The notes under the pieces: model-generated | The model's input: the letters and a program-made list of their open reading frames with translations, nothing else | Told to the model about the DNA's origin: nothing | The model's database searches: none | Program-made: the position numbers and the translations under genes | DNA from: a virus | IMG/VR virus record: IMGVR_UViG_3300031772_000075 | Direction: 5' to 3' (one strand) | Length of the DNA stretch: 43,188 nucleotides | In this document: piece by piece, positions 1 through 43,188 of the stretch | Numbering within the stretch: the stretch's first letter is position 1 | How the letters are laid out: each line of letters begins with the position of its first letter

Positions 1-8244: not shown

Positions 8245-8713
8245 CGAGTACGAGCTCACCCTGAAGACCGGGGAGCACATAGAAGTGTCCGAGTTCGCGT
8301 TCGAACGGATCCCGTCGCTCGCGCCGATCGCCGACCTCATCCCTTTCGCGGACGTCCTTCGAGGCTGCGCCGTCCTCTCGCGCGAGAGCGTCGAGGCGGC
8401 GAAGATGGGGCACGACCTGGAGCTCCGGAAGACGGTTAGGGACCCGCTCGCCGGGCTCCTGAAGGTCCTCCGGCCGGAGTGCGTCCACATCGGGGACTGC
8501 ATCATGGCCGACCGCCGGGTTTGCACGTCCAAGAACGTCACGGGGAAGCGCCGGATTCCGCCCTGCTGGGAGCACGCCTCCGAGGGGGAGCTTCAGCAGG
8601 TCGCCACCGCGGCCGTCCTGGCCTGGGCGGCCGGGCGGAGGGTCATAATCGTCGTTCCCGACCCTCAAGCTCTTCAAGCAGCTCTGTCATCAGCCGCTCC
8701 GCGCGCGGGCTGA
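8231..8713 (+). CDS. hypothetical protein (160 aa)
   Basis: ATG at 8231 overlapping the preceding gene's end. The C-terminal ~70 nt overlaps the convergent DnaJ gene, so the true end is uncertain. Confidence 0.4.
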   Translation: MILPDEYELTLKTGEHIEVSEFAFERIPSLAPIADLIPFADVLRGCAVLSRESVEAAKMGHDLELRKTVRDPLAGLLKVLRPECVHIGDCIMADRRVCTSKNVTGKRRIPPCWEHASEGELQQVATAAVLAWAAGRRVIIVVPDPQALQAALSSAAPRAG

Positions 8714-9713
8714 CGTCCTTCGACGCCCTCATCTTGAAAACGACCGTCAGGTCCCCGTCCTGCCCTGACGGGTTCTTCCACGCGCCCGGGGCGCACGACT
8801 GGCCTCCTCCAGGCGGGACTCTGACCGGGACCGCCCGGCCGTCCGGCATCCGGACGACCGTCTCCCCTCCCTTCACCATCTCCCTCACCCCTATCTCGGC
8901 CGTCGTGAACAGGGCATCGCCGCGAGCCCACCAGTTCTCGGAGTCCCGGACCTCGACCGACAGGATGAGGTCCCCGGGAGGGGATCCGACCTTCCCGAGC
9001 CCCTTCACCTTCATGTCCTGCCCGTTGCGGAGCCCCTTCGGGATCGTGACCGTTATCTCTCGCTGAACGGACTCGCTCCCGCTACCGTGGCACTCGGCGC
9101 ACTTGTTCACCTGCACGCTCCCGGAGCCACCGCACTGCCGGCACTGCCGCACGGCCGGGTTTCCTGCCACCATGTCCACGACCCGCCCGTTCCCGCTGCA
9201 CGTCGGACAGACCGCGCGCGTCGCGCGGGTGGAGCCGCACTTTCGGCACGGGCGGGTGTCTCCCCGGTCGAACCGGACGACCTTCTTCGTCCCGGTCAGG
9301 GCCTCCTCCATCGGGATGGTGACCGTGATGTGGACGTCGGCCCCCTCCGCTGGGACTGGCTTCGCCTTCCGGGCGAAGTCGGCCACGTTCCCTCCGTGGA
9401 ACGGCCCGAACGGGTCGAAGTGCTGGTTGAAGACGGAGTTCAGGTCTTCCATCGTCACCCTGAAGTTGTGACGGCCCGGCCGAGGGGGCGGGCGCGGGGG
9501 AGGAGACGCGTCCTCGTGTCCGAACATGTCGAACCGGGCCTTCTTCCCCTCGTCGGTCAGGACTTGGTGGGCGGTGTTCACCTCCTTGAACTTTGACGCG
9601 TCTCCTCCCCTGTCCGGATGGTGCTCGGCCGCGAGCTTCCGGAACGCCTTCTTGATATCGTCCTGCGAGGCCGTCCTCGGGACGCCAAGGACTGAGTAAT
9701 GGTCTTGGCTCAA
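8643..9713 (-). CDS. dnaJ: DnaJ-like chaperone (J domain, Cys-rich CxxCxGxG repeats and C-terminal domain)
   Basis: N-terminal J domain with HPD (YSVLGV...AAEHHPDRGGD). Four CxxC zinc-finger repeats (CRKCGSTRA..CPTCSGNG..CRQCGGSG..CAECHGSG). TTG start with AAGGAAG 5 nt upstream. Confidence 0.85.
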   Translation of the reverse strand: MSQDHYSVLGVPRTASQDDIKKAFRKLAAEHHPDRGGDASKFKEVNTAHQVLTDEGKKARFDMFGHEDASPPPRPPPRPGRHNFRVTMEDLNSVFNQHFDPFGPFHGGNVADFARKAKPVPAEGADVHITVTIPMEEALTGTKKVVRFDRGDTRPCRKCGSTRATRAVCPTCSGNGRVVDMVAGNPAVRQCRQCGGSGSVQVNKCAECHGSGSESVQREITVTIPKGLRNGQDMKVKGLGKVGSPPGDLILSVEVRDSENWWARGDALFTTAEIGVREMVKGGETVVRMPDGRAVPVRVPPGGGQSCAPGAWKNPSGQDGDLTVVFKMRASKDVSPRAERLMTELLEELEGRERRL

Positions 9714-9760
9714 CTTGGCTTCCTTGGTCCTACACGGTACATCCGCTGTAAGGTCTTGCC

Positions 9761-12730
9761 ATGCTCCTGCAGCAGCTCGACGACAAGGTGGACACGCATC
9801 GCGACTGGATGCAGAGCTATAAGTTCCACCTCGTCACGACGATCGACAAGCTGCGGAAGCTCGTGGACCTCTGTATTTCGCGGAAGAGCTGCTCGCTCGA
9901 CCTGGAGACCACCGGGCTGGACAACCGGGTCTACCAGGACGAGTTCTTCGGGGACGGGAAGAAGACAGTCTGGGGGATGAGGACGGTCGACAAGATCGCC
10001 GGCGTGTGCATCTCCTTCGACGGCTATAACGGGTACTACGTCCCCTTCGGCCACTACCCGGAGGACTCGGGGAACGTGCCGTGGGACGAGGGGTGGGCCG
10101 AGATCACGCGGCTCGTCAACAACTGCAGGATCATCTTCCACGGGTCCAAGTTCGACTGCGAGTTCCTTTACCCCGTCACCGGGAAGGACCATTGGAAGCT
10201 GGACGAGTATGAGGACACGTACCTCATGTCCAAGGTCATCTCGCCCCTGAAGCAGAGCCCGAACGGCCTGAAGCAGCTGTCCAAGATCCACTTCAACGTG
10301 GAGATGCTTGAGCTCTCCGACCTCTTCACTCCCGAGAAGATGGAGCAGATGAAGAGGGACAAGCAGGGCTACAACTTCGCCGTCCTGCACCCGAAGGAGG
10401 GCCTTGAATATGGCTGCTCCGACGGCATCTTCACCTACAAGCTGAAGGACACGCTCCATCCGAGGCTCTCCGAGGCGGATCAGCGGATATATGACCTGGA
10501 GAAGTCGTTCTGCAACGTCATCCGAGAGCTGGAGCGCAACCGGGTCCACGTCGACGTGGACCGGGTCGAGCACCTTCGGACCGAGTGCACCGCCGAGATG
10601 CAGAAGGTCGGGGACGCCATCCGCGAGGTCATCGAGGCCAAGACGGGCAAGACGGGGCGCTGGATCACCCTGAACGTCGGAGCCGTCCAGCAGCTGTCGG
10701 AGGCCCTCATCACCGACTCCGAGGGCATGCGCTTGAAGCCCACGCCGGAGATGATCGCCGCTGAGGGCGAGGGTGAGCACGGCGGCGGCGGAGGCGGAGG
10801 CGAATCGGAAGAGGGTGAGGACGGCGGCGGCGAGGACGAAAAGCAGTACAGCCTCAAGGACGAGGCTCTGAAGTCCATGCACAAGGTCTATGGAGCGAAG
10901 TTCTCGGTGGAGCGCGAGGGTGTCCTCGACAAGGACGGTGGCCCGAAGCGCGAGAGCATATTCGAGCTCATCCTGGAGTGGCGGCATTACCAGAAGATGC
11001 TCGGCTCGTACCTGAACCCGCTTTCGAAGGCCGTCGACAAGTACGGGGACGTCCGCCCGAACTTCAGCCAGATAGGCACTGACACGACGCGGCTCTCGTC
11101 CAAGGCCGGAAAGATCGCGGACGGCTACTCGGGCATCAACTTCCAGGGCATCCCGCGCGACTCGGACGAGGACAAGCCGGACCTGTTCAAGCAGCTCCGG
11201 ACATGCATCATCCCGCGCCCAGGCTGGATGCTCGTGAAGCTCGACTATGCGGGCGAGGAGCTCCGCGTTGTCACGAACCTCTCGGGTGACCCTATCTGGA
11301 CTAAGTCCTTCCTCTATGAGGACGGGGACGTTCACAGCATCACCGCGCGCACGCTCTTCGGCAAGAAGGACGTCAACAAGGACGAGCGCAACCGTGGTAA
11401 GCGCTGCAACTTCGCGTTCATCTACGGCGGCGGGGCCGGCGCCATTCAGCGCAACGTCGGCTGCTCCATCGAGGAGGCCTCCAAGCACATGGAGAACCTC
11501 CGGAACGACGTCCCGGTCCTCATGGGGTACGTCGAGTTCCAGAAGAAGTATGCCCACAAGCACAAGTGCATCTACACGGCGTTCGGCCGCCGCATCCCTA
11601 TTCCGACGATTGACTCGCCGATCCGCGGCATTCGGTCGAAGGCCGAGCGCTGCGCCATCAACTACACCATTCAGGCGACGTCTGCGGACGTCCTGAAGTT
11701 CGCCATGTGCTACGTGGACAAGCAGCTCCGCAAGCTTGGGTGGAAGGACCGCTGCCGCTACGTCCTGACCGTGCACGACGAGGTCGTGTACGAGATCAAG
11801 CCCGAGTACGTCCAGGAGATTGTCCGCAAGCTCGACGAGTGGATGACCGAGCCGTGGCGGCTCCCGAAGGCCCACGGGCGCCCGTGGGACGTTCCGCTCT
11901 TGACCGAGCCGGGTGTCGACTACAACTGGAAGGCTCGGTATGACTACTTCGCGATGGTCGACGGGGCGGCCGTGTCCAAGAAGGACATCGCCGAGGACGG
12001 GACGTACAAGGGCAAGCTGAAGAAGGACCAATACTTCGCGGACGGTCGCGTGTACCAGAAGGTCCCGGACTTCCTGGAGAACTGGATAAAGAGGATCCCC
12101 GTGACTTCTGAACCAAGGTCGGAGAGGTCCGAGGAGCAGGCCCCCGTGGAGCCTCCGCCCGAGCCCGCGCCCGAATCCGTGAAGGCTTCCCCGCCGGAGC
12201 CCCCGCCAGTCCCGTCGGAGCCAGTCCCGTCGTCCCCTGACGTTGACCTGAAGCCGGAGCCCGCCCCGGAGCCCGCGGAACAGGAAGCACCTGTCCCGAG
12301 GACCGCAGGCGTCCACTCGTTCTCCATGGACGACTTCGACGTTCCCATGCCGACCTCGAAAGAGGCGAACGGGACGTCGGGTCCGGCGGTGCCGGCACCG
12401 CCTCAGGTCGAGATAGACCTGTCCATGGACCCGGGCTTCGGCTCTCAGGAGCCCCGGTCAGAGGCCCACTCCAGGCCAGAGCCCGCCAGCAAGCCGGAGA
12501 GGAAGCTCAAGGTCGTCCCGGACGACGTTGCGGTCGTCCGCTGGGTGATGCGTGCCGAAATGTGCAAGCGAAACCAGAAGAAGCTCCACGCCATATGCGT
12601 CCTCACCGAGGGCGACCGTCCTCTTCGCGTTGTGGACTCGGACGGGAACATCCTTATCGAGGAGGCCTCAGGGATCCTCGTCGACCCCGTCACCTTCCCC
12701 GTCATTGCGAGCCTTTTCGGCCTGGGCTGA
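9761..12730 (+). CDS. polA: family-A DNA polymerase (3'-5' exonuclease plus polymerase; no 5'-3' exonuclease domain) with long Pro-rich C-terminal extension
   Basis: Exo I motif LDLETTGLD near the N-terminus. Pol A motif B (RCAINYTIQATSADVLK) and motif C (VLTVHDEVVYE) are present. There is a Gly/Glu-rich low-complexity insert (EGEHGGGGGGGESEEGEDGGGEDE). About 200 aa after the polymerase core are PEP/PAP-rich, followed by a small C-terminal domain. Confidence 0.9.
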   Translation: MLLQQLDDKVDTHRDWMQSYKFHLVTTIDKLRKLVDLCISRKSCSLDLETTGLDNRVYQDEFFGDGKKTVWGMRTVDKIAGVCISFDGYNGYYVPFGHYPEDSGNVPWDEGWAEITRLVNNCRIIFHGSKFDCEFLYPVTGKDHWKLDEYEDTYLMSKVISPLKQSPNGLKQLSKIHFNVEMLELSDLFTPEKMEQMKRDKQGYNFAVLHPKEGLEYGCSDGIFTYKLKDTLHPRLSEADQRIYDLEKSFCNVIRELERNRVHVDVDRVEHLRTECTAEMQKVGDAIREVIEAKTGKTGRWITLNVGAVQQLSEALITDSEGMRLKPTPEMIAAEGEGEHGGGGGGGESEEGEDGGGEDEKQYSLKDEALKSMHKVYGAKFSVEREGVLDKDGGPKRESIFELILEWRHYQKMLGSYLNPLSKAVDKYGDVRPNFSQIGTDTTRLSSKAGKIADGYSGINFQGIPRDSDEDKPDLFKQLRTCIIPRPGWMLVKLDYAGEELRVVTNLSGDPIWTKSFLYEDGDVHSITARTLFGKKDVNKDERNRGKRCNFAFIYGGGAGAIQRNVGCSIEEASKHMENLRNDVPVLMGYVEFQKKYAHKHKCIYTAFGRRIPIPTIDSPIRGIRSKAERCAINYTIQATSADVLKFAMCYVDKQLRKLGWKDRCRYVLTVHDEVVYEIKPEYVQEIVRKLDEWMTEPWRLPKAHGRPWDVPLLTEPGVDYNWKARYDYFAMVDGAAVSKKDIAEDGTYKGKLKKDQYFADGRVYQKVPDFLENWIKRIPVTSEPRSERSEEQAPVEPPPEPAPESVKASPPEPPPVPSEPVPSSPDVDLKPEPAPEPAEQEAPVPRTAGVHSFSMDDFDVPMPTSKEANGTSGPAVPAPPQVEIDLSMDPGFGSQEPRSEAHSRPEPASKPERKLKVVPDDVAVVRWVMRAEMCKRNQKKLHAICVLTEGDRPLRVVDSDGNILIEEASGILVDPVTFPVIASLFGLG

Positions 12731-12949
12731 CGCGTCCCGGAACCTCCGGGCGGACTCCGTGTACCCCGAGCACGCCGCCGTCAGGACTGCGATGTTGTGG
12801 AGGGTTATGGCCCGCATGTCCGGGTCCATAGGGCGGTCCAGGAGGGACCTCTCCCTCGCCACGAGGTCCTCAAGCGTCTCGCATATCTGAACGGGTCCGA
12901 TGCCCTCCGCTATCAGCAGGGCCTCCCTCTTCTCGTCCTCCGTCATCGG
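12668..12949 (-). CDS. possible small protein (93 aa) in the 250-bp gap between polA and dcd
   Basis: ATG start, gene-like codon usage (high GC3, Glu/Asp/Leu codons). It is an internal start of a longer antisense ORF (12668-13696) whose upstream part is rejected. The C-terminus overlaps the polA 3' end. Confidence 0.3.
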   Translation of the reverse strand, partial: PMTEDEKREALLIAEGIGPVQICETLEDLVARERSLLDRPMDPDMRAITLHNIAVLTAACSGYTESARRFRDASAQAEKARNDGEGDGVDEDP

Positions 12950-12982
12950 CATTTCCGACGGTACTCGCTGTACGGTCGCCCA

Positions 12983-13663
12983 ATGGTGAACGGCGGCATT
13001 CTGTCGGGGTCCGAAATCAGGGCGGCGGTCGAGAGGGAGGACATTGTCATCTCGCCGTACGACCCGGAGAGGTTCAACCCCGCGTCGTATGACCTGGCTC
13101 TCGGAAGGCATGTCGCGGTCTACCGCGCCCTCGTCCAGGCTGGGAGCGCTGACGACTGGGACTGCGACGGCATGCGCGAGGACGGAACGTTCGGCGTCCC
13201 CGGCGAGCGCCTGCGCCCGAAATACGCGCCGGGGGAAAAGATAGCGGCGAAGGCCGGGCAGAACTGTCTGGACGCCGCCAGGGAAAACCGGGTCGCCCGC
13301 TACGAGATGGACGACCGCGGCCTGGTTCTTCTTCCTGGGGTTGGGTACCTCATGCACACCGAGGAGCGAATCAAAACGGAGCGATACGTCCCCATCATCG
13401 ACGGCAAGTCGTCCATAGGGCGCCTCTTCTGCTTCGTCCACGTCACCGCCGGCTACGGGGACCCAGGGTTCGACGGCCAGTACACGCTTGAGGTGGCGGT
13501 CCTCCACCCGCTCATCGTCTACCCTGGGATGCGCTTTTGCCAGATGCGCTTCCACACGCTCGTCGGCGAGTTCAAGAGCTATCAGGACAGCGGCAACTAC
13601 AAGGGGGACCTGGCTAAGGGTCCCATTCCTTCGCAGTCGTGGAAGATGTTCACCAAGGCATGA
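12983..13663 (+). CDS. dcd: dCTP deaminase (dUTPase-superfamily, Dcd-like)
   Basis: N-terminus MVNGGILSGSEIRAAVEREDIVISPYDPERFNPASYDLALG. Core IDGKSSIGRLFCFVHVTAGYGDPGFDGQYTLEV matches Dcd (..SSLARLGL..H.TAGFIDPGF.G..TLE.). ATG at 12983; the tabulated upstream extension from 12797 has no support. Confidence 0.8.
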   Translation: MVNGGILSGSEIRAAVEREDIVISPYDPERFNPASYDLALGRHVAVYRALVQAGSADDWDCDGMREDGTFGVPGERLRPKYAPGEKIAAKAGQNCLDAARENRVARYEMDDRGLVLLPGVGYLMHTEERIKTERYVPIIDGKSSIGRLFCFVHVTAGYGDPGFDGQYTLEVAVLHPLIVYPGMRFCQMRFHTLVGEFKSYQDSGNYKGDLAKGPIPSQSWKMFTKA

Positions 13664-14226
13664 CGCGGAAGGAGCCCGAGCCCGTCGACGCGTCACAGTT
13701 CTTCGAATACGGGAAGGTCGTGCTTGAGGACACGGACCCGGTGGGCCGGACGGCCTCCATCAGAATGCAGATGCCGAACTGCCTGTTCCAGGCCGTCACG
13801 CCGTCGCTCCTGGGCGCGGGCTTCATAGACGAGTTCAAGGTGGCGGAGCCCCTGGCCGTGTGGATACCCCAGGTGACGCCGGAGCGCCTTTCGTTCATGG
13901 GGAAGCAGCTCGACCAGGCCGACGTGAGGATCAACACCGCCATCGCGCACCAGATGGGCGTCGTCGCCCAGACGTTCGCCAAGGTCGCCCAGCTCTTGAC
14001 GAACCCTGCGGACCTTATCCCGATGCTCCCGCTCGGGACGTACGTGTCCCTCCGATTCCGCTGCCGCATCGACGACGTCCCGAAGGTCCTGTTCGGCGTT
14101 CAGGAGACCGCCGTCGTCGGCGTCCCCGAGTTCCAGTGGGCGCTCGCGTGCGTGCTGGCTCAGGCCCTCATGGAGTCGGAGCGCTGGCCTCATCGGCCTC
14201 TGATCGGGCCGGTACCAGCGCTTTGA
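13660..14226 (+). CDS. hypothetical protein (188 aa), coupled to dcd
   Basis: ATG at 13660 overlaps the dcd stop (ATGA). No recognisable motif. Confidence 0.45.
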   Translation: MTRKEPEPVDASQFFEYGKVVLEDTDPVGRTASIRMQMPNCLFQAVTPSLLGAGFIDEFKVAEPLAVWIPQVTPERLSFMGKQLDQADVRINTAIAHQMGVVAQTFAKVAQLLTNPADLIPMLPLGTYVSLRFRCRIDDVPKVLFGVQETAVVGVPEFQWALACVLAQALMESERWPHRPLIGPVPAL

Positions 14227-15022
14227 CCTCGTACCACCGGATCTTGGAGTTCGACTTTCTCTCCAGGCCGACGATCTCGCAGGCCTTGTGCCCCATGTCG
14301 GCTATCTTCCTGGCGATGAGCGCTCCGAAGACCGCGTGACGGTGAAACCCGGTGTTCGGCGACTGGAGGACTCCGTCGTAGTGCTCGTGGCCGACCTCGA
14401 CGACGATCTCGTCTGACGGGCCCTGGAAGGCGCTGGCGACGTTGGCCGCCTCCAGGTGCTCGCGCGCAGTCCGGACGATCGAGTCCGGGTCCTTCAGGTG
14501 GGCGTACGCCTGGTCGTACTTCCCCTTGGACTGCTGAAGGGCCTTGTTGGTCCGCTCCTGCTCCTGGCGGGCGAGGCCTAGCGCCGAGGCGAAGCCGGGG
14601 TTGACGACCTGCTTCCCCTTGACCAGCTGGCCGGCCTCGTTCACGAAGTCCGGCGTCGTGTACACCATGTCCTTGGTGAGCGGTGCGACGGCCTTCCCCG
14701 TGCTCTCGTCGACGAGGTAGCGAGAGTGTCCGGCGACCTGCATCTGCTCCAGCTCTGCGAGCAGGTGGTCCAGGGCCTTCTCGAAGGACTCCTTGCCGCC
14801 CGGGGCGAACTCCGTGAACTTGTTGAAGTGGAGTATGCCCTGTTTGCGCTCCTCCCGTGTGTGAGCGGTCAGACACTCCCGGATTTCCGGGCTGTGCTGG
14901 AACTGGTCGCGAAGGACGCCGAGGTTCCTCCGCAGATTCCGCTCTTCCTCCTCCGGGAGGGGGCCGAGGGTCATCTCCTCGGACTGGAGGAGGGCGAGCC
15001 CCTTATTCGTCTCCGAAGACAT
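14168..15022 (-). CDS. hypothetical protein (284 aa)
   Basis: ATG (MSSETNKG...) preceded by GGAGGG. The tabulated TTG start 12 nt upstream is less likely. Protein-like composition; His-rich segment VEVGHEHYDGVL...GFHRHAVFG. Confidence 0.5.
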   Translation of the reverse strand: MSSETNKGLALLQSEEMTLGPLPEEEERNLRRNLGVLRDQFQHSPEIRECLTAHTREERKQGILHFNKFTEFAPGGKESFEKALDHLLAELEQMQVAGHSRYLVDESTGKAVAPLTKDMVYTTPDFVNEAGQLVKGKQVVNPGFASALGLARQEQERTNKALQQSKGKYDQAYAHLKDPDSIVRTAREHLEAANVASAFQGPSDEIVVEVGHEHYDGVLQSPNTGFHRHAVFGALIARKIADMGHKACEIVGLERKSNSKIRWYEVKALVPARSEADEASAPTP

Positions 15023-15611
15023 ATGACCCTCCAACCTCTACCGTCTTCTCATTGGAGCCGCCGGGGAGGACGGTTCCTTGCTCGAACGGCGTGTTCTGGG
15101 GTGGTGCGTCAACCCTTCTAGGCTCCGGGGCCGAGGGTGCTGCCTGAGCGGGCTCTTCCAGCTCCGGAGGGGCCTGAACGGGGGCCGGAGGGGGAGGAGG
15201 GGCCTGAACGGGGGCCGGAGGGGGAGGGGCCGCGAAGACGGGCGGAGGTGGACCCAAGGTCGGGGCTTCAGGGGTGTTCTTCCTAAGGGCCTCCGGCATC
15301 TCGTGGGTCTGGACCTCGTAGTTCACCCCGTTGTTCCGTAGCTCGACGACCTCGTGCGTCGTCTGAAGGAACTTTTTCGCCCGGATGGACTGATACTTCG
15401 GGTCGTTCTCCTCGGCCCGCGGAGGGTTGTCGAACAGGTTCGTCTTCCATGTGACGGCCCTCCTCGCCAGGAGGGAGCTGTTCAGCCCTGCCCGGGCGCA
15501 CTCCTTCTGGACGCACCTGACGCAGTACGCCTTGCAGAACTCGTCGATGGGGACCTGGCTCTGGACGAGGGCCGGGTCTGACATGCACTCTCGAAGGAAG
15601 TCCTGGGCCAT
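15003..15611 (-). CDS. proline-rich protein with tandemly repeated PPPPAPVQAP segment
   Basis: ATG (MAQDFLRE...) with GGAGA 5 nt upstream. The C-terminal third is a Pro-rich linker encoded by a 2x 30-bp DNA tandem repeat. Confidence 0.45.
   Translation of the reverse strand: MAQDFLRECMSDPALVQSQVPIDEFCKAYCVRCVQKECARAGLNSSLLARRAVTWKTNLFDNPPRAEENDPKYQSIRAKKFLQTTHEVVELRNNGVNYEVQTHEMPEALRKNTPEAPTLGPPPPVFAAPPPPAPVQAPPPPPAPVQAPPELEEPAQAAPSAPEPRRVDAPPQNTPFEQGTVLPGGSNEKTVEVGGSYVFGDE
15171..15230. repeat. 2 x 30-bp direct tandem repeat inside the proline-rich CDS
   Basis: ggcctgaacgggggccggagggggaggagg / ggcctgaacgggggccggagggggaggggc (28/30 identical). Confidence 0.8.
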
Positions 15612-15742
15612 GGCGTCTCCGACATACGGTACGCTCGGAATTGCTTGCAACAATCGGCATTAGCGTGCTAAACTGCACAGTATATCCTTTGGGGGGTATA
15701 CTGCGCGAGCGCGTCGCCGACAGTTTGACGGGAGAGGTGGCA
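15612..15742. promoter_or_regulatory. divergent intergenic region with candidate sigma-70-like promoter elements
   Basis: 131-bp AT-richer gap between divergent genes. On the + strand: TTGCAA, 17 bp, then extended -10-like TGcTAAACT; also TATACT near 15706. GGAGAGGTGG lies 2 nt before the ATG at 15743. Confidence 0.3.
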
Positions 15743-16435
15743 ATGGAAATCGGAAAGGTGGGCCAGCAGGCCAAGACTATTCGCGTACCCGGCAAGCCTT
15801 TGAAGAGGATCCCGGAAAAGCTGCCCTGGCCGCGGCATTCAAAGGCGGACGTGGACGAGAGCGGGAAGGTCATGCCGTCCGTCCCGCTCGGGATCGACGT
15901 CGTCGCAAAGAAGCTCGACATCACGAAGATCGTGCACAAGTTCTTCCGCGTGGAAGGGTACTCGATGGAGGAGCTCCTACAGGAGGTCTTCGTCGCTATC
16001 ATCCACAAGAACTGCACGCGCTCGGCCCACAATCCGAACAAGAGCTCTTTCGGCCACTATGTCTACATGGTGGCCAACAACGTGTGCGTCAACCTGGTGC
16101 ACAAGAAGCGCCGCTACGATCGTGAGAAGGACTCCATCGACGCGCCCGTGAGCGCCGACGACGCGAGGTCCATCCTCGACACCGTCGAGGACCTGAACGC
16201 CCGGCAGGAGCCCGACGCGTTCACGGAGAAGATGGAGGAGTTCGAGCACGCCCTCCGGATGAAAGGAGAGTGGGACCTGGCCCGCTACATCCGCGCTGTC
16301 CGCTCCGGGGCGAGCGCCGACGTCGTCCGCGAGTCCCTGTCGTTCGGTGAGCGCAAGGTCACCACCAAGACAATCCGCGACTTCAAACAGCGGATTCCGG
16401 CCGCCGTCCGGCTCATCGCAGCGACGCTGAGCTAG
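15743..16435 (+). CDS. ECF-like (sigma-70 family region 2 + region 4) sigma factor
   Basis: EELLQEVFVAIIHK...SSFGHYVYMVANNVCVNLVHKKRR resembles sigma region 2.1-2.2 of ECF sigmas (..F.TWLY.IARN..ID.LR.RRR). A C-terminal HTH-like segment is also present (ESLSFGERKVTTKTIRDFKQRI). ATG with a strong SD; the tabulated TTG start at 15641 was rejected. Confidence 0.6.
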   Translation: MEIGKVGQQAKTIRVPGKPLKRIPEKLPWPRHSKADVDESGKVMPSVPLGIDVVAKKLDITKIVHKFFRVEGYSMEELLQEVFVAIIHKNCTRSAHNPNKSSFGHYVYMVANNVCVNLVHKKRRYDREKDSIDAPVSADDARSILDTVEDLNARQEPDAFTEKMEEFEHALRMKGEWDLARYIRAVRSGASADVVRESLSFGERKVTTKTIRDFKQRIPAAVRLIAATLS

Positions 16436-16791
16436 TGCAGGCTCGGAAGAATATCGTCGTCGGCAAGGGCCTCCACCTCGGACGTGGCGGCCCTCCGTAG
16501 TTCTTCATCCTCGGCATAGTGGTGGACGAGCATGGACGCCTCCCGCCTGACCATGTCGGCGATGGCGCTCTCTTTCGGCCTCTCCGGCATGCTGAGAAGG
16601 CCCTCTCGAAGCCTCGAAAGGGCCATCTCCAGCAGCTGTTTTTCCGTTTCAAGGACGCCCGAGCCGGACGGTCCTATGTTCTGGAGGACGTGCTTTCGCG
16701 CGAGCCTCCGGGCGTAAGTCTTGAGGAGACCTTCCATTCTGACGGAAAGTACAGGTCCGGCCGCCCTACCTCCGGGCCTGTACTTGGTCAA
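16432..16791 (-). CDS. hypothetical protein (101-119 aa; start uncertain: TTG at 16791 or ATG at 16737)
   Basis: Convergent with the sigma gene (4-nt overlap). Protein-like composition; no firm motif. Confidence 0.4.
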   Translation of the reverse strand: MTKYRPGGRAAGPVLSVRMEGLLKTYARRLARKHVLQNIGPSGSGVLETEKQLLEMALSRLREGLLSMPERPKESAIADMVRREASMLVHHYAEDEELRRAATSEVEALADDDILPSLH

Positions 16792-16795
16792 GGTC

Positions 16796-17527
16796 TCAAC
16801 TCACGTGCGCGACGGCGGCGTTCTTCTCGGCCTTCTTGATGTAGTCCTCGGCGTCCTGGTCCGTCGCCGGCTTCGCGGAGGCCTTGGCCCCGGCGTTCTG
16901 GAAGGTGGCGGCGGGGCCGTCCCCGGACTTGGTGAAGCGGGTGGTGATCTTGAGCTGGTTGTAGAGGGACTGACGGCTCCACACCTTGAAGCCGTGCTTC
17001 TTGGCGAAGGCCTCGCAGCCGTGGAAGATCTCGGCCGCGGTCAGCGCCTTTCCGGCCCCCGCGATGATGTCCCGGGCGACGACGTCGAGCTTGAACCCCT
17101 TCTTCCCGTTCAAGTCTTCCCCGCTGTCGGGCGCTTTCGGCGCCTTGGCGGGCTTGGCTTTGGCGGAGGGCTTGGCTTTGGCGGAGGCCTTCGCGGCGGG
17201 CTTGCCCTTCGCGGCGGGCTTCTTCGCGGCGGGCTTGGCCTGGGCCGGCTTCGCGGAGGCCTTGGCCTGGGCGGGAGCCGACGGCGTGACCATGGCCGCG
17301 TTCGAAATGCCGGCGATGAGGGACCGGAGGACCGACGAGTTCTTCCCGTTCTCCTGGATCTTCTTCTCGATCTGCTCCTGATGCTTCAGGATGCTCTCGT
17401 CGTTGTTTGCGATTCCGCGAATCAGCTTGTCGGCCTGGGCCCCGGCGTTCCGGACCTCAGTCTTCGTCTGAAGCTTCTTCGGCTTGGGTGTGGACACGGT
17501 CTTCGTCTGCGTCTTCGTCTTAGTCAT
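16796..17527 (-). CDS. histone H1-like / Lys-Ala-Pro-rich nucleoid-associated protein
   Basis: MTKTKTQTKTVSTPKPKK N-terminus. A central block of AKPAAK/AKAKPS repeats is encoded by 18-19-bp tandem repeats. The C-terminal region is globular. ATG preceded by GGAGGATTGAGAG. Confidence 0.7.
   Translation of the reverse strand: MTKTKTQTKTVSTPKPKKLQTKTEVRNAGAQADKLIRGIANNDESILKHQEQIEKKIQENGKNSSVLRSLIAGISNAAMVTPSAPAQAKASAKPAQAKPAAKKPAAKGKPAAKASAKAKPSAKAKPAKAPKAPDSGEDLNGKKGFKLDVVARDIIAGAGKALTAAEIFHGCEAFAKKHGFKVWSRQSLYNQLKITTRFTKSGDGPAATFQNAGAKASAKPATDQDAEDYIKKAEKNAAVAHVS
17151..17188. repeat. short tandem repeat (about 18-19 bp x2) encoding AKAKPS repeats
   Basis: ggcttggctttggcggagg repeated in tandem. 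Confidence 0.6.
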
Positions 17528-17592
17528 CTCTCAATCCTCCGTGGACCTTTCCGGGCCCACTTTACCAATTTTTACAGTTTCACACAATAGCG
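17528..17592 (-). promoter_or_regulatory. candidate promoter upstream of the H1-like gene
   Basis: AT-richer 65-bp spacer. On the minus strand: TTGTGT, 17 bp, TAAAGT. Confidence 0.3.
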
Positions 17593-17802
17593 TCACGGGG
17601 TTCTTCGTCTGTCCCTGCGGCCCTGCCTTGCGGCCCTCAACCTCTCGATATCCCCGCTCGACACCACTCCCATTTTTCGGCAGATATACTCACGGCGGTC
17701 CTCGTGGTTCGTGAGCACCGCCCGGAGCCGGGGATCTCCGAACTCCTCGGACAACCCCACCATCTGGGACCACAGCGCCTGGAAGTTTGGCTTGTTCAGC
17801 AC
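17593..17802 (-). CDS. small hypothetical protein (69 aa)
   Basis: GTG start, high GC3, bounded by AT-rich spacers on both sides. Confidence 0.3.
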   Translation of the reverse strand: MLNKPNFQALWSQMVGLSEEFGDPRLRAVLTNHEDRREYICRKMGVVSSGDIERLRAARQGRRDRRRTP

Positions 17803-17859
17803 CCACGACTTTACTGACTGATTTTACCGTGCCGAGTATCGTATTTACGGGGACTGTCG

Positions 17860-18027
17860 ATGACTTACGACGAGTTTTCAGACAAACTGGACAAGATGAC
17901 CGCCGAGTTCCGCCGGGTGAACGGCAGGGACATGACCACGCTCGCGGAGCTGAAGGCCTTTCTCGACCGGCGCCTGACGAAGCCGAAGAAGCGGGGTGCT
18001 AGAAGTTTGAAGGGCCTGTTCGGGTGA
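17860..18027 (+). CDS. small hypothetical protein (55 aa; MTYDEFSDKLDKMTAEFRRVNGRDM...)
   Basis: ATG at 17860 after an AT-rich 57-bp divergent spacer. The TGA overlaps the start of the J-domain gene (GTGATG). Below the 60-aa cut-off of the ORF track. Confidence 0.35.
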   Translation: MTYDEFSDKLDKMTAEFRRVNGRDMTTLAELKAFLDRRLTKPKKRGARSLKGLFG

Positions 18028-18353
18028 TGGACCTATGTGAAGCCTGGCGCCTTTTCGGCCGCGACCTACCCTCCATCGTGGCCGACGCCCGGGCCCGGAA
18101 GAGGGATCAGAGGATGCCCTTCTTGGACGGCCTACTGGAGGAGGCAAAGAAGACCAGGAAGGCTCTGCTTGCCAAGCACCACCCGGACCGGGGTGGGGAC
18201 CCCTCGCAGTTCAAGCGGGTCGAGGACGCCTTCCAGGCCATTGAGAAGGGGACCGAGGAGGCCAGACAGGGCTTCCGGGAGGCCGACGAGAAGCGGGTGG
18301 CGGACCGGGAGAGCAAGCGCTCAGTCTTCATTGACGTGGACCCGCTAAAGTGA
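18024..18353 (+). CDS. J-domain-only protein
   Basis: KALLAKHHPDRGGDPSQFKRVEDAFQAIE is a J-domain helix II-III with HPD. No Zn-finger or C-terminal domains. Confidence 0.65.
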   Translation: MMDLCEAWRLFGRDLPSIVADARARKRDQRMPFLDGLLEEAKKTRKALLAKHHPDRGGDPSQFKRVEDAFQAIEKGTEEARQGFREADEKRVADRESKRSVFIDVDPLK

Positions 18354-19123
18354 ACATTCTTTCATGCGTCCAGTTCCAGCCTCGTTTCGCCAGATGCCCG
18401 GCGGACGTGTCGGACAACGTCAGGCGCTCAGCTCCCCTCATACACGAGGCGGGCCGCGTCGGGTCCCAGCTCATCGTCTTTCCCGAGCTGGCCTTCACCG
18501 GATACTCGTTCCTCGACCGCGACCAGGCCGCCGCCGTCGCCGAGGCGCTCGACGGCATGACGTTCCGGGCCATGCGGGCGGTCGCCGTTGAGCTGAAGGC
18601 CTACGTCGCCTGGGGCTACGTCGAGTCCGCGGAGGGCAGGCTTCACAACTCCTGCTCCATGGTCGGTCCGGACGGCGCCCTCGTCTCCAGTTACCGGAAG
18701 ATCAACCTTTGGGGCAACGACTTTCTTTGGGCCTCACCCGGGAGGGAGCCTGCCCCGATAGTCCAGACCGAGCTTGGTCGGACGTCGGTGATCATATGCC
18801 GGGATCTTCGGGACAAGGTCCCGACGAACATCCCCATCATGGCTTCGAAGAAGCCTCAGCCCTTCTGGAAGGCCCAGAAGGTGGACGTCGTGGCCGCCTG
18901 CCTCAACTGGGGGAAGGGAGGGTTCCCGTCGACGACCTGGATGGACTTCGCCGCCGACAACGAGTGCACCCTGGCCGTCGCCAACCGTTGGGGCGCCGAG
19001 GAGAACGGGACCTTCCGTCAAAGCTTCGGGCAGGGCGGCTCCTGCGTCATCCGCCCCGACTGGACGGTCCACACCGGCGGCTTGAAGTTCAACCAGGACT
19101 GCGTCGTCTCCGCCAGCTATTGA
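18350..19123 (+). CDS. carbon-nitrogen hydrolase (nitrilase superfamily)
   Basis: Catalytic triad contexts are present: LIVFPELAFTGY (Glu), YRKINLW (Lys), VIICRDL (Cys). GTG start overlapping the previous stop (GTGA). Confidence 0.75.
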   Translation: MNILSCVQFQPRFARCPADVSDNVRRSAPLIHEAGRVGSQLIVFPELAFTGYSFLDRDQAAAVAEALDGMTFRAMRAVAVELKAYVAWGYVESAEGRLHNSCSMVGPDGALVSSYRKINLWGNDFLWASPGREPAPIVQTELGRTSVIICRDLRDKVPTNIPIMASKKPQPFWKAQKVDVVAACLNWGKGGFPSTTWMDFAADNECTLAVANRWGAEENGTFRQSFGQGGSCVIRPDWTVHTGGLKFNQDCVVSASY

Positions 19124-19187
19124 CGTAGCTCGGTCGGCGCCCGGCGTAACCTCCGCCATGGGCATTGCGCTCAAGGAGGCGAAGAGG

Positions 19188-20288
19188 ATGTACTCGGCCG
19201 TGAACTCTGAGAATAACGCAATTCATCACTTCTTGAACGTCTTTCGTGAGGCCGTCAACAAGAAGAGTGTGAATGCATCTCTAAACCTGGCATACCTACG
19301 TTCGGGGATACTCCAGTTTGTCGAGTATCAGGCTGAAGGCGGACAGAAGATGATGCTCCCTTACAGGGAGGCGTCATCTTCCTTGGAGCGCGCTCGACTG
19401 TTCGAAATCAGCCATGATGAATACCGTGAAATGCATGTGGCCATCCATGAGTCCCTAGGCCTTGCAGGGGAACAGCCTGGAGATGAAGAACTCGGCCGGT
19501 ATCAACCTGCGGTAGAAGATCTCATTTCTAAAGTCCCCTTTCCACCTCGTCTCCCGTTTCCGCATATCTATATTGGAATATCCAGTCCGGTAGTTCTGGA
19601 CGGGCGCATCCTGCTTTGCGGGTTCTTGCTGGGTCAGCACGGCCAGGCGTGGGAGCTCAGCATAGACTCTTCGAGGGAAGTTCCGATCGTAATGCCTCTC
19701 ACGACGGCTTGCTCCACATATCCGACCGCTCAGGACAAGAGTGTGGGCATTTGGAGGTCGAGGATAGCCGGTCAGTACTCGCCTGCCGCTTTCCTCATGT
19801 ATGAGATAGTGCAGGCAATCATCGGATTCCAAAATCTTAAGATTGAGGTTCCGGACCTCCTCACTAAGCTTTTGGCGAAGAAAAACCGAGTGCCGGGCTT
19901 CCCGAAGGTCGTTCCACCGCCTTTTTACCGTATTCCCCTTACAAATCAGATAGAACGAGTCAAACTTCAGATCCAGCGTCGAGAGATTTCGAAAGGTTCC
20001 TCTTTCTCATACGTTCATGACGTGTGTGGTCATTGGATGACGAGAATCGTTAAAGGCACGACGCCCATCGATCCCAAGTTGTTCAAAAGACTCGTGAAGC
20101 GTGAATACCTGATCTGGATGGACAGATCCAAAATGCCGAAAGAGTATCACGATCTGCTCTCGAAGCGTGGTGTTTATGCGAACTCAGACGAATGGGTCGC
20201 CATTCTTCGTTCTTGGAGAACGGACTTCAAGCGCCCGAAGAACCGTCCGGATCTCCCTTACGTTCCCGCGACGAGAGTTATGGAGTGA
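19188..20288 (+). CDS. hypothetical protein (366 aa) in a lower-GC island
   Basis: ATG with AAGGAGG 9 nt upstream. G+C drops visibly (about 50% by eye) exactly over this gene and returns to high G+C at both ends. No confident domain; weak PD-(D/E)xK-like hints only. Confidence 0.55.
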   Translation: MYSAVNSENNAIHHFLNVFREAVNKKSVNASLNLAYLRSGILQFVEYQAEGGQKMMLPYREASSSLERARLFEISHDEYREMHVAIHESLGLAGEQPGDEELGRYQPAVEDLISKVPFPPRLPFPHIYIGISSPVVLDGRILLCGFLLGQHGQAWELSIDSSREVPIVMPLTTACSTYPTAQDKSVGIWRSRIAGQYSPAAFLMYEIVQAIIGFQNLKIEVPDLLTKLLAKKNRVPGFPKVVPPPFYRIPLTNQIERVKLQIQRREISKGSSFSYVHDVCGHWMTRIVKGTTPIDPKLFKRLVKREYLIWMDRSKMPKEYHDLLSKRGVYANSDEWVAILRSWRTDFKRPKNRPDLPYVPATRVME

Positions 20289-20322
20289 GCCCCGAATAGG
20301 CTTCCTGTCCGTACGGTCTGGT

Positions 20323-20757
20323 ATGGCGGACAACAACCCGATGCATCCCGGACTTCCTCCCTGCCCTCAGCCGTTCGACGACGGCAGCGACTGCGGGTGT
20401 CACACCATCGAGGACATGTCGGTCGACGTGAACCCCGAAAAGAACTGCTGCACGAAGTGCACGGGGGACACGGAGTGCAACATCTGGTTCACGCTCCGCG
20501 CCCCCGGTTTCCCCGGCCGCTGCATCCTGGACGAGCTGACGTACGACCAGGTCTACGACGTCCTGCTTCGAAACCCGAACGCGGCCCGGGACCTTCAGAG
20601 AATCACGAACGACCCGAAGCTCCTGTCGCTCGCGCGCGAGGTCAAGCTCATCGCCCCCGACCAGCAGGACGCTGAGGCGGCGGCCAAGCGCCTCAACGCC
20701 AACAGCCTTCCGTTCTACACCGTCCTCCGGGGAAACTCGGACGGGACCGTCCGATAG
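20323..20757 (+). CDS. Cys-rich hypothetical protein (144 aa)
   Basis: ATG (MADNNPMH...). CPQPFDDGSDCGCH...NCCTKCTGDTECN cysteine cluster. The tabulated start at 20167 runs through the 3' end of the preceding gene. Confidence 0.45.
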   Translation: MADNNPMHPGLPPCPQPFDDGSDCGCHTIEDMSVDVNPEKNCCTKCTGDTECNIWFTLRAPGFPGRCILDELTYDQVYDVLLRNPNAARDLQRITNDPKLLSLAREVKLIAPDQQDAEAAAKRLNANSLPFYTVLRGNSDGTVR

Positions 20758-20780
20758 AGCTTTTCTCGTCGAACGGACAC

Positions 20781-21602
20781 ATGGAGCCCGACAAGCTTTC
20801 CCTTTGCCTCAAGCGCCTGGCGTCCTTCCTGGACCACGGTGCCGTGACCAGGGAGGCGGCGGTCTCCGCCATCAACGGCCTCATCCTCGCCACGGACAAG
20901 TCTCTCGCCCTCGCGGTGAGGGAAGCACTCCATGCCGAGATAGAGAAGCTCATGCCCGGGAAGTTTGAGCTGTACGACACCAACCCGGACGGCAAGGGGT
21001 GGAGGGCCGGCTATATCTCCTTCGGCCTCGGCCCGTCGCAGTGGAAGGACGAGGGAATCATCGGCGGAGTCCTGATTCAGGCCGACTATAACCCGAAGCT
21101 CTTCCGCTCCGAGGCGCCGGAGCCCGCGGACCCGAAGTTCCAGCACTCCCAGGGCGGCGGGATCCTGGAGCTCACGGTAACGGGATGCTATTACAACAAG
21201 CTCCAGGGCGGCGGGTGTGACTCGGACACGGCCGTGGGCGTCGTCGGCCTCAGCGGCGCCGATGTCTACGTCGACGTCGACGAGAGCGTCTTCCAGACCG
21301 ACATCGTCGACCCCGGGATGACGGTGGCCGGACTGGACAAGATCATCCGGGAAATTTCGTCCAACCCTCCGGACTATGCGCAGTCCGAAGGGCGCAAGAG
21401 GAAGAGCCGGGCTCCGACGGGCAGCCCCCAGTCGCTCATGGCGTGGCTCATTCAGCAAAAGCGGTCGGACGTCGGACAGTCCGAGATCGACGCCCTTGCG
21501 AACGCCCAGTCGGCGAAGTCCGGCAAGGCCGTCGGGAACGCGAAGAAGGACATAGCGGACTTCTTCCGAAGCCGGCAGTGGCCCATCAACCCGAACGCCT
21601 AG
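20781..21602 (+). CDS. hypothetical protein (273 aa)
   Basis: Balanced protein-like composition. The opposite-strand 336-aa ORF (20715-21725) is R/L/G/V-rich antisense and was rejected. Confidence 0.55.
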   Translation: MEPDKLSLCLKRLASFLDHGAVTREAAVSAINGLILATDKSLALAVREALHAEIEKLMPGKFELYDTNPDGKGWRAGYISFGLGPSQWKDEGIIGGVLIQADYNPKLFRSEAPEPADPKFQHSQGGGILELTVTGCYYNKLQGGGCDSDTAVGVVGLSGADVYVDVDESVFQTDIVDPGMTVAGLDKIIREISSNPPDYAQSEGRKRKSRAPTGSPQSLMAWLIQQKRSDVGQSEIDALANAQSAKSGKAVGNAKKDIADFFRSRQWPINPNA

Positions 21603-21901
21603 CTCTGGGAGACTAGCTCGACCAGCAGCGTGTTCGGAAGGTCCTTGATGGCCTTCTGCACTACCTCTCGCTCCTCGCCGAACACGTACCAGACCTTCGG
21701 AAGACCGTCCTCGCCGACCTTGCACACGGCCTTCCTGCCGCCACCGGCGGTGACCTGGCGCACGGTGAACTCGGCCTCCTCTCTGTAGCCCTTCAGCGGC
21801 TTCAGGAGGGCCGTGATCTCAAGGGTCACCTTGTCACTGACAGGACAGCTCCATATCACGGTCCTTCTACTGTCGGGAGCCCGGGATTTACGCCCCGGCA
21901 C
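21599..21901 (-). CDS. possible small protein (about 100 aa) downstream of MazG
   Basis: The C-terminal 85 aa are protein-like. A GTG start 2 nt after the MazG stop is preceded by AGGT. The N-terminal part of the tabulated ORF (to 22057) overlaps MazG in another frame and was rejected. Confidence 0.3.
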   Translation of the reverse strand: MPGRKSRAPDSRRTVIWSCPVSDKVTLEITALLKPLKGYREEAEFTVRQVTAGGGRKAVCKVGEDGLPKVWYVFGEEREVVQKAIKDLPNTLLVELVSQS

Positions 21902-21902
21902 T

Positions 21903-22403
21903 TTACCTGAGGGGCTTCCCGTAGTATCCGTCCCGGGCTCGTTGAATGACGACCTCAACTTTGTCGTTGACGAGCTTGGACAGGTTGATGTCAAGGACGT
22001 GGGCGAGCACGTGCGAGTACACGATGACGTCCGGAAGCTCCGACTTGACGGCCTCAAGGACCCTGGCCTGGTCCTCGCCGTTCCGGCGGGCCTTCACGAT
22101 GGCGTTCGCCATCTCGCCGGCCTCCCCGCATATGCCGAGGGTGTAGTACATGGCGGGGTCGTTCCCGTAGGCGTCCTTCTCACCCATCCGCTTGGACTCG
22201 CAGATGGCCTTGTGTGAGCGGATGATCGATGCGGACAGGTCTTCGTCGGCGTCTTCGAGAGAGTCCAGAAGCTCCTTCATCCGGCGGTCGACGTCGTCCT
22301 CCAGCCTGGACATGAGGAGGGTGCTGTGGAAGGCTTCGCGGACCTTCTGCAGCTCGTCGATGCGGGCCCGGATCTCGCTCTTCGTCTCGACAAGGCCGTT
22401 CAT
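21903..22403 (-). CDS. mazG: MazG-like nucleoside-triphosphate pyrophosphohydrolase
   Basis: YYTLGICGEAGEMANAIVKARRNGEDQARVLEAVKSELPDVIVYSHVLAHVLDINLSKLVNDKV is a typical all-alpha MazG core (EVGEL.E...EElGDvL.y...la..lgid). The ATG overlaps the upstream HD gene's stop (ATGA). The tabulated 306-aa ORF N-terminal extension was rejected. Confidence 0.7.
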   Translation of the reverse strand: MNGLVETKSEIRARIDELQKVREAFHSTLLMSRLEDDVDRRMKELLDSLEDADEDLSASIIRSHKAICESKRMGEKDAYGNDPAMYYTLGICGEAGEMANAIVKARRNGEDQARVLEAVKSELPDVIVYSHVLAHVLDINLSKLVNDKVEVVIQRARDGYYGKPLR

Positions 22404-23053
22404 ACCGTGAACCTCTGGGCGAACCCCTCCGCCATGTGCCCGTACAGCGAGGCCAGGGAGGGCCGGTGATCGAAGTTCCTCGGTTTTGTGCCTGCGGCTT
22501 CGTTGAGCTTCTTCGCCATACTCTTCAGGTCCTCGATCATGCGGCCGAAGAACGGGTCGATCTCGGAGTTCCCGCGCTTCTTCTCCCGCCACATGTACTG
22601 GTATAGGGACATGAAGTCGGCGGCCTTCACCACGTCCTTGGCATAGTCGCCCTTCCAATGGTGCGTGTGGCCGAACGACGTGATGTGAAGGTGAACCTCG
22701 TCGAGGAGTGAGCGGACTTCGACCGGGAGGGAGGACGCTAGGCCTTGCTCTGCTTTGTTCACGGCCGCCCGGAACTCCTCGGACGAGTATTTGAAGGTGC
22801 GGACGATGTCTCCGGAGAGGCACTCTAGTGCGTCGTGCGTGAGCGCGTGCTGCATGATGAGCGCGTCCAGCTCCTTCGGCCCGACCAGCTTCCGGTGGAT
22901 CATCATGCTGTAGACCGACACCCAGTACATGTGCGTCGAGTCGTTCTCCGGCACCGTCACCGGGATGCTGCTATAGCGGGTTACATAGTCGAGCCGCCTT
23001 ATGTCACTTGAGGCGGCCTCCAGCAGTGGCTTCCAGTCGAGGATCTTCTCCAT
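22400..23053 (-). CDS. HD-domain 5'-deoxynucleotidase (YfbR-like)
   Basis: ENDSTHMYWVSVYSMMIH aligns with YfbR ENVSEHSLQVAMVAHALA. ALIMQHALTHDALECLSGD aligns with LLAMYHDASEVLTGD. KDVVKAAD aligns with KSLVKQAD. Confidence 0.7.
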   Translation of the reverse strand: MEKILDWKPLLEAASSDIRRLDYVTRYSSIPVTVPENDSTHMYWVSVYSMMIHRKLVGPKELDALIMQHALTHDALECLSGDIVRTFKYSSEEFRAAVNKAEQGLASSLPVEVRSLLDEVHLHITSFGHTHHWKGDYAKDVVKAADFMSLYQYMWREKKRGNSEIDPFFGRMIEDLKSMAKKLNEAAGTKPRNFDHRPSLASLYGHMAEGFAQRFTV

Positions 23054-23237
23054 CCTCCGAGAGTACAGCGGCTGCGTCCACCTGCTCCGGCGTCAGGTCG
23101 TTGATGGTGACTGACGCCCCCCGGGCCGCGAACTCGCCGAGGAGCTGCTCGGCCTCGGGCCTTGTCATCATCGCGTGACGGACGACCGTGTCGCCCTCGT
23201 CGTCGACGTACTCGATGGAGTGGAACCTCTTGCTCAC
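23004..23237 (-). CDS. possible small protein (77 aa), GTGA-coupled to the pcp-like gene
   Basis: A GTG start overlaps the pcp stop. The tail is protein-like (VSKRFHSIEYVDDEGDTVVRHAMMTRPEAEQLLGEF...). The remainder of the tabulated 267-aa ORF is an R/P/G-rich artefact. Confidence 0.3.
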   Translation of the reverse strand: MSKRFHSIEYVDDEGDTVVRHAMMTRPEAEQLLGEFAARGASVTINDLTPEQVDAAAVLSEDGEDPRLEATAGGRLK

Positions 23238-23881
23238 CGTGCACCGTGCTGGGACCGGTACCACTGGGAGACCTGCCCGACGAGGGCCACCGAAGCCTCG
23301 ACGATGCCGGAGAACGAGGCGGTCGACCAAAGCTCGTCCTCGATGACGCCGAAGTCGTTTGGAAACGCGACGTGTATGAAGCCGGCGGCCACGAAGTGAG
23401 GCTGGGGGACGGTCGCCAGATGGTGCAGGACTCCGTACATGAGGGAGTTGCAGACGTGGGTTCCGGCCGAATAGGAAAGCTTGCTGGACACGCCCATTTC
23501 GTTCAGCCTTTCCACGAGGCTGGCGGCCGGGATGGTGGGCTCGTACGCTGGAGGGCCTCCTCGCACGGCGGGCCTGTCCTGGACGGGGATTCGGCTGTTG
23601 TCGCCCATCGGGGAGCGCTCGACGTTGATCGCGAACCGCTCTACCCTCAGGGGGTCGTTCTTCTGAGTGGCTCCGAACATGAGGACGGCGTTCGGCTGAA
23701 AGGCCCCCATCTCCGTGACGAGGATCTCGGTGCTCTTGCCATAGAGCTGAGGGAGGACCAGGCCGCGGACCTCGACTCCCGGGACGGAGACCGCCCCCTC
23801 GTGCCACAGCTTGGCCAGGTCGCCGCTCGGCGAGCGCCTAATCCCCCAGATTGGCTCGAAGCCGGTCAGGACGACCTTCAC
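23234..23881 (-). CDS. pcp: pyroglutamyl-peptidase I (pyrrolidone-carboxylate peptidase, C15)
   Basis: VKVVLTGFEPIW...ERFAINVERSPMGDNSRIPVQDRPAVRGGPPAYEPTIP...SYSAGTHVCNSLMYGVLHH matches Pcp throughout (MKVLVTGFEPF...ERVAIN.DDARIPDNEG..P.D.PI...GPAAYFSTLP...SNTAGTFVCNHLFYG.MH). GTG start with AGGA upstream. The tabulated N-terminal 108 aa were rejected. Confidence 0.8.
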   Translation of the reverse strand: MKVVLTGFEPIWGIRRSPSGDLAKLWHEGAVSVPGVEVRGLVLPQLYGKSTEILVTEMGAFQPNAVLMFGATQKNDPLRVERFAINVERSPMGDNSRIPVQDRPAVRGGPPAYEPTIPAASLVERLNEMGVSSKLSYSAGTHVCNSLMYGVLHHLATVPQPHFVAAGFIHVAFPNDFGVIEDELWSTASFSGIVEASVALVGQVSQWYRSQHGAR

Positions 23882-23923
23882 TCCGATCCTGTACCATAGG
23901 AGTTTGATGGGAGCGTTCTTTCG

Positions 23924-24262
23924 ATGGAGCCTACTGTCCTGTCCGAACACCTCAAGAAGCTGGCCGGCCTCATCGACCGGTCTGAGGCTCCGAGCGCGAA
24001 GGCCGTTCAGGCCGAGCTGGAGCACGTCGTCGCGTCCCTCGAAGGGCGGCAGGCGGCGAAGCTCAACAAGTTCATGGACAAGGACTTCGAGGGCGCCCTC
24101 GACGGGCTCGACAACCTCATCAAGAAGCTCGACAAGACTTCCCGGACCCTGAACCCCCAGGACGAGGGGAAGGCCGAGATCGAGGAGTCGCTGACGGTGC
24201 TCCATCAGCTCCGCAACAGCGTCAAGAGCACGGTCGACGGACTTGAGTCCGTGAACGTTTAG
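23924..24262 (+). CDS. hypothetical coiled-coil protein (112 aa)
   Basis: ATG. K/E/D-rich, heptad-like composition. Divergent from pcp. Confidence 0.5.
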   Translation: MEPTVLSEHLKKLAGLIDRSEAPSAKAVQAELEHVVASLEGRQAAKLNKFMDKDFEGALDGLDNLIKKLDKTSRTLNPQDEGKAEIEESLTVLHQLRNSVKSTVDGLESVNV

Positions 24263-24675
24263 GGCTTTTTCCAGGTCCTCTTGAAGACCTCGACGAGGTC
24301 CTCCCGGGGATTGGCCTTCGCCGCTTCAAGCTTTTCCATCAGCTCCGGGAGGTCGAGCCCGACAAGCTCTGCCGACGCCCGGAGGGCGGCCATCGTCTTC
24401 TCCGGGTCGTCTCCCGGCTGGGAGAGCGCCTGAACGGCGGCCATCGCCGTCCTGGACCGCCATGTCTCCTCTTCCGAGAGCTTGAAGGCCTCCGCCGTCC
24501 CGTCGTGACGGACTCCCAGCCAGAACCCTTCTGCGACCTCGACCTGAGAGCACGGCTTGACGAACATGTCGTTCAGGTACTCGCCCGTGCGCGTGAAGGC
24601 GCCCTCGAACGCTTCCACGTAGTGCGGGACGCACGGCGGGACAAGGTTGGACGGACCCCAGGCTCGTACTCTCAT
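24259..24675 (-). CDS. hypothetical protein (138 aa)
   Basis: Protein-like composition. 4-nt convergent overlap with the preceding gene. Confidence 0.5.
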   Translation of the reverse strand: MRVRAWGPSNLVPPCVPHYVEAFEGAFTRTGEYLNDMFVKPCSQVEVAEGFWLGVRHDGTAEAFKLSEEETWRSRTAMAAVQALSQPGDDPEKTMAALRASAELVGLDLPELMEKLEAAKANPREDLVEVFKRTWKKP

Positions 24676-24684
24676 GCGCTCAAC

Positions 24685-25020
24685 TTACGATCGGATGAGG
24701 CGGAGGACCCCTGTCGGAGTCGGGCCTGAAACCCCAGCGGCGAGACCTGAATAGGTTCCCGTCGGGGTAGGCTGCTCCTCCGGAGGATGGGACCCGGAGG
24801 GCACTCCGAACATCGTCATGAAGATCTTCTTCCCCGTCGGGGACGGGATGGCCTCATAGACCTGCTTCGCGAAATCCGGGTCCGTCCGGCAGCGGTGGGC
24901 TCTTTTCGCCCAGACGCGGCCTCTGTTCGGCGCGTTGAGGCACTCTCCGCACACTCCGTCGTCCAGCTGGCGGGGCCTGTCACACCCTTCACATCTTCCG
25001 ATGCACGAAATCTTGCTCAT
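24685..25020 (-). CDS. small zinc-ribbon protein (111 aa)
   Basis: CIGRCEGC...CGEC Cys cluster near the N-terminus. Confidence 0.4.
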   Translation of the reverse strand: MSKISCIGRCEGCDRPRQLDDGVCGECLNAPNRGRVWAKRAHRCRTDPDFAKQVYEAIPSPTGKKIFMTMFGVPSGSHPPEEQPTPTGTYSGLAAGVSGPTPTGVLRLIRS

Positions 25021-25055
25021 GTCCGTCCGTACACGGTACGGCCGCTGATTTACGG

Positions 25056-25505
25056 TCAGTTCGCGGCGTGATGAAGCTGCACGGGCGCCTTCCGCCGCGC
25101 CTTCCGCCCGCCCTGCTTACGCTTCACGGCAGTGTAGGCGACGTTCTCCGGCTGGAAGTGCCTCTCCAACGTGGCCCTTGCCTTCGCCTCGTCGAACGAC
25201 TTGCAGCTGAACACGTCCATGGAGAAGTGGCGCCGGAGGGGCCACACGTGGACGGAGATGTGGCTCGTCCCGATCATGCAAATCCCGGAGATTCCGCCCT
25301 CGTCCTGGAAGACGTCGCCCGTGAGCTTTTTCGGCTCAAGCTTCACCTTCTTGAACAGCGGACCGAAGATCAGCTGCATGTCGAGGACCTTCACCAGGTC
25401 GAGCATCAGGGTCGTGAGCCCTGCCTTGGAAAATGCTGCTTCGATCCTTCGCTCCGGGACTTGTCCGTCGGCGATGAGGTGAAGTCCGTCGATCACATTG
25501 GCCAT
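25056..25505 (-). CDS. speD: S-adenosylmethionine decarboxylase proenzyme (small pyruvoyl-dependent SpeD/SpeH type)
   Basis: GISGICMIGTSHISVHVWPLRRHFSMDVFSCKSF matches the processing-site region of the small bacterial/archaeal type (..V.ESHL.IHTWPE.GYAA.DVFTCG). About 150 aa, as expected for this type. Confidence 0.7.
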   Translation of the reverse strand: MANVIDGLHLIADGQVPERRIEAAFSKAGLTTLMLDLVKVLDMQLIFGPLFKKVKLEPKKLTGDVFQDEGGISGICMIGTSHISVHVWPLRRHFSMDVFSCKSFDEAKARATLERHFQPENVAYTAVKRKQGGRKARRKAPVQLHHAAN

Positions 25506-25551
25506 TTCTTCTTGAACCTCGCAGGGAAAACAGTGACCCGCAATAAAGAGA

Positions 25552-25860
25552 CTACTTGATCATCTCAAGCGAGAGAGTGTCCGGGGAGAGCGTGAGGTCC
25601 TCATGGCCCTTCTGAGCCTCAGCGTCCTCCGAGCAGTACCAGACCCCGTTCACCATCTTCAGCGGCCCGGATCCAAACCTCAAGCCTCGCGTCGGCGACA
25701 TTCCGACCCACTTGGCAACTTTGGGCAGGAAAAGAGCCTGAACGTCCTTGAAGTCCGCGATGCTCATCTTGGACCCAGGGTCTCCGAGGTCCTGGACGGT
25801 CATAAGCACAAGCTGACCATCGCCAACGGCGCTCCAGTCAAAGCTCTCGAACGACCTCAC
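25552..25860 (-). CDS. hypothetical protein (102 aa)
   Basis: ORF with protein-like composition, divergent from the Dps-like gene. Confidence 0.4.
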   Translation of the reverse strand: MRSFESFDWSAVGDGQLVLMTVQDLGDPGSKMSIADFKDVQALFLPKVAKWVGMSPTRGLRFGSGPLKMVNGVWYCSEDAEAQKGHEDLTLSPDTLSLEMIK

Positions 25861-25908
25861 GTTGCGACGTTACACCCCGGTGGGGCTTTTGTCGGACCTC
25901 CTTGGCGC

Positions 25909-26409
25909 ATGGCTAGGAACGATTATATCCTGAGGGTCGCATCCCGGATCGCAAACGTGCCCGCCCGGGAAGGCCAGTTCGCGGCCCCGGACGGCCAGGT
26001 CGTCGCCCACCTTCAGAAGTTCCTGAACGCCAAGTACGCCATCGACATCGCGTACCGGAGCTTCGCCGACCGCGTGAAGGGACCGTGGAGGGACGCCCTC
26101 GTCTCCCACTGGCAGGAGCACGCCAAGGAGGAGAGGGACAGCGCCTACGACCTGGCGATGAAGCTCGTCGGGCTCGGGGCCGATCCTATCCAGACGGCCG
26201 TCCAGGTGCCCGCGTGCCCGGCCAACGTCTTCGCGTTCTGCAAGGCCCTCATAGAGCTTGAGCTCAAGGCCATCGAGAACTCCAGGAGGCTTATCGTCCT
26301 CGCGGGCGACAACACTGCCATGAAGGTCCTCGCCGAGAACGTCATCCTCGTCGACACCCAGCATCTCGACGACCTTCGGCGCATGTGCTTGGAGACGGCC
26401 GGATTATGA
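25909..26409 (+). CDS. Dps/ferritin-like four-helix-bundle protein
   Basis: HLQKFLNAKYAIDIAYRSFADRVKGPWRDALVSHWQEHAKEERDSAYDLAMKLVGLGADP and ELKAIENSRRLIVLAGDNTAMKVLAENVI resemble Dps helices A-B and D. ATG at 25909; the tabulated 25603 start overlaps the opposite gene and was rejected. Confidence 0.55.
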   Translation: MARNDYILRVASRIANVPAREGQFAAPDGQVVAHLQKFLNAKYAIDIAYRSFADRVKGPWRDALVSHWQEHAKEERDSAYDLAMKLVGLGADPIQTAVQVPACPANVFAFCKALIELELKAIENSRRLIVLAGDNTAMKVLAENVILVDTQHLDDLRRMCLETAGL

Positions 26410-26966
26410 GCGAGTGCGTCGGCTGCTCGCTTGATCAGGTGACGAAGGACACGCTGAAGGAGTTCCCGAAGTTCAGGGTGGTCCCGAAGTCGGAGTCGTT
26501 CACCATGAAGGCGATCAACGTCTTCCTGATCGCCGTGTCGTTCGGCCGGATGAAGAGCTTCATGACCGGCTTCGCCACGACCCTCGGGACGACGGTCTAC
26601 GTGACCCCGGGATGGCCGACGAAGCCCGACGCGGACAAGGCAGTCCTCCTCCGCCATGAGCGCGTCCACATGCGCCAGGCCAGGAGGCTCACGCGCCCGC
26701 TGTTCTCGCTCCTCTACCTCCTCCTGTTCCTCCCCGGCGGCCTCGCCTGGTTCCGGGCGCGCTTCGAGATGGAGGCGTACGAGGAGACGATCCGGGCGAC
26801 TTTCGAGCACTACGGGCGCACGGCGGTGTTCGACAAGGGGTTCCGTGACAGGATCGCCAAGAACTTCACGGGGCCGGCATATCTGTACATGTGGCCGTTC
26901 CCGAAGACGGTGGACAAGTGGATACTCGACGCCGTCGAGCGGATCGCAGGGAAGGAAACTCCATGA
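26406..26966 (+). CDS. HExxH-motif membrane protein (putative zinc metallopeptidase-like)
   Basis: The ATG overlaps the Dps stop (ATGA). LLRHERVHMRQ is an HExxH motif, followed by a hydrophobic helix (LFSLLYLLLFLPGGLAWF) and EMEAYEE. Confidence 0.45.
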   Translation: MSECVGCSLDQVTKDTLKEFPKFRVVPKSESFTMKAINVFLIAVSFGRMKSFMTGFATTLGTTVYVTPGWPTKPDADKAVLLRHERVHMRQARRLTRPLFSLLYLLLFLPGGLAWFRARFEMEAYEETIRATFEHYGRTAVFDKGFRDRIAKNFTGPAYLYMWPFPKTVDKWILDAVERIAGKETP

Positions 26967-27589
26967 AGACGATGAAGACACTGCTTTGCCTCCTGGCCGC
27001 CCTCGCGGTCCTCTTGGCCCCCGTGGTCGTGCTCGCTCAGCCCGCGCCGGCGCAGAAATGCGAAGGCCCTGCAGAGCTCTGCGCCCAAATCCTTGACCTC
27101 AAGGGCAAGCTCGACGCTCAGAAGGCCCTGACGGACCAGAAGGGCGCCGAGAAGGACACGGCGAAGGCCGAGACCACGACGACGGTCCTCAAGACGGAGA
27201 AGAGGGACGCTGAGGGCGTGGCGAAGATGCTCGCCTTCGCGGCGATCCTCGCCATCGCCCTCAAGACGCTCGTGTCCGTCTTGAAGTCTTGGAAGGGGTT
27301 CTTCACCACCGACAAGCAGAAGGCATGGCTCAAGATCTCCATGCTGGTCGTCGGCCTCCTCGCGTTCCTCGCGTCGAACATCGGCTTCGGGATACCGTGG
27401 TGGCAGTCGGTCATCCTGGCTGGCGGAGGCCCCGGCGCCATCATGGTTCACGAGCTGACGAAGCTCATCCCCGTCCTCATGGGGAAGGCCAAGTACACGT
27501 CGGAGTCCGAGAAGCCGCCGCCGATGCCTGCGGACGAGGAGAAGCCCGAGCCGAAGCCCGCTGACGAGCCGAAGCCGCCGGCCGCCTAA
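26963..27589 (+). CDS. secreted/membrane protein with signal peptide and two predicted TM helices
   Basis: MKTMKTLLCLLAALAVLLAPVVVLAQPAPA is signal-peptide-like. AAGGAAAC RBS; ATGA overlap with the previous gene. Two TM helices and a Pro/Glu/Lys-rich tail. Confidence 0.5.
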   Translation: MKTMKTLLCLLAALAVLLAPVVVLAQPAPAQKCEGPAELCAQILDLKGKLDAQKALTDQKGAEKDTAKAETTTTVLKTEKRDAEGVAKMLAFAAILAIALKTLVSVLKSWKGFFTTDKQKAWLKISMLVVGLLAFLASNIGFGIPWWQSVILAGGGPGAIMVHELTKLIPVLMGKAKYTSESEKPPPMPADEEKPEPKPADEPKPPAA

Positions 27590-28920
27590 GCCGTCAGAGC
27601 GCGCTTCCGCTTGGCGTGAGTGTGCTCCTCCGAACTGGGAAGCTTTTGGCCGCATTCAGAGCACACCTGGATTGCGGCCATCTTCTTATCCAGGGCCTTC
27701 TTGACCCCCTGGAGCCGGGAGAGCTCCGCGTCAGCCCCGTCGACGGCCGACTTCAGCTCCCGGAGCTTTTGAGCGCACAGGACGAGCTTCCGGAGCCTCA
27801 GGACCTCGGCCTCCGGGAGCTTCGGGACCGCAGGGAGAGCGTCCACCCGCGCGGCGGCCTTCCGGCCCCTGACCAGCCCGGCGTGCAGCCTGGAGAGCTG
27901 CCGGACGCGGCTCACGGACTCCCCGATTGAGGACAGGTCCGGGACCTTCATCTTCGACTTTTGGACCGCGGCCGACCGGTCTATGAAGGAGCGCATGGGG
28001 ACGAGCCTCATGCAGCGGCGGAGCCTCCGGAGACTTTCCACGTCCGGCAGCTCTGGGACCTTGACCGAGTCTACGGGCTTGAGCGATATGATCTTCTGGA
28101 CCGTTCGGTCGAGGCGGAACTTGGCCCTGGCGACGCGGACGCTCCGGGACACAGTCGCCTCCACGTCGGTGAGGTTCGCCTTGACCTTCAGGTCCGAAGC
28201 CGCCTTGGACCTCCTGAGGAGGTCGGCGACCCTCTCCAGGTCCTTGTGGAGCTGCTCCAGGGTGATGGCCCGCTGGGCATACTCCTGGAGGCTGGCTATC
28301 TGCTCCTCAATCTCGGACTCCAGCCGTTCGACGGACTCCAGCCCGGATAGCTTGTTGAGCCGGTCCTGGACGCGGCCTAGCTCCTCGGACTTCGTCCGTG
28401 ACTCGTCCGTGCACTTGCGCTTCGACCTCGCGGCCAGGACTATGGCGTTCTGGTAGACCTGGAGGCGGGAGACCTCGGAGATGAAGTTGGTGATCTGGGG
28501 TCCCGACTTGTCGAGCAGGAACATTGGGCGCGTCTGCGTCGCCCACCACGGCTCCAGGTCGTCATCCCCTATGCGGATCGACCTGAAGCCCATGGCTTCC
28601 ACCTCCGGGAGCTGGTTCTGCCCGGTCTTGTCGTACGTCTTCCCGCCAATCTGGTAGCGGTTGACGTCCTTTTCGCCCTTCTCCCAGAGGAAGCCCCAGC
28701 CCTCGGACTGCATCTCGACGGACGAGTACTTCGCGCCCTTTCGGACCATGCCGGTCACCGGGTCGTTGAGGAGAGACCGGGAGATCGCCCTCATGATGGC
28801 GCTCTTCCCGATGTTCGTCTTGCCCGTGATGCACGTGAAGCCCCTCACCTCGAACTCCACGTCCTCGATGCTCTGGAAGTTCCGGATGTGTACCTGGACG
28901 GGATGGAGGGTGGAGGTCAT
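27586..28920 (-). CDS. SMC/Rad50/SbcC-like N-terminal ATPase half with coiled coil, ending at a CxxC zinc-hook-like motif
   Basis: VHIRNFQSIEDVEFEVRGFTCITGKTNIGKSAIMRAIS is the SMC/RecF-type N-terminal Walker A. About 300 aa of coiled-coil-like sequence follow. The C-terminus is CSECGQKLPSSEEH. No signature, Walker B or D-loop half is present. ATG at 28920 preferred over the GTG at 28935. Confidence 0.65.
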   Translation of the reverse strand: MTSTLHPVQVHIRNFQSIEDVEFEVRGFTCITGKTNIGKSAIMRAISRSLLNDPVTGMVRKGAKYSSVEMQSEGWGFLWEKGEKDVNRYQIGGKTYDKTGQNQLPEVEAMGFRSIRIGDDDLEPWWATQTRPMFLLDKSGPQITNFISEVSRLQVYQNAIVLAARSKRKCTDESRTKSEELGRVQDRLNKLSGLESVERLESEIEEQIASLQEYAQRAITLEQLHKDLERVADLLRRSKAASDLKVKANLTDVEATVSRSVRVARAKFRLDRTVQKIISLKPVDSVKVPELPDVESLRRLRRCMRLVPMRSFIDRSAAVQKSKMKVPDLSSIGESVSRVRQLSRLHAGLVRGRKAAARVDALPAVPKLPEAEVLRLRKLVLCAQKLRELKSAVDGADAELSRLQGVKKALDKKMAAIQVCSECGQKLPSSEEHTHAKRKRALTA

Positions 28921-28944
28921 CCGCGCAGTATACACCCGCCGGGG

Positions 28945-30294
28945 TCAGTCGAGGTCCTCGGACGAGATCTTCGGGACCTCCCCGACGCTGTCGTCCTCCT
29001 CTCCCATCTCCTCGGGTGAGACCTCGCGGGGGTCGTCCGAGCGCGAGTAGTCCTCATCCTCATCGTCGCCCATCTTCGTCACGACCGCGCCGGCCTCCAG
29101 CTCGGCAAGCTCGTCGTCCGTGATGTTGCGCATGTCCGCGAGCATGCGCTCGTGGCAGGTCGTAGCCATATCCTTGAAGGTCTCCAGGTCCTTGGACAGG
29201 GCGTACCGGAACTTCTCCAGCCCGATGACCTCTATCGTGTTGCCGTTCGTCGTCCCCTTGTAGGCGTAGACGTCCTGCTTGCGTCCGTTCTTGGAATGCT
29301 TGCAGATCTTGTACGCGGTCGCGACGTTGATCATCGTCCGGATCTCGTCGATGCCGACGCCGTACCGGATGGTGACGAGGCCCGTGTGGCCCTGCTTGGC
29401 GTCGACCTTGTTCTTGACGTTCTTGACCTCGACGTCCGTGGCGACCGGGACCTCCTCCTCCTTGCCGATGAGCGGGTTGAACCGCTTGGCCTTCGCGACC
29501 TGGCGCGGCTTGAGGATCATGCGGTTGGAGGCGAAGAACTTCAGGGTGTTGCCGCCCGTCGTGCTCTTGAGGGCCTCCTCCGTGAAGCCCTTGGCCCCGA
29601 TCTTGTCGCGCGTCTGGTTGAGGAACATGACGTGCGTCCCGGTCTTTGCGATGATGGACTGGAGTTTCGGGAGCCACGTCGCCATGAAGCGCGGGACCTC
29701 GGCAATGCCCTTCTTGTCCTCCACGTCGGAGGCGTCGCGCTCGAACTCCTTGCGGGTGACGAGGGCGGCGACCGAGTCGATGACGATGAAGTCGATCTTC
29801 TGGATGCAGGCGGCGTTGACGGCCGCCTCCACCTGCTCGGCGTAGGTCGGGGCGATCCGCATGCACTGGCCCGTACCGCCCATCGACGGAGGCCTGAAGT
29901 CGCAGCCGAGCTTGATGGCGTAGTTGTCGACGATGGCGTGCTCAAGGTCGACGTAGAGGCCGGTCCCGGTGCCGCCATTCTCCAGGAGCGCCTGCGCCAT
30001 AGCCATGAGGGCGATAGTGGACTTGCCGGACGACTCACGGCCGAAGATTTCGGAGATCTTCCCCCGCGGCCACCCCGGGCAGACGAGGTTCCCGTTCGGG
30101 AGCTTGGACCCCCCGATGAGGAGGTTCAGTACGGAAGACCCGCTGTTGATGACCTTGAGCTGCAGATCGGGCTTGACGATGGCGTCGGCCATGCCGAGCC
30201 GCTCCGTCATGTTCTTCTGCAGCATCGCCAGCTTCTTGTGCCACCCGCCGGGCGGCGGTACCGCAGCTGCGCCGTTCGTTCCGTTCTTCGCCAT
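28945..30294 (-). CDS. recA: RecA-like recombinase
   Basis: SGSSVLNLLIGGSKLPNGNLVCPGWPRGKISEIFGRESSGKSTIALMAMA matches the RecA N-terminal core plus Walker A. Acidic C-terminal tail. ATG with GGAGG 9 nt upstream; the tabulated GTG at 30303 is less likely. Confidence 0.85.
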   Translation of the reverse strand: MAKNGTNGAAAVPPPGGWHKKLAMLQKNMTERLGMADAIVKPDLQLKVINSGSSVLNLLIGGSKLPNGNLVCPGWPRGKISEIFGRESSGKSTIALMAMAQALLENGGTGTGLYVDLEHAIVDNYAIKLGCDFRPPSMGGTGQCMRIAPTYAEQVEAAVNAACIQKIDFIVIDSVAALVTRKEFERDASDVEDKKGIAEVPRFMATWLPKLQSIIAKTGTHVMFLNQTRDKIGAKGFTEEALKSTTGGNTLKFFASNRMILKPRQVAKAKRFNPLIGKEEEVPVATDVEVKNVKNKVDAKQGHTGLVTIRYGVGIDEIRTMINVATAYKICKHSKNGRKQDVYAYKGTTNGNTIEVIGLEKFRYALSKDLETFKDMATTCHERMLADMRNITDDELAELEAGAVVTKMGDDEDEDYSRSDDPREVSPEEMGEEDDSVGEVPKISSEDLD

Positions 30295-30333
30295 CGTCGT
30301 CACCTCCGTAACAGGTTACAGTGAGTAGAGAGC

Positions 30334-31050
30334 CTACTCTTCAAGAGACTCTAGGTAGGTCAGCACGTCCGCGCTGATGGCGGACTTGGCGGGAAGGCTG
30401 ACGTTCCCTCGCGGTACTTGGCTGAAGCGGAAGAAGCGCGAGTTCTCCCGAAAGGCGTAGCCGACCCGCTTTTTCTTCCTACCGAGGCCGGACTTCACGG
30501 ACTTCGTCCTCTCCACGAAGCACCGGAGCTCCGTCCCAGTCAGGTCCTCCGGGCGGATGAGGCCCGTCACCAGGGACTTCATGCGCGCAGCGTAGCGGGC
30601 GACCTGGTAGGCGTCGGCCTCGTTGTTGTCGATGACCTTCGTGTCCATCGTGTCGACCTGCACTTTGCGCTGCATGTCGAGCTTGCCCATCGCCCCCTTC
30701 TTCGCCGGGTCCTCGCGGGAGAGGTACTTGAGGGTCGACGGGTCGAACATGACGACGTCCTTTCGGGCCTCGAAGATGGGCACTAGCGAGAACATCATCA
30801 GGCCGAAGTGAATGGACTGGAACGGGCCGGCCTCGTACGCCGGGCTCTCGATGCCGACCACGTCCACGTCGTGCTTGGACAGGAGGTCCTTCACCATGGC
30901 CTGGAAGTGGAGGAAGCGCGCGACCGGGACGGTGGACGGGAGGGTGCCCTCGTGGCCCGAGGCGACCCTCCGCTTCATCCCCTTCGCCGAGTCGTCGTGG
31001 GTCGACCATCCGTAGGCGCGCAGACTTGGATCTAGGCCCAATGCTATCAT
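30334..31050 (-). CDS. ruvC: RuvC-like Holliday-junction resolvase
   Basis: MIALGLDPSLRAYGWS (first catalytic Asp context), VVGIESPAY (Glu) and EADAYQVARYAA (C-terminal Asp) match the RuvC/A22 RNase-H-fold resolvase motifs. Confidence 0.7.
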   Translation of the reverse strand: MIALGLDPSLRAYGWSTHDDSAKGMKRRVASGHEGTLPSTVPVARFLHFQAMVKDLLSKHDVDVVGIESPAYEAGPFQSIHFGLMMFSLVPIFEARKDVVMFDPSTLKYLSREDPAKKGAMGKLDMQRKVQVDTMDTKVIDNNEADAYQVARYAARMKSLVTGLIRPEDLTGTELRCFVERTKSVKSGLGRKKKRVGYAFRENSRFFRFSQVPRGNVSLPAKSAISADVLTYLESLEE

Positions 31051-31163
31051 GAATGCTTCCGCTTCCTCATGGGCTATCTTACGCCGGACACGACGAAGCC
31101 CGGGTTGCCTTTCGGGCCCGGGCCTCAGTCACGCCGCCAGCTGGACGGTCTTGACGCGTTGCG

Positions 31164-32072
31164 TCAATCTATCAGACTCCCGTAGCTACCGACCATCTTC
31201 GGCCTGTCCTCGTTCGCGCCGCTCGCCATTGCCGCCGGGCTCTGTCCGACCTTCTCCAGGTACTGCTGGAGCTTCAGCTCCATCCCGAGGTTGTTCGGGC
31301 AGTGCTTCGCGGCGCGGAGCCCCTGGTCGAGGATCCAGGCCCGGCTCTCCGGGTCGAAGTCCTCGCGGGCCCAGAAGCAATTGGCCGTCTCGTAGATGTG
31401 CTTCTTATACTTCGGGTCGCCGTCGAGCGTGACCTTGAGGTCCATCCGCTCCTTGCCCTCCTGGCGGGCCTCGACAAAGCACCCCTCCAGGCGGTTATAC
31501 TGCTTGGCCGAGAGCTTGTAGAGCAGGATCTCCGTGTAGAGGCGCTGCTTGATCATGTCCATGTTCGGCTGCATGTGCTCGCCGACCGGGTACTTCATGA
31601 CGATGGTGACCGTGCGCTGCTCGGCGTCGCCCATGTCGTCGCAGCACTTGCCGGCCTCGACGAGGGTTGAGCCCTTGTAGACGCCCATGCAGCGCATCGT
31701 GCCGACGCCGTCCTTGAAGTGGGTGAAGCCCATCCAGAACTTCGGCATCGTGGTGTCGAGGCGGTCGATCTCCTTGAGGTCCTTGACCTCCTTGCTGAGC
31801 CTCTCCGCCAGCTTCTTGTCGATGTTGGCGAGGATCTCCAGCTTCTCCTGGTCGGTGAAGAGCGCGAGCGAGAGCGGCTTCTTCGCCTTCTCCTCGTCCG
31901 TGAAGTTACCCCAGCGCTCCTGGGCCTTCTTGGTGAGGATTCCGTCCGAGTACTTCTTGAACGCGATCAGCGAGATTCGCGCCTTGCCGTTCTTTTCGAG
32001 CTTGAACTCGTCGATGCCCGAGTTCTTGATGACCTTCCCGTCGTCGAAGCCAAACTCCATTACGTCGCTCAT
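31164..32072 (-). CDS. hypothetical protein (302 aa)
   Basis: ATG (MSDVMEF...) with GGAGA 7 nt upstream. The tabulated start 10 codons upstream contains that SD and was rejected. Ends ...MVGSYGSLID. Confidence 0.5.
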   Translation of the reverse strand: MSDVMEFGFDDGKVIKNSGIDEFKLEKNGKARISLIAFKKYSDGILTKKAQERWGNFTDEEKAKKPLSLALFTDQEKLEILANIDKKLAERLSKEVKDLKEIDRLDTTMPKFWMGFTHFKDGVGTMRCMGVYKGSTLVEAGKCCDDMGDAEQRTVTIVMKYPVGEHMQPNMDMIKQRLYTEILLYKLSAKQYNRLEGCFVEARQEGKERMDLKVTLDGDPKYKKHIYETANCFWAREDFDPESRAWILDQGLRAAKHCPNNLGMELKLQQYLEKVGQSPAAMASGANEDRPKMVGSYGSLID

Positions 32073-32225
32073 GTGGTCTCTCCTTGTTTGTTTGCCGGCC
32101 AAGGCCGGCGCGTCTACTGCTTGTTTGCCCGCCGAGGCGAGCGCGTCGGAGCCCCCGGTTGCCCGGGTGTTCCTTGAAAGACACTACATTCAAGGGCTAC
32201 GGCCTGCGCTCAGTCTCGAACAGGG

Positions 32226-33203
32226 CTAGTCGATGAGGTCCTGATATGAGACCGTCTTGGCCTGCGGGACGTTCGGCTCGGGCTCTGGAGGGCTCTCGGG
32301 CTCGCCTCCCTCCATCCGGGTGTCCGCTCCGCCGTGCCCGTTCTTGCAGAACGGTCCGGACGGTGAAAAGGACTGCTGACTATCGCAGTCCGAGCACATG
32401 CCCCTGTGCCCCTTGGAGCAGACGAGGGGCATGTTCGGGTTGAGCTTGACCTCCTCGTCGCACGTCCCGCACGTCCATGTCGGGTAGCGGGTCGGGTGCT
32501 GTGTCAAGAACGCGGACATCATCTTCGCGTGCTCGCTGTCCATCGGCTCTGGCATGTCGTCAGGCCGTTTCTTCGGGTCGAGGAGGTCCTGTGGCTCCAC
32601 CCTCGGGATCACGGGGGCTGGCATCCCGTCCGCCACCAGCTTTTTCTGGTTGGACTGCGGGCGCTGATATCCGTCGCCACCCATCATCTGGGACTCTTTG
32701 TCGTCCTTGATGAGGACGCGCTGCATGCGGATGTCGTTCGACGTCTGCTTCAGCTGGTCGTACTTGGACCGAATGAGCTTGACGGTCTCCTCCACGTCGA
32801 GGAGCTCAACCTTCAGGGCGCTGACAGCCTTGTGCTCCTCGCCGAGCATCGTCGCGGCGACGGACTCGCGGTCGCGGACGGACGGCTGCTTTCGCACGAC
32901 CACGTCGTCGGCGAGGAGCTCCTTCATCTTGAACTCCAGGTCGAGATCCCGGTGACGAAGGTCGAGCCGGATCTTCTTCTCGTGAAGCTTGACGATCTGG
33001 AGGTAGTACTGGACCCTGTTCTGGTAGGCCCGGCAGCGCGAGATGATCTTCTGGAGGTAGGCCGTGCCCAGGTGGGGCAGAGTCGGGTCCTCCTCCAGGT
33101 TCACCTCGTACAGGGCCATCTCCTCGATGATCTGTTCGAGCTGCTCCTTGGTGAGAGTCACCCCAGCGGTCGCGACCGGGTTCCCAACGTGCGTAGAGTC
33201 CAT
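32226..33203 (-). CDS. hypothetical coiled-coil protein with C-terminal Cys/His-rich zinc-finger-like cluster (325 aa)
   Basis: N-terminal heptad-like region. WTCGTCDEEV...CSKGHRGMCSDCD...CKNGH. Ends ...KTVSYQDLID. Confidence 0.5.
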   Translation of the reverse strand: MDSTHVGNPVATAGVTLTKEQLEQIIEEMALYEVNLEEDPTLPHLGTAYLQKIISRCRAYQNRVQYYLQIVKLHEKKIRLDLRHRDLDLEFKMKELLADDVVVRKQPSVRDRESVAATMLGEEHKAVSALKVELLDVEETVKLIRSKYDQLKQTSNDIRMQRVLIKDDKESQMMGGDGYQRPQSNQKKLVADGMPAPVIPRVEPQDLLDPKKRPDDMPEPMDSEHAKMMSAFLTQHPTRYPTWTCGTCDEEVKLNPNMPLVCSKGHRGMCSDCDSQQSFSPSGPFCKNGHGGADTRMEGGEPESPPEPEPNVPQAKTVSYQDLID

Positions 33204-33270
33204 TGGGCGATGTTACAGCGGTCACCTCCTCTGAAGGAGGTACGCCGGCCTCCGCTCCATGGAGCGGGGC

Positions 33271-33555
33271 TCACTTCGCCTTCGCCTTCAGCTTCTCACG
33301 GAGAAGGGCCGTGTTCTCCTTCAGGAGGGCGATCATCTCGTTCGCCTCCTCCAGCTTCAGCTTCCCGTCCGTGAGCGCGTTGTGGATGCACGCTCTCTTC
33401 ACGATGACGGCGGTGTCAAGCTGGGCTGCCAGAAAGTCGTCGACGGACATGTCCTCGTCCGGCTCGACGTTCATCGACACGAAGTACGAGTTTTTCTCGC
33501 CGTTCCGGTATAGGTCAAGGCCCTTTGACACCGTGAAGTTCTTCACCTTCATCAC
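33271..33555 (-). CDS. hypothetical protein (94 aa)
   Basis: ATG ATG AAG start. The tandem 12-bp repeat lies immediately upstream. K/E-rich helical composition. Confidence 0.45.
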   Translation of the reverse strand: MMKVKNFTVSKGLDLYRNGEKNSYFVSMNVEPDEDMSVDDFLAAQLDTAVIVKRACIHNALTDGKLKLEEANEMIALLKENTALLREKLKAKAK

Positions 33556-33557
33556 CG

Positions 33558-33581
33558 AAGGTTACACGTAAGGTTACACGT
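33558..33581. repeat. perfect 2 x 12-bp tandem direct repeat filling the 29-bp intergenic gap
   Basis: + strand aaggttacacgt aaggttacacgt. On the minus strand this is ACGTGTAACCTT x2 ending 3 nt before the ATG of the 33271-33555 gene, and it contains a CACGTG palindrome. Confidence 0.8.
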
Positions 33582-33584
33582 GGC

Positions 33585-33914
33585 CTACTTTCTCGGAAAG
33601 CGGATCTCGTCGACGGTCTGGATGCCGAGGTCGTGAAGAAGGTCTCGGGCCATGCACTTGGAGCAGTCGAAGCCCTTCCCCGTGTCGTCCCCGCACTTCT
33701 TGTGGACCCAGTTCCGGGACATGCCGAACGTGCAGTCGTTATCGGCGAGATCGCGCAGGATCTGCAGGGCCTTCTCGGACTGCTCCGGCGTCATCTTCGC
33801 GACGGCTTCCTTGAAGGACTTCTTGTCGGCGTCTCTTTGGGCGGGCGTCATCAGTCGGTCTGCGTCCTGCACGCCCGGCACTGGGCGTCGCCATAGCCGG
33901 TTGGGGAAAGGCAT
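33585..33914 (-). CDS. Cys-rich hypothetical protein (88-109 aa; start at 33914 or 33851)
   Basis: CTFGMSRNWVHKKCGDDTGKGFDCSKC cysteine cluster. The ATG at 33851 overlaps the upstream gene's stop (TGATG). Confidence 0.4.
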   Translation of the reverse strand: MPFPNRLWRRPVPGVQDADRLMTPAQRDADKKSFKEAVAKMTPEQSEKALQILRDLADNDCTFGMSRNWVHKKCGDDTGKGFDCSKCMARDLLHDLGIQTVDEIRFPRK

Positions 33915-34051
33915 GTCTCACCGTTCGAGTAATGGTGGGTACAGCGCCTTTGGTGATCGTTTACGGCCTGCTGAGCTTTCAACAGGGTCTGATGGAGAAC
34001 GTCTCGCTCCTTCGCCCACTCCTCGACGTGGAGCTTCGGGAGGTCAGCCAT
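33851..34051 (-). CDS. small Cys-rich hypothetical protein (66 aa)
   Basis: ATG with GGAG 8 nt upstream. CTHHYSNGETC...CRAC. The tabulated N-terminal R/P/S-rich extension was rejected. Confidence 0.35.
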   Translation of the reverse strand: MADLPKLHVEEWAKERDVLHQTLLKAQQAVNDHQRRCTHHYSNGETCLSPTGYGDAQCRACRTQTD

Positions 34052-34865
34052 CGGTCGACTCCGGGAGCTGAGGGGCCTCCGCGGCCTTGCCCGCGGCGCG
34101 GTCGGCGATGGCGCGGATGCCCTCGGCAATGACGTTGTGGGTGATGAAGGCGTCGACTTCGGCCTTCGCGTGCTTGACTACCTTCTCGGCGGCCTCCTCG
34201 AACTGAGAGACCATGAATGGGGCGTTCGACTCGACGTGCTGGGCTACGCGGCGGACGATCCATGTGATCCGCTCCTTGTCGGCCTTCGTCAGCGTCTTCT
34301 TCTCCAACAGGACGGCCAGCTCCTTTTGGTCCTCCTTGATCTGGGCGACGACGCCCTCCATGTCTTTCTTGAAGCCCTTGCGGACCTTTTCGACCTCAAG
34401 CTCGGCGTCTTCCGGCGGGCTCGGGACCTTCTTGCCGAGCAGGTACTGGATGGTGCACGGGACTCCGGAGCCGACGTTCATCGTCGTGAGCAGCTCCGAG
34501 AACTGGCCGGCGGACAGCATAACCTCGATGATCTCACCGCGCAGGCCGCCGTGGAACCGGTCGTGGCCGAGCGAGTGGATGCGAGTTCCCTTCGAGACCC
34601 TCAGGGTCACGTAGTGGTCGTGCGTCTGCAGAGGAGAGCCGAACAGTCGGCCAGGGTTGCCCGTTGTGCGGCTGAACCCGATCATCCCATACGACGGATG
34701 CTCTTCTACCTCTTCTCGGTCGCTCATGTCAGCCTGTACCAATCGGTTCGTCGGACTTCCGGCCATGCGCTCCAACGCAGCGTCGAGCTTTCCGTCCGCC
34801 TCACGAAGCCGTGGGAGCAGCTCCATGAGTCGTTCTCCAGCTGAAAGGGGGTTGACAGCGGCCAT
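34044..34865 (-). CDS. hypothetical protein (273 aa)
   Basis: ATG start directly after an AT-richer spacer with TTGCGT, 16 bp, TAAGAT close to the start (possibly a leaderless transcript). Protein-like composition. Confidence 0.5.
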   Translation of the reverse strand: MAAVNPLSAGERLMELLPRLREADGKLDAALERMAGSPTNRLVQADMSDREEVEEHPSYGMIGFSRTTGNPGRLFGSPLQTHDHYVTLRVSKGTRIHSLGHDRFHGGLRGEIIEVMLSAGQFSELLTTMNVGSGVPCTIQYLLGKKVPSPPEDAELEVEKVRKGFKKDMEGVVAQIKEDQKELAVLLEKKTLTKADKERITWIVRRVAQHVESNAPFMVSQFEEAAEKVVKHAKAEVDAFITHNVIAEGIRAIADRAAGKAAEAPQLPESTDG

Positions 34866-34984
34866 TCTTTATCTTACAGTGTAGGTATGGGTACGCAAGA
34901 CAGACAAAGAGAACTCGGACTAGAGCTGCGGAAGCTCAAGGCGGTCAGCACGAAGCTGCACCACGTGGCATCCCAGCTCGGGGG

Positions 34985-35434
34985 TTAGGCTTTCCCGACC
35001 GTCGGCTTCCTGCCGAAGATGTTGTCCCATCCGCGCTTGAACGCGGGACTGTTGACCTTCGAAGGGCCTTTCTTCAGGTCTGACACGGAGCCGACGACGT
35101 TGTAGAGCCCTGTGCCCTCGCGCTGTTCGAGCAGGACGGCGTCCTCATCGATTGGCTTTCCGTCCTCCATCGGCTTCATGACGCCGGCCCGGACGGTGTG
35201 GTCCACGCCGTGGTGGAGGCACATGCGGGCCCCTCCCGGGAGCTGAGGACCTGGGATTACGAACTCGTCCCCTCCGCACCCCGGATCGTCGGCCTTGTCG
35301 TCCGGCTCCCCGGCCTCGGCCGCGGCCGGTTTTTCAGACTCTTCGGACACGCTTTTGACCTGGCCTTCCTGGATCTGCATGACTTGAAATAATGGCATCC
35401 ACGAACCGAGCCCTTTCTGAACTTTACCATACAT
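34985..35434 (-). CDS. hypothetical protein (149 aa)
   Basis: ATG. The 5' third has noticeably lower GC, at the edge of the HNH island. Confidence 0.4.
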   Translation of the reverse strand: MYGKVQKGLGSWMPLFQVMQIQEGQVKSVSEESEKPAAAEAGEPDDKADDPGCGGDEFVIPGPQLPGGARMCLHHGVDHTVRAGVMKPMEDGKPIDEDAVLLEQREGTGLYNVVGSVSDLKKGPSKVNSPAFKRGWDNIFGRKPTVGKA

Positions 35435-35455
35435 CGTTCGGTATGGTCAGGTACC

Positions 35456-36154
35456 ATGAAGACCTGTCCGAAGTGCGGGGGTACAAAGGATCTGAACGAA
35501 TTTTCGCCAAGCCGTCAGCATGTAGCGAGCTGGTGTCGTTCGTGCACAAATAAAACAACGCGCTTCGTCCGACTTCGGAACAAAATGGTGGCCATCGCCC
35601 GATATTCTGACGGCAAAATGGCGTGCTCTTGTTGTAGTGAACCTCGCATTGAGTTCTTGGTCATAGACCATCCGAACGGAGGAGGTGGAAAGCACAGAGC
35701 CTCTATCGGACATAATATTTACAGTTGGCTCAAAAAAGTCGGGTATCCGGACGGATTCCGGGTCTTGTGCTCGAATTGTAACTCGTCCATCGGCGCTTAC
35801 GGATACTGTCCTCATTCTGGTAGGACAAACTTTCCGGACGTTGTTCCCGAGATCAGACCTAGAGCTTTTCGTCGAGGTATGGGGCACCCCGGCCGGAAGC
35901 TGGACGATATCTCAGTTGCGGACATTCGGGAAGGTCTATGTCTCGGCGTCAGTCTCTCTTCTTTGTCCCGGAAGCACGGGGTCTCCATCCGGACGATCCG
36001 GAAGATCCGTGATGGGGAGGCGTGGGTCCATGCCGACGAGCCTCAGAACGCCCTCCACGAGCCTAATTCTCTCCTGCATAATATGGGTCGCGATGGTGAA
36101 GTATCTCAGTCCCCACATCTCCAGCATGAACTTAACGTAGCTGTCGATCCTTAG
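35456..36154 (+). CDS. HNH homing-endonuclease-like protein (N-terminal zinc ribbon, HNH core, C-terminal HTH)
   Basis: CPKCGG...CRSC zinc ribbon. The HNH core is IDHPNGGGGKHR...VLCSNCNSS. The C-terminal segment is helix-turn-helix-like (SLSRKHGVSIRTIRKIRDGEAW). The gene lies in a lower-GC island. The last ~70 codons overlap the convergent kinase gene. Confidence 0.75.
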   Translation: MKTCPKCGGTKDLNEFSPSRQHVASWCRSCTNKTTRFVRLRNKMVAIARYSDGKMACSCCSEPRIEFLVIDHPNGGGGKHRASIGHNIYSWLKKVGYPDGFRVLCSNCNSSIGAYGYCPHSGRTNFPDVVPEIRPRAFRRGMGHPGRKLDDISVADIREGLCLGVSLSSLSRKHGVSIRTIRKIRDGEAWVHADEPQNALHEPNSLLHNMGRDGEVSQSPHLQHELNVAVDP

Positions 36155-36577
36155 GATGCCATCCCATGTTGTCTTCTCACGGACACCATCGTCCACGAGG
36201 GTCTCAGATGACGGTCGGATGAAAAAGATGATCGCTTCGTTCAGTCGCAAGGACTCGACGTACTCGGCCAGCTCCTTACGCCCCAATATCTCTCGGAAGC
36301 ATGTTGTGTACTCGCATGCGTAAGCCAGGTTGTCAAAGCTCCTGTCGGCGACGAACGCCTGGTGCTTACGCTCCTCAGAAACCTGGCGTTCGAAGATTTT
36401 CTTCTGATACGCGTCAACTCGCTTTATGTCGTGCCTAATGGAGACGATGTCCGCCTCCTCCTCTGCCATGACAGCCCGTGCCACCTCGGTTAGGAGCGGT
36501 GTCCCCCATTTGTCGGCAACGTACCTGGCCATGGTCGTCTTGCCCGTGCTGTGCGCGCCGATGAAGTAAATTCGCAA
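35936..36577 (-). CDS. P-loop NTPase of the NadR/AAA_28-like nucleoside/nucleotide kinase family
   Basis: RIYFIGAHSTGKTTMARYVADKWGTPLLTEVARAVMAE matches the AAA_28 N-terminus (i.i.G..sSGKTTLa.aLA..lg...v.EyaRe). The TTG start at 36577 is preferred over the tabulated ATG at 36727, which would overlap the divergent gene by 100 nt. Intermediate GC. Confidence 0.6.
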   Translation of the reverse strand: MRIYFIGAHSTGKTTMARYVADKWGTPLLTEVARAVMAEEEADIVSIRHDIKRVDAYQKKIFERQVSEERKHQAFVADRSFDNLAYACEYTTCFREILGRKELAEYVESLRLNEAIIFFIRPSSETLVDDGVREKTTWDGILRIDSYVKFMLEMWGLRYFTIATHIMQERIRLVEGVLRLVGMDPRLPITDLPDRPDGDPVLPGQRRETDAET

Positions 36578-36626
36578 GGTCCGGGACGGTACAGCGATAG
36601 GCTTTCTTTTAGACGGGATCAGCAAG

Positions 36627-37028
36627 ATGCCCACAAACGTCACCGTCACCGCGTCCGTCCAGTGGACTCCTCCGAGCGCCCCGGCGAACTCCGGCACGGC
36701 GACCTTCAACGTCGTGGCGTCCGTCAACGCCCAGAACGTCGGGCAGATCGACGTTCAGACGAGCGACCCGCCCGGCGCGATCTTTCCGATGCCGTTCGGC
36801 TCGGTGGCTACGGCGAAGGTCGTCTGCATCAAGAACATGATGTCGTCCGAGGTCGGCGTCCGCGTCAACGGCCATGTGACGAACGACTTCCGCGTCCCGG
36901 CCGGCGGCATGATCATGTACGCAGCGCCGGTCGGTCCGAACTCTGAGCCGCTCTCCGCCGTGTCCATCGTGACGACCGCCAGCCCGGCGGCGATCGAAGC
37001 AGTGCAGTTCTTCATCTACGGAGACTAG
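36627..37028 (+). CDS. hypothetical Thr/Ser/Val/Asn-rich (beta-rich) protein (133 aa)
   Basis: ATG. Very high GC3 with genome-typical codons. An opposite-strand ORF (36755-37015) was rejected. Confidence 0.5.
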   Translation: MPTNVTVTASVQWTPPSAPANSGTATFNVVASVNAQNVGQIDVQTSDPPGAIFPMPFGSVATAKVVCIKNMMSSEVGVRVNGHVTNDFRVPAGGMIMYAAPVGPNSEPLSAVSIVTTASPAAIEAVQFFIYGD

Positions 37029-37031
37029 CGC

Positions 37032-38132
37032 TCACACGGCCTCCGGAAGGTACTCGGAGAGGGTACGTCCGACCATGCGGCCACGGAGCTTCTTGAGAGC
37101 CTTCTCCTCTATCTGCCGGATTCTCTCACGGGACAGGTCGTAGCGGTCAGCGACCTCCTGGAGCGTCAGCTGGCCCGTGTCGTCGATTCCGAACCTGTGC
37201 CGGATGACGCGGGACTCGAACGGGTTGAGGCCTGAGAGGAGCGAGAGCAGCTCGTCGTTGGCCTCCGCCGAGAACAGGCTGTCGAGCGGGCTCGGGAACG
37301 TCTCCGACGTGAGCGTGTCCAGGAGGCAGAATCCCTCCTCCTCACCTGCCGGGGCGTCGAGGTGAAGGACCCTCTGCCGGCTCAGGAGCGCGGTCAGGAC
37401 CTTCTCGACGCTGATCTTGGCCGCCTTCGCCATCTGGTCCGGGTCCATGCCCGTCCCGTTCTCCGCCATGTGCCCGCCGTCCAGGCGCGAGAGCTTTTGG
37501 GCGAGCTCGCTCATGTGGACGGGGATGCGTATCGGGCCCTCCTTGTCCGAGACGGCCCGCTTGACGTGATGCCGAATCCACCAGACGGCGTACGTCCCGA
37601 ACCGGAACCCGCGGTCGACGTCGAACCGGTCGACCGCCCGCATGAGCCCGATGTTCCCCTCCTGAATAAGGTCGCCCAGGGTCTGGTGATGGCAAAGCCT
37701 GGCGTACTTCTTCACGATCGTGACGGTGAGGCGAAGGTTCGCCGTCACAAACTCGTTCTTGATGCGCTCTCGCCTGGCGTTCAGGCCTCCGACGCGACGG
37801 TCCTTAGACCCGACCGCGGCCGTCAGGCACTCCTGAAACCAGGTCCGGCCGGAGTCCGTGAGCCGGACGAACCGGACGACGTCCCTGTGAAGCCCGGACT
37901 TGTTGAACAGCCTGGCGGGAAGGTGAACCTCGTCCTCCTTCCCTGCGGCGGCCCTCAGGCTTGACTCGCTGGCCTTGTCCTTCAGGAAGGCCGCCACCAT
38001 GTCCGACTCGACGGTCATGAGCTTTCGGAACGTCGCCGTCTCCTCCTCGAAGGTCGGGACGGAGACCTCAGACATGCTGGAGAAGTACTTCGTAAGCGCG
38101 TTCCCGGGAGCGGTTTTCGCGTTCGAGGACAT
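37032..38132 (-). CDS. RpoD/RpoS-like sigma-70 family sigma factor (regions 1.2/2/3/4)
   Basis: ANLRLTVTIVKKYARLCHHQTLGDLIQEGNIGLMRAVDRFDVDRGFRFGTYAVWWIRHHVKRAV is near-identical in pattern to the RpoD region 2 consensus. Region 4.2 is LTLQEVADRYDLSRERIRQIEEKALKKLR. ATG preceded by AGGTGG. Confidence 0.85.
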   Translation of the reverse strand: MSSNAKTAPGNALTKYFSSMSEVSVPTFEEETATFRKLMTVESDMVAAFLKDKASESSLRAAAGKEDEVHLPARLFNKSGLHRDVVRFVRLTDSGRTWFQECLTAAVGSKDRRVGGLNARRERIKNEFVTANLRLTVTIVKKYARLCHHQTLGDLIQEGNIGLMRAVDRFDVDRGFRFGTYAVWWIRHHVKRAVSDKEGPIRIPVHMSELAQKLSRLDGGHMAENGTGMDPDQMAKAAKISVEKVLTALLSRQRVLHLDAPAGEEEGFCLLDTLTSETFPSPLDSLFSAEANDELLSLLSGLNPFESRVIRHRFGIDDTGQLTLQEVADRYDLSRERIRQIEEKALKKLRGRMVGRTLSEYLPEAV

Positions 38133-38141
38133 CGGCCACCT

Positions 38142-38333
38142 CTAGCAGTCTTTCATTGCCAACCACATGGCGGTCATCAGAACGATCACAATAAAGATCT
38201 CGGTCCGGAAGCCGTTGGATGACTTGTGTCCGAAGGCCTCGTTGGCCTTCCCGAGCGCATACTCCTGGACTTCGCGGTCTGCGGGCGGTGGCTTCTGACT
38301 CGGTCGCATCGGCGGGACGACCGGAGAGTACAC
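38142..38333 (-). CDS. small membrane protein (55-63 aa) upstream of the sigma gene
   Basis: C-terminal hydrophobic helix IFIVIVLMTAMWLAM. GTG or ATG start without a clear SD. Its stop lies 9 nt before the sigma ATG. Confidence 0.3.
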   Translation of the reverse strand: MYSPVVPPMRPSQKPPPADREVQEYALGKANEAFGHKSSNGFRTEIFIVIVLMTAMWLAMKDC

Positions 38334-38342
38334 CGCTGCGCT

Positions 38343-38678
38343 CTACGAAGGGCTTGAAGCGCCCGAAAGGGCCTTCCTGGCGACCTCAAGGTTGGCAACC
38401 CTCTGACGGAACCCGTCGCTGCCGCCCGCCTGGACGGCCTCCGTCAGAGGACCCCACTCGTCTTCCGTGTTCCGAAGCTCTACCCCCGTCACCGGGTGCC
38501 CCTCTTCGAACATGACGAACACGTCCGTCGACGGTTCGCCGATGAGGAACTCTTGAGCTGCCATCCCCAGATCGCCGATGAAGGACGCCACGGCGGACGT
38601 GGTCTGGCCCTGGTGGAACCGGAGCATGGCCACCCCGTTCCCGAACGACTTCAAAAGTACCTCAGGCTTTCCCTTCAT
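38343..38678 (-). CDS. hypothetical protein (111 aa)
   Basis: ATG with GAGGAAA 5 nt upstream. Confidence 0.5.
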   Translation of the reverse strand: MKGKPEVLLKSFGNGVAMLRFHQGQTTSAVASFIGDLGMAAQEFLIGEPSTDVFVMFEEGHPVTGVELRNTEDEWGPLTEAVQAGGSDGFRQRVANLEVARKALSGASSPS

Positions 38679-38720
38679 CTTGGTTTCCTCGGCTCAGTAA
38701 CGTTTCAGGAGGTGGCGCTC

Positions 38721-39122
38721 ATGAACGGACAGTCAAACGGACAGAAGGCTCAGGCGAAGGACGTGATGGCGGCGTTGCAGCCGCTCCTCTCGGGCACGCT
38801 CAAGGACGCGGGGTCGGGCGAGGACGTGAACGCGTTCGTCGTCCTCTGCTGCATGTCCGCCATACCGTCCGGAACGGAGGACCCGAAGGGCCTCGTCCGG
38901 GGAATGTCGGACAAGTTCGTCGAGACGGTCAAGCTCAACATGTGCTTTCTGGTGAAGAACCGCGTGGCCGCCCAGGTCGCCCAGTTCCTCTTCATGGAGT
39001 GGTGCTTCCGCCACGGCCACCTTGAGGAGGACTGGCAGTGGACCTGGAAGTCGAAGACCGAGGGGGACCTCCGGTATCGCGAGAAGATTCCGCTCCAGAC
39101 TCTGTCAGGCCCTTCGAGCTGA
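38721..39122 (+). CDS. hypothetical protein (133 aa)
   Basis: ATG with strong AGGAGGTG 7 nt upstream. The tabulated upstream extension from 38496 was rejected. Confidence 0.55.
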   Translation: MNGQSNGQKAQAKDVMAALQPLLSGTLKDAGSGEDVNAFVVLCCMSAIPSGTEDPKGLVRGMSDKFVETVKLNMCFLVKNRVAAQVAQFLFMEWCFRHGHLEEDWQWTWKSKTEGDLRYREKIPLQTLSGPSS

Positions 39123-39587
39123 GCAGTAGGAGCCAAGGAAGTCCAGGAAGTACTGGTTCCTCAGGGCGTTCGGCCCCCGGGCCTCGCGGACTGTCTTGAC
39201 GGCCTGGTCCGGGGACATCCCCTTGCCCTTGCACAGGGCAAGCGCGCAGATGATGCCGGAGCGGTTGAGGCCCATGTGGCATGTCACCAGGACCCGCTTC
39301 CGGTCCCGGAGCCACGAGATGACCTTTCCGGCCGCCCGGACGGCCTCCGCCGCCTCCCGCTTCACCATGGGCGACCCGTCGTCGTTCAGGCTCACGGAGA
39401 GCGTCTCGACCCTCGGAAAGCACCCGGCGTGCGGCGGATACTCCATGGCGCTCAGGACGAGACAGTCGAAGTGCTGTGCCACGATGTGCCCGATGGGCGG
39501 GGCGGACCCTATCCACAGGTTTCCGTGGACGCGGAAGGCGACGGCCGGGTTTGACTCTAGCATGAGCGTGTTCACGGGTTCGTCCAT
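39105..39587 (-). CDS. dual-specificity / protein-tyrosine phosphatase (CX5R)
   Basis: VLVTCHMGLNRSGIICALALCK contains the HCxxGxxRS P-loop signature; size (160 aa) fits the DSP fold. Confidence 0.7.
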   Translation of the reverse strand: MDEPVNTLMLESNPAVAFRVHGNLWIGSAPPIGHIVAQHFDCLVLSAMEYPPHAGCFPRVETLSVSLNDDGSPMVKREAAEAVRAAGKVISWLRDRKRVLVTCHMGLNRSGIICALALCKGKGMSPDQAVKTVREARGPNALRNQYFLDFLGSYCSARRA

Positions 39588-39631
39588 CTTCGAATCCTAC
39601 GCTATGAATCTGTTATCGATCCGCGGGTTCG

Positions 39632-39862
39632 ATGGCCAACTGTGTGAAGTGCGGTCTTGAGAAGCCCGTCGGCGCGGACGAGGAGTGCGCGGATTGCCGA
39701 GGGGGCCGGTTCCGCGCTCAGATGAGCTCTATGTCGCACGTCATGGACACAAAGTCCTTCATGCTGCCGGCCCGGCGCAACATCATCTGGGTGTGGGCTG
39801 CCGTAACCCTCGGCCTAATGCTCCTGGGGGAGACGATCTACGTTCTGTGGTCGGGCCGGTAG
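39632..39862 (+). CDS. small zinc-ribbon membrane protein (76 aa)
   Basis: CVKCG...CADC followed by a TM helix (IIWVWAAVTLGLMLLG). Confidence 0.35.
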   Translation: MANCVKCGLEKPVGADEECADCRGGRFRAQMSSMSHVMDTKSFMLPARRNIIWVWAAVTLGLMLLGETIYVLWSGR

Positions 39863-39863
39863 T

Positions 39864-40340
39864 TCAGTCCGATTTGTCTTCGGACATTGCGCTGATCCGC
39901 GGCTGCGAGGGTATGTCAGGGAGGTGGCTATATCCCGTCGCCATCTTGAGGAGGACGACCACCTCTATAAGGGCTGTCTTCGTCATCGCTTCCACCTTCC
40001 TTGAGTCCGGATCATCCATGACCGCAAGAGCCTCCAACTCCTTGGCCGCAGACTGCAGGAACATTTTTCGAGCCCGCCTGTGCCCGCCTTCGGACATGGC
40101 GACGTTTCCCCTTTCCTTTAGCTGGTAGGCTTCCTTGACCAGGCTCTCGTAAGTTCTCGCCTCCGTACGCCGTTCCTCCTTGGAGGAGGTGGTGAAGTGA
40201 GTAAGAACGTCGCGAATGAGTTCAGACCGCGAGAAGGTAGTGCCGGGCTTCGCCTTGCGCGCCCGGGACACCTCCGCGTCGAGTTCCCTGATCAGCTCTC
40301 GCGAGAGTGACAAGGAGATCTTACCCTGTTTCTTCCTCAT
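39864..40340 (-). CDS. ribbon-helix-helix (CopG/Arc-like) DNA-binding protein with C-terminal helical domain
   Basis: The N-terminus (GKISLSLSRELIRELDAEVSRARKAKPGTTFSRSELIRDVLTHF) has the beta-strand, helix, helix pattern of RHH regulators. Confidence 0.55.
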   Translation of the reverse strand: MRKKQGKISLSLSRELIRELDAEVSRARKAKPGTTFSRSELIRDVLTHFTTSSKEERRTEARTYESLVKEAYQLKERGNVAMSEGGHRRARKMFLQSAAKELEALAVMDDPDSRKVEAMTKTALIEVVVLLKMATGYSHLPDIPSQPRISAMSEDKSD

Positions 40341-40414
40341 CCCCCTTTACGGGAAAGAAACGTTCCAAAACGCGCACGGGGTTACGCACAGTCCTCCGGA
40401 AATCCTCGGTCGAG

Positions 40415-40431
40415 GCGTGTATTCTGCACGC
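40415..40431. promoter_or_regulatory. short inverted repeat (GCGTG-n7-CACGC) in the divergent promoter region; candidate operator
   Basis: Lies within the 112-bp AT-richer spacer between the RHH gene and the 40453 gene. The spacer also contains AGGAG 8 nt before the ATG at 40453. Confidence 0.25.
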
Positions 40432-40452
40432 ATTCACCTAGGAGTAGAGACG

Positions 40453-40854
40453 ATGCATGCCCTGCCACAGGCGGAGGCGAGCCTCCTCGCCCGCTATCGC
40501 AAGGACCGGGTCTTTAGCGGCACAAAGCTTTTCGGCACTTACGCCGACAGGCTCATACGTAAGCACACCATGCTCCAGTTCGGGGTCGGGGAGGGCCACC
40601 CCGTCTTTGAAGAAGAGGATAGGCTCCTGAGGGAGTCGGTGGGCTCCATCAGGGAGTATCTCCGAAAGAGCAAGGTTCGGTGGAGCATTCCATGGTCCAC
40701 GGCGAAGGTGGTCGTAGTCCAGTATGTCCGCAAGTCTGTCGGCGACCGCCTTCACCTGCAGGACCTGGAGGAGGACGTCGAGGAGGCCGTGCTGGAGTCG
40801 GTCTATCGCGAGGAGTTCGAGGACCTATTCCCGCCGACCTGGTTCGATAGTTAG
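40453..40854 (+). CDS. hypothetical protein (133 aa)
   Basis: ATG with AGGAG upstream. The tabulated extension from 40216 and the antisense ORF 40438-40755 were rejected. Confidence 0.5.
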   Translation: MHALPQAEASLLARYRKDRVFSGTKLFGTYADRLIRKHTMLQFGVGEGHPVFEEEDRLLRESVGSIREYLRKSKVRWSIPWSTAKVVVVQYVRKSVGDRLHLQDLEEDVEEAVLESVYREEFEDLFPPTWFDS

Positions 40855-40928
40855 TCTTGTGAGATTGGTTCGGCGTGAAGCGCTGGACGATCTACTACAG
40901 GCGCGTAAAACGATCAGGAAGAACTCAC

Positions 40929-40966
40929 TTTCTTTGCAAACACTGCTCTCAGGAGTGGCAAAGAAA
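40929..40966. repeat. 9-bp inverted repeat (TTTCTTTGC ... GCAAAGAAA) with 20-nt loop between convergent genes
   Basis: Seen directly. There is no flanking T-tract, so it is not a classical terminator. Confidence 0.4.
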
Positions 40967-40978
40967 CAAACGCGCAGC

Positions 40979-41479
40979 CTAGAGCCAGGTCAGGGCTATG
41001 GCGTTACAGACGACGTGGAAGCAGTTGTCGGCAATGATCATGAGCCAGACGGCCATCCACGGAGGCTTGCTGGAGTCATAGCCCGTCGCGGAGCACTCGG
41101 ACCAGGGCGCGTTCCGGATCCAGCCGGCGTTCTTGCCGGCCTCCGGGTGCCCCTCCGGGTGGAGGACCTCGATGTACCGCGGGGCGAGGAAGTTCTTCGC
41201 CCAGCAGACATAGCGGGCCAGGCGCCAGCGGTCGATGGCGAAGTGCGTGGACAGAATGACGAGCAGCGCGAGCCACTTCACTGAGGACGGTAGCCACGTC
41301 GAGGGGCTCCACCCTAAGCTCGTCCAGGTGCAGGCGAACGGAATGAAACAGAGCGTGTACGACGCGGCGTGGGCGAGCGCGGCGAGTGAAGACTTGGTCT
41401 TGTGCGACGCCATGTAGTCGGATTGAACTACATAGTCACCGAATGCATGCGCAAGGAGCTGATCCGCGGTCACGAACAT
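40979..41479 (-). CDS. hydrophobic hypothetical protein (166 aa), probable membrane protein
   Basis: Trp/aromatic-rich with several hydrophobic segments; ATG start. Confidence 0.45.
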   Translation of the reverse strand: MFVTADQLLAHAFGDYVVQSDYMASHKTKSSLAALAHAASYTLCFIPFACTWTSLGWSPSTWLPSSVKWLALLVILSTHFAIDRWRLARYVCWAKNFLAPRYIEVLHPEGHPEAGKNAGWIRNAPWSECSATGYDSSKPPWMAVWLMIIADNCFHVVCNAIALTWL

Positions 41480-41516
41480 GCGTGACTTTACCGCAAGGCG
41501 GTCGCCTTATGGCAGG

Positions 41517-41936
41517 TCAGTAGCGGTTCCCGGAGTCGCGACGGGAGCCCTTGCCTCTTCCACCACCGCCGCCGCCAGCGGTGGGATTGTCGTACACGCG
41601 GGGGCGGCTGTCACCGCCTCCGGCGTCGGTGCTGTACCCGCCGCTGGCGCGGTACCCGCCACCACCACCACCACCGCCACTGCGCGCAGGCCGGTCCTCC
41701 GCCTCGTTGACACGGAGGTTCCGGCCGGCGAGGGCATACCCGTTCAGCTCCTGGATGGCCTTCTTGGCGTCGGCCTCCGTGGACATGGTGACGAAGCCGA
41801 ACCCGCGGCCCTGGCCCGTCTCACGGTCGGTCATGACCTTGGCGTCGGTGACCGGGCCGACCTGTTCGAAGGCCTGCTTGAGGTCCTCGGTGCTGAGCTG
41901 ATACGAGAGGTTTCCGACGTAAAGACGATTGCCCAT
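41517..41936 (-). CDS. RRM-type glycine-rich RNA-binding protein
   Basis: RNP-2 LYVGNL and RNP-1 RGFGFVTM at canonical spacing. Gly-rich C-terminal tail (GGGGGGGGYRASGGY...GGGGGGRG). GAGGA 6 nt upstream of the ATG. Confidence 0.85.
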   Translation of the reverse strand: MGNRLYVGNLSYQLSTEDLKQAFEQVGPVTDAKVMTDRETGQGRGFGFVTMSTEADAKKAIQELNGYALAGRNLRVNEAEDRPARSGGGGGGGGYRASGGYSTDAGGGDSRPRVYDNPTAGGGGGGRGKGSRRDSGNRY

Positions 41937-41937
41937 T

Positions 41938-42333
41938 TCATTCCTCGTTACCTACGGCCGTCTGGCCGTAGCTTTTTGCGAGGCGCTCCTTTAGCGCCCC
42001 CATCTCTTTCGCCAGGGACTCCCTCTGGGATTCCGTTAGCGCAAGCCTTCTGTGCACTCGAAGCTCCTCCAGGAGCTCCGTCCCGCGCTGCTGAAGCTCG
42101 CCGACCTGGCGAAGCCGGTGGGCGTCGTCGTCAAGGAGCCTCTGCATCGTCTTTTTCGCGACGAGGAGGAGTCCGCCGCCGCTCGACGTGGTGAGGAACT
42201 CGTTGAGCTCCTCCGGGAGCCCGTTCGGGCCCTCTACCACGATCTTGAATGGCTTGCCGCGCCACACGCCCTCGCGTGAGAAAGAAACTTGTTCGTCCTG
42301 ATCCGTCACCGAGATCCTGATCGCGTCCTTCAT
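41938..42333 (-). CDS. hypothetical protein (131 aa)
   Basis: The ATG overlaps the stop of the upstream low-GC gene (ATGA). Its stop lies 1 nt before the RRM gene's ATG. Confidence 0.5.
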   Translation of the reverse strand: MKDAIRISVTDQDEQVSFSREGVWRGKPFKIVVEGPNGLPEELNEFLTTSSGGGLLLVAKKTMQRLLDDDAHRLRQVGELQQRGTELLEELRVHRRLALTESQRESLAKEMGALKERLAKSYGQTAVGNEE

Positions 42334-43046
42334 GTCCCGATTTTACAGTCTGTCAGGTTCTTGGGATTTACATTTGCGACTGCTTTACAGAACCCGAGGA
42401 GCTCGGAGTCGCTGAAATTTGATCGGGCCACGTTCGCCATGAACGTTACAAACCTTACATTTCCCTTGAGATACCCAACTGCATGATCCATTCGGTCCAA
42501 GCTCGCATTACACGGGTTCCGGACTGCCCATCCGATAGCACCGTCCGGGAGAACCATTCCCAAGGATGAAAGAGCGCAAAGACCTCTCTGACTTTCCCAC
42601 AACAGTTTTAGAAATGGTAGGTCTAAGTCGGTTTCCCCCTTGTGATGTCGTTGCCGAGCTCTTGTCAAAAACCAACGAAATTGAGAGTATTCATCCTTCA
42701 CTCCACCCCGATTCAGCTGGTCAGCCTTCGGCGGGGTCCGTCGGTTCCTATCCCTTAGGTGACAGGCCGTCGAACAAAAGAAATGGGAACGACCCCTCTT
42801 TTGCCACCTATCTACTTCCCGCTTTTCTTTGGGAAAAGGGTTCTGGCACAGGTGACACTCTAATTGGATCAGAGAACGAGACCCTGAGTAGGTTTCCCCG
42901 TACCTCTCAGCATTGGTCGTTTTCACCTGACACGAGGTCGAACAGAAGAACCTAGTCACTCCTCTTCGAAGCTGTCGTTCGTGCTCTTTCCTCGGTTTGG
43001 GAAATGGTTTTTGACATGTCGGACAGTTCAGTTCCACCCAGTTCAT
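42330..43046 (-). CDS. double zinc-ribbon protein with C-terminal HNH-like (HNH_3-type) endonuclease domain, in a lower-GC island
   Basis: Two repeated modules: NCPTCQKPFPK...FFCSTSC and ECHLCQNPFPK...FFCSTAC. The C-terminus SLDRMDHAVGYLKGNVRFVTFMANVARSNFSDSE resembles the H..N..N core of phage HNH_3 endonucleases. GC is visibly lower (about 50% by eye). Confidence 0.55.
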   Translation of the reverse strand: MNWVELNCPTCQKPFPKPRKEHERQLRRGVTRFFCSTSCQVKTTNAERYGETYSGSRSLIQLECHLCQNPFPKEKREVDRWQKRGRSHFFCSTACHLRDRNRRTPPKADQLNRGGVKDEYSQFRWFLTRARQRHHKGETDLDLPFLKLLWESQRGLCALSSLGMVLPDGAIGWAVRNPCNASLDRMDHAVGYLKGNVRFVTFMANVARSNFSDSELLGFCKAVANVNPKNLTDCKIGT

Positions 43047-43083
43047 GTTTCACTCTACCGAGTGGTGGAACTGGGTGGAACTG
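43029..43083. repeat. perfect 16-bp inverted repeat (23-nt loop) spanning the start codon of the HNH-like gene, 5 nt from the tmRNA 3' end
   Basis: + strand arms cagttccacccagttc (43029-43044) and gaactgggtggaactg (43068-43083). The right arm is itself a tandem ggtggaactg x2. The ATG at 43044-43046 (minus strand) lies at the arm/loop junction. Confidence 0.8.
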
Positions 43084-43088
43084 ATTTG

Positions 43089-43188
43089 TGGAGCAGGCGG
43101 GAGTCGAACCCGCGTCCACGAGACCTGTTACTTAGTCCTCTACGTGCGTATCCGAGGATACCCCGTCGGCAGGGTGCGCGGGTTCGGC
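43089..43188 (-). ncRNA. ssrA: tmRNA (ssrA-like) 3' portion; gene continues beyond the window end
   Basis: The minus-strand RNA ends ...GGACGCGGGTTCGACTCCCGCCTGCTCCA. This matches the conserved tmRNA T-arm and acceptor 3' end (E. coli ...GGACGCGGGTTCAACTCCCGCCAGCTCCACCA). The terminal CCA is not encoded. Confidence 0.6.

Follow-up and report, generated by a model that had tools for sequence, protein, structure and literature searches.

Introduction

In the virus record IMGVR_UViG_3300031772_000075, a stretch of 43,188 nucleotides that we refer to as the window, base composition falls sharply over a single gene for a 366-residue protein. A preliminary description, made from the sequence by eye, regarded this gene as a recently acquired, moron-like insertion and suggested a role in defence, anti-defence or superinfection exclusion. 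The locus thus raises two questions: is the gene foreign to the genome that carries it, and what might its product do?

Results

The gene runs from 19188 to 20288 on the + strand (366 codons plus stop), as judged from the reading frame, composition, orthologues and dN/dS. The enclosing open reading frame extends from 19158 to 20288, and the ATG at 19188 is the start codon that fits both the orthologues and the Shine-Dalgarno sequence. The latter is the AAGGAGG reported previously, which we confirm at 19173-19179, 8 nt upstream of the ATG, within an intergenic spacer of 64 nt (19124..19187, + strand). The limits 19124-20322 coincide with the intergenic borders on both sides. With dN/dS values of 0.13-0.16 in three pairwise comparisons, this is a real gene under purifying selection; the same values and the full-length orthologues rule out a pseudogene or a non-coding origin.

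The compositional anomaly noted by eye holds up when computed. The coding sequence has a GC content of 0.513 and a GC3 of 0.583, compared to 0.626 for the window as a whole and to means of 0.626 (sd 0.034) for GC and 0.82 (sd 0.086) for GC3 in the 55 other candidate genes (z = -3.3 and -2.8, respectively). A GC content of 0.52 or less is found in just 0.3% of all 1101-nt segments, every one of which starts between 19111 and 19221, and the gene is the lowest-GC stretch of 1.1 kb in the window. The drop is as abrupt and as precisely placed as had been claimed: a 300-nt profile falls from 0.667 to values of 0.47-0.56 and, at the borders of the gene, recovers to 0.62-0.65. GC1 and GC2 are near those of the other genes, and the deviation lies at third codon positions. 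As the shift is mainly synonymous, it fits a foreign origin, and the synonymous-site composition of the gene is indeed foreign to this 63%-GC genome.

The immediate neighbours are those named in the preliminary description. Upstream lies its nitrilase-family gene, a carbon-nitrogen hydrolase gene with a normal GC3 of 0.87 (18350..19123, + strand; Pfam PF00795, E = 1.1e-25). Downstream is a gene of normal GC3 for a Cys-rich protein of 144 residues (20323..20757, + strand), with eight cysteines in the first 70 residues. This protein is retained in distant syntenic relatives, at 48-49% identity by tblastn in the huge-phage contigs L029 and L030; a pattern search of IMG/VR revealed no relative of it. 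The low-GC gene belongs to a string of co-directional genes, located where this large phage of lytic type has its functions for replication and nucleotide metabolism. A megablast search with 16 kb of the window gave no match among GenBank phages.

L029 and L030 retain the surrounding gene order, and the slot between their carbon-nitrogen hydrolase and Cys-rich genes contains unrelated open reading frames on the minus strand, in which the family HMM (see below) finds no match at E <= 1. Because this slot holds other genes in the distant relatives, we conclude that the 366-residue protein gene was acquired and that its slot is variable, although the accessory gene string around it is conserved in this lineage of large phages. 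An empty site lacking the gene was not found among the relatives compared. The two closer relatives, L001 and L002, which are about 82% identical to the window in nucleotide sequence, both carry the gene at the same locus and with low GC, so that it is present in all three members of this group. The flanks of the three are not invariant: the carbon-nitrogen hydrolase gene is absent from L002, where a J-domain-like gene directly precedes the orthologue, and a downstream gene for 273 residues has no tblastn-detectable counterpart in L001, which has a gene for 300 residues at the corresponding position.

This distribution does not agree with the earlier description of the gene as recently acquired. 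The orthologous proteins P0001 and P0002 are 89% and 86% identical to the window protein; in the comparison with L001 its amino-acid identity is 87%, in line with the 84-90% of the flanking genes. The acquisition is thus older than the clade formed by the window, L001 and L002. The idea of a moron-like gene holds in part. In common with phage morons, it is a single accessory gene of deviant composition lying between genes that are adjacent in relatives. However, lambdoid-type morons are located in the late operons of temperate phages, whereas this gene is in a large phage, in a region of early or replication type. Unlike morons, it lacks its own promoter and terminator, and it is sufficiently old for diverged relatives to share it. 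A scan using only a sigma-70-type consensus found no promoter-like site in 17500-21800, and the terminator-like sites (four, compared to 3.6 expected from shuffled sequence) include none flanking the gene. Flanking repeats, another part of the moron comparison that did not stand, are also missing. Repeats near the gene are limited to short matches in two copies (13-18 nt, 83-92% identity), which rules out a transposon-like insertion.

Could the gene be native after all, its low GC being due to amino-acid composition or to selection on expression level? Its presence in three related phages with flank-like amino-acid identity, and the persistence of a low GC3 in all three copies (0.58, 0.62 and 0.66), are what such an explanation has in its favour. 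The rise in GC3 across the copies is also what slow amelioration would produce, and the concentration of the deviation at third positions, together with the absence of the gene from the slot in L029 and L030, makes a native origin very improbable.

Comparison of the three copies shows that close relatives have exchanged segments of the gene through recombination, producing intragenic mosaicism. The spacer at 19124..19187 is 95-96% identical to L001 against a background of 80-85%. Third-position divergence to L001 is 0.186 in the gene and 0.24-0.50 in 13 other genes, with a dS of 0.15 over residues 1-117 and of 0.41-0.50 elsewhere. A recombinant block covers residues of about 118-192 (19539..19763, + strand), as seen in sliding identity and in dS: identity is 0.78-0.86 between the window and L001 but 0.94-0.99 between L001 and L002, and the dS of the latter pair is 0.077 in residues 118-192, compared to 0.60-0.67 on both sides. 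Positive selection in this variable mid-domain was considered and ruled out (dN/dS 0.22-0.31), the recombinant block explaining the pattern.

Low GC and mosaicism could both reflect spread between phages, as expected if the gene encoded a new type of selfish, laterally moving nuclease similar to a homing endonuclease. Apart from this gene the window has just two low-GC islands (35456-36154 and 42330-43046; GC3 0.53-0.56). Both are genes of the HNH/endonuclease-VII type, whose matches to phrog_2255 and phrog_3322 (E about 1e-16) served as a positive control for our domain searches. Like free-standing homing endonuclease genes, the gene combines a similarly low GC3 in the same genome with a patchy distribution, the absence of a conserved partner and signs of lateral exchange, having the lowest synonymous divergence to L001 among 14 genes as well as the mosaic blocks. 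Moreover, its closest remote relative, P0003, adjoins an open reading frame that is HNH-like by eye (CCIRCNMLK). On the other hand, the slot is filled by other genes in distant relatives and so provides no clean empty site, and the family gene in other phages has the GC content of its own host genome. The structural side of this proposal is taken up below.

Searches for remote homologues of the protein returned 353 at E <= 1e-3, 108 of them at E <= 1e-10. It belongs, as a divergent member, to an undescribed family numbering 353 or more clusters at 50% identity. The family core of roughly 300 residues always lies C-terminally, as seen in 153 proteins, and is preceded by N-terminal extensions of very different lengths (median, 102 residues). 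Family loci are found on IMG/VR contigs of 26-372 kb and every locus recovered is of phage type; across 11 of them there is no conserved neighbour gene. Subfamily-specific patterns identified just one family locus in 185,579 species genomes. There was no tblastn match to the 366-residue protein, to P0035 or to the family consensus in 50,697 GenBank phage records, nor to the first two in the PLSDB plasmids.

The earlier failure to assign a domain was borne out by Pfam, PHROGs and NCBIfam, none of which matches the protein, and by PADLOC-DB, which matches neither it nor four neighbours and five family members. Up to 81 relatives searched against Pfam and PHROGs, and the C-terminal module alone against Pfam, gave no nuclease match. 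One small, unannotated PHROG matches three of the 81, and one family member contains a NikA-like ribbon-helix-helix domain. PDB sequence searches with three different profiles produced chance-level matches only.

An AlphaFold model calculated from the three close sequences alone had a pLDDT of 33 and was discarded; the model used here has a pLDDT of 78.5 and a pTM of 0.79. Residues 1 to about 59 (19188..19364, + strand) are clade-specific and predicted to be helical, with helices at 8-24 and 30-50 (pLDDT 47-74). In the jackhmmer alignment only 3-25 of 158 sequences, and no remote members, align before residue 60 or so, compared to 120-154 of 158 in the conserved core that follows (residues about 60-366; 19365..20285, + strand). 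A predicted β-meander and a low-confidence loop make up residues 118-192 or thereabouts (pLDDT 50-60 for 171-200), and the mid-domain consensus L.PW..IN.H.T of the family is absent from the window copy. According to the alignments and per-column conservation, the most conserved part is a strongly basic C-terminal module (residues about 235-366; 19890..20285, + strand), very rich in conserved Arg and Lys, with the consensus PPPYY.V ... SHR.DVRGHE..RI.RG.LP.DPK...L.KRGY.IFT ... DEW.AI...W ... PYIPAVR and a pLDDT of 86-97 over residues 271-366. At its centre is a predicted β-hairpin, D278-V-C-G-H282-W283 (20019..20036, + strand), corresponding to the family consensus D-V-R-G-H-E/W. Conservation in remote members is high (D in 123, V in 134, R in 131, G in 133 and H in 135 of 150); R280 of the family is replaced by Cys in the window copy alone.

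In the model the hairpin is formed by strands 276-279 and 282-291, followed by helix 296-304, and this β-β-α element would be the catalytic one if the protein were a nuclease. The R-G-H sequence is reminiscent of DRGH, a motif found in His-Me-finger nucleases of the Serratia/EndoG type. However, the metal-ligand Asn/His is not conserved in the helix, no match to HNH, GIY-YIG, LAGLIDADG, Endonuclease_NS or other nuclease domains was obtained for any member searched, and the protein differs from homing endonucleases in its larger size and in a core of about 300 residues common to 353 proteins without nuclease annotation. We consider it unlikely that the gene is a selfish nuclease.

The basic module is also compatible with a nucleic-acid-binding accessory of the phage's own transcription, replication or recombination, with no role in conflict. 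The window, 43 kb of genes for replication, recombination, nucleotide metabolism and sigma factors, is a fitting location for such a protein; the abundance of conserved Arg and Lys and the ribbon-helix-helix domain of one member point the same way. Yet syntenic relatives that retain all neighbouring genes lack this one, which is therefore dispensable for the core programme. Given also its foreign composition, the widely varying N-terminal extensions, the lack of a conserved neighbour and the absence of family members from the GenBank phages, we regard a function in the phage's own programme as improbable.

Comparison with AcrVA2

A Foldseek search of the PDB with the model found nothing (best E-value, 0.7). 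The structural neighbours in BFVD are all phage proteins: A0A516MAB0 (795 residues; E = 8e-11) and A0A0U2BXG8 (267 residues; E = 1e-4), both with a Foldseek probability of 1.00, and A0A385EG88 (401 residues). A0A0U2BXG8 is from Paracoccus phage Shpa and A0A385EG88 from Caulobacter phage CcrSC. TM-scores are just 0.17-0.41 and there is no tblastn sequence similarity in GenBank phages; as all three proteins are uncharacterised, they do not inform on function. This leaves AcrVA2 as the family's only structural neighbour, a weak one, which makes the protein a candidate host- or rival-interference factor.

The AcrVA2/FinQ family (Pfam PF26125) includes the anti-CRISPR protein AcrVA2 of a Moraxella bovoculi prophage (PDB 7ci1) and the fertility-inhibition protein FinQ of IncI plasmids. 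AcrVA2 consists of a helical N-terminus, an α/β middle and C-terminal strands with a His/Arg hairpin (PMC10846135); its residues H286, R288 and H291 are essential. Homologues are carried by plasmids and by phages, jumbo phages among them, and combine a divergent N-terminus with a conserved C-terminus whose His/Arg residues are essential.

The same order of elements is seen in our model. Both families comprise single-gene proteins of 260-410 residues that mobile elements encode as stand-alone genes and that vary at the N-terminus but have a basic C-terminus that is conserved. Both have a hairpin with R-G-H-[WYF], a co-linear P..P..Y.[IV] some 35 residues before it and, as the last strand, P-A-[VI]-x-V. 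When hhalign was restricted to the sub-domain, P..P..Y.[IV] and R-G-H-W were aligned in the same order and with the same spacing (P = 0.014-0.046), placing the D278-H282-W283 hairpin on R289-G290-H291-W292 of AcrVA2.

There are also clear differences. Full-length profile-profile comparison was not significant (hhalign P = 0.09-0.24) against AcrVA2 alignments of 47-57 sequences, which took in FinQ and homologues from Acinetobacter, Erwinia, Leptospira and Lactobacillus phage. HMM cross-searches between the two families gave nothing consistent, and PF26125 is absent from the precomputed Pfam domains of P0001, P0002, P0086 and P0152 (0 of 4). All AcrVA2 homologues compared contain H-[IL]-R-[RK]-[GA]-H, whereas our family has just R-G-H in register: the column of H286 is variable and that of R288 is Val in 134 of 150 sequences. 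The window copy departs further, with Cys for R280 and with the mid-domain consensus lost. The family also has a helical insertion of roughly 45 residues after the hairpin, which AcrVA2 lacks. AcrVA2 homologues are found in 689 plasmid and 57 phage records, in contrast to the absence of our family from GenBank phages and PLSDB, and our family has no known link to Cas12a.

Discussion

The proposed role in defence, anti-defence or exclusion is plausible, its one direct support being the weak resemblance of the predicted structure to AcrVA2. More specifically, and tentatively, we suggest that the protein is a stand-alone interference factor similar to AcrVA2/FinQ; membership of the AcrVA2 family is not established. 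By analogy, it would act alone. Recognition of one particular protein of the host or of a rival element, possibly as a nascent chain, would fall to the variable N-terminal and middle regions. The conserved basic β-hairpin module (D-V-R-G-H) would make contact with nucleic acid or cut it, so that less of the recognised target is expressed. A broader version of this reading, which we find doubtful, is that the family forms a large branch of the AcrVA2/FinQ superfamily, sister to the known one, which sequence methods have missed and for which the loci are so far all of phage type. Its members would recognise different host or rival proteins by means of their variable N-terminal parts and silence them via the R-G-H hairpin.

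Should the AcrVA2-like reading fail, the locus would still illustrate cleanly how a conserved gene string, common to phages from 36% to 63% GC, can include a variable slot, and would still define a new protein family with no Pfam or NCBIfam match and a single PHROG for 3 of 81 members. If the reading is true, target-specific silencing of host or rival genes becomes a candidate function for several hundred uncharacterised proteins from large environmental phages. For AcrVA2, whose chemistry is unsolved, the mechanism has been described in one case only; a second, divergent branch retaining no more of the motif than R-G-H would reveal the residues that count. And if the family does form a sister branch, translation-coupled, polypeptide-specific silencing would be a general weapon of large phages, extending beyond Cas12a.

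Composition and coding status of the low-GC gene

The GC-poor open reading frame (ORF) at 19158-20288 (+) begins translation at ATG 19188, the start called in its orthologues, with AAGGAGG at 19173-19179, and encodes 366 residues. The preliminary description had given this start signal and length correctly, together with the flanking genes: a nitrilase-family gene upstream, here a carbon-nitrogen hydrolase (CN-hydrolase, 18350-19123; PF00795, E 1.1e-25), and on the other side an ORF for a Cys-rich 144-aa protein (20323-20757). The coding sequence (19188-20288) has a GC content of 0.513 (0.56, 0.40 and 0.58 at the three codon positions), compared with 0.626 for the window. GC falls and recovers at the gene borders, confirming the abrupt drop described earlier. 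The 55 other candidate genes have a mean GC of 0.626 (s.d. 0.034) and a mean GC3 of 0.82 (s.d. 0.086), and the gene lies well below both (z = -3.3 for GC, z = -2.8 for GC3). Equally GC-poor windows of 1101 nt make up 0.3% of the total, and every one lies on this gene. The low-GC observation is correct and well above chance. That this is a native gene of odd composition is very improbable, as the deviation sits at third positions and the comparison of its locus with relatives (see below) speaks against it.

Only two other genes in the window are comparably GC-poor: 35456-36154 (+; GC 0.53, GC3 0.56), which matches phrog_2255 'HNH endonuclease' (E 4.9e-16), and 42330-43046 (-; GC 0.50, GC3 0.53), which matches phrog_3322 'endonuclease' (E 1.4e-16) and secondly endonuclease VII. 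Both encode Cys-rich proteins of the HNH/endonuclease-VII type and are probably free-standing homing endonuclease genes. Low GC3 is a mark of laterally moving genes in this genome.

In a collection of 5.8 billion proteins, the only relatives of the 366-aa protein are P0001 (89% identity) and P0002 (86%), both full length. Pairwise dN/dS is 0.13-0.16, and the reading frame is therefore under purifying selection. The gene lies in a co-directional string consisting of a 55-aa ORF, a J-domain-like ORF, the CN-hydrolase, the gene itself, the Cys-rich ORF and a 273-aa ORF. A site scan found no promoter-like sites in 17500-21800, terminator-like sites around the gene were no more frequent than in shuffled sequence, and there are no meaningful flanking repeats.

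The surrounding phage genome

The window encodes a DnaB-like helicase, a primase-like protein, a family-A DNA polymerase, DnaJ, a dCTP deaminase, an HD hydrolase, a UvsX-like recombinase, an SbcC-like ATPase, RuvC and sigma-70-type factors; the scanned proteins, a subset of the ORFs in 43 kb, include no structural-gene matches. Relatives of the CN-hydrolase are found on IMG/VR contigs of 126-437 kb, which makes the window a piece of a large phage. At the DNA level, the 16 kb of it that were compared by megablast have no match in GenBank phages.

Several other features were seen. The gene at 37032-38132 (-) encodes a complete sigma-70-family factor (regions 2, 3 and 4), and 15641-16435 (+) encodes a second, weakly matching sigma-like protein (phrog_1740, E 5.6e-6). 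By eye, 41517-41936 (-) reads as an RRM-type RNA-binding protein with a Gly-rich tail. A 243-aa protein (16796-17527, -), which has no family match and is kept in all three of the contigs L001, L029 and L030 described below, contains a long repeat region rich in Lys, Ala and Pro (AKPAAKKPAAKGKPAAKASAKAKPSAKAKPAKAPKAP), reminiscent of histone-H1-like DNA-binding tails. Finally, Rfam gives a tmRNA match (RF00023, 49.1 bits) at 43086-43188 (-), cut off by the window end; ARAGORN found nothing there, probably because the gene is truncated. The match may stem from a tmRNA gene of the phage itself, such as huge phages have been reported to carry (bioRxiv 10.1101/572362), or from an attachment site in a host ssrA gene.

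A variable slot in a conserved gene string

Two close relatives carry the gene at the same locus. The 42.5-kb contig L001 has the order CN-hydrolase, low-GC gene, Cys-rich gene, as in the window. In L002, the Cys-rich gene again follows, but a J-domain gene takes the place upstream: comparison of L002 25-440 with window 18024-19188 shows the J-domain-like gene adjoining the low-GC gene and the CN-hydrolase (18350-19123) absent, so that the hydrolase is itself an accessory gene in this clade. In L001 and L002, respectively, the gene has a GC of 0.526 and 0.543 (flanks, 0.634 and 0.646) and a GC3 of 0.62 and 0.66. Amino-acid identity between the window and L001 is 87% for the gene product and 84-90% for the flanking genes. 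Given the shared locus, the low GC in relatives and the flank-like identity, the gene is older than the split of these phages, and the earlier proposal of a recent acquisition does not hold.

Two distant relatives, L029 (436-kb IMG/VR contig, GC 0.49) and L030 (141-kb contig, GC 0.36), were compared with window 15700-24300. Of the 13 surrounding genes queried, 11 and 8, respectively, are syntenic in order, at 30-63% amino-acid identity. A GC spread of up to 27 percentage points is unusually wide for one syntenic lineage, and phages of this type are a possible lower-GC donor pool for the low-GC gene. The slot between the CN-hydrolase and Cys-rich genes holds a 343-aa minus-strand ORF with a GDVHG motif in L029 (6771-7802, -) and a 135-aa minus-strand ORF in L030; a profile of the protein family described below matched neither locus at E <= 1. 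Read by eye, the GDVHG motif is typical of calcineurin-like metallophosphatases. For the window's 273-aa protein, tblastn detects no counterpart in L001, which has a 300-aa protein at the corresponding position. With other ORFs in the slot and a varying gene downstream, the slot varies within an otherwise conserved string, and the low-GC gene fills it only in the clade of the window, L001 and L002. Insertion of a foreign gene, as first proposed, is supported; a classical moron in the strict sense is not.

Downstream of the Cys-rich gene, neither 20781-21602 (+) nor 21599-21900 (-) has a tblastn-detectable counterpart in L001, where 300-aa and 88-aa genes lie at the corresponding positions (L001 9365-10520); nucleotide identity drops from 0.86 to 0.40 at about 20700. 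The region 20781-21900 is a second variable spot adjoining the slot.

The low-GC gene has the lowest third-position divergence from L001 of 14 genes (0.186; others, 0.24-0.50). Over 19090-19540, upstream spacer included, the identity between window and L001 is 94-98%; over 19540-19760 it is 78-86%, and in this second block L001 and L002 share 94-99%. By segment, dS between window and L001 is 0.15 within residues 1-117 against 0.41-0.50 in the rest, and between L001 and L002 it is 0.08 within residues 118-192 against 0.60-0.67 on both sides. The pattern is a mosaic: pieces of the gene have been swapped by recombination among relatives after the genomes diverged. Segment dN/dS reaches at most 0.31, giving no sign of positive selection. 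Such lateral exchange would suit a new kind of selfish nuclease gene, as would the company of HNH genes with matching GC3 and a hairpin-helix element with R-G-H in the protein; profile and fold comparisons gave it no support, and this reading is unlikely.

An undescribed protein family

Searches of Pfam, PHROGs, NCBIfam, PADLOC and PDB sequences gave no match to the protein, in line with the earlier failure to assign a domain. Run without filters against 1.84 billion cluster representatives, an HMM search retrieved 353 proteins of 124-1009 aa at E <= 1e-3, 108 of them at E <= 1e-10. Local iteration gave an alignment in which 120-154 of 158 sequences are aligned from about residue 60 to the end. 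The core is always C-terminal, with a median of 10 residues beyond it; the N-terminal extension before it has a median length of 102 aa and is longer than 300 aa in 23 of 153 proteins. Conservation is highest in residues 235-366 approximately (PPPYY.V, SHR.DVRGHE..RI.RG.LP.DPK, L.KRGY.IFT, DEW.AI...W, PYIPAVR). The window clade retains most invariant residues of this C-terminal module and deviates at R276 (Val), at R280 (Cys, window copy only) and in the mid-domain consensus L.PW..IN.H.T. Among 81 members examined, Pfam yielded a single NikA-like match, and an unannotated PHROG matched three; the C-terminal module alone matched nothing in Pfam or PDB.

Scans with subfamily-specific patterns found six loci in IMG/VR (contigs of 26-372 kb); among 185,579 species genomes they gave a single locus, on a 50-kb Bacteriovoracaceae MAG contig; as the patterns fit one subfamily, absences are only indicative. 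Tblastn found no match in 50,697 GenBank phage records (366-aa protein, family member P0035 and family consensus) or 72,556 plasmid records (the two proteins). Family loci on Logan contigs are small co-directional ORF strings with HD_4 and UDG genes, one with an ORF that looks HNH-like by eye. No neighbour gene is conserved across 11 loci. In other phages the GC of the family gene equals that of its surroundings, and low GC is therefore a trait of this acquisition, not of the family. With its 353 remote relatives, the 366-aa protein defines a family that has not been described before and has been seen in phage-type loci only.

In the window (20323-20757) and in several unrelated phage loci (L008 6610-6831; L010 7181-7459 and 8898-9431; L012 3838-4050; L005 3250-3444), small Cys-rich, zinc-ribbon-like ORFs adjoin the family gene or lie close to it. 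No homology among these ORFs could be detected, and the association may be coincidence.

Comparison with AcrVA2

An AlphaFold model of the protein (101-sequence alignment) has a pLDDT of 78.5 and a pTM of 0.79, with a pLDDT of 86-97 for residues 271-366. The predicted order of a helical N-terminus, an alpha/beta middle and C-terminal strands is that of AcrVA2 (PMC10846135). AcrVA2 binds the nascent N-terminal peptide of Cas12a, leading to loss of Cas12a mRNA, for which H286, R288 and H291 in its conserved C-terminus are required; the degradation chemistry is unknown, and its homologues, including the plasmid protein FinQ, have divergent N-termini and occur on plasmids and megaphages, usually without Cas12a (bioRxiv 10.1101/2022.11.29.518452; PMC13131331). 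We confirm this distribution: homologues occur in 689 plasmid records, often under the annotation finQ, and in 57 phage records, among them those of 260-kb Erwinia phages.

Like AcrVA2, our family has a variable N-terminus and a conserved, basic C-terminus. Sub-domain hhalign comparisons (P = 0.014-0.046) align AcrVA2 P248..P251..Y254.I256 with P241..P244..Y247.I249, and R289-G-H291-W with (R/C)280-G-H282-W at equal spacing, and a greedy full-length alignment is co-linear over 256 columns. Full-length profile-profile comparison gave P values of 0.09-0.24, also when the AcrVA2 alignments were extended with FinQ and with Acinetobacter, Erwinia, Leptospira, Lactobacillus and Salmonella phage homologues, and HMM cross-searches were empty. 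Residues H286 and R288, invariant in every AcrVA2 homologue read, have no conserved equivalents in the family, which in the model also has some 45 residues (helix, strand, helix) inserted after the hairpin. Because of these disagreements, we have not filed the protein as an AcrVA2 family member.

The basic C-terminus and the genomic neighbourhood would also fit a nucleic-acid-binding accessory protein for the phage's own programme, an unlikely reading given the gene's absence from syntenic relatives. The first interpretation is right in outline: the variable slot holds an accessory gene of foreign origin that encodes no known domain. An anti-defence or interference function is suggested by a grey-zone structural match and the shared layout, and a mode of action like that of AcrVA2/FinQ, though tentative, is the best available hypothesis. 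If the resemblance is not real, this would be a new family of unknown function.

Follow-up and report, generated by a model that had tools for sequence, protein, structure and literature searches.

A conserved, overlapping HD–MazG gene pair of uncultured jumbo phages as a candidate cassette for nucleotide-pool clean-up

Two phage enzymes of the YfbR family have been characterised, and both keep a canonical nucleotide out of a non-canonical genome: DatZ is the PF12917 dATPase of one modified-genome phage (PMC12884076), and Dtm_DSS3_VP1 is the PF12917 dTMPase of another (PMC12697855). The viral contig IMGVR_UViG_3300031772_000075 carries a gene for an HD protein of this family that overlaps a gene for a MazG-like protein, which raises the question of what the two do together and whether they point to a replaced base in the phage DNA. 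Here we examine this pair in the window, that is, the whole 43,188-nucleotide stretch of DNA analysed, and in about 20 relatives. A preliminary description had joined the pair to a dCTP deaminase, a NUDIX protein and a P-loop kinase in a five-gene module that might serve uracil-containing or otherwise modified DNA. We find instead a conserved two-gene cassette in a replication module, and we favour, with middling confidence, a stepwise role in sanitising or shaping the nucleotide pool of a phage whose packaged DNA would consist of ordinary A, C, G and T.

A gene pair in the replication block of a jumbo-phage lineage

The pair lies in a run of genes on one strand, headed by a gene for a pyroglutamyl peptidase I-like protein (PGP), in the order PGP–orf77–HD–MazG–orf86:

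23234..23881, minus strand: pyroglutamyl peptidase I-like gene (Peptidase_C15, 101 bits; NF009676, 121 bits)
23004..23237, minus strand: orf77, 77 aa, conserved, no family assigned; directly upstream of the HD gene, whose start it overlaps by about 50 nt
22400..23053, minus strand: HD gene, first of the pair, 217 aa; YfbR-type HD-domain 5′-deoxynucleotidase-like phosphohydrolase
22400..22403, minus strand: ATGA start/stop overlap (TGA of HD, ATG of MazG), read straight off the sequence
21903..22403, minus strand: MazG-like gene, second of the pair, 166 aa; MazG/DCTPP1-like all-alpha (d)NTP pyrophosphohydrolase
21599..21859, minus strand: orf86, 86 aa, conserved, no family assigned; directly downstream of MazG

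The 4-nt ATGA overlap given in the preliminary description is confirmed from the sequence and suggests that the two genes are translationally coupled; an AGAGG Shine–Dalgarno-like motif lies 8 nt upstream. Because the ORF table of the window lists four such overlaps, a 4-nt overlap alone is ordinary; its exceptional feature is that all of the roughly 20 divergent relatives retain the two genes side by side, in most cases with the overlap, more than chance would explain. The two flanking small genes are also called in an ENA relative (L001; orf77 at 1807-2040, orf86 at 3185-3445) and a JGI relative (L005; 9817-10050 and 11192-11452), and a Pfam search of each returned no match. PGP adjoins HD in six relatives (L007, L008, L014, L016, L019 and L077); although its place beside the pair is conserved, nothing evident ties it to them in function. 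When the operon region was scanned for promoters and terminators, no signal exceeded the shuffled expectation, and the window has no tRNAs.

The relatives, of which those in IMG/VR were gathered by alignment-based scans, identify the window as a contig of an uncultured jumbo-phage lineage with genomes of up to 436 kb and a GC content of 35–66%, which occurs in metagenomes from soil, freshwater and other sources. Scanning IMG/VR with DnaB or sigma-70 as single proteins yielded almost nothing useful. Large contigs of the lineage include IMGVR_UViG_3300037851_001277 (273,770 bp; PolA 84% identical), 3300032782_000001 (436 kb) and 3300012980_000004 (393 kb), and its source samples include JGI 3300037851, ENA ERZ27247880 and SRR8670883. 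Judged by sequence, no close relative has been cultured or deposited: an INPHARED nucleotide search with the 6 kb surrounding the pair gave no match, and the nearest PolA, in LR745208.1, is 34% identical. All relatives examined, comprising 16 IMG/VR loci, ENA, JGI and Logan contigs and two MAG contigs, have HD next to MazG, and most have overlapping start and stop codons, with an overlap of 4 nt (or 1 or 8 nt) in L002, L005, L007, L008, L009, L011, L014, L015, L018 and L021. Retention across genomes of 35–66% GC argues that the pair is not an adaptation to GC bias. MazG shows a conservation on a par with that of PolA and RecA (56–80% identity among the closer relatives), which argues for a core role, and the HD family is nearly restricted to this lineage, with hits in 2 of 185,579 species genomes, both of them MAG contigs. 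Within this large and uncultured lineage, HD and MazG behave like core genes.

The pair sits inside a conserved replication block, in which HD, MazG and the dCTP deaminase (DCD) lie near a Taq/Klenow-like PolA and which, to the left of SNF2, ends in giant structural ORFs. In the relatives this block also contains thymidine kinase, FolD, GuaB/GuaA, PyrF and Dam methylase genes, and in one of them (L016) GuaB and GuaA lie directly downstream of the pair; the thymidine kinase, FolD, GuaB/GuaA and PyrF genes have the look of a normal supply of nucleotides. The three further nucleotide-enzyme genes of the window are as follows:

12983..13663, plus strand: DCD, a dCTP deaminase of the dUTPase fold (TIGR02274, 97.2 bits, cut-off 92.8; Pfam DCD, 122.8 bits)
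2742..3290, minus strand: NUDIX protein (51 bits)
35936..36727, minus strand: AAA_28/NadR-like P-loop protein, the former ‘P-loop kinase’

At the level of families, all five earlier calls were correct; the last gene does encode a P-loop protein, but it matches no solved kinase beyond the P-loop. The five-gene module, by contrast, gives way to the two-gene cassette. Outside the window, NUDIX was seen in no more than two places, the closest relative and a MAG contig, and AAA_28 in a single relative contig (IMG/VR 3300036987_000310; L018, L076); both sit amid macro/NADAR-type genes and may equally have a role in NAD/ADP-ribose metabolism. DCD adjoins PolA, 9 kb from the pair, and is found beside PolA in about half of the relatives and missing from that position in the rest; it may feed or interact with the nucleotide pool on which the pair acts, but it lies outside the conserved cassette. 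Every relative checked far enough encodes a C-to-U deaminase in one of the two folds, and 3300036987_000310, which is without DCD, has a Zn-type dCMP-deaminase-like gene.

The preliminary description had found no dUTPase or thymidylate synthase in the window, and our searches agree, with no match to dUTPase, ThyA, ThyX or PurA/PurZ anywhere in it. Its proposed search for dut, thyA/thyX and base-modifying enzymes elsewhere in the genome was extended to the flanks of about 20 relatives, sampled at about ±10–13 kb around HD, PolA, SNF2 and DSP (about 15–25% of each genome). Motif and Pfam searches of all fetched loci found no thymidylate synthase, ThyX, dUTPase, PurA/PurZ, RNR or DHFR, nor did the window or the sampled loci show a hydroxymethylase, PurZ or a DNA-modification enzyme.

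Family membership of the two proteins

The HD protein matches the YfbR-like Pfam family PF12917 at 68.3 bits (cut-off 25.9) and HD_3 at 44.3 bits, and PF12917 is present in 120 of 120 HD homologues among the matches listed. In a PDB profile search YfbR came first (9e-13), followed by HDDC2 and OxsA, with DatZ far behind (0.008). Escherichia coli YfbR, a 5′-deoxynucleotidase (PDB 2PAQ/2PAR/2PAU), is the best match in both sequence and fold. Nevertheless, identity to it is about 25%, and the window protein differs in being phage-borne, in being coupled to a MazG and in belonging to a family with invariant motifs of its own (VRTFKYSS, VVKAADFMSL and RExxRGNxE). With 41.9 bits against the NCBIfam equivalog for bacterial YfbR (NF003009), below the cut-off of 122, it classifies as a member of PF12917 and not as a YfbR orthologue. 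The H..HD..D metal ligands, the catalytic Glu, the deoxyribose-contacting Asp and the Arg–aromatic pair are all retained: R26/Y27 corresponds to R18/W19 of YfbR, H41 to H33, H73-D74 to H68-D69, E77 to E72, D82 to D77 and D146 to D137. Across 25 family members, H41, H73-D74, D146, E77, D82 and R26 are invariant, and position 27 is Tyr or Phe, replacing the Trp of YfbR. An AF2 model (pLDDT 85) has its best fold matches in YfbR, OxsA and DatZ, at a TM of 0.5–0.6 for each, so that the 5′-deoxynucleotidase YfbR, the stepwise hydrolase OxsA and the triphosphohydrolase DatZ are not separable on this measure. The modelled fold supports the earlier prediction that HD is a nucleotidase rather than a (p)ppGpp or cyclic-nucleotide hydrolase.

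The profile of the HD family scores YfbR at 51 bits (51.4), DatZ at 19 (18.9) and Dtm_DSS3_VP1 at 18, with the last match limited to the HD motif. The best PHROG for HD carries the label ‘dATP triphosphohydrolase’, which we regard as uninformative, as it is also attached to an HD protein of another phage whose gene has ThyA-like and kinase genes, but no PurZ, in its vicinity. By the same family profile, the nearest relatives in cultured phages are the HD proteins of Xanthomonas phage phiXF1 (74 bits) and Acinetobacter phage Ab1-TPeters (58 bits). Unlike in the window, neither has a gene of this MazG family within 6 kb of HD; in Ab1-TPeters, HD is flanked by genes for an AAA_28 kinase and a divergent ThyA-like protein. 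The window HD represents, beside DatZ and Dtm_DSS3_VP1, a third, distinct clade, linked at operon level to its own clade of MazG proteins.

The second protein is more divergent. Its Pfam scores of 18.4 and 18.5 bits (PF03819 and PF12643) fall under the thresholds of 22 and 27, and some close homologues do carry PF12643 in a precomputed table. A match to phrog_229, ‘MazG-like pyrophosphatase’ (1.5e-9), helps to place it as a divergent member of the MazG/all-alpha NTP pyrophosphohydrolase superfamily. Residues 1–60 make up a helical extension and residues from about 63 to 160 the catalytic four-helix core, in which the ExxE...ExxD motif (E94, E97, E122, D125) is invariant in the family alignment, together with K104 and R107. 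At E<=1e-30 the family has 39 representatives, which make up a discrete clade. A PDB profile search ranked iMazG (1.6e-4) and DCTPP1/RS21-C6 (2e-3) ahead of MazZ (0.73), and an AlphaFold model (pLDDT 85) superposes on DCTPP1 and iMazG; mouse and human DCTPP1 are its best Foldseek matches (TM 0.70), and MazZ is not in the top 50.

Mammalian DCTPP1/RS21-C6 and integron iMazG, both all-alpha pyrophosphohydrolases that prefer dCTP, are the closest solved structures and sequences, and they share with the window protein the four-helix core and the ExxE...ExxD metal site. The window MazG is, however, only 22–27% identical to them and has an extra N-terminal helical hairpin of about 60 aa. Their preference for dCTP is not transferable to it, because there is no obvious conservation of the residues in the base pocket. 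In a register comparison with the mouse sequence, the tryptophans that stack on the base in DCTPP1 appear not to be kept, which makes a pyrimidine substrate a weak guess.

Some members of either family are longer. Long MazG proteins are fusions to Zn-ribbon/endonuclease-like modules, and long HD proteins have an unrelated N-terminal module attached. A ‘Rosetta-stone’ fusion of HD to MazG was looked for and none was found, but the N-terminal module of the long HD proteins, about 80 aa in length, is common to the C terminus of one MazG and the N termini of some HD proteins (E = 8e-11). Comparison gave no support for orf77 and orf86 as free-standing copies of this module.

Stepwise clean-up and the state of the phage DNA

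From the chemistry of the two families, the pair could act in series. The MazG/DCTPP1-like enzyme would cleave a deoxynucleoside triphosphate to the monophosphate and pyrophosphate, the YfbR-type HD enzyme would take off the last phosphate, and the nucleotide would leave the replication pool as an uncharged nucleoside. The cassette would most likely sanitise or shape the pool while phage DNA is being made, and its targets would be unwanted, probably pyrimidine, dNTPs, for example modified dCTP derived from host DNA or dUTP made by the phage deaminase. If this is true, the cassette shows giant phages policing their nucleotide pools.

Several lines of evidence favour ordinary DNA in these phages. 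CTCGAG is the most under-represented hexamer of the window (0 against 24.5 expected), and pooling the window with its close relatives L005 and L056 gives 0 sites where 53.4 are expected (z = -10). In relatives of lower GC content it is GATC that is avoided instead, with z down to -5.6. This complete avoidance of CTCGAG is indirect evidence that sites containing T and A are exposed to restriction and, as avoidance is unexpected at sites that are already protected, it argues, again indirectly, against protection of T sites as in dU-DNA. A point on the other side is that dU-DNA resists only partially where a site contains a single T (PMC12697855). The Dam methylase, thymidine kinase, FolD, GuaB/GuaA and PyrF genes of the relatives, and the lack of a modification enzyme in the window and sampled loci, point the same way. 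So does the ease with which the lineage is recovered, assembling as 200–440 kb contigs from many ordinary shotgun metagenomes: dU-containing and hypermodified DNA resist standard library preparation (PMC8323127, PMC12686479), and for dU-DNA Nextera preparation failed (PMC8323127). On this evidence, we consider it unlikely that the phage DNA contains a replaced or modified base.

Other observations pull against clean-up: DatZ and Dtm_DSS3_VP1, the characterised PF12917 enzymes of phages, each bar a canonical nucleotide from a modified genome, searches of the window and of the sampled flanks of the roughly 20 relatives found neither thymidylate synthase nor dUTPase, and a C-to-U deaminase occurs in every relative checked far enough. 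It is conceivable, although unlikely, that the whole lineage keeps MazG and HD as a core cassette that excludes one canonical nucleotide, most plausibly thymidine, with a DCD- or CDA-type deaminase leading to dU- or other base-replaced DNA. Were a canonical nucleotide the target, the pair would reveal a new lineage with replaced DNA bases and provide a sequence marker for such phages in metagenomes; base exclusion would also mean that a new combination of enzymes had evolved independently to replace a base throughout the genome.

Alternative substrates and roles

The specific form of base exclusion closest to the earlier uracil-DNA proposal is one in which MazG converts dTTP to dTMP, HD converts dTMP to thymidine, the dCTP deaminase gives dUTP and the polymerase incorporates U, or one of its derivatives, where T would stand. 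The logic has precedents among dU phages, which keep a deaminase and a dT-nucleotide hydrolase (Dcd with Dtm_DSS3_VP1 or Dtt_PhiR1-37) in the replication module (PMC12697855). In roseophage DSS3_VP1, the YfbR-family HD enzyme Dtm is paired with a dCTP deaminase, a published dU-DNA signature, and PhiR1-37 combines a dTTP pyrophosphatase with a deaminase (PMC12697855). The shared replication block of HD, MazG and DCD beside PolA, the sampled stretches free of dut, thyA and thyX, and the related HD of Ab1-TPeters beside its divergent ThyA-like gene and AAA_28 kinase are also in keeping with this scheme.

The individual enzymes fit less well. Dtm_DSS3_VP1 belongs to the same Pfam family as HD, yet the family profile scores it at only 18 bits and within the HD motif, and the Dtt pyrophosphatase of PhiR1-37 has the HAM1 fold whereas that of the window has the MazG fold. 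The likeness to PBS1 and PBS2 drawn in the preliminary description is functional only: the dCTP deaminase of PBS1 is Zn-dependent and of the CDA fold, its nucleotidase belongs to PF06941, and the CDA fold, not DCD, is found in all three characterised dU phages (PMC12697855). The Zn-type dCMP-deaminase-like gene of 3300036987_000310 does have the fold of all known dU-phage dCTP deaminases. The window DCD, by contrast, resembles bifunctional, dUMP-forming enzymes (66, 56 and 49 bits) more than the monofunctional, dUTP-forming E. coli Dcd (33 bits), a measure of relative similarity only, as we found no usable sequence determinant of the two types in the literature. About half of the relatives also lack it at this position, whereas HD–MazG is universal. 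A thymidine kinase, present in one relative, would be futile alongside a dTMPase, and another relative encodes FolD. Finally, the strong avoidance of T-containing sites and the abundance of the lineage in standard metagenome assemblies, despite the failure of Nextera preparation on dU-DNA, are at odds with uracil in place of thymine. The remote similarity to Dtm and these further points leave thymidine exclusion an unlikely reading.

Another role would be the dumping of nucleotides during host takeover, in which the pair degrades dNTPs and dNMPs broadly and so starves the host or a competitor, or discards the breakdown products of host DNA. E. coli YfbR is a general 2′-deoxy-specific nucleotidase that accepts all dNMPs, and HD keeps all substrate-binding residues of YfbR, as would suit broad activity of this kind. 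Phage T5 is annotated with a deoxynucleoside-5′-monophosphatase, Dmp, for such a role. We considered Dmp as a possible HD enzyme and rejected it, as its sequence is of the HAD type and unrelated to the window HD. The location of the pair in a replication/recombination block, and not in an early or takeover region, argues against dumping, which is also hard to square with the nucleotide synthesis encoded by the relatives (GuaB/GuaA after the pair in L016; PyrF, FolD and thymidine kinase elsewhere). We regard this role as improbable.

The pair might instead have no part in a dNTP pathway and hydrolyse alarmones or cyclic or defence-derived nucleotides ((p)ppGpp, ddh-NTPs or dITP), in anti-defence or stress control. 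For the MazG proteins of E. coli and cyanophages, (p)ppGpp has been suggested as a substrate, and house-cleaning NTPases could in principle detoxify nucleotide analogues made by defence systems. However, the fold and residues of HD place it with the 2′-deoxynucleotide-specific YfbR/OxsA/DatZ group, its fold matches to small alarmone hydrolases and PDEs are of low probability, and no PADLOC-type or anti-defence context was seen on inspection of the genes. Such a function is very unlikely.

Least probable of all, and in our view remote, is a Z-genome system, in which HD would be a DatZ-like dATP triphosphohydrolase and MazG a MazZ-like (d)GTP pyrophosphatase, with 2-aminoadenine in place of adenine: although cyanophage S-2L, with other Z-genome phages, has the same superfamily pair, a PF12917 DatZ and a MazG-like MazZ, encoded by linked genes and acting on the dNTP pool (PMC8342488, PMC12884076), and although the PHROG label of HD and the guanine-nucleotide supply genes GuaB and GuaA after the pair in L016 would suit it, the window proteins fall in different clades (DatZ 19 bits against 51 for YfbR; MazZ E = 0.73 and outside the top 50 fold matches), the window and sampled loci contain no PurZ/PurA-family gene, PF00709 match or PurA motif, the PolA of the window has its best matches in Taq and Klenow, with DpoZ not in the top 60, the PHROG label also falls on HD in a phage with no PurZ nearby, and A-containing sites are avoided and Dam methylases present in relatives. 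In S-2L, moreover, DatZ and MazZ act on different nucleotides, the one removing dATP and the other supplying dGMP, and not in series.

The HD–MazG gene pair

Genes in the window were called with GC3 and scanned against Pfam, PHROGs and NCBIfam. On these family assignments, the window combines replication, recombination and accessory genes in one block, which includes the C terminus of a SNF2 helicase, DnaB, primase, DnaJ and PolA. Also encoded are a pyroglutamyl peptidase, a ferritin-like protein, an SbcC-like protein, RecA, a RuvC-like protein and a dual-specificity phosphatase. The genes at issue are as follows.

2742–3290, minus: NUDIX protein
12983–13663, plus: dCTP deaminase (DCD); TIGR02274, 97.2 bits against a cut-off of 92.8
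21903–22403, minus: MazG-like protein, 166 aa; match to phrog_229 ('MazG-like pyrophosphatase')
22400–23053, minus: YfbR-like HD protein, 217 aa; Pfam PF12917, 68.3 bits (cut-off 25.9), and HD_3, 44.3 bits
35936–36727, minus: AAA_28 P-loop protein; PHROG labels 'thymidylate kinase' and 'NMN adenylyltransferase'

At 22400–22403, the stop codon of HD and the start codon of MazG share the sequence ATGA, which together with the family matches bears out the overlapping pair of the preliminary description (21903–23053, 4-nt overlap). The closest solved relative of HD by sequence is the Escherichia coli 5′-deoxynucleotidase YfbR. A profile of 25 homologues recovered YfbR at E = 9e-13, followed by HDDC2, Lin2634 and OxsA, with DatZ, the dATPase of 2-aminoadenine (Z) genomes, only at E = 0.008. 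The metal ligands and catalytic residues of YfbR (H41, H73-D74, D146, E77, D82 and R26) are invariant in the 25-member alignment, and an aromatic residue after R26 is likewise retained. An AlphaFold model of HD (pLDDT 85) matched YfbR, OxsA and DatZ about equally.

Pfam MazG models score 18 bits on the MazG-like protein, under their thresholds, and its family has invariant E94-x2-E97 and E122-x2-D125 motifs. Its nearest relatives, both by profile and by fold (TM 0.70), are iMazG and DCTPP1/RS21-C6. The family is a discrete clade of 39 representatives at E<=1e-30, beyond which scores drop to about 58 bits, the level of generic small MazG proteins. The preferred substrate of DCTPP1 and iMazG is (modified) dCTP, but their base-pocket residues show no obvious carry-over to the window protein.

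Two conserved same-strand genes without family assignment bracket the pair: orf77 (23004–23237, minus; 77 aa), the upstream member, which overlaps the HD start by about 50 nt, and orf86 (21599–21859, minus; 86 aa). In a 393-kb relative, MazG carries a C-terminal Multiubiquitin domain, PF14452 (L007 10612–11325, P0187). A module of about 80 aa lies at the MazG C terminus in one relative (P0250) and at the HD N terminus in others (P0031, P0044 and P0038; BLASTP E = 8e-11), and thus the same accessory domain attaches to either partner; no similarity between this module and orf77 or orf86 was detected.

Linkage across an uncultured jumbo-phage lineage

The window is identical to a metagenome contig of 43,188 bp. 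At the DNA level, nothing similar to it was found among deposited phages; it belongs to an uncultured jumbo-phage lineage. All 126 clusters of HD homologues are PF12917; the homologues of MazG form 192 clusters, and the contigs that carry either gene reach 445 kb. HD occurs on 16 viral contigs in IMG/VR (36–436 kb) and, among 185,579 species-representative genomes, on two MAG contigs only. The relatives span GC contents of 0.35–0.66.

Searching all fetched relative loci with the window proteins (tblastn) revealed a retained block order: SNF2, DnaB, primase, DnaJ, PolA, (DCD), sigma-like, CN hydrolase, MazG/HD, (peptidase), ferritin, SbcC, RecA, RuvC. MazG adjoins HD in all relatives of the lineage examined, including both MAG contigs. 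Ten distinct relatives have overlapping genes, the overlap being 4 nt or else 1 or 8 nt; the genes are separated by about 10 nt in two, and by about 520–560 nt in L010, where the MazG start is uncertain. Exceptional orientations comprise one convergent pair and one divergent pair about 1.2 kb apart. MazG identity is 43–80% in the IMG/VR relatives other than L010 (35%), a level that equals PolA and RecA and exceeds HD (32–65%). HD and MazG form a genuine, conserved and probably co-translated cassette, which would act on the pool of deoxynucleotides.

The preliminary description had placed the pair in a candidate five-gene nucleotide-pool module, which it likened to that of uracil-DNA phages such as PBS1/PBS2 and which could equally feed a hypermodified-base pathway. 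Unlike HD–MazG, the other three genes are not consistently linked across relatives: in the fetched loci, NUDIX was restricted to the closest relative plus one MAG contig and AAA_28 to a single relative contig (L018, the same as L076), and DCD adjoins PolA in about half of the genomes. One relative without DCD has a Zn-type dCMP-deaminase-like gene elsewhere. The 'P-loop kinase' is only an AAA_28/NadR-like protein, its match to solved kinases being confined to the P-loop. Nucleotide genes are sporadically inserted in the block, namely GuaB and GuaA (L016), thymidine kinase (L044) and FolD with PyrF (L022), as are Dam methylases (L049, L076). The HD–MazG coupling of the earlier interpretation stands; its five-gene module and PBS1-like uracil-DNA scheme are unsupported by linkage, homology or indirect DNA evidence. 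Its statement that the window has no dUTPase or thymidylate synthase agrees with our scans, in which Pfam, PHROGs and NCBIfam gave no match in the window to dUTPase, ThyA, ThyX or PurA/PurZ.

In L016 (IMGVR_UViG_3300032233_002382, 308 kb), genes for IMP dehydrogenase (477 bits) and for GMP synthase directly follow HD–MazG on the same strand (11124–13715), which may point to a link there between the cassette and the supply of purine, specifically guanine, nucleotides. Relatives also carry NADAR, superoxide dismutase, ankyrin-repeat and Dam genes. Around PolA and MazG, several have insertions of GIY-YIG, LAGLIDADG or Zn-ribbon endonucleases, and in one a LAGLIDADG intein splits the SNF2 helicase (L040 1270–4284).

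Which nucleotide the cassette may remove

From the established chemistry of both families, we infer a two-step removal of dNTPs. MazG would convert a dNTP to dNMP and PPi, and HD would convert the dNMP to deoxynucleoside and Pi, irreversibly removing the nucleotide from the pool. There is about an even chance, in our view, that this serves a sanitising or pool-shaping role in a phage with canonical DNA.

Thymidine exclusion, as in uracil-for-thymine (dU) DNA, is unlikely, although it has real standing in the literature. Three dU-DNA phages make dUTP with Zn-dependent dCTP deaminases and destroy thymidine nucleotides with a PF06941 nucleotidase (PBS1), a PF12917 YfbR-family HD dTMP phosphatase (DSS3_VP1) or a HAM1 dTTP pyrophosphatase (PhiR1-37) (PMC12697855). 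PF12917 likewise includes the DatZ of Z-genome phages (PMC12884076), and thus both characterised phage members of that family exclude a canonical nucleotide. Against this, the HD family profile reached no more than 18 bits with Dtm_DSS3_VP1 and 19 with DatZ, compared with 51 for YfbR and with 74 and 58 for the uncharacterised HD proteins of phages phiXF1 and Ab1-TPeters. The window DCD is nearer to 4XJC (66 bits) and 2QXX (56), which we take to be bifunctional, dUMP-forming enzymes, and to 1OGH (49), labelled bifunctional in the match table, than to the monofunctional E. coli Dcd (1XS1, 33 bits). The thymidine kinase and FolD genes of relatives also argue against dU-DNA. Moreover, dU-DNA and hypermodified DNA are refractory to common methods of library preparation (PMC8323127; PMC12686479), but many public metagenomes yield very long contigs of this lineage.

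Restriction sites point the same way. CTCGAG (XhoI-type) is the most under-represented hexamer in the window (0 against 24.5 expected), and is likewise absent when the window is pooled with its two closest high-GC relatives, L005 and L056 (0 against 53.4 expected, z = -10). Leu-Glu is encoded by CTGGAG, CTTGAG or CTCGAA, never by CTCGAG. These data imply a host restriction system of CTCGAG specificity, acting on exposed, unprotected sites. GATC is avoided in lower-GC relatives. Avoidance of sites containing T and A suggests that such sites lie exposed and so speaks against protection through genome-wide replacement of T, A or C; the argument is indirect, since at sites with a single T the resistance of dU-DNA is only partial.

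Broad dumping of nucleotides by the cassette is improbable. More doubtful still are substrates other than dNTPs; a fold search with the HD model gave no match to alarmone hydrolases or phosphodiesterases. A Z-type system is highly improbable: MazZ of S-2L matched the MazG-like protein only marginally (E = 0.73), and the window and the fetched relative loci (<=25% of the relatives' genomes) showed neither PurZ nor a DpoZ-like polymerase, a hydroxymethylase or any DNA-modifying enzyme, which also argues against modified DNA in general. As a phage device for the nucleotide pool, the cassette varies a familiar theme, and its main interest lies in which nucleotide a whole jumbo-phage lineage would destroy.

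In the cultured Acinetobacter phage Ab1-TPeters (PP763253.1; L033 4134–6666), three consecutive genes encode a P-loop 'thymidylate kinase' of the AAA_28 type, a divergent ThyA-like protein (Thymidylat_synt, only 58 bits) and a YfbR-like HD protein labelled 'dATP triphosphohydrolase', an arrangement suggestive of a cluster for pyrimidine modification or exclusion.

Other genes of the block

A CN hydrolase (18350–19123, plus), 1–3 kb from MazG and kept in most relatives, resembles nitrilases and N-carbamoylputrescine amidases far under equivalog cut-offs; with a conserved AdoMet decarboxylase (25056–25505, minus), it hints at phage-encoded polyamine metabolism. The window has two sigma factors, at 15641–16435 (plus) and 37032–38132 (minus), of which one has regions 2-3-4 in full and the other a weak region 2, as well as a complete DnaJ (8643–9713, minus), a glycine-rich RRM RNA-binding protein (41517–41936, minus) and a macro/DarG-like domain (6259–6723, plus). 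Unusually for a phage, a 907-aa protein (3478–6201, plus) combines a vault repeat with the shoulder domain of Major Vault Protein (PF11978, 87 bits). The gene is missing from the closest relative, L035; a homologue with 39% identity lies beside a sigma factor in IMG/VR 3300029305_006221 (L025), and an SPFH-like 642-aa protein spotted by eye in L077 may be functionally related.

Follow-up and report, generated by a model that had tools for sequence, protein, structure and literature searches.

The window analysed here is a 43,188-nucleotide (43-kb) stretch of the virus record IMGVR_UViG_3300031772_000075. It harbours three consecutive minus-strand genes that encode a RuvC-like resolvase of 238 aa (30334-31050), a RecA/UvsX-like recombinase of 452 aa (28945-30303) and a 449-aa Rad50/SbcC-like protein (27586-28935), which is termed the N-half below. 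The tandem had been recognised in a first-pass annotation, which swapped the lengths of the last two products and assigned 449 aa to RecA. The coding signal of all three reading frames is strong: GC3 ranges from 0.90 to 0.94, the N-half value of 0.90 being similar to that of neighbouring genes. The N-half gene starts 9 nt after the RecA-like stop codon; an alternative ATG, at 28920 in the window (M6, MTSTL...), is the start in homologues. The gene ends with a TAG codon (27586-27588) that overlaps a convergent gene.

The RecA-like protein matches PF00154 (1.1e-38; 133.7 bits, with the cutoff at 27) and phrog_97 (8.6e-48), but does not rank as a bacterial RecA equivalog, as it scores 146.8 bits against the 325.3 demanded by TIGR02012. 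It is characterized by an N-terminal extension and by the acidic C-terminal tail noticed earlier, which ends in ..SSEDLD. The resolvase scores 14 bits with the Pfam RuvC model, below the cutoff of 22.2; it matches the RuvC-like family phrog_159 (1e-11), and residues D7, E68 and D146 are conserved in 64 of 66 relatives. Its C-terminal extension carries RFFRFS and ..LTYLESLEE. Two conserved genes lie upstream on the same strand. The product of the first, p312 (31164..32102; tail ..SYGSLID), has no match in Pfam, PHROG or NCBIfam. Related loci contain 35 homologues of it, every one located upstream of the RuvC, RecA and N-half genes; in phage Tunturi_5 the corresponding position is taken by the annotated SSB, and p312 weakly matches gp185 of that phage in BLASTP (4e-4). 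The second, p325 (32226..33203), comprises a coiled coil and a Cys-rich C-terminal region, ends in ..SYQDLID and has 70 homologues at the same position in related loci. The C-terminal tail motif is common to p312 and p325.

The N-half matches PF13476 AAA_23 (1.1e-8), phrog_16465 (3.2e-9) and the 'SbcC-like' phrog_77 (1.2e-12), the last over model positions 452-647 of 967, which correspond to the mid/hook part. An AF2 model of the protein has a pLDDT of 82.5, with 10-residue blocks of the first ATPase lobe mostly between 76 and 97, and a pTM of 0.45, so that the mutual placement of the helices is not fixed by the model. The top Foldseek matches are the N-terminal chains of Pyrococcus furiosus Rad50, 9a9j_A and 1f2u_C. 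Family alignment and AF2 place lobe I at residues 13-155 (28471..28899, minus strand). Its Walker A motif, G38-K-T-N41-I-G43-K44-S45 (28801-28824, minus strand), is invariant or nearly so, and Q21, G38, N41, G43, K44, R49, R65, W84, Q134, F139 and L140 are invariant across 87 sequences. Q134 (28534-28536, minus strand), located approximately 20 residues ahead of the arm, is a putative Q-loop, an assignment made by position alone. No conserved acidic or signature residue follows position 160 in the family alignment, and alignments and regex searches found no signature, Walker B, D-loop or H-loop in the polypeptide. With Walker A and Q134 kept and these later residues absent, the ATP site is retained but incomplete.

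Lobe I is followed by a helical arm of about 265 aa (residues 158-421; 27673..28464, minus strand). In the AF2 secondary structure one 90-residue helix (158-247) precedes four of 25-47 residues (255-288, 299-323, 334-366 and 375-421), with short Pro-containing loops between the helices (..VKVPELP.., ..MKVPDLS.., ..LPAVPKLP..); breaks of this 'hydrophobic-x-hydrophobic-P' type are seen repeatedly across the aligned family. The arm leads to a zinc-hook-like CxxC, C425-S-E-C428 (27652-27663, minus strand), which is followed by ..EEHTH.. and lies 25 residues from the C-terminus. Neither cysteine varies in an alignment whose members diverge to 19% identity, and in 111 of 115 relatives the motif stands 7-26 residues from the C-terminus, with the consensus (L/I)G.CPTC.(Q/R)P and variants CP(T/V/L)C. 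This conservation takes the terminal CxxC far beyond chance, so that the earlier observation of a hook-like motif among the last residues describes a real feature, and the protein is not a RecF/RecN-type or AAA_23 domain devoid of a hook. The motif of the window protein itself is CSEC rather than CPxC. The CPTC consensus of its relatives resembles the hooks of Rad50/SbcC, and the N-half profile weakly matches the Rad50 hook structures 6zff_A (E 0.006) and 1l8d_A (0.017). The hook does not lie mid-protein, where an antiparallel coiled coil would fold back on itself within one molecule, and no descending arm follows it within the chain in the AF2 model. Profile, fold and family alignment thus concur with the first description of a Rad50-type N-terminal ATPase lobe followed by helices and a terminal CxxC.

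This half-size architecture is a family trait. A set of 101 homologues measures 300-456 aa. At least 1,765 clusters, built at 50% identity, match the N-half with E<=1e-30; the best 150 of these are all half-size (220-478 aa), and among their full-length members the profile ends at the C-terminus. Hundreds of clusters, some with as little as about 20% identity, keep this length. The contigs hosting this lineage are almost always 60-450 kb long.

The missing lobe is encoded separately in relatives. The C-lobe is a stand-alone protein of approximately 210 aa: a helix stub is joined to a lobe whose signature reads FGGG, whose Walker B is DE and whose H-loop is VTH. Used as tblastn queries, the two halves matched one and the same set of three phage records, and the C-lobe query gave two further, weak Bacillus-phage matches; the C-lobes in question, Tunturi_5 gp14, LR745208 458257-458892 and Magritte gp2, span approximately 210-222 aa and carry GG, DE and (V)TH motifs. 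At present both halves are labelled 'exonuclease', 'ATPase' or 'hypothetical', as are Tunturi_5 gp181 and gp14, Magritte gp155 and gp2, and phrog_16465 and phrog_15167. The C-lobe model (pLDDT 90.5) consists of a 76-residue helix (3-78) and an alpha/beta lobe whose best fold matches are 3qkr_B, 1ii8_B, 1f2u_D and 9a9j_B (1.8e-9 to 5.6e-8). The structures matched by the two phage proteins are thus the two complementary chains deposited together in single P. furiosus Rad50 entries. They are likewise complementary on single-chain proteins: on phrog_77 the C-lobe occupies positions 851-933, beyond the N-half match, and on PADLOC LmuB (611 positions) the N-half covers 8-345 and the C-lobe 436-593. 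The C-lobe helix falls far short of the N-half arm in length, and part of it probably packs on the head. Of the full coiled-coil arm and lobe anticipated for the second half, the lobe thus exists in relatives, preceded by a short helix stub only.

The genes for the two halves are linked in more than 100 loci. The operon order in relatives is RuvC, RecA, N-half, Mre11 (Metallophos), a Cas4-like nuclease (PD(D/E)XK), a 97-aa coiled-coil protein (cc97), beta clamp and C-lobe, and in 64 of 78 IMG/VR loci the C-lobe lies 3.5-6 kb downstream of the N-half on the same strand. The C-lobe is always preceded by the Mre11/SbcD-like phosphoesterase (Metallophos 3e-13; SbcD-like phrog_100 1e-15), which is encoded in the same operon or contig as the N-half. 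The subclade of the window shows a different arrangement: the N-half stays with RuvC and RecA, in the order p325, p312, RuvC, RecA, N-half and then ferritin/AdoMetDC, flanks shared with the window, apart from the block that runs from Mre11 to the C-lobe. In all seven subclade contigs of 200 kb or more, among them the most syntenic one, IMGVR_UViG_3300012980_000004, an intact block is located 28-220 kb away on the same contig.

In the 43-kb window itself, regex, tblastn and C-lobe HMM searches found no signature/Walker-B lobe in any frame. Neither tblastn with Tunturi_5 gp177 nor a profile detected an Mre11/SbcD phosphoesterase, and a profile for each of the five genes of the block found none of them; at this scale the first-pass annotation was right that the second Rad50 half and Mre11/SbcD are absent. 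Its suggestion of a split Rad50 with the second half elsewhere draws its support from the relatives, and for this genome we infer from them that the block lies in another part of the genome. The phage may also have lost the partner.

Taken together, these observations make it likely that a naturally split, two-chain Rad50/SbcC-type ABC ATPase has the 449-aa protein as its N-terminal subunit. The N-half would contribute lobe I with Walker A and the putative Q-loop, followed by the long helical arm and, close to its C-terminal end, the CxxC hook, and the separate protein of approximately 210 aa would supply lobe II with the signature-like FGGG, the Walker B DE and the H-loop VTH, with one N-terminal helix ahead. 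This helix would run antiparallel to the first part of the N-half arm, rebuilding the head and the coiled-coil base, where the Mre11/SbcD-like phosphoesterase would dock. ATP would promote the engagement of two N-half/C-lobe heterodimers, whose terminal hooks would share one zinc ion. The predicted assembly would activate the nuclease and process or tether DNA ends, feeding the adjacent RecA-like recombinase and RuvC-like resolvase in the setting of phage recombination-dependent replication. The P. furiosus Rad50 catalytic domains of 1F2T/1F2U were reportedly obtained from separately expressed N- and C-terminal fragments, which argues that a two-chain head is physically viable.

As in Rad50, SbcC and T4 gp46, lobe I, arm and hook are found in one part and signature, Walker B and H-loop in the other, and, as with Mre11, SbcD and gp47, an Mre11-type phosphoesterase accompanies them, in relatives, in a recombination module. 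Unlike those proteins, the phage version is encoded by two genes, tens to hundreds of kb apart in this subclade. Further deviations from Rad50/SbcC are the hook at the C-terminus of the first chain rather than at an apex between two arms, a returning arm of which just one N-terminal helix is left (76 modelled residues), the signature FGGG instead of LSGGE, and an arm segmented by Pro-containing breaks. Engineered two-chain Rad50 heads (1F2T/1F2U, 1II8, 3QKR, 9A9J) also build one ATPase head from separate polypeptides, the N-half matching chains A/C and the C-lobe chains B/D; however, these are laboratory truncations without arm and hook, whereas the phage split is natural and its first chain bears a full arm and hook. 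Mimivirus-type Mre11/Rad50 fusion proteins attest to viral variation in the gene architecture of this complex (PMC3175470) and represent the opposite rearrangement, two subunits being fused rather than one split. No description of a split Rad50 of this two-gene kind was found in the literature.

An alternative with a small chance of being correct is that in this subclade the N-half acts alone, without the C-lobe, as a zinc-dimerised helical tether or mediator. Lobe I would then serve to bind ATP or DNA, and the protein would work with the translationally linked RecA, for instance in bridging DNA ends or in loading the recombinase. The gene always accompanies RuvC and RecA here, apart from the Mre11/C-lobe block; the RecA stop overlaps the N-half start in relatives (loci L026, L018 and L004); and most of the arm lacks an evident antiparallel partner. 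However, an invariant Walker A and Q134 make little sense without Walker B and signature in trans, every sufficiently long subclade contig carries an intact C-lobe, and the two families co-occur almost perfectly. Less probable still is another SMC-like/ABC ATPase, of the RecN/RecF or the OLD/Gabija/Septu AAA_15 type, or a Lamassu LmuB-like part of a defence or anti-defence system. Matches to Old, GajA, AriA, PtuA and RecN in the P-loop region and to LmuB (5e-9 over residues 15-436) point in this direction, and Lamassu LmuB and mads mad3 have a comparable single-chain architecture. Yet the OLD, GajA and RecN matches are limited to the first 40-60 residues or so, Rad50 chains are the best fold matches, and the conserved partners comprise Mre11- and Cas4-like nucleases together with RecA and RuvC in a replication/recombination region. 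LmuB-type ATPases, by contrast, are single polypeptides of bacterial defence islands with LmuA/LmuC effectors, neighbours that are absent here. The protein does not fit an OLD/GajA/AAA_15 ATPase-nuclease, as the matches span only residues 14-55 and no Toprim or other effector domain follows the arm; it does not fit RecN/RecF either, with RecN matches confined to residues 9-74, a hook present and lobe II missing. With half of the canonical domains missing and a partial phrog_77 match, one might think of a Rad50/SbcC gene fragment produced by truncation, frameshift or decay, or by faulty assembly. This is refuted by the half-size architecture conserved to about 20% identity; in addition, the GC3 resembles that of neighbouring genes, the frame closes at the TAG overlapping the convergent gene, and no window frame shows C-lobe homology to which a frameshift could have fused it.

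Within the two-chain Rad50 interpretation, most of the N-half arm has no obvious antiparallel partner, unlike every solved Rad50. It is conceivable, if rather doubtful, that the split is a real change of architecture and not mere fission: past the short segment where the stub of the C-lobe pairs with it, each arm would be a single chain, with the N-halves zipped in parallel and joined by one Zn(Cys)4 hook at their C-termini, and the conserved 97-aa helical protein would possibly join the zipper. If true, the resulting Rad50 ring would contain only half as many arm helices as usual. Within the subclade of the window, co-expression of the hook chain with RecA instead of Mre11 hints at a second, nuclease-independent tethering role.

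Rad50/SbcC is a textbook protein whose function is thought to need an intramolecular antiparallel coiled coil that is tipped by a zinc hook. The large and diverse phage lineage described here places the hook at the chain terminus and shortens the returning arm to a stub, providing a natural experiment on the purpose of the arms, on head-hook communication and on the minimum arm needed. Under current labels, surveys could count these phages as lacking an intact SbcC, which recognition of the pair corrects. Moreover, RuvC, RecA, N-half, Mre11, Cas4-like nuclease, coiled-coil protein, beta clamp and C-lobe define a conserved eight-gene recombination module of huge phages.

At approximately 63% GC throughout, the window has the appearance of a large-phage replication and recombination region, and encodes a DnaB-like helicase, a DnaG-type zinc ribbon, a family A DNA polymerase and a dCTP deaminase. 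Host-like auxiliary genes are located at 8643–9713 (minus strand), 15641–16435 (plus), 37032–38132 (minus), 25056–25505 (minus), 25603–26409 (plus), 23234–24205 (minus) and 18350–19123 (plus); the set comprises a full-length DnaJ (J domain, Zn-finger region and C-terminal domain), two sigma-70-like factors, an AdoMet decarboxylase, a ferritin-like protein, a pyroglutamyl peptidase and a CN hydrolase. The gene order ferritin, AdoMet decarboxylase, peptidase, YfbR, CN hydrolase is conserved in the P0046 locus. An unusual phage gene, amid the replication region, is the 907-aa ORF at 3478–6201 (plus strand), whose product matches domains of the eukaryotic Major Vault Protein (MVP_shoulder, 1.3e-24; Vault_3, 8.4e-7) and shows weak Vault repeat and SPFH matches also.

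Three consecutive minus-strand ORFs with GC3 values of 0.90–0.94 occupy 27586–31050. The first (30334–31050) encodes a RuvC-like protein of 238 aa (phrog_159, 1e-11), in whose family D7, E68 and D146 are kept in 64 of 66 relatives and a C-terminal extension contains the conserved motif RFFRFS.LP. It is followed by a RecA/UvsX-like protein (28945–30303; PF00154, 1.1e-38) and by a Rad50-like protein, termed here the N-half, which consists of a Rad50-type lobe I, a helical arm and a terminal CxxC hook (27586–28935; AAA_23, 1.1e-8; phrog_77 'SbcC-like', 1.2e-12). The tandem of recombination genes proposed by the first-pass annotation is thereby confirmed, with one correction: the length of 449 aa attributed to RecA belongs to the Rad50-like protein, and RecA measures 452 aa.

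The N-half represents a conserved family of half-size proteins. A word-indexed search retrieved 101 homologues, every one 300–456 aa long and many on contigs of 100–440 kb, and, when 1.84 billion cluster representatives were scanned in full with HMMER, at least 1,765 clusters matched at E ≤ 1e-30; the 150 best-scoring ones range from 220 to 478 aa, and the profile reaches the C-terminus in the full-length ones. Residues Q21, G38, N41, G43, K44, R49, R65, W84, Q134, F139, L140, C425 and C428 are invariant in an alignment of 87 sequences and provide a Walker A motif, a glutamine positioned as in a Q-loop and the terminal CxxC. The alignment contains no counterpart of a signature motif, of Walker B or of an H-loop. 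The AlphaFold2 model (pLDDT 82.5, pTM 0.45) has a confident alpha/beta head at residues 13–155, beyond which a 90-residue helix is followed by four shorter helices with proline-containing loops between them and the hook last. The best fold matches in the PDB are the N-terminal chains of Pyrococcus furiosus Rad50, 9a9j_A and 1f2u_C. By sequence, the top PDB match of the N-half profile is to Leptospira leucine-rich-repeat proteins, which was judged an artefact of periodic leucines because AlphaFold2 predicts helices throughout.

The hook is a consistent feature of the family, as the CxxC lies 7–26 residues from the C-terminus in 111 of the 115 N-half relatives from fetched loci. Its consensus, (L/I)G.CPTC.(Q/R)P, is similar to the CP(V/T/L)C seen in the hooks of Rad50, SbcC and gp46, and the family profile weakly matches Rad50 hook crystal structures (6zff_A, E 0.006; 1l8d_A, E 0.017). 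A few distant members are devoid of the terminal CxxC: L003 (gp155 of the Microbacterium phage Magritte), L082, L086/L087 and L165. Magritte retains a gene for the complementary lobe, gp2, despite its hookless gp155; a split head can therefore do without the hook.

The missing lobe was traced through relatives. A tblastn search of 50,697 phage records with the N-half gave matches only in LR745208 (a 485-kb uncultured phage), Tunturi_5 (309 kb, Tunturiibacter) and Magritte. Tunturi_5 shares the arrangement of the window (SSB, RuvC, UvsX, ..., gp181); gp181 is annotated 'exonuclease', has 485 aa and has ..LCGKCGDP.. in its end region, with an SbcD-like gene 1.5 kb downstream. Approximately 110 kb away, gp14 ('ATPase', 222 aa) has a coiled-coil helix and, after it, the stretches FGGG, MVCDE and AVTHQP, which read as signature-like, Walker B and H-loop motifs, respectively. 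This protein is the true partner of the N-half in Tunturi_5; gp23, an 'exonuclease recombination-associated protein' considered as the second half, is without ABC motifs and without a Pfam match. A tblastn search with gp14 returned the same three phage records plus two weak Bacillus-phage matches, and in LR745208 a distance of 7 kb separates the N-half from the equivalent gene downstream.

The C-lobe, as the large family of separate ~210-aa proteins around gp14 is termed here, counts 681 matches, with lengths of 166–272 aa among the 120 matches listed, and conserves the GG, the DE and the T/H of VTH. Its AlphaFold2 model (pLDDT 90.5) comprises a single helix, residues 3–78, and an alpha/beta lobe, and its best fold matches are C-terminal chains of P. 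furiosus Rad50 (3qkr_B, 1ii8_B, 1f2u_D and 9a9j_B; E 1.8e-9 to 5.6e-8). The N-half thus resembles N-terminal chains and the C-lobe C-terminal chains, which complement each other within one and the same set of Rad50 entries. On the 967 positions of phrog_77 (SbcC-like), the N-half aligns at 452–647 and the C-lobe at 851–933; on the 611 positions of PADLOC LmuB they align at 8–345 and 436–593, respectively. The two chains complement each other to the domain content of single-chain Rad50/SMC proteins, and ATP-binding residues are conserved on both.

Both chains are tightly linked to genes for an Mre11-type nuclease, RecA and RuvC. The N-half alignment, run against IMG/VR, identified 78 loci, nearly all on contigs of 60–450 kb, and 64 of the loci have a C-lobe gene 3.5–6 kb downstream of the N-half on the same strand. 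Annotation of representative loci with Pfam, PHROG and profiles delineated a conserved array of eight genes in the order RuvC-like, RecA, N-half, Metallophos (SbcD/Mre11-like), PD-(D/E)XK (Cas4-like), a coiled coil of ~97 aa, a ~380-aa protein and C-lobe. Overlaps between neighbouring genes, of the RecA stop with the N-half start and of the N-half stop with the Mre11 start, occur in several loci. The ~97-aa protein (L026:12982–13275; L018:14827–15132; L002:9462–9755, Tunturi_5 gp180) has coiled-coil-type Pfam matches, occurs in 136 loci and, in Tunturi_5, is encoded directly 3' of the N-half and may supply a third part of the arm. The ~380-aa protein is homologous to the beta sliding clamp (Thermotoga maritima DnaN, 1vpk_A, E 4.7e-10); it is divergent, has no Pfam or PHROG match, and is encoded between the genes for the coiled coil and the C-lobe (L001:14494–15627; L018:15132–16265; L026:13288–14451; and equivalents). 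Among the loci fetched, 137 contain it, duplicate and overlapping fetches included, and it is absent from the window.

The first-pass annotation had noted neither a second Rad50 half nor an Mre11/SbcD nuclease in the window, and this is borne out: the signature and Walker B motifs are absent from its six frames by regular expression, tblastn with Tunturi_5 gp14 and gp177 detected no C-lobe or Mre11, the C-lobe HMM no C-lobe, and iterated profiles none of the Mre11, PD-(D/E)XK, coiled-coil, clamp and C-lobe genes. The nearest loci (L004/L005 and L010–L021; 31–40% identity) form a subclade with the same flanks, namely p325, p312, RuvC, RecA and N-half, then ferritin-like protein and AdoMet decarboxylase on the opposite strand, and with the sole exception of L018 they harbour no C-lobe within 10 kb. 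When IMG/VR was scanned with C-lobe queries, among them a five-sequence alignment, the intact five-gene block (Mre11, PD-(D/E)XK, coiled coil, clamp and C-lobe) was located elsewhere on the same contigs. The N-half and C-lobe lie, respectively, at ~49 and ~78 kb in 3300032053_000004, ~93 and ~200 kb in 3300027754_000034, ~133 and ~289 kb in 3300032233_002382, ~86 and ~275 kb in 3300012980_000004 (the contig most syntenic with the window), ~96 and ~300 kb in 3300036987_000310, ~162 and ~381 kb in 3300032782_000001, and ~52 and ~276 kb in 3300028920_000001. The block is thus present in all seven subclade contigs of at least 200 kb. Four subclade contigs gave no match in the C-lobe scan: two are of 63 and 139 kb, and the other two share locus GC and ORF coordinates with positive contigs, of which they are apparently shorter copies. 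The most economical reading, drawn from these relatives, is that the window's phage likewise has the block, at a position beyond the 43 kb. The earlier suggestion of a split Rad50 with its second half encoded elsewhere gains support from these seven contigs and from the 64 of 78 linked loci.

Several proteins of the module have distinctive C-termini. In the window's subclade the RuvC-like protein bears an extra tail, L(T/E)(Y/W)LESLEE, similar to AL.YLE.A, the tail conserved in the Mre11-like proteins; the two tails may constitute a shared binding site. Upstream of RuvC on the minus strand, the conserved proteins p312 (31164–32102) and p325 (32226–33203) terminate in SYGSLID and SYQDLID, and RecA in SSEDLD. 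Their p312 and p325 relatives (L010–L087) have a common acidic-aromatic tail, SY(D/E)DL(L/I)x in the subclade and (D/E)DF(S/N)D(V/I)L.N(V/L) in other relatives. Such tails suggest a shared docking peptide at the C-terminus, with the beta clamp of the Mre11/C-lobe block as candidate receptor.

Functionally, the system corresponds to Rad50/SbcC–Mre11/SbcD. In Rad50/SbcC, however, both lobes reside in one chain, a feature that the phage pair lacks, and the hook occupies the apex of an antiparallel arm, from which the N-half departs. Databases already list the two halves under unspecific labels (phrog_16465 'exonuclease' and phrog_15167 'ATPase'), as the pairs gp181 and gp14 of Tunturi_5 and gp155 and gp2 of Magritte. 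A literature search, with most subscription journals outside its coverage, found no description of a natural split of Rad50, SbcC or gp46. Passages on SbcC/SbcD in the jumbo-phage survey by Iyer et al. 2021 (PMC7824862) describe the pair as practically universal in jumbo phages, treat SbcC as a single ABC ATPase and do not mention a split. Among viral fold matches in BFVD, the 'recombination exonuclease' of the closely named Listeria phages LMTA-148 and LMTA-57 has 275 aa (A0A068C7W3) versus 1009 aa (A0A068CB47); this nearly four-fold gap suggests that other phage groups have split Rad50-like genes independently, perhaps through introns or mobile elements.

A split Rad50 is, on balance, a well-favoured explanation. 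That the N-half is instead a stand-alone tether or mediator working with RecA seems improbable, as Walker A and Q134 would hardly be invariant, nor the C-lobe kept in every long contig, under this reading. There is little likelihood of an ATPase of the OLD, Gabija or RecN type or of a Lamassu-like component, or of the RecF/RecN identity contemplated by the first-pass annotation: such matches are limited to the P-loop region, or both halves map onto one chain, as with LmuB, and the gene context is recombination. The defence-system matches in PADLOC were set aside for their partial coverage and the gene context. A gene fragment, whether by truncation or by the frameshift previously envisaged, is excluded by the conserved length, the GC3 and the N-half stop, a TAG overlapping a convergent gene, with no C-lobe homology in any frame of the window.

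In the split-Rad50 mechanism, lobe I and lobe II would associate; co-expressed Rad50 fragments reportedly did so (PDB 1F2T/1F2U). The C-lobe helix would pair with the start of the N-half arm and form a coiled-coil base that binds Mre11, and ATP would bring two heads together. The distal ~200 residues of the arm might fold back, pair in parallel with those of a second N-half, or engage the 97-aa helical protein, and two terminal CxxC motifs would share one zinc ion. The assembled complex would resect or tether DNA ends, leading to RecA-mediated strand invasion and resolution by RuvC.

Follow-up and report, generated by a model that had tools for sequence, protein, structure and literature searches.

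A probable endonuclease-linked conversion of a phage AAA_28 kinase gene that left a displaced gene end and a long convergent overlap

In the window, as we call the whole 43,188-nt stretch of DNA analysed here (IMG/VR record IMGVR_UViG_3300031772_000075, a metagenome assembly), a P-loop kinase gene of the AAA_28 type converges with the gene of an HNH endonuclease and overlaps it by 219 bp. We consider it probable, at roughly 0.7, that this arrangement was produced by gene conversion linked to a homing endonuclease, with one homologous and one illegitimate junction, after which both genes lost their stop codons. Contigs compared with the window carry L-numbers. The features of the locus, in window coordinates, are the following:

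34985..35350, minus strand: native downstream gene, 121 aa, with a GTG start at 35350 that overlaps the former kinase stop
35343..35419, minus strand: 77-nt relic of the native kinase 3' end, made of the last 24 codons (ERARFVDAIISSHADPGRPGQKRV) and the former stop, now CGA
35420..36509, no strand: foreign lower-GC tract of ~1.09 kb, comprising the 3' four-fifths of the kinase gene, the HNH gene and a 36-bp HNH leader
35456..36154, plus strand: HNH (beta-beta-alpha-Me, EndoVII-like) endonuclease gene, 232 aa, assigned from PHROG matches and conserved motifs
35936..36154, no strand: convergent overlap of 219 bp (73 codons), with the frames directly opposite (codon position 2 faces position 2)
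35936..36577, minus strand: hybrid AAA_28 P-loop kinase gene, 213 aa, with a TTG start at 36577 that aligns with the Met start of homologues
36627..37028, plus strand: conserved 133-aa gene, function not assigned; native flank, divergent from the kinase start, 79–91% aa identity in relatives

The kinase and HNH genes

The mechanical kinase ORF (minus strand, 35936..36727, 263 aa) matches Pfam AAA_28 with 62.3 bits (cut-off 27) over its residues 52–220, covering profile positions 1–164 of 164. Residues G7, H9, T11, G12, K13, T14 and T15 and other invariant or nearly invariant motif residues are conserved across 52 sequences. The structural model is a P-loop kinase fold (pTM 0.80) with an intact Walker A motif (GAHSTGKT), and Foldseek matches it at E ~1e-5 to 1e-3 to shikimate kinase, the NadR kinase domain, deoxynucleoside kinase and thymidylate kinase. 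The AAA_28-like identity proposed in the initial annotation thus stands. The protein shares the AAA_28 profile, Walker A and P-loop fold with NadR-type kinases, but it is a stand-alone protein of ~183 aa. Assignment to the NadR ribosylnicotinamide kinase equivalog was rejected, with 20.5 bits against the TIGR01526 cut-off of 341 and no fusion to an NMN adenylyltransferase. PDB sequences gave P-loop-level matches only, and a tblastn search of 50,697 phage records with the kinase found nothing.

The HNH protein matches PHROG 2255 'HNH endonuclease' over residues 1–110 (4.9e-16) and HTH PHROGs over residues 137–194. Its zinc ribbon and nuclease core extend over approximately aa 1–125 and its HTH over approximately aa 150–190, and the conserved part stops at ~36031. 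The catalytic Asp-His, a downstream Asn and two CxxC pairs framing the beta-beta-alpha-metal motif are present, all family-invariant Cys, Asp-His and Asn residues are kept, and the gene is intact; it therefore has the zinc ribbon, HNH core and HTH first noticed in it. The HTH provides the separate DNA-binding module expected of a free-standing homing endonuclease. Endonuclease activity and target are putative, as read from the sequence. An intron-encoded homing endonuclease was considered and rejected: no Rfam family, group I and group II introns included, matched at E <= 1 in 34500–37500, and the HNH gene lies on the strand opposite to the kinase.

The nearest HNH homologue found anywhere is in contig L003 (57% over 186 aa), the runner-up reaching 39%. 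No match to 34900–37100 was obtained in a DNA search of the 50,697 phage records, and the HNH protein detected in them only distant (34–40%) 'HNH endonuclease' genes, from Arthrobacter, Streptomyces and other phages, none of them beside a kinase. IMG/VR scans with the HNH protein, the downstream protein or a two-sequence HNH alignment gave one distant match or none. Scans of metagenomes and GTDB gave eight distant HNH loci, with an AAA_28 gene near none. The best full-length match in a database of 5.8 billion proteins, P0127, has an unrelated gene context. No HNH paralogue was found within the window.

In a promoter and terminator scan around the locus, values were no better than those of shuffles and no convincing HNH promoter was found. 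A 7-bp inverted repeat immediately 5' of the HNH start did not fold above shuffles (z = -1.25). For the downstream gene, a 149-aa call extending to 35434 was rejected, its extra part being the relic read in another frame. The public calls for the contig place the kinase start past the P-loop and leave the HNH gene uncalled.

A foreign tract containing most of the kinase gene

GC content drops to 49–58% from ~35300 to ~36500, with 62–67% on either side. By segment, it is 53.3% in the HNH gene, 54.4% in the foreign part of the kinase gene and 63–65% in the flanking genes; the corresponding GC3 values are 0.57 and 0.72, against 0.81–0.90 in native genes. The low-GC island is therefore made of the kinase and HNH genes together. 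The patch had been described as an HNH island; it is real, but it also holds about four-fifths of the kinase gene.

In six syntenic relatives (L001, L002, L015, L016, L017 and L018), the kinase gene is followed directly by the downstream gene on the same strand, with an overlap of 8–44 nt, and tblastn detected no HNH homologue in any of them. The HNH gene was therefore inserted in the window. The alternative of an ancestral HNH gene lost in the relatives was rejected: had the DNA between the two kinase 3' copies been deleted, the relatives would have kept a kinase body of the window type, and they have none.

The relatives lack the whole tract at 35420..36509 or cannot be aligned to it. Compared with L002 and L001, the window shows 78–98% nucleotide identity down to ~36500 and 43–67% across 36500–36035, whereas L001 and L002 are 72–92% identical to each other throughout the same region. 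The break falls at ~36510, just after the RYVADK codons. At the protein level, kinases of the clade are 74–84% identical to one another, and the window kinase is only 51–56% identical to them and 59% identical to that of L003; the flanking proteins show 79–91% and up to 79% identity to those of relatives. From the identity break and the low protein identity, we conclude that the kinase is foreign from approximately codon 24. Taken alone, the foreign part is up to 61% identical to unrelated family members and 50–53% identical to the syntenic relatives. The kinase gene thus consists of a native part (codons 1–23, 36577–~36510), a foreign part (codons ~24–181, ~36509–36035) and a read-through tail (codons 182–213, 36034–35939). 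The fall in identity at ~36510 marks out a donor tract beside the endonuclease gene, as expected of co-conversion.

A second kinase-HNH pair

The kinase-HNH pair was seen in one other genome only, L003; remoter HNH homologues lie in unrelated contexts. There, an HNH homologue converges with an AAA_28 kinase gene, both genes have normal termini and they overlap by 6 bp ('TTATAG'). The L003 contig stops within the HNH gene and is much lower in GC than the window. Two syntenic relatives of L003 (L019 and L020) lack the HNH gene, so that its occurrence at the locus is sporadic in both groups, as expected of a homing endonuclease gene. Divergence between the window and L003 is alike in the two genes (59% identity for the kinase, 57% for HNH). 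A search for a donor genome carrying a nearly identical cassette found none, L003 being only ~57–59% identical, and the comparison does not single out the window and L003 kinases as sister alleles, P0018 (61%) and several others (55–58%) being equally close. Measured from the MQER to the RD anchor codons, the spacing is 69 nt in the window against 81 nt in L003, and the two frames are related to each other in the same way; the 12-nt shortfall at the 3'-3' junction comes from this one comparison, at ~55% nucleotide identity.

A relic of the native kinase 3' end

The native 3' end of the kinase gene is still present in the window, beyond the HNH gene. Identity of the relic to the kinase 3' end is 92.9% in L002 (56 nt, E = 3e-19) and 95% in L015 (40 nt), against 55% for the 3' end of the window's own working kinase gene. 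The ribosome-binding region and start of the downstream gene lie within the relic, and this start overlaps the former kinase stop in the 8-nt motif GTGTCCGA, an arrangement also seen in L015 and L016. The kinase frame has a stop immediately 5' of the relic, which is therefore not translated in that frame. Because this near-identical native end is found past the HNH gene, the resident gene was not the source of the working C-terminal helix (MQERIRLVEGVLRL), and the incoming kinase 3' end and HNH gene must have arrived as one contiguous piece.

This contiguity bears on the possibility that two independent events took place, a kinase allele swap by ordinary homologous recombination and a separate HNH insertion that had no causal part in the swap. 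Phage genomes are mosaic anyway, L003 also shows a broad drop in identity to L019, and the unequal GC3 of the foreign kinase part and the HNH gene would suit separate origins. We nevertheless regard two events as unlikely, since the displaced native end requires contiguous arrival; moreover, the nearest HNH homologue again lies beside an AAA_28 kinase gene, and the two genes have diverged from their L003 counterparts to a similar degree.

Distinctly improbable is a simple insertion, in which the HNH gene alone entered in or just after the 3' end of an otherwise native kinase gene, as the initial annotation had proposed. The missing HNH gene in the relatives, its position at the kinase 3' end and the extension of both ORFs are all as this proposal would have them, and insertion as such is borne out by the six HNH-less relatives. 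The comparison with these relatives, however, also reveals the identity break and the relic: from ~36510 onward the kinase body belongs to an outlier allele, and the resident 3' end has been displaced past the HNH gene, so that the HNH gene did not simply enter behind a resident kinase.

The convergent overlap and the C-terminal tails

The overlap of the last ~70 codons of both genes was confirmed, at 219 bp. Within it, each non-conserved tail covers the conserved C-terminal domain of the partner, the conserved parts meeting at ~36031/36035. The kinase tail (codons 182–213) runs over the antisense of the HNH HTH and ends at a TAG (35938–35936) that is the antisense of HNH codon CTA161; the HNH tail (residues 193–232, 36032–36151) ends at a TAG (36152–36154) that is the antisense of kinase codon CTA142. 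With the frames directly opposite, only a TTA, CTA or TCA codon in one gene can give a stop in the other, and the kinase and HNH genes have only three and two such codons, respectively. Once the proper stops were gone, long read-through is therefore to be expected.

Both reading frames had been suggested to be extended to the next stop, and homologues agree with this. Kinase homologues stop ~5–15 aa beyond 'MQER..V.AV'. HNH homologues finish ~10–20 aa beyond the HTH, and the L003 pair has its short overlap only. In tblastn, residues 198–232 of the HNH tail hit the kinase genes of L001 and L002 on their antisense strand, so this tail is no more than kinase antisense. Of the two C-termini described as low-complexity, the 32-aa kinase tail, rich in P, D and R, is so (entropy 3.27 bits, below every body window of equal length, minimum 3.38), but the HNH tail is not (3.57 bits over the 38 aa scored, inside the range of the HNH body). 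AlphaFold2 models both domains confidently and gives both tails pLDDT values of ~45–60 without secondary structure, and both are accordingly predicted to be disordered. The tails are probably functionless appendages on otherwise intact proteins. Relatives with the same long overlap and conserved, structured termini were looked for and not found, the only other genome with the pair having short termini; this and the low pLDDT give no sign of dual coding.

In a metagenome assembly with poor public gene calls, one might fear that the long overlap stems from faulty assembly or sequencing where the two 3' ends meet, and that the real genes have normal stops. There is only a very small chance of this: ENA contig L008, assembled separately, matches the window at 100% over 34426–43188 (8.8 kb, junction included), the window differs from L003 by 12 nt, an in-frame length that leaves both frames unchanged, and conserved domains are intact on both sides of the junction. 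Hardly credible, likewise, is a functional partnership or overprinting (a cooperating two-gene module such as a defence or anti-defence pair, or selected tails or convergent transcription), which would draw on the recurrence of the pair in two very different genomes and the intact appearance of both proteins, given that neither protein has a PADLOC match at E <= 0.01 to suggest an ATPase-HNH defence pair of, for example, Septu-like type, that AAA_28 kinases occur alone in hundreds of genomes and in every clade relative, that L003 lacks the tails, and that the tails are predicted to be disordered and are each dictated by the coding sequence of the partner.

Proposed origin

Under endonuclease-linked conversion, a free-standing HNH gene would travel beside, and convergent with, an AAA_28 kinase gene. 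The HNH enzyme would cut the HNH-less kinase region of a co-infecting relative, and after resection of the break the phage's own recombination machinery, of UvsX type, would mend it with the HNH-bearing genome as template; the window encodes a UvsX-like recombinase and an SbcC-like nuclease, along with a DNA polymerase and a helicase. Such repair would co-convert the adjacent kinase allele, presumably a cleavage-resistant one. A donor segment made of a divergent kinase allele (from ~codon 24 to the end) and the HNH gene would thereby have replaced resident sequence in the phage ancestor.

The right edge of this segment would be a homologous crossover at ~36510–36577, where the 5' end of the kinase gene is highly conserved and encodes the P-loop, and the left edge an illegitimate, non-homologous junction at the resident kinase 'MQER' codons (35419/35420). 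With an illegitimate junction at this point, the last 24 resident codons would have been displaced past the HNH gene and not replaced, and the relic would have persisted because it holds the translation start region of the next gene. Later, ~12 nt would have been lost at the 3'-3' junction, probably with both back-to-back stop codons, leaving each gene to read 32–40 codons into the antisense of its partner. Homing is the most likely driver of the replacement; we infer the direction and single-event nature of the transfer and the manner in which the stops were lost. The position of the junction at 35419 hints at a target of the HNH enzyme near the MQER codons, and thus yields a prediction of where native kinase alleles might be cut.

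Relation to known systems

The free-standing homing endonucleases SegF, SegG, SegE and MobE of T-even phages perform 'intronless homing' with marker exclusion (PMC2988022). As in these systems, the window has an endonuclease gene beside conserved genes, present or absent among relatives, and an adjacent gene that appears to have acquired the donor allele by co-conversion across a few hundred bp, with UvsX-type repair as the likely route (PMC2988022). The window enzyme differs in being an EndoVII-like HNH protein with an N-terminal zinc ribbon and a C-terminal HTH, and not a GIY-YIG Seg or a Mob enzyme. Unlike in T-even phages, one junction is non-homologous and a duplicated gene end was left; homing by the window enzyme is putative.

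Mobile endonuclease ORFs (mORFs) of fungal mitochondria make hybrid genes, in Allomyces macrogynus atp6 and in Glomus atp6, atp9, cox2 and nad3, with a remnant ~91–98% identical to relatives and an inserted copy ~64–81% identical (PMC3630166). The window shows the same combination of a native 5' part, a foreign 3' part in frame (codons ~24–181), an adjoining endonuclease ORF and a displaced native C-terminal remnant matching relatives (remnant 93–95% identical to relatives and 55% to the working copy). By contrast, mORFs carry LAGLIDADG or GIY-YIG ORFs, on the same strand and often fused in frame; the window has an HNH gene on the opposite strand, in a dsDNA phage, and the foreign part makes up four-fifths of its kinase gene.

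An intron-encoded GIY-YIG system provides a likeness for the two unequal edges, with homology on one side, a non-homologous or microhomology junction on the other and extensive resection. One-sided-homology repair of this kind would explain why the crossover at ~36510 is clean and the junction at 35419/35420 abrupt; that case is experimental, whereas ours is deduced from a natural product. In ICP1 and other phages, nuclease genes lie at boundaries of genetic exchange (PMC10448857). The window endonuclease is similarly located exactly at the edge of a tract where identity collapses (PMC10448857), but this tract is ~1.1 kb long and not a >10-kb 'HEG island', and the HNH subtype is different.

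The locus is thus a clean and fairly ordinary case of phage gene reshuffling by homing endonucleases. Both edges of the tract can be mapped, which makes it a well-resolved natural before-and-after record of the entry of a free-standing endonuclease gene, in which the event made a chimeric metabolic gene and left a short duplicated gene end. More tentatively, the HNH gene and the 3' part of a cleavage-resistant AAA_28 kinase allele could form one self-contained mobile cassette that homes into AAA_28 kinase genes of unrelated phage lineages and supplies the replacement gene end. These lineages may include one of ~50% GC with DSPc-kinase synteny and one of ~63% GC with sigma-kinase synteny. Such a cassette would be a phage counterpart of the mORF elements, with the displaced native gene end still present. 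The loss of back-to-back stops between directly opposite frames also offers a simple route to long convergent overlaps in GC-rich genomes, and overlaps of this kind are a blind spot for standard gene callers.

Overlapping endonuclease and kinase genes

The locus comprises the following features.

35456-36154, + strand: HNH ORF, 232 aa (mechanical ORF list)
35936-36727, - strand: kinase ORF, 263 aa (mechanical ORF list)
36627-37028, + strand: conserved 133-aa gene flanking the kinase
35419-35343, - strand: relic of a kinase C-terminus of the type found in the window's syntenic relatives (the clade), directly beyond the HNH start

The convergent overlap noticed in the initial annotation is real, the two ORFs having 219 bp in common. 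Residues 1-110 of the + ORF match PHROG 2255 'HNH endonuclease' (4.9e-16), with further matches to 'endonuclease VII' PHROGs, and residues 137-194 match HTH PHROGs; no Pfam HNH model scored above threshold, the sole Pfam match being a weak NinD-like zinc-ribbon. Residues 52-220 of the - ORF match Pfam AAA_28 (62.3 bits, cut-off 27). The product is a genuine P-loop kinase of the AAA_28 family, with a predicted fold resembling shikimate kinase, the NadR ribosylnicotinamide kinase domain, deoxynucleoside kinases and thymidylate kinases; by sequence, no PDB match extended beyond the P-loop. It had been proposed as a nucleotide-metabolism candidate; it scores far below the NadR equivalog threshold and, save for a 32-residue tail, is functionally indistinguishable here from hundreds of homologues.

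Taken as a whole, the window constitutes a module for phage replication and recombination, with genes for a DNA polymerase, a DnaB-like helicase, a UvsX-like recombinase, an SbcC-like nuclease and a sigma factor. A separately assembled ENA contig, L008, is 100% identical to window 34426-43188, and its positions 1-167 continue 167 nt past position 43188; these did not match the window start, so that completeness or circularity of the window is not supported. Strand alternates every one or two genes in this region, as in the relatives L015 and L017, and in L017 a large RNB (RNase II/R) and dsRBD protein (9810-10402) adjoins the module. Three dissimilar-looking + ORFs of exactly 133 aa each (36627-37028, 38721-39122 and 40453-40854; L008 gene calls) run opposite to the main gene run. 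The first, without Pfam or PHROG match, is the best-conserved stretch of the region (85-98% nt identity to the relative L002); its 29 homologues are nearly all ~133 aa, and it is always placed between the sigma-factor gene and the opposite-strand kinase.

Gene ends and length of the overlap

The kinase ends were set from ~940 homologues, proteins of roughly 183 aa that begin with 'M(L)R[IV]YF[IV]GAHSTGKT' and terminate 5-15 residues past 'MQER.R.V.AV'. On this basis the window kinase has its start at the TTG at 36577, which gives 213 aa, the final 32 of them extra; in the mechanical ORF, the 50 N-terminal residues come from the antisense of the 133-aa gene. The public kinase call P0001 (198 aa) starts at an internal Met beyond the P-loop (Walker A loop), and the public calls on L008 (6824-7420 and 7421-7921; window 35936-36577 and 35456-36154) leave the HNH ORF uncalled; it gave no self-hit in a collection of 5.8 billion proteins. 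HNH homologues with a C-terminal HTH end 10-20 residues after it, so the window HNH protein carries ~35-40 extra residues. The proposal that both frames had been extended to the next stop is therefore borne out.

Since the conserved parts end at ~36031 (HNH) and ~36035 (kinase), they abut, and each tail is antisense across the conserved C-terminal domain of its partner. In tblastn, HNH residues 198-232 'match' the antisense of relatives' kinase genes, so the sequence of this tail is dictated by the kinase. AlphaFold2 models, which rest on homologue alignments, gave a confident fold for kinase residues 1-180 (pTM 0.80) and a high-confidence fold for HNH residues 1-125 and 150-190; both tails had pLDDT of ~45-60 and no secondary structure.

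The frames lie directly opposite each other, with their second codon positions facing, so a stop is possible only opposite TTA, CTA or TCA, codons that occur three times in the kinase and twice in the HNH gene. The HNH stop (36152-36154) is antisense of kinase CTA142, and the kinase stop (35936-35938) of HNH CTA161. Where the proper stops are missing, read-through should extend for tens of codons. Stop loss in both genes, together with the 219-bp convergent overlap, is an unusual, secondary feature of the locus.

Identity break and displaced kinase 3' end

Six syntenic contigs were recovered: the kinase hits P0002 and P0003 led to L001 and L002, and the conserved 133-aa neighbour to L015-L018. 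In all six the 133-aa gene is followed by the kinase and then by the downstream gene, with the kinase stop overlapping the next start by 8-44 nt. No HNH homologue was found in any of them by tblastn, so the HNH gene is an insertion in the window lineage. The initial annotation, which placed this insertion in or just after the kinase 3' end, is upheld to that extent; however, the ancestral kinase end lies displaced beyond the HNH gene.

Sliding nucleotide identity between the window and L002/L001 is 78-98% from 37100 to ~36500 and then 43-67% to 36035, against 72-92% throughout between L001 and L002. The switch lies at ~36510, directly past the 'RYVADK' codons; before it, the window sequence tracks the clade and not L003, another contig with a kinase-HNH pair. 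At the protein level the clade kinases are 74-84% identical among themselves and the window kinase 51-56% to all of them, with 79-91% for the flanking 133-aa protein and up to 79% for the downstream protein against relatives. Residues 80-231 of the mechanical ORF reach 61% identity to unrelated family members, versus 50-53% to syntenic relatives. GC is 49-58% across ~35300-36500 versus 62-67% on each side, and GC3 is 0.72 in the foreign kinase part, 0.57 in the HNH gene and 0.81-0.90 in clade kinases and native neighbours; the lower-GC patch first ascribed to the HNH gene thus takes in part of the kinase. Judged by these sequence comparisons, the window kinase is a hybrid.

In the kinase frame the relic reads ERARFVDAIISSHADPGRPGQKRV, followed by the former stop, now CGA; the C-terminus of P0003 is QERARFVDAIISSHADPGRPGRKGKRV. 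Identity of the relic to the L002 kinase 3' end is 92.9% across 56 nt (E = 3e-19) and to L015 95% across 40 nt, versus only 55% to the window's own functional kinase 3' end. With an in-frame stop ahead of it and no start of its own, the relic does not belong to a kinase. It holds the ribosome-binding region and GTG start (35350) of the downstream gene, within the same 8-nt start/stop overlap motif as in L015 and L016, which would explain its retention. In the relatives, the downstream gene begins with GTG or ATG behind a conserved Shine-Dalgarno region, at the equivalent of window 35350; the 149-aa call for this gene (34985-35434, - strand), which runs on through the relic in another frame, is probably 28 codons too long.

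Identity break and relic together delimit a foreign tract from ~36509 to 35420 (~1.09 kb). One edge is homologous, in the conserved P-loop-coding region; the other is abrupt and non-homologous, and falls on the resident gene's MQER codons. An inverted repeat (ACCATAC-N8-GTATGGT, 35426-35447, + strand) occurs 9 nt upstream from the HNH start codon; its stability as an RNA fold does not exceed that of shuffled sequence (z = -1.25).

A second kinase-HNH pair

L003 (49.6% GC, same ENA series) carries a DSPc phosphatase gene, a kinase gene (P0004) and a convergent HNH-like ORF cut by the contig end. This ORF shares 57% identity with the window HNH across 186 residues, HTH included; the next best match among 5.8 billion proteins has 39% identity and an unrelated context. 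In L003 the overlap between the two genes is just 6 bp ('TTATAG'), each stop being antisense of the partner's final Leu codon, and the ends of both proteins are normal; a shared long overlap with structured C-termini, envisaged as the alternative to frame extension, is thus not what this pair displays. The distance from the MQER ATG to the Asp codon of the HNH 'RD' motif is 81 nt in L003 versus 69 nt in the window, with the frame relation unchanged; the mutual read-through is most simply explained by loss of four codons, among them the two back-to-back stops. In L019 and L020, syntenic relatives of L003, the kinase is followed by a small same-strand gene, without HNH. Identity between L003 and L019 falls from 80-90% to ~50-70% across ~1.2 kb adjoining the HNH gene, a second, weaker case of the window pattern.

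Probable gene conversion and alternative explanations

The locus is probably a new, well-documented case of a known process, homing-endonuclease-driven gene conversion, which would have made the kinase gene a hybrid and displaced its native end. The free-standing endonuclease gene would have homed with co-conversion of the adjacent gene, and in one-sided repair one end would have recombined homologously and the other been joined illegitimately; both fit the window data. Cleavage activity, a target site, the direction of transfer and its completion in a single event are what we infer from this. Homing of free-standing endonucleases with co-conversion of the adjacent gene is known for the T4 Seg and Mob enzymes; 'one-sided' repair, with homologous recombination at one end and illegitimate joining at the other, is also on record (PMC2988022). 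The window likewise has an endonuclease gene beside a presumably co-converted neighbour. Endonuclease genes at recombination boundaries are also reported from other phages (PMC10448857), and the window HNH gene sits exactly at one. Mobile endonuclease ORFs of fungal mitochondria (Allomyces atp6; Glomus atp6, atp9, cox2 and nad3) have the architecture of the window product: a native 5' part, a foreign in-frame 3' part, the endonuclease ORF and a displaced native C-terminus that is highly identical to that of relatives (PMC3630166). Unlike these, the window endonuclease is on the opposite strand, of HNH type and in a phage host.

Two separate events, an allele swap and then HNH insertion, are less likely, though the difference in GC3 between the foreign kinase part and the HNH gene leaves room for them; with them it is hard to see why the native 3' end should lie past the HNH gene, or why the closest HNH homologue should again be linked to a kinase. 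An assembly artefact is improbable, given the identical, separately assembled L008 and the MQER-to-RD spacing, which differs from that of L003 with the frame relation kept. A functional kinase-HNH partnership, or selection on the tails, finds no support: neither protein has PADLOC hits, the kinases stand alone in all relatives, and the tails are lacking in L003 and predicted to be disordered. Simple insertion of the HNH gene behind a native kinase conflicts with both the identity break and the relic. An intron-encoded origin was ruled out by the strand of the HNH gene and the lack of Rfam hits.

This phage group seems rich in homing-endonuclease elements. GIY-YIG genes, and a LAGLIDADG gene adjoining RtcB, occur near the same module in L019 (76-912), L020 (1-562) and the contig of a further kinase homologue, P0018.

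Follow-up and report, generated by a model that had tools for sequence, protein, structure and literature searches.

Classical RRM domains are the main mRNA-handling domains of eukaryotes, RRM domains in general are normally cellular, and it is only in recent years that those of bacteria have come to be seen as global RNA-binding regulators. A gene for a small protein with an RRM and a glycine-rich tail is nevertheless carried by a stretch of viral DNA of 43,188 nucleotides (IMG/VR record IMGVR_UViG_3300031772_000075; this whole stretch is called the window below). The locus raises the question of whether the gene belongs to the phage, from where it was acquired, and what it does there. An earlier note on the same DNA had placed the protein with the plant and cyanobacterial glycine-rich RNA-binding proteins and had listed it among eukaryote-like candidates for host manipulation. 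The reality of the domain, the selection acting on it, its genomic position and its origin are taken in turn, and the possible functions are then weighed.

Results

A canonical RRM with a disordered basic tail

The gene and its parts lie on the minus strand as follows.

41517..41936, minus strand: gene for the RRM glycine-rich protein, 139 aa, ATG start, stop included (ORF and Pfam RRM_1)
41685..41936, minus strand: RRM domain, residues 1–84, acidic with pI 5.0 (AF2 fold, Foldseek)
41907..41924, minus strand: RNP-2 hexamer LYVGNL, residues 5–10 (read from the sequence)
41784..41807, minus strand: RNP-1 octamer RGFGFVTM, residues 44–51 (read from the sequence)
41517..41684, minus strand: basic Gly/Arg/Tyr tail, residues 85–139 and stop, disordered (pLDDT below 50, composition)

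The earlier note had called the product a canonical RRM protein with a glycine-rich tail, and had named the profile score and the motif spacing as the places where that call could fail. Both bear it out. The Pfam model RRM_1 (PF00076) is matched along its whole length (positions 1–70 of 70) at E=4e-24, the score of 84.7 bits comparing with a cutoff of 20.7, and RNP-2 and RNP-1 are separated by 33 residues, a normal gap for an RRM. In an AF2 model built with 36 homologs the RRM domain folds in the order beta-alpha-beta-beta-alpha-beta at pLDDT 85–90, the elements being b1 at residues 4–8, a1 at 16–24, b2 at 29–36, b3 at 43–51, a2 at 54–64 and b4 at 75–78. Foldseek returned 906 PDB matches to this model at E<=0.001, and all 50 listed were RRM-containing entries. 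The rmsd to crystal and cryo-EM structures is about 1 Å (1.1 Å for CIRBP, 5tbx), and TIA-1, HuR, plant GR-RBP1 and the bacterial RBP 7JLY superpose at about 1–2 Å. Within the 36-sequence alignment G8 and N9 of RNP-2 are invariant and its other four positions are kept in at least 90% of sequences, Y6 being nearly invariant; R44, G45, F46, F48 and T50 of RNP-1 are invariant. Chance is excluded as the source of the RRM match. An exact look-up of the 139-aa protein returned no identical record.

The tail (residues 85–139) is predicted to be disordered, since its pLDDT in the AF2 model stays below 50. Its 55 residues include 22 Gly (40%), 8 Arg and 4 Tyr, and its pI is 10.5. The description of the tail as poly-Gly and RGG-like was thus apt as to glycine with Arg and Tyr, and loose as to RGG, for residues 85–139 contain no strict RGG triplet. 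The tails of the phage clade share an RPxVY[DN][NQ] motif and an Arg-rich, aromatic C-terminal end.

Selection on the RRM reading frame

The ratio dN/dS was computed over the 84-codon RRM domain between the window and its relatives. Against the three closely related metagenomic contigs L001, L002 and L003 it is 0.051, 0.013 and 0.055, respectively, with dS of 0.31–0.48; against more distant family members it is 0.21–0.34. At the protein level the RRM domain is 97–99% identical to those of L001 and L002, while the proteins encoded beside it are 45–87% identical. The ratios of 0.01–0.06 to close relatives point to strong purifying selection, and on these substitution patterns the RRM gene is to be regarded as functional. 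Its GC3, its GC by codon position and its codon pattern match those of the neighbouring genes. Open reading frames on the opposite strand overlap the gene; they were rejected as coding because both homology and the low dN/dS belong to the RRM frame.

A fixed locus and a lineage-specific partner

The RRM gene is one of a block of genes on the same strand, the other members of which are given here together with a putative ribosome-binding site.

42330..43046, minus strand: HNH/endonuclease VII-like gene, first of the same-strand block (phrog_3322 at E=1.4e-16, phrog_1035)
41938..42333, minus strand: partner gene, protein of about 125 aa with an invariant LQQRGTEL (HMM, synteny)
41942..41946, minus strand: Shine-Dalgarno-like GAGGA, 5 nt before the RRM ATG, within the end of the partner ORF (read from the sequence)
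40979..41479, minus strand: DUF3307 membrane-protein gene, 37 nt past the RRM stop (Pfam DUF3307, phrog_6676 at E=7e-34)

The order HNH gene, partner, RRM, (DUF3307), DSP phosphatase, sigma-70 and AAA_28 is found again in over 15 independent metagenomic contigs drawn from JGI, ENA, Logan, NCBI and IMG/VR. The conserved position of the RRM gene is found in the metagenomic contigs L001–L007, L088–L091 and L135–L137, and in the IMG/VR viral contigs L092 (393 kb), L098 and L099 (184 and 308 kb), L100 (132 kb) and L110 (63 kb). Gene order holds in the syntenic IMG/VR contigs even though their neighbouring proteins are only 30–62% identical to those of the window. The HNH gene also precedes the partner and RRM genes in L135, L092, L006 and L088, and in L001–L004, L100, L110 and L135 a co-oriented DUF3307 gene comes after the RRM gene, either next to it or no more than about 0.6 kb away.

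A single nucleotide separates the partner stop from the RRM ATG in the window, and across the family the two genes are 1–7 nt apart or overlap. The AGGA of the Shine-Dalgarno-like site is kept in relatives. Since the partner proteins of relatives begin with MTDQD, translation of the window's copy may start at a GTG at 42309. An HMM located the partner immediately ahead of the RRM gene in 16 sources (the window, L001–L007, L088–L092 and L135–L137), from which the two genes are taken to form a conserved cassette; the HMM made no detection in the most distant relatives, L098–L100 and L110. Homologs of the partner number 21 in 5.8 billion proteins, none of them annotated, and the protein has no match in Pfam, PHROG, NCBIfam or PADLOC. 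Its AF2 model, at pLDDT 65 and pTM 0.29, has an N-terminal beta-hairpin and two long helices and found nothing in Foldseek at E<=0.001. Because the partner thus has no detectable fold or family, the functional link to the RRM protein that we infer is a positional one.

PADLOC also gave no match for the RRM gene or its neighbours, and a reading of the gene as part of a defence system is unsupported for that reason.

Two hairpins upstream of the RRM start

The final 65 nt of the partner ORF contain two potential hairpins in the mRNA sense, 16–64 nt upstream of the RRM start.

41980..42000, minus strand: hairpin 1, 8 bp, conserved (pairing in relatives)
41952..41971, minus strand: hairpin 2, 8 bp, 16 nt upstream of the RRM start (pairing in relatives)

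Across six close relatives 96 of the 96 pair cells of the two hairpins are kept. Three pairs show compensatory double changes, and one paired position of hairpin 2 appears among relatives as C-G, G-C, A-U and G-U. None of 500 shuffles reached the observed pairing, and slid controls pair at 34–47%. In L089 and L092, which are more distant, neither hairpin is apparent, and no Rfam family was matched around the RRM gene, hairpins included. As the hairpins are situated within coding sequence and the sample is small, the pairing evidence is suggestive; they could form a site of translation control, processing or autoregulation. Hairpin 2 was also considered as a terminator for the plus strand and was rejected, being on the wrong strand, without a conserved T-run and at chance level. 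A promoter and terminator scan near the RRM gene produced one promoter-like site inside the ORF, at chance level.

The element carrying the gene

Pfam and PHROG scans covered all plausible genes of the window. Its replication genes encode a DnaB-like helicase, a primase zinc ribbon, a family-A DNA polymerase (phrog_17, E=3.5e-105) and a dCTP deaminase, and its recombination genes a UvsX-like RecA, a RuvC-like resolvase, an SbcC-like ATPase and the HNH/endonuclease VII protein. For transcription there are one full sigma-70 and one weak match to sigma-70 region 2. Chaperone and metabolic functions are represented by a full DnaJ, NUDIX, CN-hydrolase, HD/YfbR, pyroglutamyl peptidase, AdoMet decarboxylase and a ferritin-like protein; AAA_28, the DSP phosphatase, DUF3307 and a 907-aa protein with a major-vault-protein shoulder domain are also encoded. 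By the same scans, genes for capsid, terminase and tail are all missing from the 43 kb. The window likewise has no cellular housekeeping gene, no tRNA and no chimallivirus hallmark.

The phage-type replication and recombination genes and the syntenic IMG/VR viral contigs support the earlier claim that the element is phage-like. When 23 kb of the window was compared by megablast with 50,697 GenBank phages, no match resulted, and the best phage match of the polymerase is to a 485-kb uncultured phage at 34% identity. Family members are also found on contigs of 141 and 273 kb. Just past the point that corresponds to the right end of the window, L001 and L135 carry PTH2 and tail-fibre-like genes with collagen repeats and Laminin_G_3, although the PHROG tail-fibre scores in relatives are partly due to the collagen repeats. 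The window is an assembled contig in its entirety, a cluster member of the neighbouring gene being recorded on one of exactly 43,188 bp, and very probably represents part of the genome of a huge or jumbo phage of an undescribed lineage. A search with the DnaJ protein gave no host signal: beyond the phage clade, cellular matches have at most 37% identity and belong to unrelated phyla.

The set of eukaryote-like neighbours described earlier largely survives. The vault-protein shoulder domain (86.9 bits), the full DnaJ and the phosphatase (DSPc at 36 bits against a cutoff of 33.5) are recovered by profiles, whereas the second J-domain protein and the H1-like protein have no Pfam or NCBIfam match and consist of motifs seen by eye.

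Distribution in viruses

Relatives of the RRM were found by tblastn in 3 of 50,697 GenBank phage records, namely the Microcystis jumbo phage MaAM05 and two contigs of 'Acinetobacter phage MD-2021a', compared with 211 of 72,556 plasmid records. The match in MaAM05 (274 kb) has 46.8% identity and occurs in 2 places. The RRM protein falls in no PHROG family. In a comparative review covering 224 jumbo phages the RRM is named only as a fold, in polymerase palm domains and RegA (PMC7824862), a 2026 jumbo-phage review leaves a classical RRM_1 protein unmentioned (PMC13282480), and full-text literature searches returned no report of a phage RRM_1 protein.

A different picture is given by IMG/VR, where a pattern-limited, alignment-based scan found RRM relatives on 43 viral contigs (a single-protein scan gave none). 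These contigs have a median length of 81 kb, 21 of them reaching at least 100 kb and 10 of them at least 200 kb, with the viral status of the non-syntenic ones being spot-checked only. Synteny with the element of the window is seen in only 5 of the 43. The others look like independent acquisitions, and large phages thus seem to have acquired RRM genes repeatedly. The rarity in prokaryotic viruses that had been asserted therefore applies to deposited phages and does not extend to metagenomic contigs of huge phages, in which, by these counts, RRM genes appear to be recurrent.

A bacterial rather than eukaryotic type

The protein database holds thousands of RRM homologs. Beyond the phage clade, the nearest are bacterial single-RRM proteins built on the common frame 'MGNRLYVGNLS...RVNEAE[ED]R' and likewise ending in a Gly-rich tail. 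The metagenomic protein P0022 is 70% identical to the RRM protein and has a cellular context, beside DbpA, MscS and ADH genes. In GTDB species genomes the best identities among the matches listed are 58–64%, and the taxa concerned are, again among those listed, overwhelmingly Polyangiaceae, Polyangiales, Myxococcales and 'delta proteobacterium' MAGs, with Planctomycetota and Acidobacteriota next. Eukaryotic two-RRM matches reach 53–56% and cyanobacterial plasmid copies 51–54%. The protein passes the NCBIfam model of a bacterial 'RNA-binding regulator' (NF058537) marginally, with 101.3 bits against a curated cutoff of 100, and scores well under the cutoffs of the eukaryotic multi-RRM subfamily models.

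An NJ tree supports the core clade of the window at 99% bootstrap and nests all context-verified phage sequences among Myxococcota, apart from the eukaryotic RRMs, with support below 40% at the deeper nodes. Because of these weak deep nodes, a Myxococcota origin is drawn mainly from the identity ranking and the topology. The passed bacterial model, the identity ranking and the tree together argue that the RRM gene is bacterial in type and not eukaryote-like. The eukaryote-like framing has accordingly been dropped, and the phylogeny that had been proposed as a way to infer the origin speaks against it, though with weak deep support. A donor or host within Myxococcota is plausible on these comparisons, the odds being about even. 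Literature searches on RRM proteins in myxobacteria found nothing relevant.

Discussion

The novelty of this locus lies in the fixed place that an RRM gene occupies in a lineage of huge phages, in how strongly that gene is selected, and in the lineage-specific gene that accompanies it. The reading that we favour, with a rough probability of 0.6, is that the gene encodes a phage-borne single-stranded RNA binder or chaperone that acts post-transcriptionally, probably together with the partner, and that its bacterial-type RRM was captured from a host. On RNA binding, targets, timing, the partner interaction, the donor and the host taxon, what follows is what we infer. The huge-phage lineage would have taken a single-RRM gene long ago from a bacterial host, most likely a Polyangiaceae-type myxobacterium, and kept it thereafter. 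In RRM domains the aromatic residues of RNP-1 (on beta3) and RNP-2 (on beta1) stack on the bases of single-stranded nucleic acid, and Gly/Arg-rich tails raise affinity and promote annealing or self-association. The four-stranded sheet of the phage protein would likewise expose Y6, F46 and F48 for stacking on single-stranded RNA, and its basic disordered tail may raise the affinity for RNA non-specifically and probably promotes self-association or the annealing of RNA. The protein is predicted to be made from the same-strand block of HNH gene, partner, RRM and DUF3307, with its translation coupled to that of the helical partner. During infection it may then act after transcription, as chaperone or regulator, on transcripts of the phage or of the host.

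The closest known proteins are the bacterial RRM-1 proteins (NF058537, Bacteroides RbpA/B/C, 7JLY and those of Myxococcota). These have the same N-terminal RRM with RNP-2 and RNP-1, the same size of about 100–140 aa, and a short Gly/Arg-rich tail with an aromatic end; the P. gingivalis RBP (PDB 7JLY) is 52% identical to the protein of the window. The gene of the window differs from them in being carried by a phage instead of a chromosome, in following a phage-specific partner, and in the clade-specific RPxVY[DN][NQ] and Lys/Arg-rich end of its tail. The cyanobacterial Rbp proteins, the plant and animal GR-RBPs and CIRBP share the architecture of an RRM followed by a Gly-rich tail, and CIRBP 5tbx, tobacco GR-RBP1 4c7q and barley 2mpu match the fold at about 1–2 Å rmsd. 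Eukaryotic GRPs and cyanobacterial Rbp proteins are nonetheless less similar in sequence, by the identities given above, and the tail of the phage protein differs in having no RGG triplet. As to function, RbpB of Bacteroides binds more than 170 RNAs with a preference for single-stranded regions and works with sRNAs (PMC11697453), and the Bacteroides RRM-1 proteins are redundant cold-shock RNA-binding proteins that feed back on their own expression (PMC13370968).

Phage proteins that bind mRNA offer a looser comparison. Neither RegA of T4 nor ChmC of the nucleus-forming jumbo phages has a sequence relationship to the RRM protein or a PHROG family in common with it. To our knowledge RegA lacks the classical RNP-1 and RNP-2 motifs, and the fold of ChmC differs from that of the RRM protein. 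They are functional analogies: RegA, which has an RRM-like fold, is a phage mRNA binder acting after transcription (PMC7824862), and ChmC, cited in the 2026 jumbo-phage review (PMC13282480), is another.

Alternatively, the phage copy might merely top up the host pool of RRM cold-shock proteins or RNA chaperones, for instance at low soil temperature. This would be a generic supplement to a host function, entailing neither phage-specific targets nor a partner, and we consider it unlikely. It would suit the identity of 58–70% to cellular Myxococcota RRM proteins (listed matches and P0022), which have the same Gly-rich tail, and the other auxiliary-looking genes of the contig (DnaJ, AdoMet decarboxylase, ferritin-like protein, NUDIX); cellular RRM-1 proteins are, moreover, redundant factors of cold adaptation (PMC13370968). 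A general supplement would not be expected to remain at one locus while the proteins around it diverge to 30–62% identity among relatives, nor to be preceded in 16 sources by a partner specific to the phage lineage. The motifs RPxVY[DN][NQ] and KEPRRGRRDD in the tails of the phage clade are, in addition, absent from cellular relatives. With its fixed locus, its partner and its own tail motifs, the gene is more in keeping with a core accessory function than with a moron acquired sporadically.

Single-stranded DNA and proteins are also among the possible ligands of RRM domains, and a surrogate SSB in replication or recombination might be considered, the more so as none is recognisable in the 43-kb contig despite its DnaB, primase, PolA, UvsX-, RuvC- and SbcC-like genes. 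PDB entry 2ki2, named 'Ss-DNA binding protein 12RNP2', is matched at E=4e-14. The RRM gene is, however, about 10 kb away from the recombination genes, in a block with a sigma factor, a phosphatase and a membrane protein, and its nearest characterised relatives are RNA binders. A 312-aa protein encoded beside UvsX (31164..32102) is a candidate SSB, with no match in the PDB sequence search or NCBIfam, and since the contig is only part of a far larger genome an SSB may be encoded elsewhere. A DNA-binding role of this kind is quite improbable.

A factor that binds the ribosome and biases translation to phage messages, in the manner of chloroplast cS22/PSRP2, is in our judgement about as improbable. 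That protein is among the top PDB sequence matches (E=4e-29 and 1.2e-28), a score owed partly to its having two RRMs, and 5mmj_v superposes at 1.1 Å rmsd in Foldseek. Relatives of the element carry IF3, RtcB and PTH2, which would be in keeping with such a role; these genes are not adjacent to the RRM gene, though, and are absent from the window. Loss of the Bacteroides RRM proteins, moreover, left ribosome assembly unaffected (PMC13370968).

That the gene is not of phage origin, but comes from a host/phage misassembly or a cellular contig, might be suggested by its closeness to cellular homologs and by the window's having no structural gene, yet this is effectively refuted by synteny, with the same gene order in more than 15 independent contigs from five sources, GC3 and codon pattern matching those of the neighbours, and PHROG-matching genes on both flanks of the RRM gene.

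Returning to the preferred reading of a post-transcriptional RNA binder, a more specific form of it can be drawn, which we offer as a speculation with the odds well against it. The partner and the RRM protein might be a dedicated two-protein module of an uncharacterised huge-phage lineage possibly infecting Myxococcota. The partner would oligomerise or localise the RRM protein, giving an RNP assembly or condensate that captures, protects or sorts mRNAs of the phage or the host, and the two hairpins upstream of the RRM start could be an autoregulatory binding site. If this were true, prokaryotic viruses would have in this protein their first described RRM regulator of the canonical RNP-1/RNP-2 kind, and the pair would be a bacterial-virus analogue of the hnRNP-type mRNA handling of eukaryotes.

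Our study corrects the tempting 'eukaryote-like' reading of such genes, as the source in this case appears to be bacterial. Strong selection, a fixed locus and a partner found nowhere else suggest that these phages may have a post-transcriptional control layer of their own, built on a protein type borrowed from the host. The partner and the RRM protein are a small and easily expressed pair that can be employed for studying how large phages manage RNA.

Conserved hairpins and a sigma factor near the RRM gene

Two elements in the neighbourhood of the RRM gene are conserved among the relatives:

41952..42000, minus strand, pair of conserved hairpins of 8 bp each, contained in the 3′-terminal part of the partner ORF (the gene directly upstream) and shortly preceding the ribosome-binding site of the RRM gene
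37032..38132, minus strand, complete sigma-70 factor with regions 2, 3 and 4

Base pairing is retained throughout both hairpins in six relatives, and three of the pairs show compensatory changes. Rfam gave no matching family. The hairpins could constitute a cis-regulatory or autoregulatory element, for which they are a candidate. The complete sigma-70 factor is kept near the cassette, that is, the partner ORF and the RRM gene, in all relatives; a second gene on the same 43-kb fragment, at 15641..16435 on the plus strand, gives a weak match to sigma-70 region 2.

The GC content, about 0.63 over the contig, falls to 0.54–0.55 at 19158..20288 and 42001..43000. The latter dip spans the HNH/endonuclease VII gene upstream of the partner ORF, and low GC there fits a mobile, homing-type endonuclease. 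The former corresponds to a 376-aa ORF without assigned function.

Chaperone-like, histone-like and vault-like genes

Elsewhere in the window, several genes resemble chaperones, chromatin proteins or other cellular proteins:

8643..9713, minus strand, full-length DnaJ with the J, CXXCXGXG and C-terminal domains all present
18024..18353, plus strand, 109-aa ORF, a J-domain candidate recognised by eye from an HHPDRGGD motif
16796..17527, minus strand, 243-aa protein with a long Ala/Lys/Pro-rich tract (AKPAAKKPAAKGKPAAKASAKAKP...)
3478..6201, plus strand, 907-aa MVP-like protein that scores 86.9 bits for the major-vault-protein shoulder domain and 29.5 bits for a Vault_3 repeat
6259..6723, plus strand, small macro-domain-like protein weakly similar to the DarG antitoxin macro domain

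The full-length DnaJ shares 48–100% identity within the phage clade and at most 37% with every cellular DnaJ. The Ala/Lys/Pro tract of the 243-aa protein resembles the tails of histone H1 or of bacterial Hc1/AlgP. Pfam and NCBIfam searches gave no match for either this protein or the 109-aa ORF. The MVP-like protein is without a match in PHROG, NCBIfam and PADLOC; phage contigs do not usually encode a protein of this kind. The likeness of the macro-domain-like protein to DarG is seen in PADLOC (E=1.2e-7) and in NCBIfam at 24.7 bits, below the cutoff of 250. The protein is possibly a counter-defence ADP-ribosyl glycohydrolase acting against DarT-type systems.

Recombination-associated and metabolic genes

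Two conserved proteins without assigned function adjoin the UvsX-like/RuvC-like genes, and metabolic genes lie apart from them:

31164..32102, minus strand, conserved protein
32226..33203, minus strand, conserved protein
18350..27589, metabolic/auxiliary cluster of CN-hydrolase, HD/YfbR-like 5′-nucleotidase, pyroglutamyl peptidase C15, AdoMet decarboxylase and ferritin-like protein
2742..3290, NUDIX gene

In the syntenic IMG/VR contigs L098/L099 the first conserved protein is 44% and the second 55% identical, and the second reaches 84% in L001, a metagenomic contig with the same gene order. Neither is matched in Pfam, PHROG or NCBIfam, nor is the first among PDB sequences. The first is a candidate for the missing SSB.

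RNA-related genes and the distribution of RRM genes

Near the cassette, relatives carry translation- and RNA-repair-type genes (IF3, RtcB and PTH2); a TnpB (OrfB_IS605) and a Band_7 protein are further genes of the relatives. These regions, and one gene of an IMG/VR contig bearing an RRM relative, are:

L088, 1..7300 and 14088..15299; L001, 3668..4012; L135, 6147..6485: IF3/RtcB/PTH2/TnpB/Band_7 regions
L097 (297 kb), 12776..14497: Ro/TROVE-type RNA-binding protein (phrog_850, E=9e-82)

The Ro/TROVE-type gene lies about 2.5 kb away from the RRM gene of L097, and the two may form a further RNA-handling module on an unrelated huge-phage contig. The IMG/VR contigs with RRM relatives (n=43, L092–L134) are strikingly long, with a median of 81 kb; 21 of the 43 are at least 100 kb and 10 at least 200 kb. 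Only 5 of the 43 are syntenic with the window element. RRM genes may be enriched in huge phages generally, the contigs being putative phages from IMG/VR.

Follow-up and report, generated by a model that had tools for sequence, protein, structure and literature searches.

What is a low-GC gene doing directly behind a tmRNA gene in a phage genome, with its own start codon buried in an RNA hairpin? The question is raised by the minus strand at one end of a 43,188-nt stretch of virus DNA (IMG/VR record IMGVR_UViG_3300031772_000075; hereafter the window), which holds the replication module of a large, uncultivated phage (DnaB, PolA, RecA, DnaJ and a sigma factor at 37032-38132). A first-pass annotation had recognised there a tmRNA 3' end and a double-zinc-ribbon HNH-like gene. 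It offered three roles for the hairpin between them: a tmRNA terminator or processing structure, a translational off-switch for the endonuclease, or an att-like or homing-endonuclease recognition site. Our analysis indicates that the low-GC gene is probably a free-standing homing-endonuclease-type cassette of ~0.73 kb, for which the hairpin most likely serves as its own translational off-switch. The features on which the argument draws are the following.

41938..42333 (-), resident downstream gene, 131 aa, belonging to no family; 91% identical to its homolog in the endonuclease-less L091
42330..43046 (-), endonuclease-like ORF, 238 aa (ORF list, PHROGs, family alignment, AF2, Foldseek)
42334..42357 (-), remnant of the ancestral spacer between tmRNA and neighbour (by-eye alignment with the L091 and L095 spacers)
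42358..43084 (-), inserted block, approximate, ~0.73 kb, relative to the endonuclease-less alleles L091 and L095
about 42369-42695 (-), HNH/EndoVII-like His-Me domain (D184-R185...N196...N205)
42626..43053 (-), segment of 428 bp between TAGA microhomologies, deleted in L100, L101 and L102 (same phage)
about 42735-42878 (-), zinc ribbon 2, CxxC...CxxxC module, MYM/TRASH-like
about 42891-43046 (-), zinc ribbon 1, CxxC...CxxxC module, MYM/TRASH-like
43028..43044 (-), hairpin 3' arm GAACUGGGUGGAACUGA, the G of the ATG plus codons 2-6 (N-W-V-E-L)
43052..43059 (-), -10-like box GGTAGAGT in the hairpin loop, 5 nt before the ATG
43068..43084 (-), hairpin 5' arm UCAGUUCCACCCAGUUC (inverted repeat and RNA fold)
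43086..43188 (-), 3' 103 nt of the phage tmRNA, acceptor 3' strand CTGCTCC (Rfam RF00023)
43089 (-), tmRNA discriminator A, followed by CAA in place of CCA

A phage tmRNA gene and the block inserted behind it

A tmRNA was recognised by a tRNA-like 3' domain with T-arm, acceptor G3-U and discriminator A. The Rfam model RF00023 matched 43086-43188 on the minus strand with 49.1 bits, above its gathering score of 47, and the 5' end of the gene is cut by the window edge. ARAGORN found no tmRNA in the window because the gene is truncated there, so that Rfam was needed. Extending the covariance-model search beyond the window recovered the full gene in L100, a contig of the same phage type (3335-3680; 127.8 bits), which encodes the tag ANDNANRIAA and is 100% identical to the window over the 3' part of the tmRNA, the 5' arm and the loop; a further contig, L099, matches the window at 100% identity. 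The tmRNA end proposed in the first-pass annotation is thus real. It is phage-encoded and not a host ssrA att site: in phage genomes this tmRNA adjoins tRNA-CTA and phage replication genes.

The ORF has a GC content of 50.2% and a GC3 of 53%, whereas the genes around it have 62-69% and 80-94%, respectively, which bears out the foreign composition noted earlier. Genomes with and without the gene could be compared directly. In L091 and L095, the same neighbour gene (91% and 66% amino-acid identity) lies 41-44 nt past the tmRNA without an endonuclease; blastn aligned the flanks of these alleles with 86-88% identity, with the block absent and a different tmRNA allele in place. The left junction of the inserted block comes directly after ...CTCCACAAA and the right junction just before CCTGACAGACTGTAAAATCGGGACATGA, and the point of insertion is 3-5 nt past the 3' end of the tmRNA gene. 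The block contains the endonuclease ORF only, and an integrase is absent. Beyond it, the spacer remnant at 42334..42357 now codes for the C-terminal tail of the ORF, which is unconserved in the family alignment and of low pLDDT in the structural model. The stop codon overlaps the ATG of the next gene (ATGA at 42330-42333), as had been noticed, because the ORF reads into the old spacer until it meets a TGA overlapping the neighbour's original ATG. The overlap had been taken to mean that the gene is embedded in an operon; we find it to be a by-product of insertion into a 41-nt spacer.

The tmRNA allele was replaced along with the endonuclease gene. When L090 (gene present) was compared with L095 (gene absent), the two flanks were 86% and 85% identical and the tmRNA-plus-endonuclease block was unaligned. 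That block of L090 aligns to L001 at 74% and includes a stub of the donor's tRNA-CTA. The window and L091 show the same pattern. Such block replacement is as expected of homing co-conversion, and ordinary phage mosaicism could also produce it. The gene is thus present or absent at the same site in close genomes, the polymorphism by which free-standing homing endonuclease genes are recognised. The earlier mention of a homing endonuclease was right in spirit.

A further allele is found in other samples of the same phage. In L100, L101 and L102, blastn gave 100% identity over positions 1-135 of the reverse-complemented window, after which the alignment resumes at reverse-complement position 564, with 95-97% identity over 970-1029 nt. 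With this 428-bp deletion, which destroys the gene, the tail of the -10 box is lost, as are the start codon, the 3' arm and the two zinc ribbons. Taken together, the relatives without the gene, the other tmRNA allele and this deletion fit the pattern of invasion, putative co-conversion and decay of a free-standing homing endonuclease, and the divergent GC3 marks the gene as foreign in origin.

Domain architecture and tmRNA synteny of the endonuclease-like family

The two CxxC...CxxxC modules of the ORF are accompanied by a 168-nt DNA repeat, and the ribbon resembles those of ZMYM5 and L24e. PHROGs matches were phrog_3322 ('endonuclease', 1.4e-16) and phrog_1035 ('endonuclease VII', 6e-9), together with PHROG 3118. 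An AF2 model (pLDDT 88.6) had the PacI HNH enzyme as its top Foldseek match (3ldy; probability 1.0, E 6.6e-3, target-normalised TM-score 0.52), followed by the Gme HNH (4h9d) and Cas9 HNH domains, and the predicted structure, Foldseek and PHROGs converge on a beta-beta-alpha-metal fold. No Pfam HNH, HNH_3 or Endonuclease_7 model matched the ORF above threshold; its weak Pfam hits were TRASH_ZMYM4 and DUF7836 only. Of the earlier description, therefore, the two zinc ribbons stand, and 'HNH-like' is a putative label that draws on PHROGs and the modelled fold and finds no counterpart in Pfam.

Every family member has Arg where the HNH motif has its general-base His. In place of the canonical H-N-H, the family has a D-R...N...N motif in which D184-R185 is invariant, N196 and N205 are conserved, and an invariant G-Y is also present. 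Because of this replacement and the missing Pfam HNH or Endonuclease_7 match, we regard the product as a putative nuclease. Proteins of the family consist of one or two MYM/TRASH-like zinc ribbons and an EndoVII/HNH-like His-Me finger with this His-to-Arg change. The ORF resembles PacI, Gme HNH, PHROGs 3322 and 1035 and T4 MobE-type proteins in its high-confidence predicted fold, with HNH enzymes as top PDB matches, and in having zinc-binding accessory modules. It differs from them in its motif and in its N-terminal MYM/TRASH/L24e-like ribbons, which are unusual partners for such a domain.

Scanning IMG/VR with the single protein as query gave no match, and the family members there were retrieved by an alignment-based scan. 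The family comprises 43 lineages at 80% identity, of which 41 are informative, and 39 of these abut or sit inside a tmRNA gene. In 33, the gene directly follows a one-piece tmRNA on the same strand, 0-80 nt away; three occur within the intervening segment of bona fide two-piece tmRNA genes, immediately past the CCA of the acceptor piece; two are convergent and abut the tmRNA 3' end; and one is flanked by tmRNA-like pieces. The exceptions are one lineage with a tmRNA 650 nt downstream and one without a tmRNA. Assignments to two-piece genes rest on direct reading of the sequence and not on score, because the Rfam permuted-tmRNA model also fires on the tRNA plus tmRNA 5' half of L100. None of the 16 loci matching the C-terminal domain alone has a tmRNA. 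Among more distant homologs, that of crAss-like phage cr128_1 abuts a group I intron and that of Proteus phage Privateer an nrdD fragment; no tmRNA was found upstream of the crAss-like homologs. A scan of genome contigs with the family alignment (A3) returned only 3 MAG loci; the family is therefore essentially phage-borne.

A hairpin that carries the start codon

The arms at 43029-43044 and 43068-43083 pair perfectly over 16 bp around a 23-nt loop, exactly as first described, and the stem reaches 17 bp when 43028-43044 and 43068-43084 are paired. It begins 2-5 nt past the tmRNA end. The ATG of the ORF (43044-43046, minus strand) is buried in it, with the G and codons 2-6 forming the 3' arm, so this part of the original description also holds. 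Folded as RNA, the region has an energy of -39.4 kcal/mol (z = -7.1), and 0 of 200 shuffles were as stable; the start codon is thus sequestered in a stable stem. The 5' arm carries CAGTTCCACC twice in tandem, resembling the tmRNA 3' terminus (YTCCAC).

Close relatives that keep the gene differ in whether they keep the repeat. In the closest protein relative, L001 (72% identity), the hairpin is degenerate (z -0.6). In L090 (68%; z -5.8) and L005 (50%; z -5.6), pairing is kept by compensatory changes (GAA>GAG with T>C; AAC>GAA with GTT>(C)TTC), and the hairpin is weak in L013, L026, L028, L055 and L056. Over 29 family spacers z averages -3.65 and falls below -2 in 20; nearly all of them pair the Shine-Dalgarno sequence (SD) or the start codon, and the 3' arm tracks one or the other from lineage to lineage. 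Both arms fall within the inserted block, no hairpin follows the tmRNA in the endonuclease-less L091 and L095, and at the convergent locus L024 the hairpin is found at the 5' end of the endonuclease gene, ~530 nt from the tmRNA end. The hairpin belongs to the cassette and moves with the gene, even in convergent orientation. Among the three roles originally offered, that of a translational off-switch is the best supported, and the hairpin is most likely such a switch, belonging to the cassette itself.

The -10-like box GGTAGAGT in the loop lies inside a small inner stem, CACUC/GAGUG (43051-43064), and is the sole exact copy in the window. In the phage group of the window, a [TG]GTA[GA][AG]GT box is found 9-40 nt upstream of 5/5 tmRNA genes and 0-5 nt before 4/4 endonuclease ATGs; TGTATAAT-type boxes sit in the hairpin loops of low-GC lineages. 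The -10-like motif is mildly enriched across the window, where the stricter form GGTA[AG]AGT has 5 copies, all on the minus strand. GGTAGAGT with 1 mismatch showed no window-wide enrichment; only the stricter form and the fixed position before tmRNAs are informative. A consensus scan detected no canonical sigma-70 promoter, and we regard the loop box as a candidate promoter.

Proposed mechanism, precedents and alternatives

We propose the following course of events for the cassette. In co-infecting relatives, the enzyme would cut tmRNA loci that lack the endonuclease, close to the 3' end of the tmRNA, and repair off endonuclease-bearing genomes would copy in the cassette plus the adjacent tmRNA allele; after fixation, the endonuclease gene would decay. 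On read-through transcripts from the strongly expressed tmRNA gene, the hairpin would bury the start codon, or the SD instead in low-GC relatives, leaving the endonuclease untranslated from pre-tmRNA. Transcripts started by the -10-like box in the loop would be free of the 5' arm and hence translatable, here nearly leaderless.

Comparable arrangements are known. The tRNA gene cluster of T4 encodes SegB, a free-standing GIY-YIG homing endonuclease through which segB and the flanking RNA genes are preferentially inherited; the ribosome-binding site (RBS) of segB is hidden in a hairpin, close to which a late promoter is predicted (PMC2330249; reviewed in PMC2988022). The window resembles this system in having a free-standing endonuclease gene among phage small stable-RNA genes. 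It differs in enzyme class (His-Me/HNH-like versus GIY-YIG) and in neighbour (a tmRNA versus tRNAs), and SegB activity is demonstrated whereas that of the window ORF is putative. Hairpin plus internal late promoter also control I-TevI, I-TevII, I-TevIII and Aeh1 mobE; there, read-through transcripts have their RBS or start codon locked in a very stable stem, and transcripts from the promoter lack the 5' arm (PMC2988022). By analogy with I-TevI, segB and mobE, the window hairpin and loop box may combine RBS occlusion with an internal promoter. The window departs from these systems in that its upstream transcription unit specifies an RNA, the tmRNA, codons 1-6 of the ORF make up the 3' arm, almost no leader is predicted for the transcript, and the candidate promoter motif GGTAGAGT is not a T4 late promoter. 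The locus may thus be an independent example of such silencing beyond the T-even phages.

Discussion of phage tmRNAs usually goes no further than their place as translation-rescue cargo in huge phages. Our data suggest a selfish endonuclease family that specialises on the phage tmRNA gene, that appears to shuffle tmRNA alleles between phages, and that sometimes nests in two-piece tmRNA genes, as intron endonucleases do in introns. No description of a tmRNA-linked endonuclease was found in the open-access papers searched. The family would provide a concrete homing system, open to testing, for an RNA gene that is conserved throughout the bacteria, and it might also yield very rare-cutting enzymes directed at the 3' end of tmRNA genes.

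A role compatible with this cassette, and one we entertain tentatively, is that the inverted repeat works as DNA, being an operator or a mimic of the target to which the endonuclease would bind in order to repress itself; its arms would be direct and inverted copies resembling the tmRNA 3' end (YTCCAC / GTGGAR) that flank the promoter. In T4, I-TevI represses itself at a homing-site-like operator that overlaps its promoter (PMC2988022). The other family spacers that were read have YTCCAY 3-13 nt upstream of a -10-like box, and six lineages contain an 8-nt stretch identical to the end of the tmRNA at the same locus. A permutation of own versus other tmRNA ends gave p of about 0.02, although the mean match is 5.4 versus 5.0 nt; this faint covariation lends weak support to the side hypothesis that the 5' arm copies the terminus of its neighbouring tmRNA. 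Against a mimic, any SD-occluding arm also needs CTCC, the 3' arm of the window's clade encodes a conserved V-E-L that alone could fix the sequence, and the 9/19 identities to the endonuclease-less target region, in a by-eye alignment, are unremarkable.

A wider reading of the family, equally speculative, is that a dedicated homing lineage lands at the universally conserved tmRNA 3' end and so drives the horizontal exchange of tmRNA alleles between large phages and, now and then, bacteria, with the direct and inverted mimics serving autoregulation. By residing in the intervening segment, the endonuclease gene might then be a cause of the origin or upkeep of permuted tmRNA genes, by way of a tandem duplication around the insert and subsequent loss.

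We consider it unlikely that the protein, instead of being a selfish element, works together with the phage tmRNA, for instance by binding or processing RNA or as a nuclease directed against host ssrA, with the hairpin coupling its expression to tmRNA transcription. Such a role would suit the near-exclusive tmRNA association (39/41 informative lineages), the short same-strand spacers in 33 of them, the L24e and MYM-TRASH resemblance of the ribbon, and the Arg in place of the catalytic His. Close relatives nevertheless have the tmRNA without the gene, deletion of the gene is under way in the population of this very phage, two lineages are convergent, the GC3 is foreign, and homologs occupy classic homing contexts (group I intron, nrdD).

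Slightly less probable still is that the hairpin serves as a tmRNA terminator or 3'-processing or protection structure and overlaps the start codon incidentally. Its distance of 2-5 nt from the tmRNA end would fit, as would the cyanobacterial-type locus L007, where the equivalent hairpin is followed by a U-run and looks like an intrinsic terminator. The window hairpin, however, has no U-tract, with ACUGUCCGACAUG coming right after the 3' arm, and 42200-43188 contains 0 terminator-like sites. A terminator is also at odds with the bare tmRNA ends of the endonuclease-less alleles, with the hairpin of L024 at its gene's 5' end far from the tmRNA, and with a 3' arm that follows the SD or start codon and lies, like the 5' arm, in the inserted block.

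The 3' ends of tmRNA genes are classic att sites; K. P. Williams' work reportedly describes islands and prophages integrated at the ssrA 3' end and group I introns in tmRNA genes. Here too, the tmRNA 3' region is the landing place, a short repeat resembling the tmRNA 3' end adjoins it, and the neighbouring gene has a foreign GC. An integrase-type island or prophage att junction at host ssrA, the hot-spot idea of the first-pass annotation, is nonetheless very improbable: the tmRNA is the phage's own, the window contains neither a second copy of the 16-mer nor, in its 43 kb, a second tmRNA 3' end with <=3 mismatches, the 0.73-kb insert is the endonuclease ORF alone with no integrase or flanking att repeats, and the same arrangement recurs in dozens of phage contigs. 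For annotation, a low-GC gene beside ssrA need not be an integrase-type island; in contrast to the ssrA islands, this family inserts just outside the RNA gene, or in the excised segment of two-piece genes.

The endonuclease gene and its phage setting

The low-GC gene adjoining the tmRNA 3′ end probably belongs to a free-standing homing-endonuclease-type cassette, which would specialise on tmRNA genes and would occlude translation of its endonuclease with a hairpin of its own. What the first-pass annotation had observed here stands, and its interpretation holds in part. The features concerned are as follows.

42330-43046 (-): endonuclease ORF, 238 aa; ATG at 43044-43046
43086-43188 (-): tmRNA 3′ end, RF00023 match, 5′ end cut
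43068-43083 and 43029-43044: arms of a perfect 16-bp inverted repeat, loop 23 nt

The tmRNA 3′ end proposed for the window edge was confirmed by the RF00023 match (Rfam; 49.1 bits, gathering score 47); ARAGORN did not detect this truncated copy. After the acceptor 3′ strand CTGCTCC and discriminator A (43089), the sequence reads CAA instead of CCA. Over 3 kb, contig L099 matches the window at 100% identity, and contigs L100, L101 and L102 are of the same phage type; L100 supplied the complete tmRNA gene (127.8 bits, tag ANDNANRIAA). In this phage group, the gene immediately 5′ of the tmRNA is a tRNA with anticodon CTA (amber-suppressor type; 'Pyl' in ARAGORN):

L100 3241-3317
L001 5518-5594
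L091 3491-3564
L005 1211-1282
L013 6019-6090

TAG read-through or recoding is a possibility; TAG is the stop codon of many window genes.

The large ORFs of the window encode a DnaB-like helicase, a family A DNA polymerase, DnaJ, RecA, an SMC-like ATPase and a sigma-70 factor, and its relatives are 40-140 kb contigs dense in small unannotated genes. This gene content marks the window as the replication/early module of a large phage, and the tmRNA is therefore phage-encoded. A second low-GC island at 35456-36154(+), on the strand opposite to its neighbours, encodes an HNH/endonuclease VII-like protein (phrog_2255, 4.9e-16), probably another free-standing homing endonuclease. GC is lowest (47-51%) at 19158-20288(+), a 376-aa ORF with no match in Pfam or PHROG. 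The 907-aa product of 3478-6201(+) has the shoulder and repeat domains of Major Vault Protein (Pfam MVP_shoulder, 1.3e-24), which is unusual for a phage protein.

The foreign composition of the endonuclease ORF was borne out (GC 50.2%; GC3 53% versus 80-94% in its neighbours). Pfam and NCBIfam searches of the protein gave no significant match, and PHROGs returned 'endonuclease' (1.4e-16), 'endonuclease VII' (6e-9) and 'HNH endonuclease' (8e-5). A search of 5.8 billion clusters turned up only 58 homologs. A typical homolog (~180 aa) has a single CxxC...CxxxC ribbon, similar to MYM-type/TRASH/L24e zinc modules, and a C-terminal domain; the ribbon is present twice in the window protein, the C-terminal domain twice in other homologs. 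A confident AlphaFold model from the family alignment (pLDDT 88.6) best matched PacI (HNH, probability 1.0), the Gme HNH nickase and Cas9 HNH domains in the PDB; the label 'HNH-like' is thus right for the fold but not for membership of a curated HNH family. In the alignment, the catalytic motif departs from the canonical one: S-L-D-R, G-Y, N-V-R-F-V and N are invariant, and Arg takes the usual place of the general-base His.

Linkage of the family to tmRNA genes

Every homolog lineage looked up had an adjoining tmRNA gene. Scans of IMG/VR and of GTDB genomes added 51 family loci and 3 MAG loci, respectively, and tmRNAs were called with ARAGORN and Rfam.

Position of the endonuclease gene relative to tmRNA genes in 43 lineages (80% identity clusters)
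33 lineages: same strand, directly 3′ of a one-piece tmRNA, spacer 0-80 nt
3 lineages: inside a two-piece (permuted) tmRNA gene, between acceptor and coding pieces
2 lineages: convergent, stop codon 4-13 nt from the tmRNA 3′ end
1 lineage (L048): tmRNA-like pieces on either side
1 lineage (L040): tmRNA 650 nt downstream, past tRNAs
1 lineage (L030/L032): without tmRNA
2 lineages: contig edge, uninformative

No tmRNA was found at 16 loci matching the C-terminal domain alone. We found no earlier description of the endonuclease-tmRNA association in the searchable open-access literature.

The two-piece (circularly permuted) tmRNA genes lie in phage contigs, and their ~600-nt intervening segment contains the endonuclease gene:

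L051 2400-3200
L060/L062 2400-3200
L065 2366-3138

Read directly, their acceptor strands are complementary, their tags are ADESLALAA, NDVETYALAA and AEPSFALAA, and downstream of the coding piece there is no tRNA-like 3′ end. RF04321, the Rfam permuted tmRNA, also scores 54 bits at L100 3255-3452; this is a false positive, formed by the tRNA and the 5′ half of the ordinary tmRNA, and calls for caution in two-piece calling. At L048 2366-3086, a tmRNA 5′-end-like piece (GGGGGTGAGAAAGGATTCGA...) precedes the endonuclease gene and a 69-nt 'mini tmRNA', comprising the tRNA-like domain only, directly follows it; this locus may represent an intermediate stage of a rearrangement.

Homologs that are slightly more divergent lie in well-known homing settings in crAss-like phage cr128_1 and in Proteus phage Privateer; in Privateer the gene follows an nrdD fragment. 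The homologous 'endonuclease' gene of cr128_1 adjoins a group I intron (86 bits; L088 3036-3305(-)), and that of cr56_1 is followed by RAGATH-20 and RAGATH-9 RNAs (L087 3307-3404 and 4051-4208(-)).

Alleles with and without the endonuclease gene

In the close relatives L091 and L095, homologs of the 131-aa downstream neighbour directly follow the tmRNA (gap 41-44 nt) without an endonuclease gene; L091 and the window share 91% amino-acid identity in this neighbour and 96% in the RRM protein beyond. The comparison delimits an insert of about 42358-43084, with junctions after ...CTCCACAAA (left) and before CCTGACAGACTGTAAAATCGGGACATGA (right). These junctions make the unconserved ORF tail old spacer, and the ATGA overlap, previously read as embedding the gene in the operon, is therefore incidental. 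Compared with L091 and L095, 24 nt (42306-42330(-); extra KDAIRISV) are inserted in frame directly after the ATG of the neighbour gene, with GATCAGGA partly duplicated; this may be a scar that the incoming insert left. L091 (5109-8378), L092 and L093 carry type I-C cas genes (Cas5d, Csd1, Cas7) directly behind the RRM gene; the equivalent window position holds different genes.

A blastn comparison of gene-bearing L090 with gene-less L095 gave 86% and 85% identity on the two flanks and no alignment of the tmRNA+endonuclease block; the L090 block aligns instead to L001 (74%) and starts with a stub of the donor's tRNA-CTA. The window and L091 show the same pattern. Because the flanks align and the block does not, the tmRNA allele appears to move together with the endonuclease gene, as co-conversion would predict. 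In L100, L101 and L102, 428 bp with TAGA microhomology (window about 42626-43053) have been deleted, and with them the start codon, the 3′ arm and both ribbons; this is a decaying allele.

The hairpin over the start codon and its loop box

As first described, the ATG sits at the loop/arm junction of the inverted repeat. The repeat is extendable to 17 bp, and its 3′ arm is made up of codons 2-6. The region folds stably as RNA (-39.4 kcal/mol, z = -7.1). By allele comparison the hairpin is part of the endonuclease cassette, since both arms lie inside the insert, no hairpin follows the tmRNA in L091 and L095, and at the convergent locus L024 the hairpin (CCACCTCCAC..GGTGGAGG) is still found at the 5′ end of the gene. 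Among gene-keeping relatives of the window's clade, where the first-pass annotation had asked whether the repeat degenerates, compensatory changes preserve pairing in L090 (z -5.8) and L005 (z -5.6), but pairing is lost in L001. In a set of 29 spacers, z averages -3.65 (20 below -2), and a stem covers the Shine-Dalgarno sequence or start codon almost everywhere.

That the inverted repeat is a DNA operator, a reading compatible with the homing cassette, is conceivable though doubtful. Its 5′ arm (YTCCAC) resembles the tmRNA 3′ terminus, with an 8-nt match to the locus's own terminus in six lineages; however, comparing own with other termini gives a weak signal (p about 0.02), an SD-occluding arm needs CTCC anyway, and the 3′ arm encodes a conserved V-E-L motif in the window's clade. 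By analogy with I-TevI, a target-mimic operator is an attractive, putative rider to the homing cassette. A role of the endonuclease-like protein as a tmRNA partner is improbable. A terminator or processing hairpin is slightly less probable still; no U-tract was found at the hairpin. Separately, a 326-aa family member with a doubled C-terminal domain (L007 3559-4981) lies on a 0.5 Mb contig behind a bacterium's chromosomal tmRNA, between an ATP synthase operon and a TnpB gene, and its hairpin runs into a terminator-like U-run. An integrase att site is the least credible account: the tmRNA is phage-encoded and the 16-mer has no second copy in the window.

The proposed occlusion by a cassette-borne hairpin has known parallels. 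In T4 I-TevI/II/III and segB and in Aeh1 mobE, a stable stem conceals the RBS on read-through transcripts, and the promoter is sited so that the gene's own transcripts lack the 5′ arm (PMC2988022). The window hairpin and its loop box would follow the same layout; silencing should matter especially for a gene that directly follows, or lies within, a strongly transcribed gene for a structured RNA. The loop contains GGTAGAGT, a candidate promoter box; the same box, [TG]GTA[GA][AG]GT, occurs 9-40 nt upstream of 5/5 tmRNA genes and 0-5 nt before 4/4 endonuclease ATGs in this phage group. No sigma-70 consensus was found in the region, and low-GC lineages have loop boxes of the TGTATAAT type. In the window, GGTAAAGT boxes lie on the minus strand only (41485-41492, 35421, 21900 and 17559). 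The box at 41485 is exactly 5 nt ahead of the ATG of a DUF3307 gene, and this spacing, matching that at the endonuclease gene, points to a phage-specific kind of promoter that yields leaderless transcripts.
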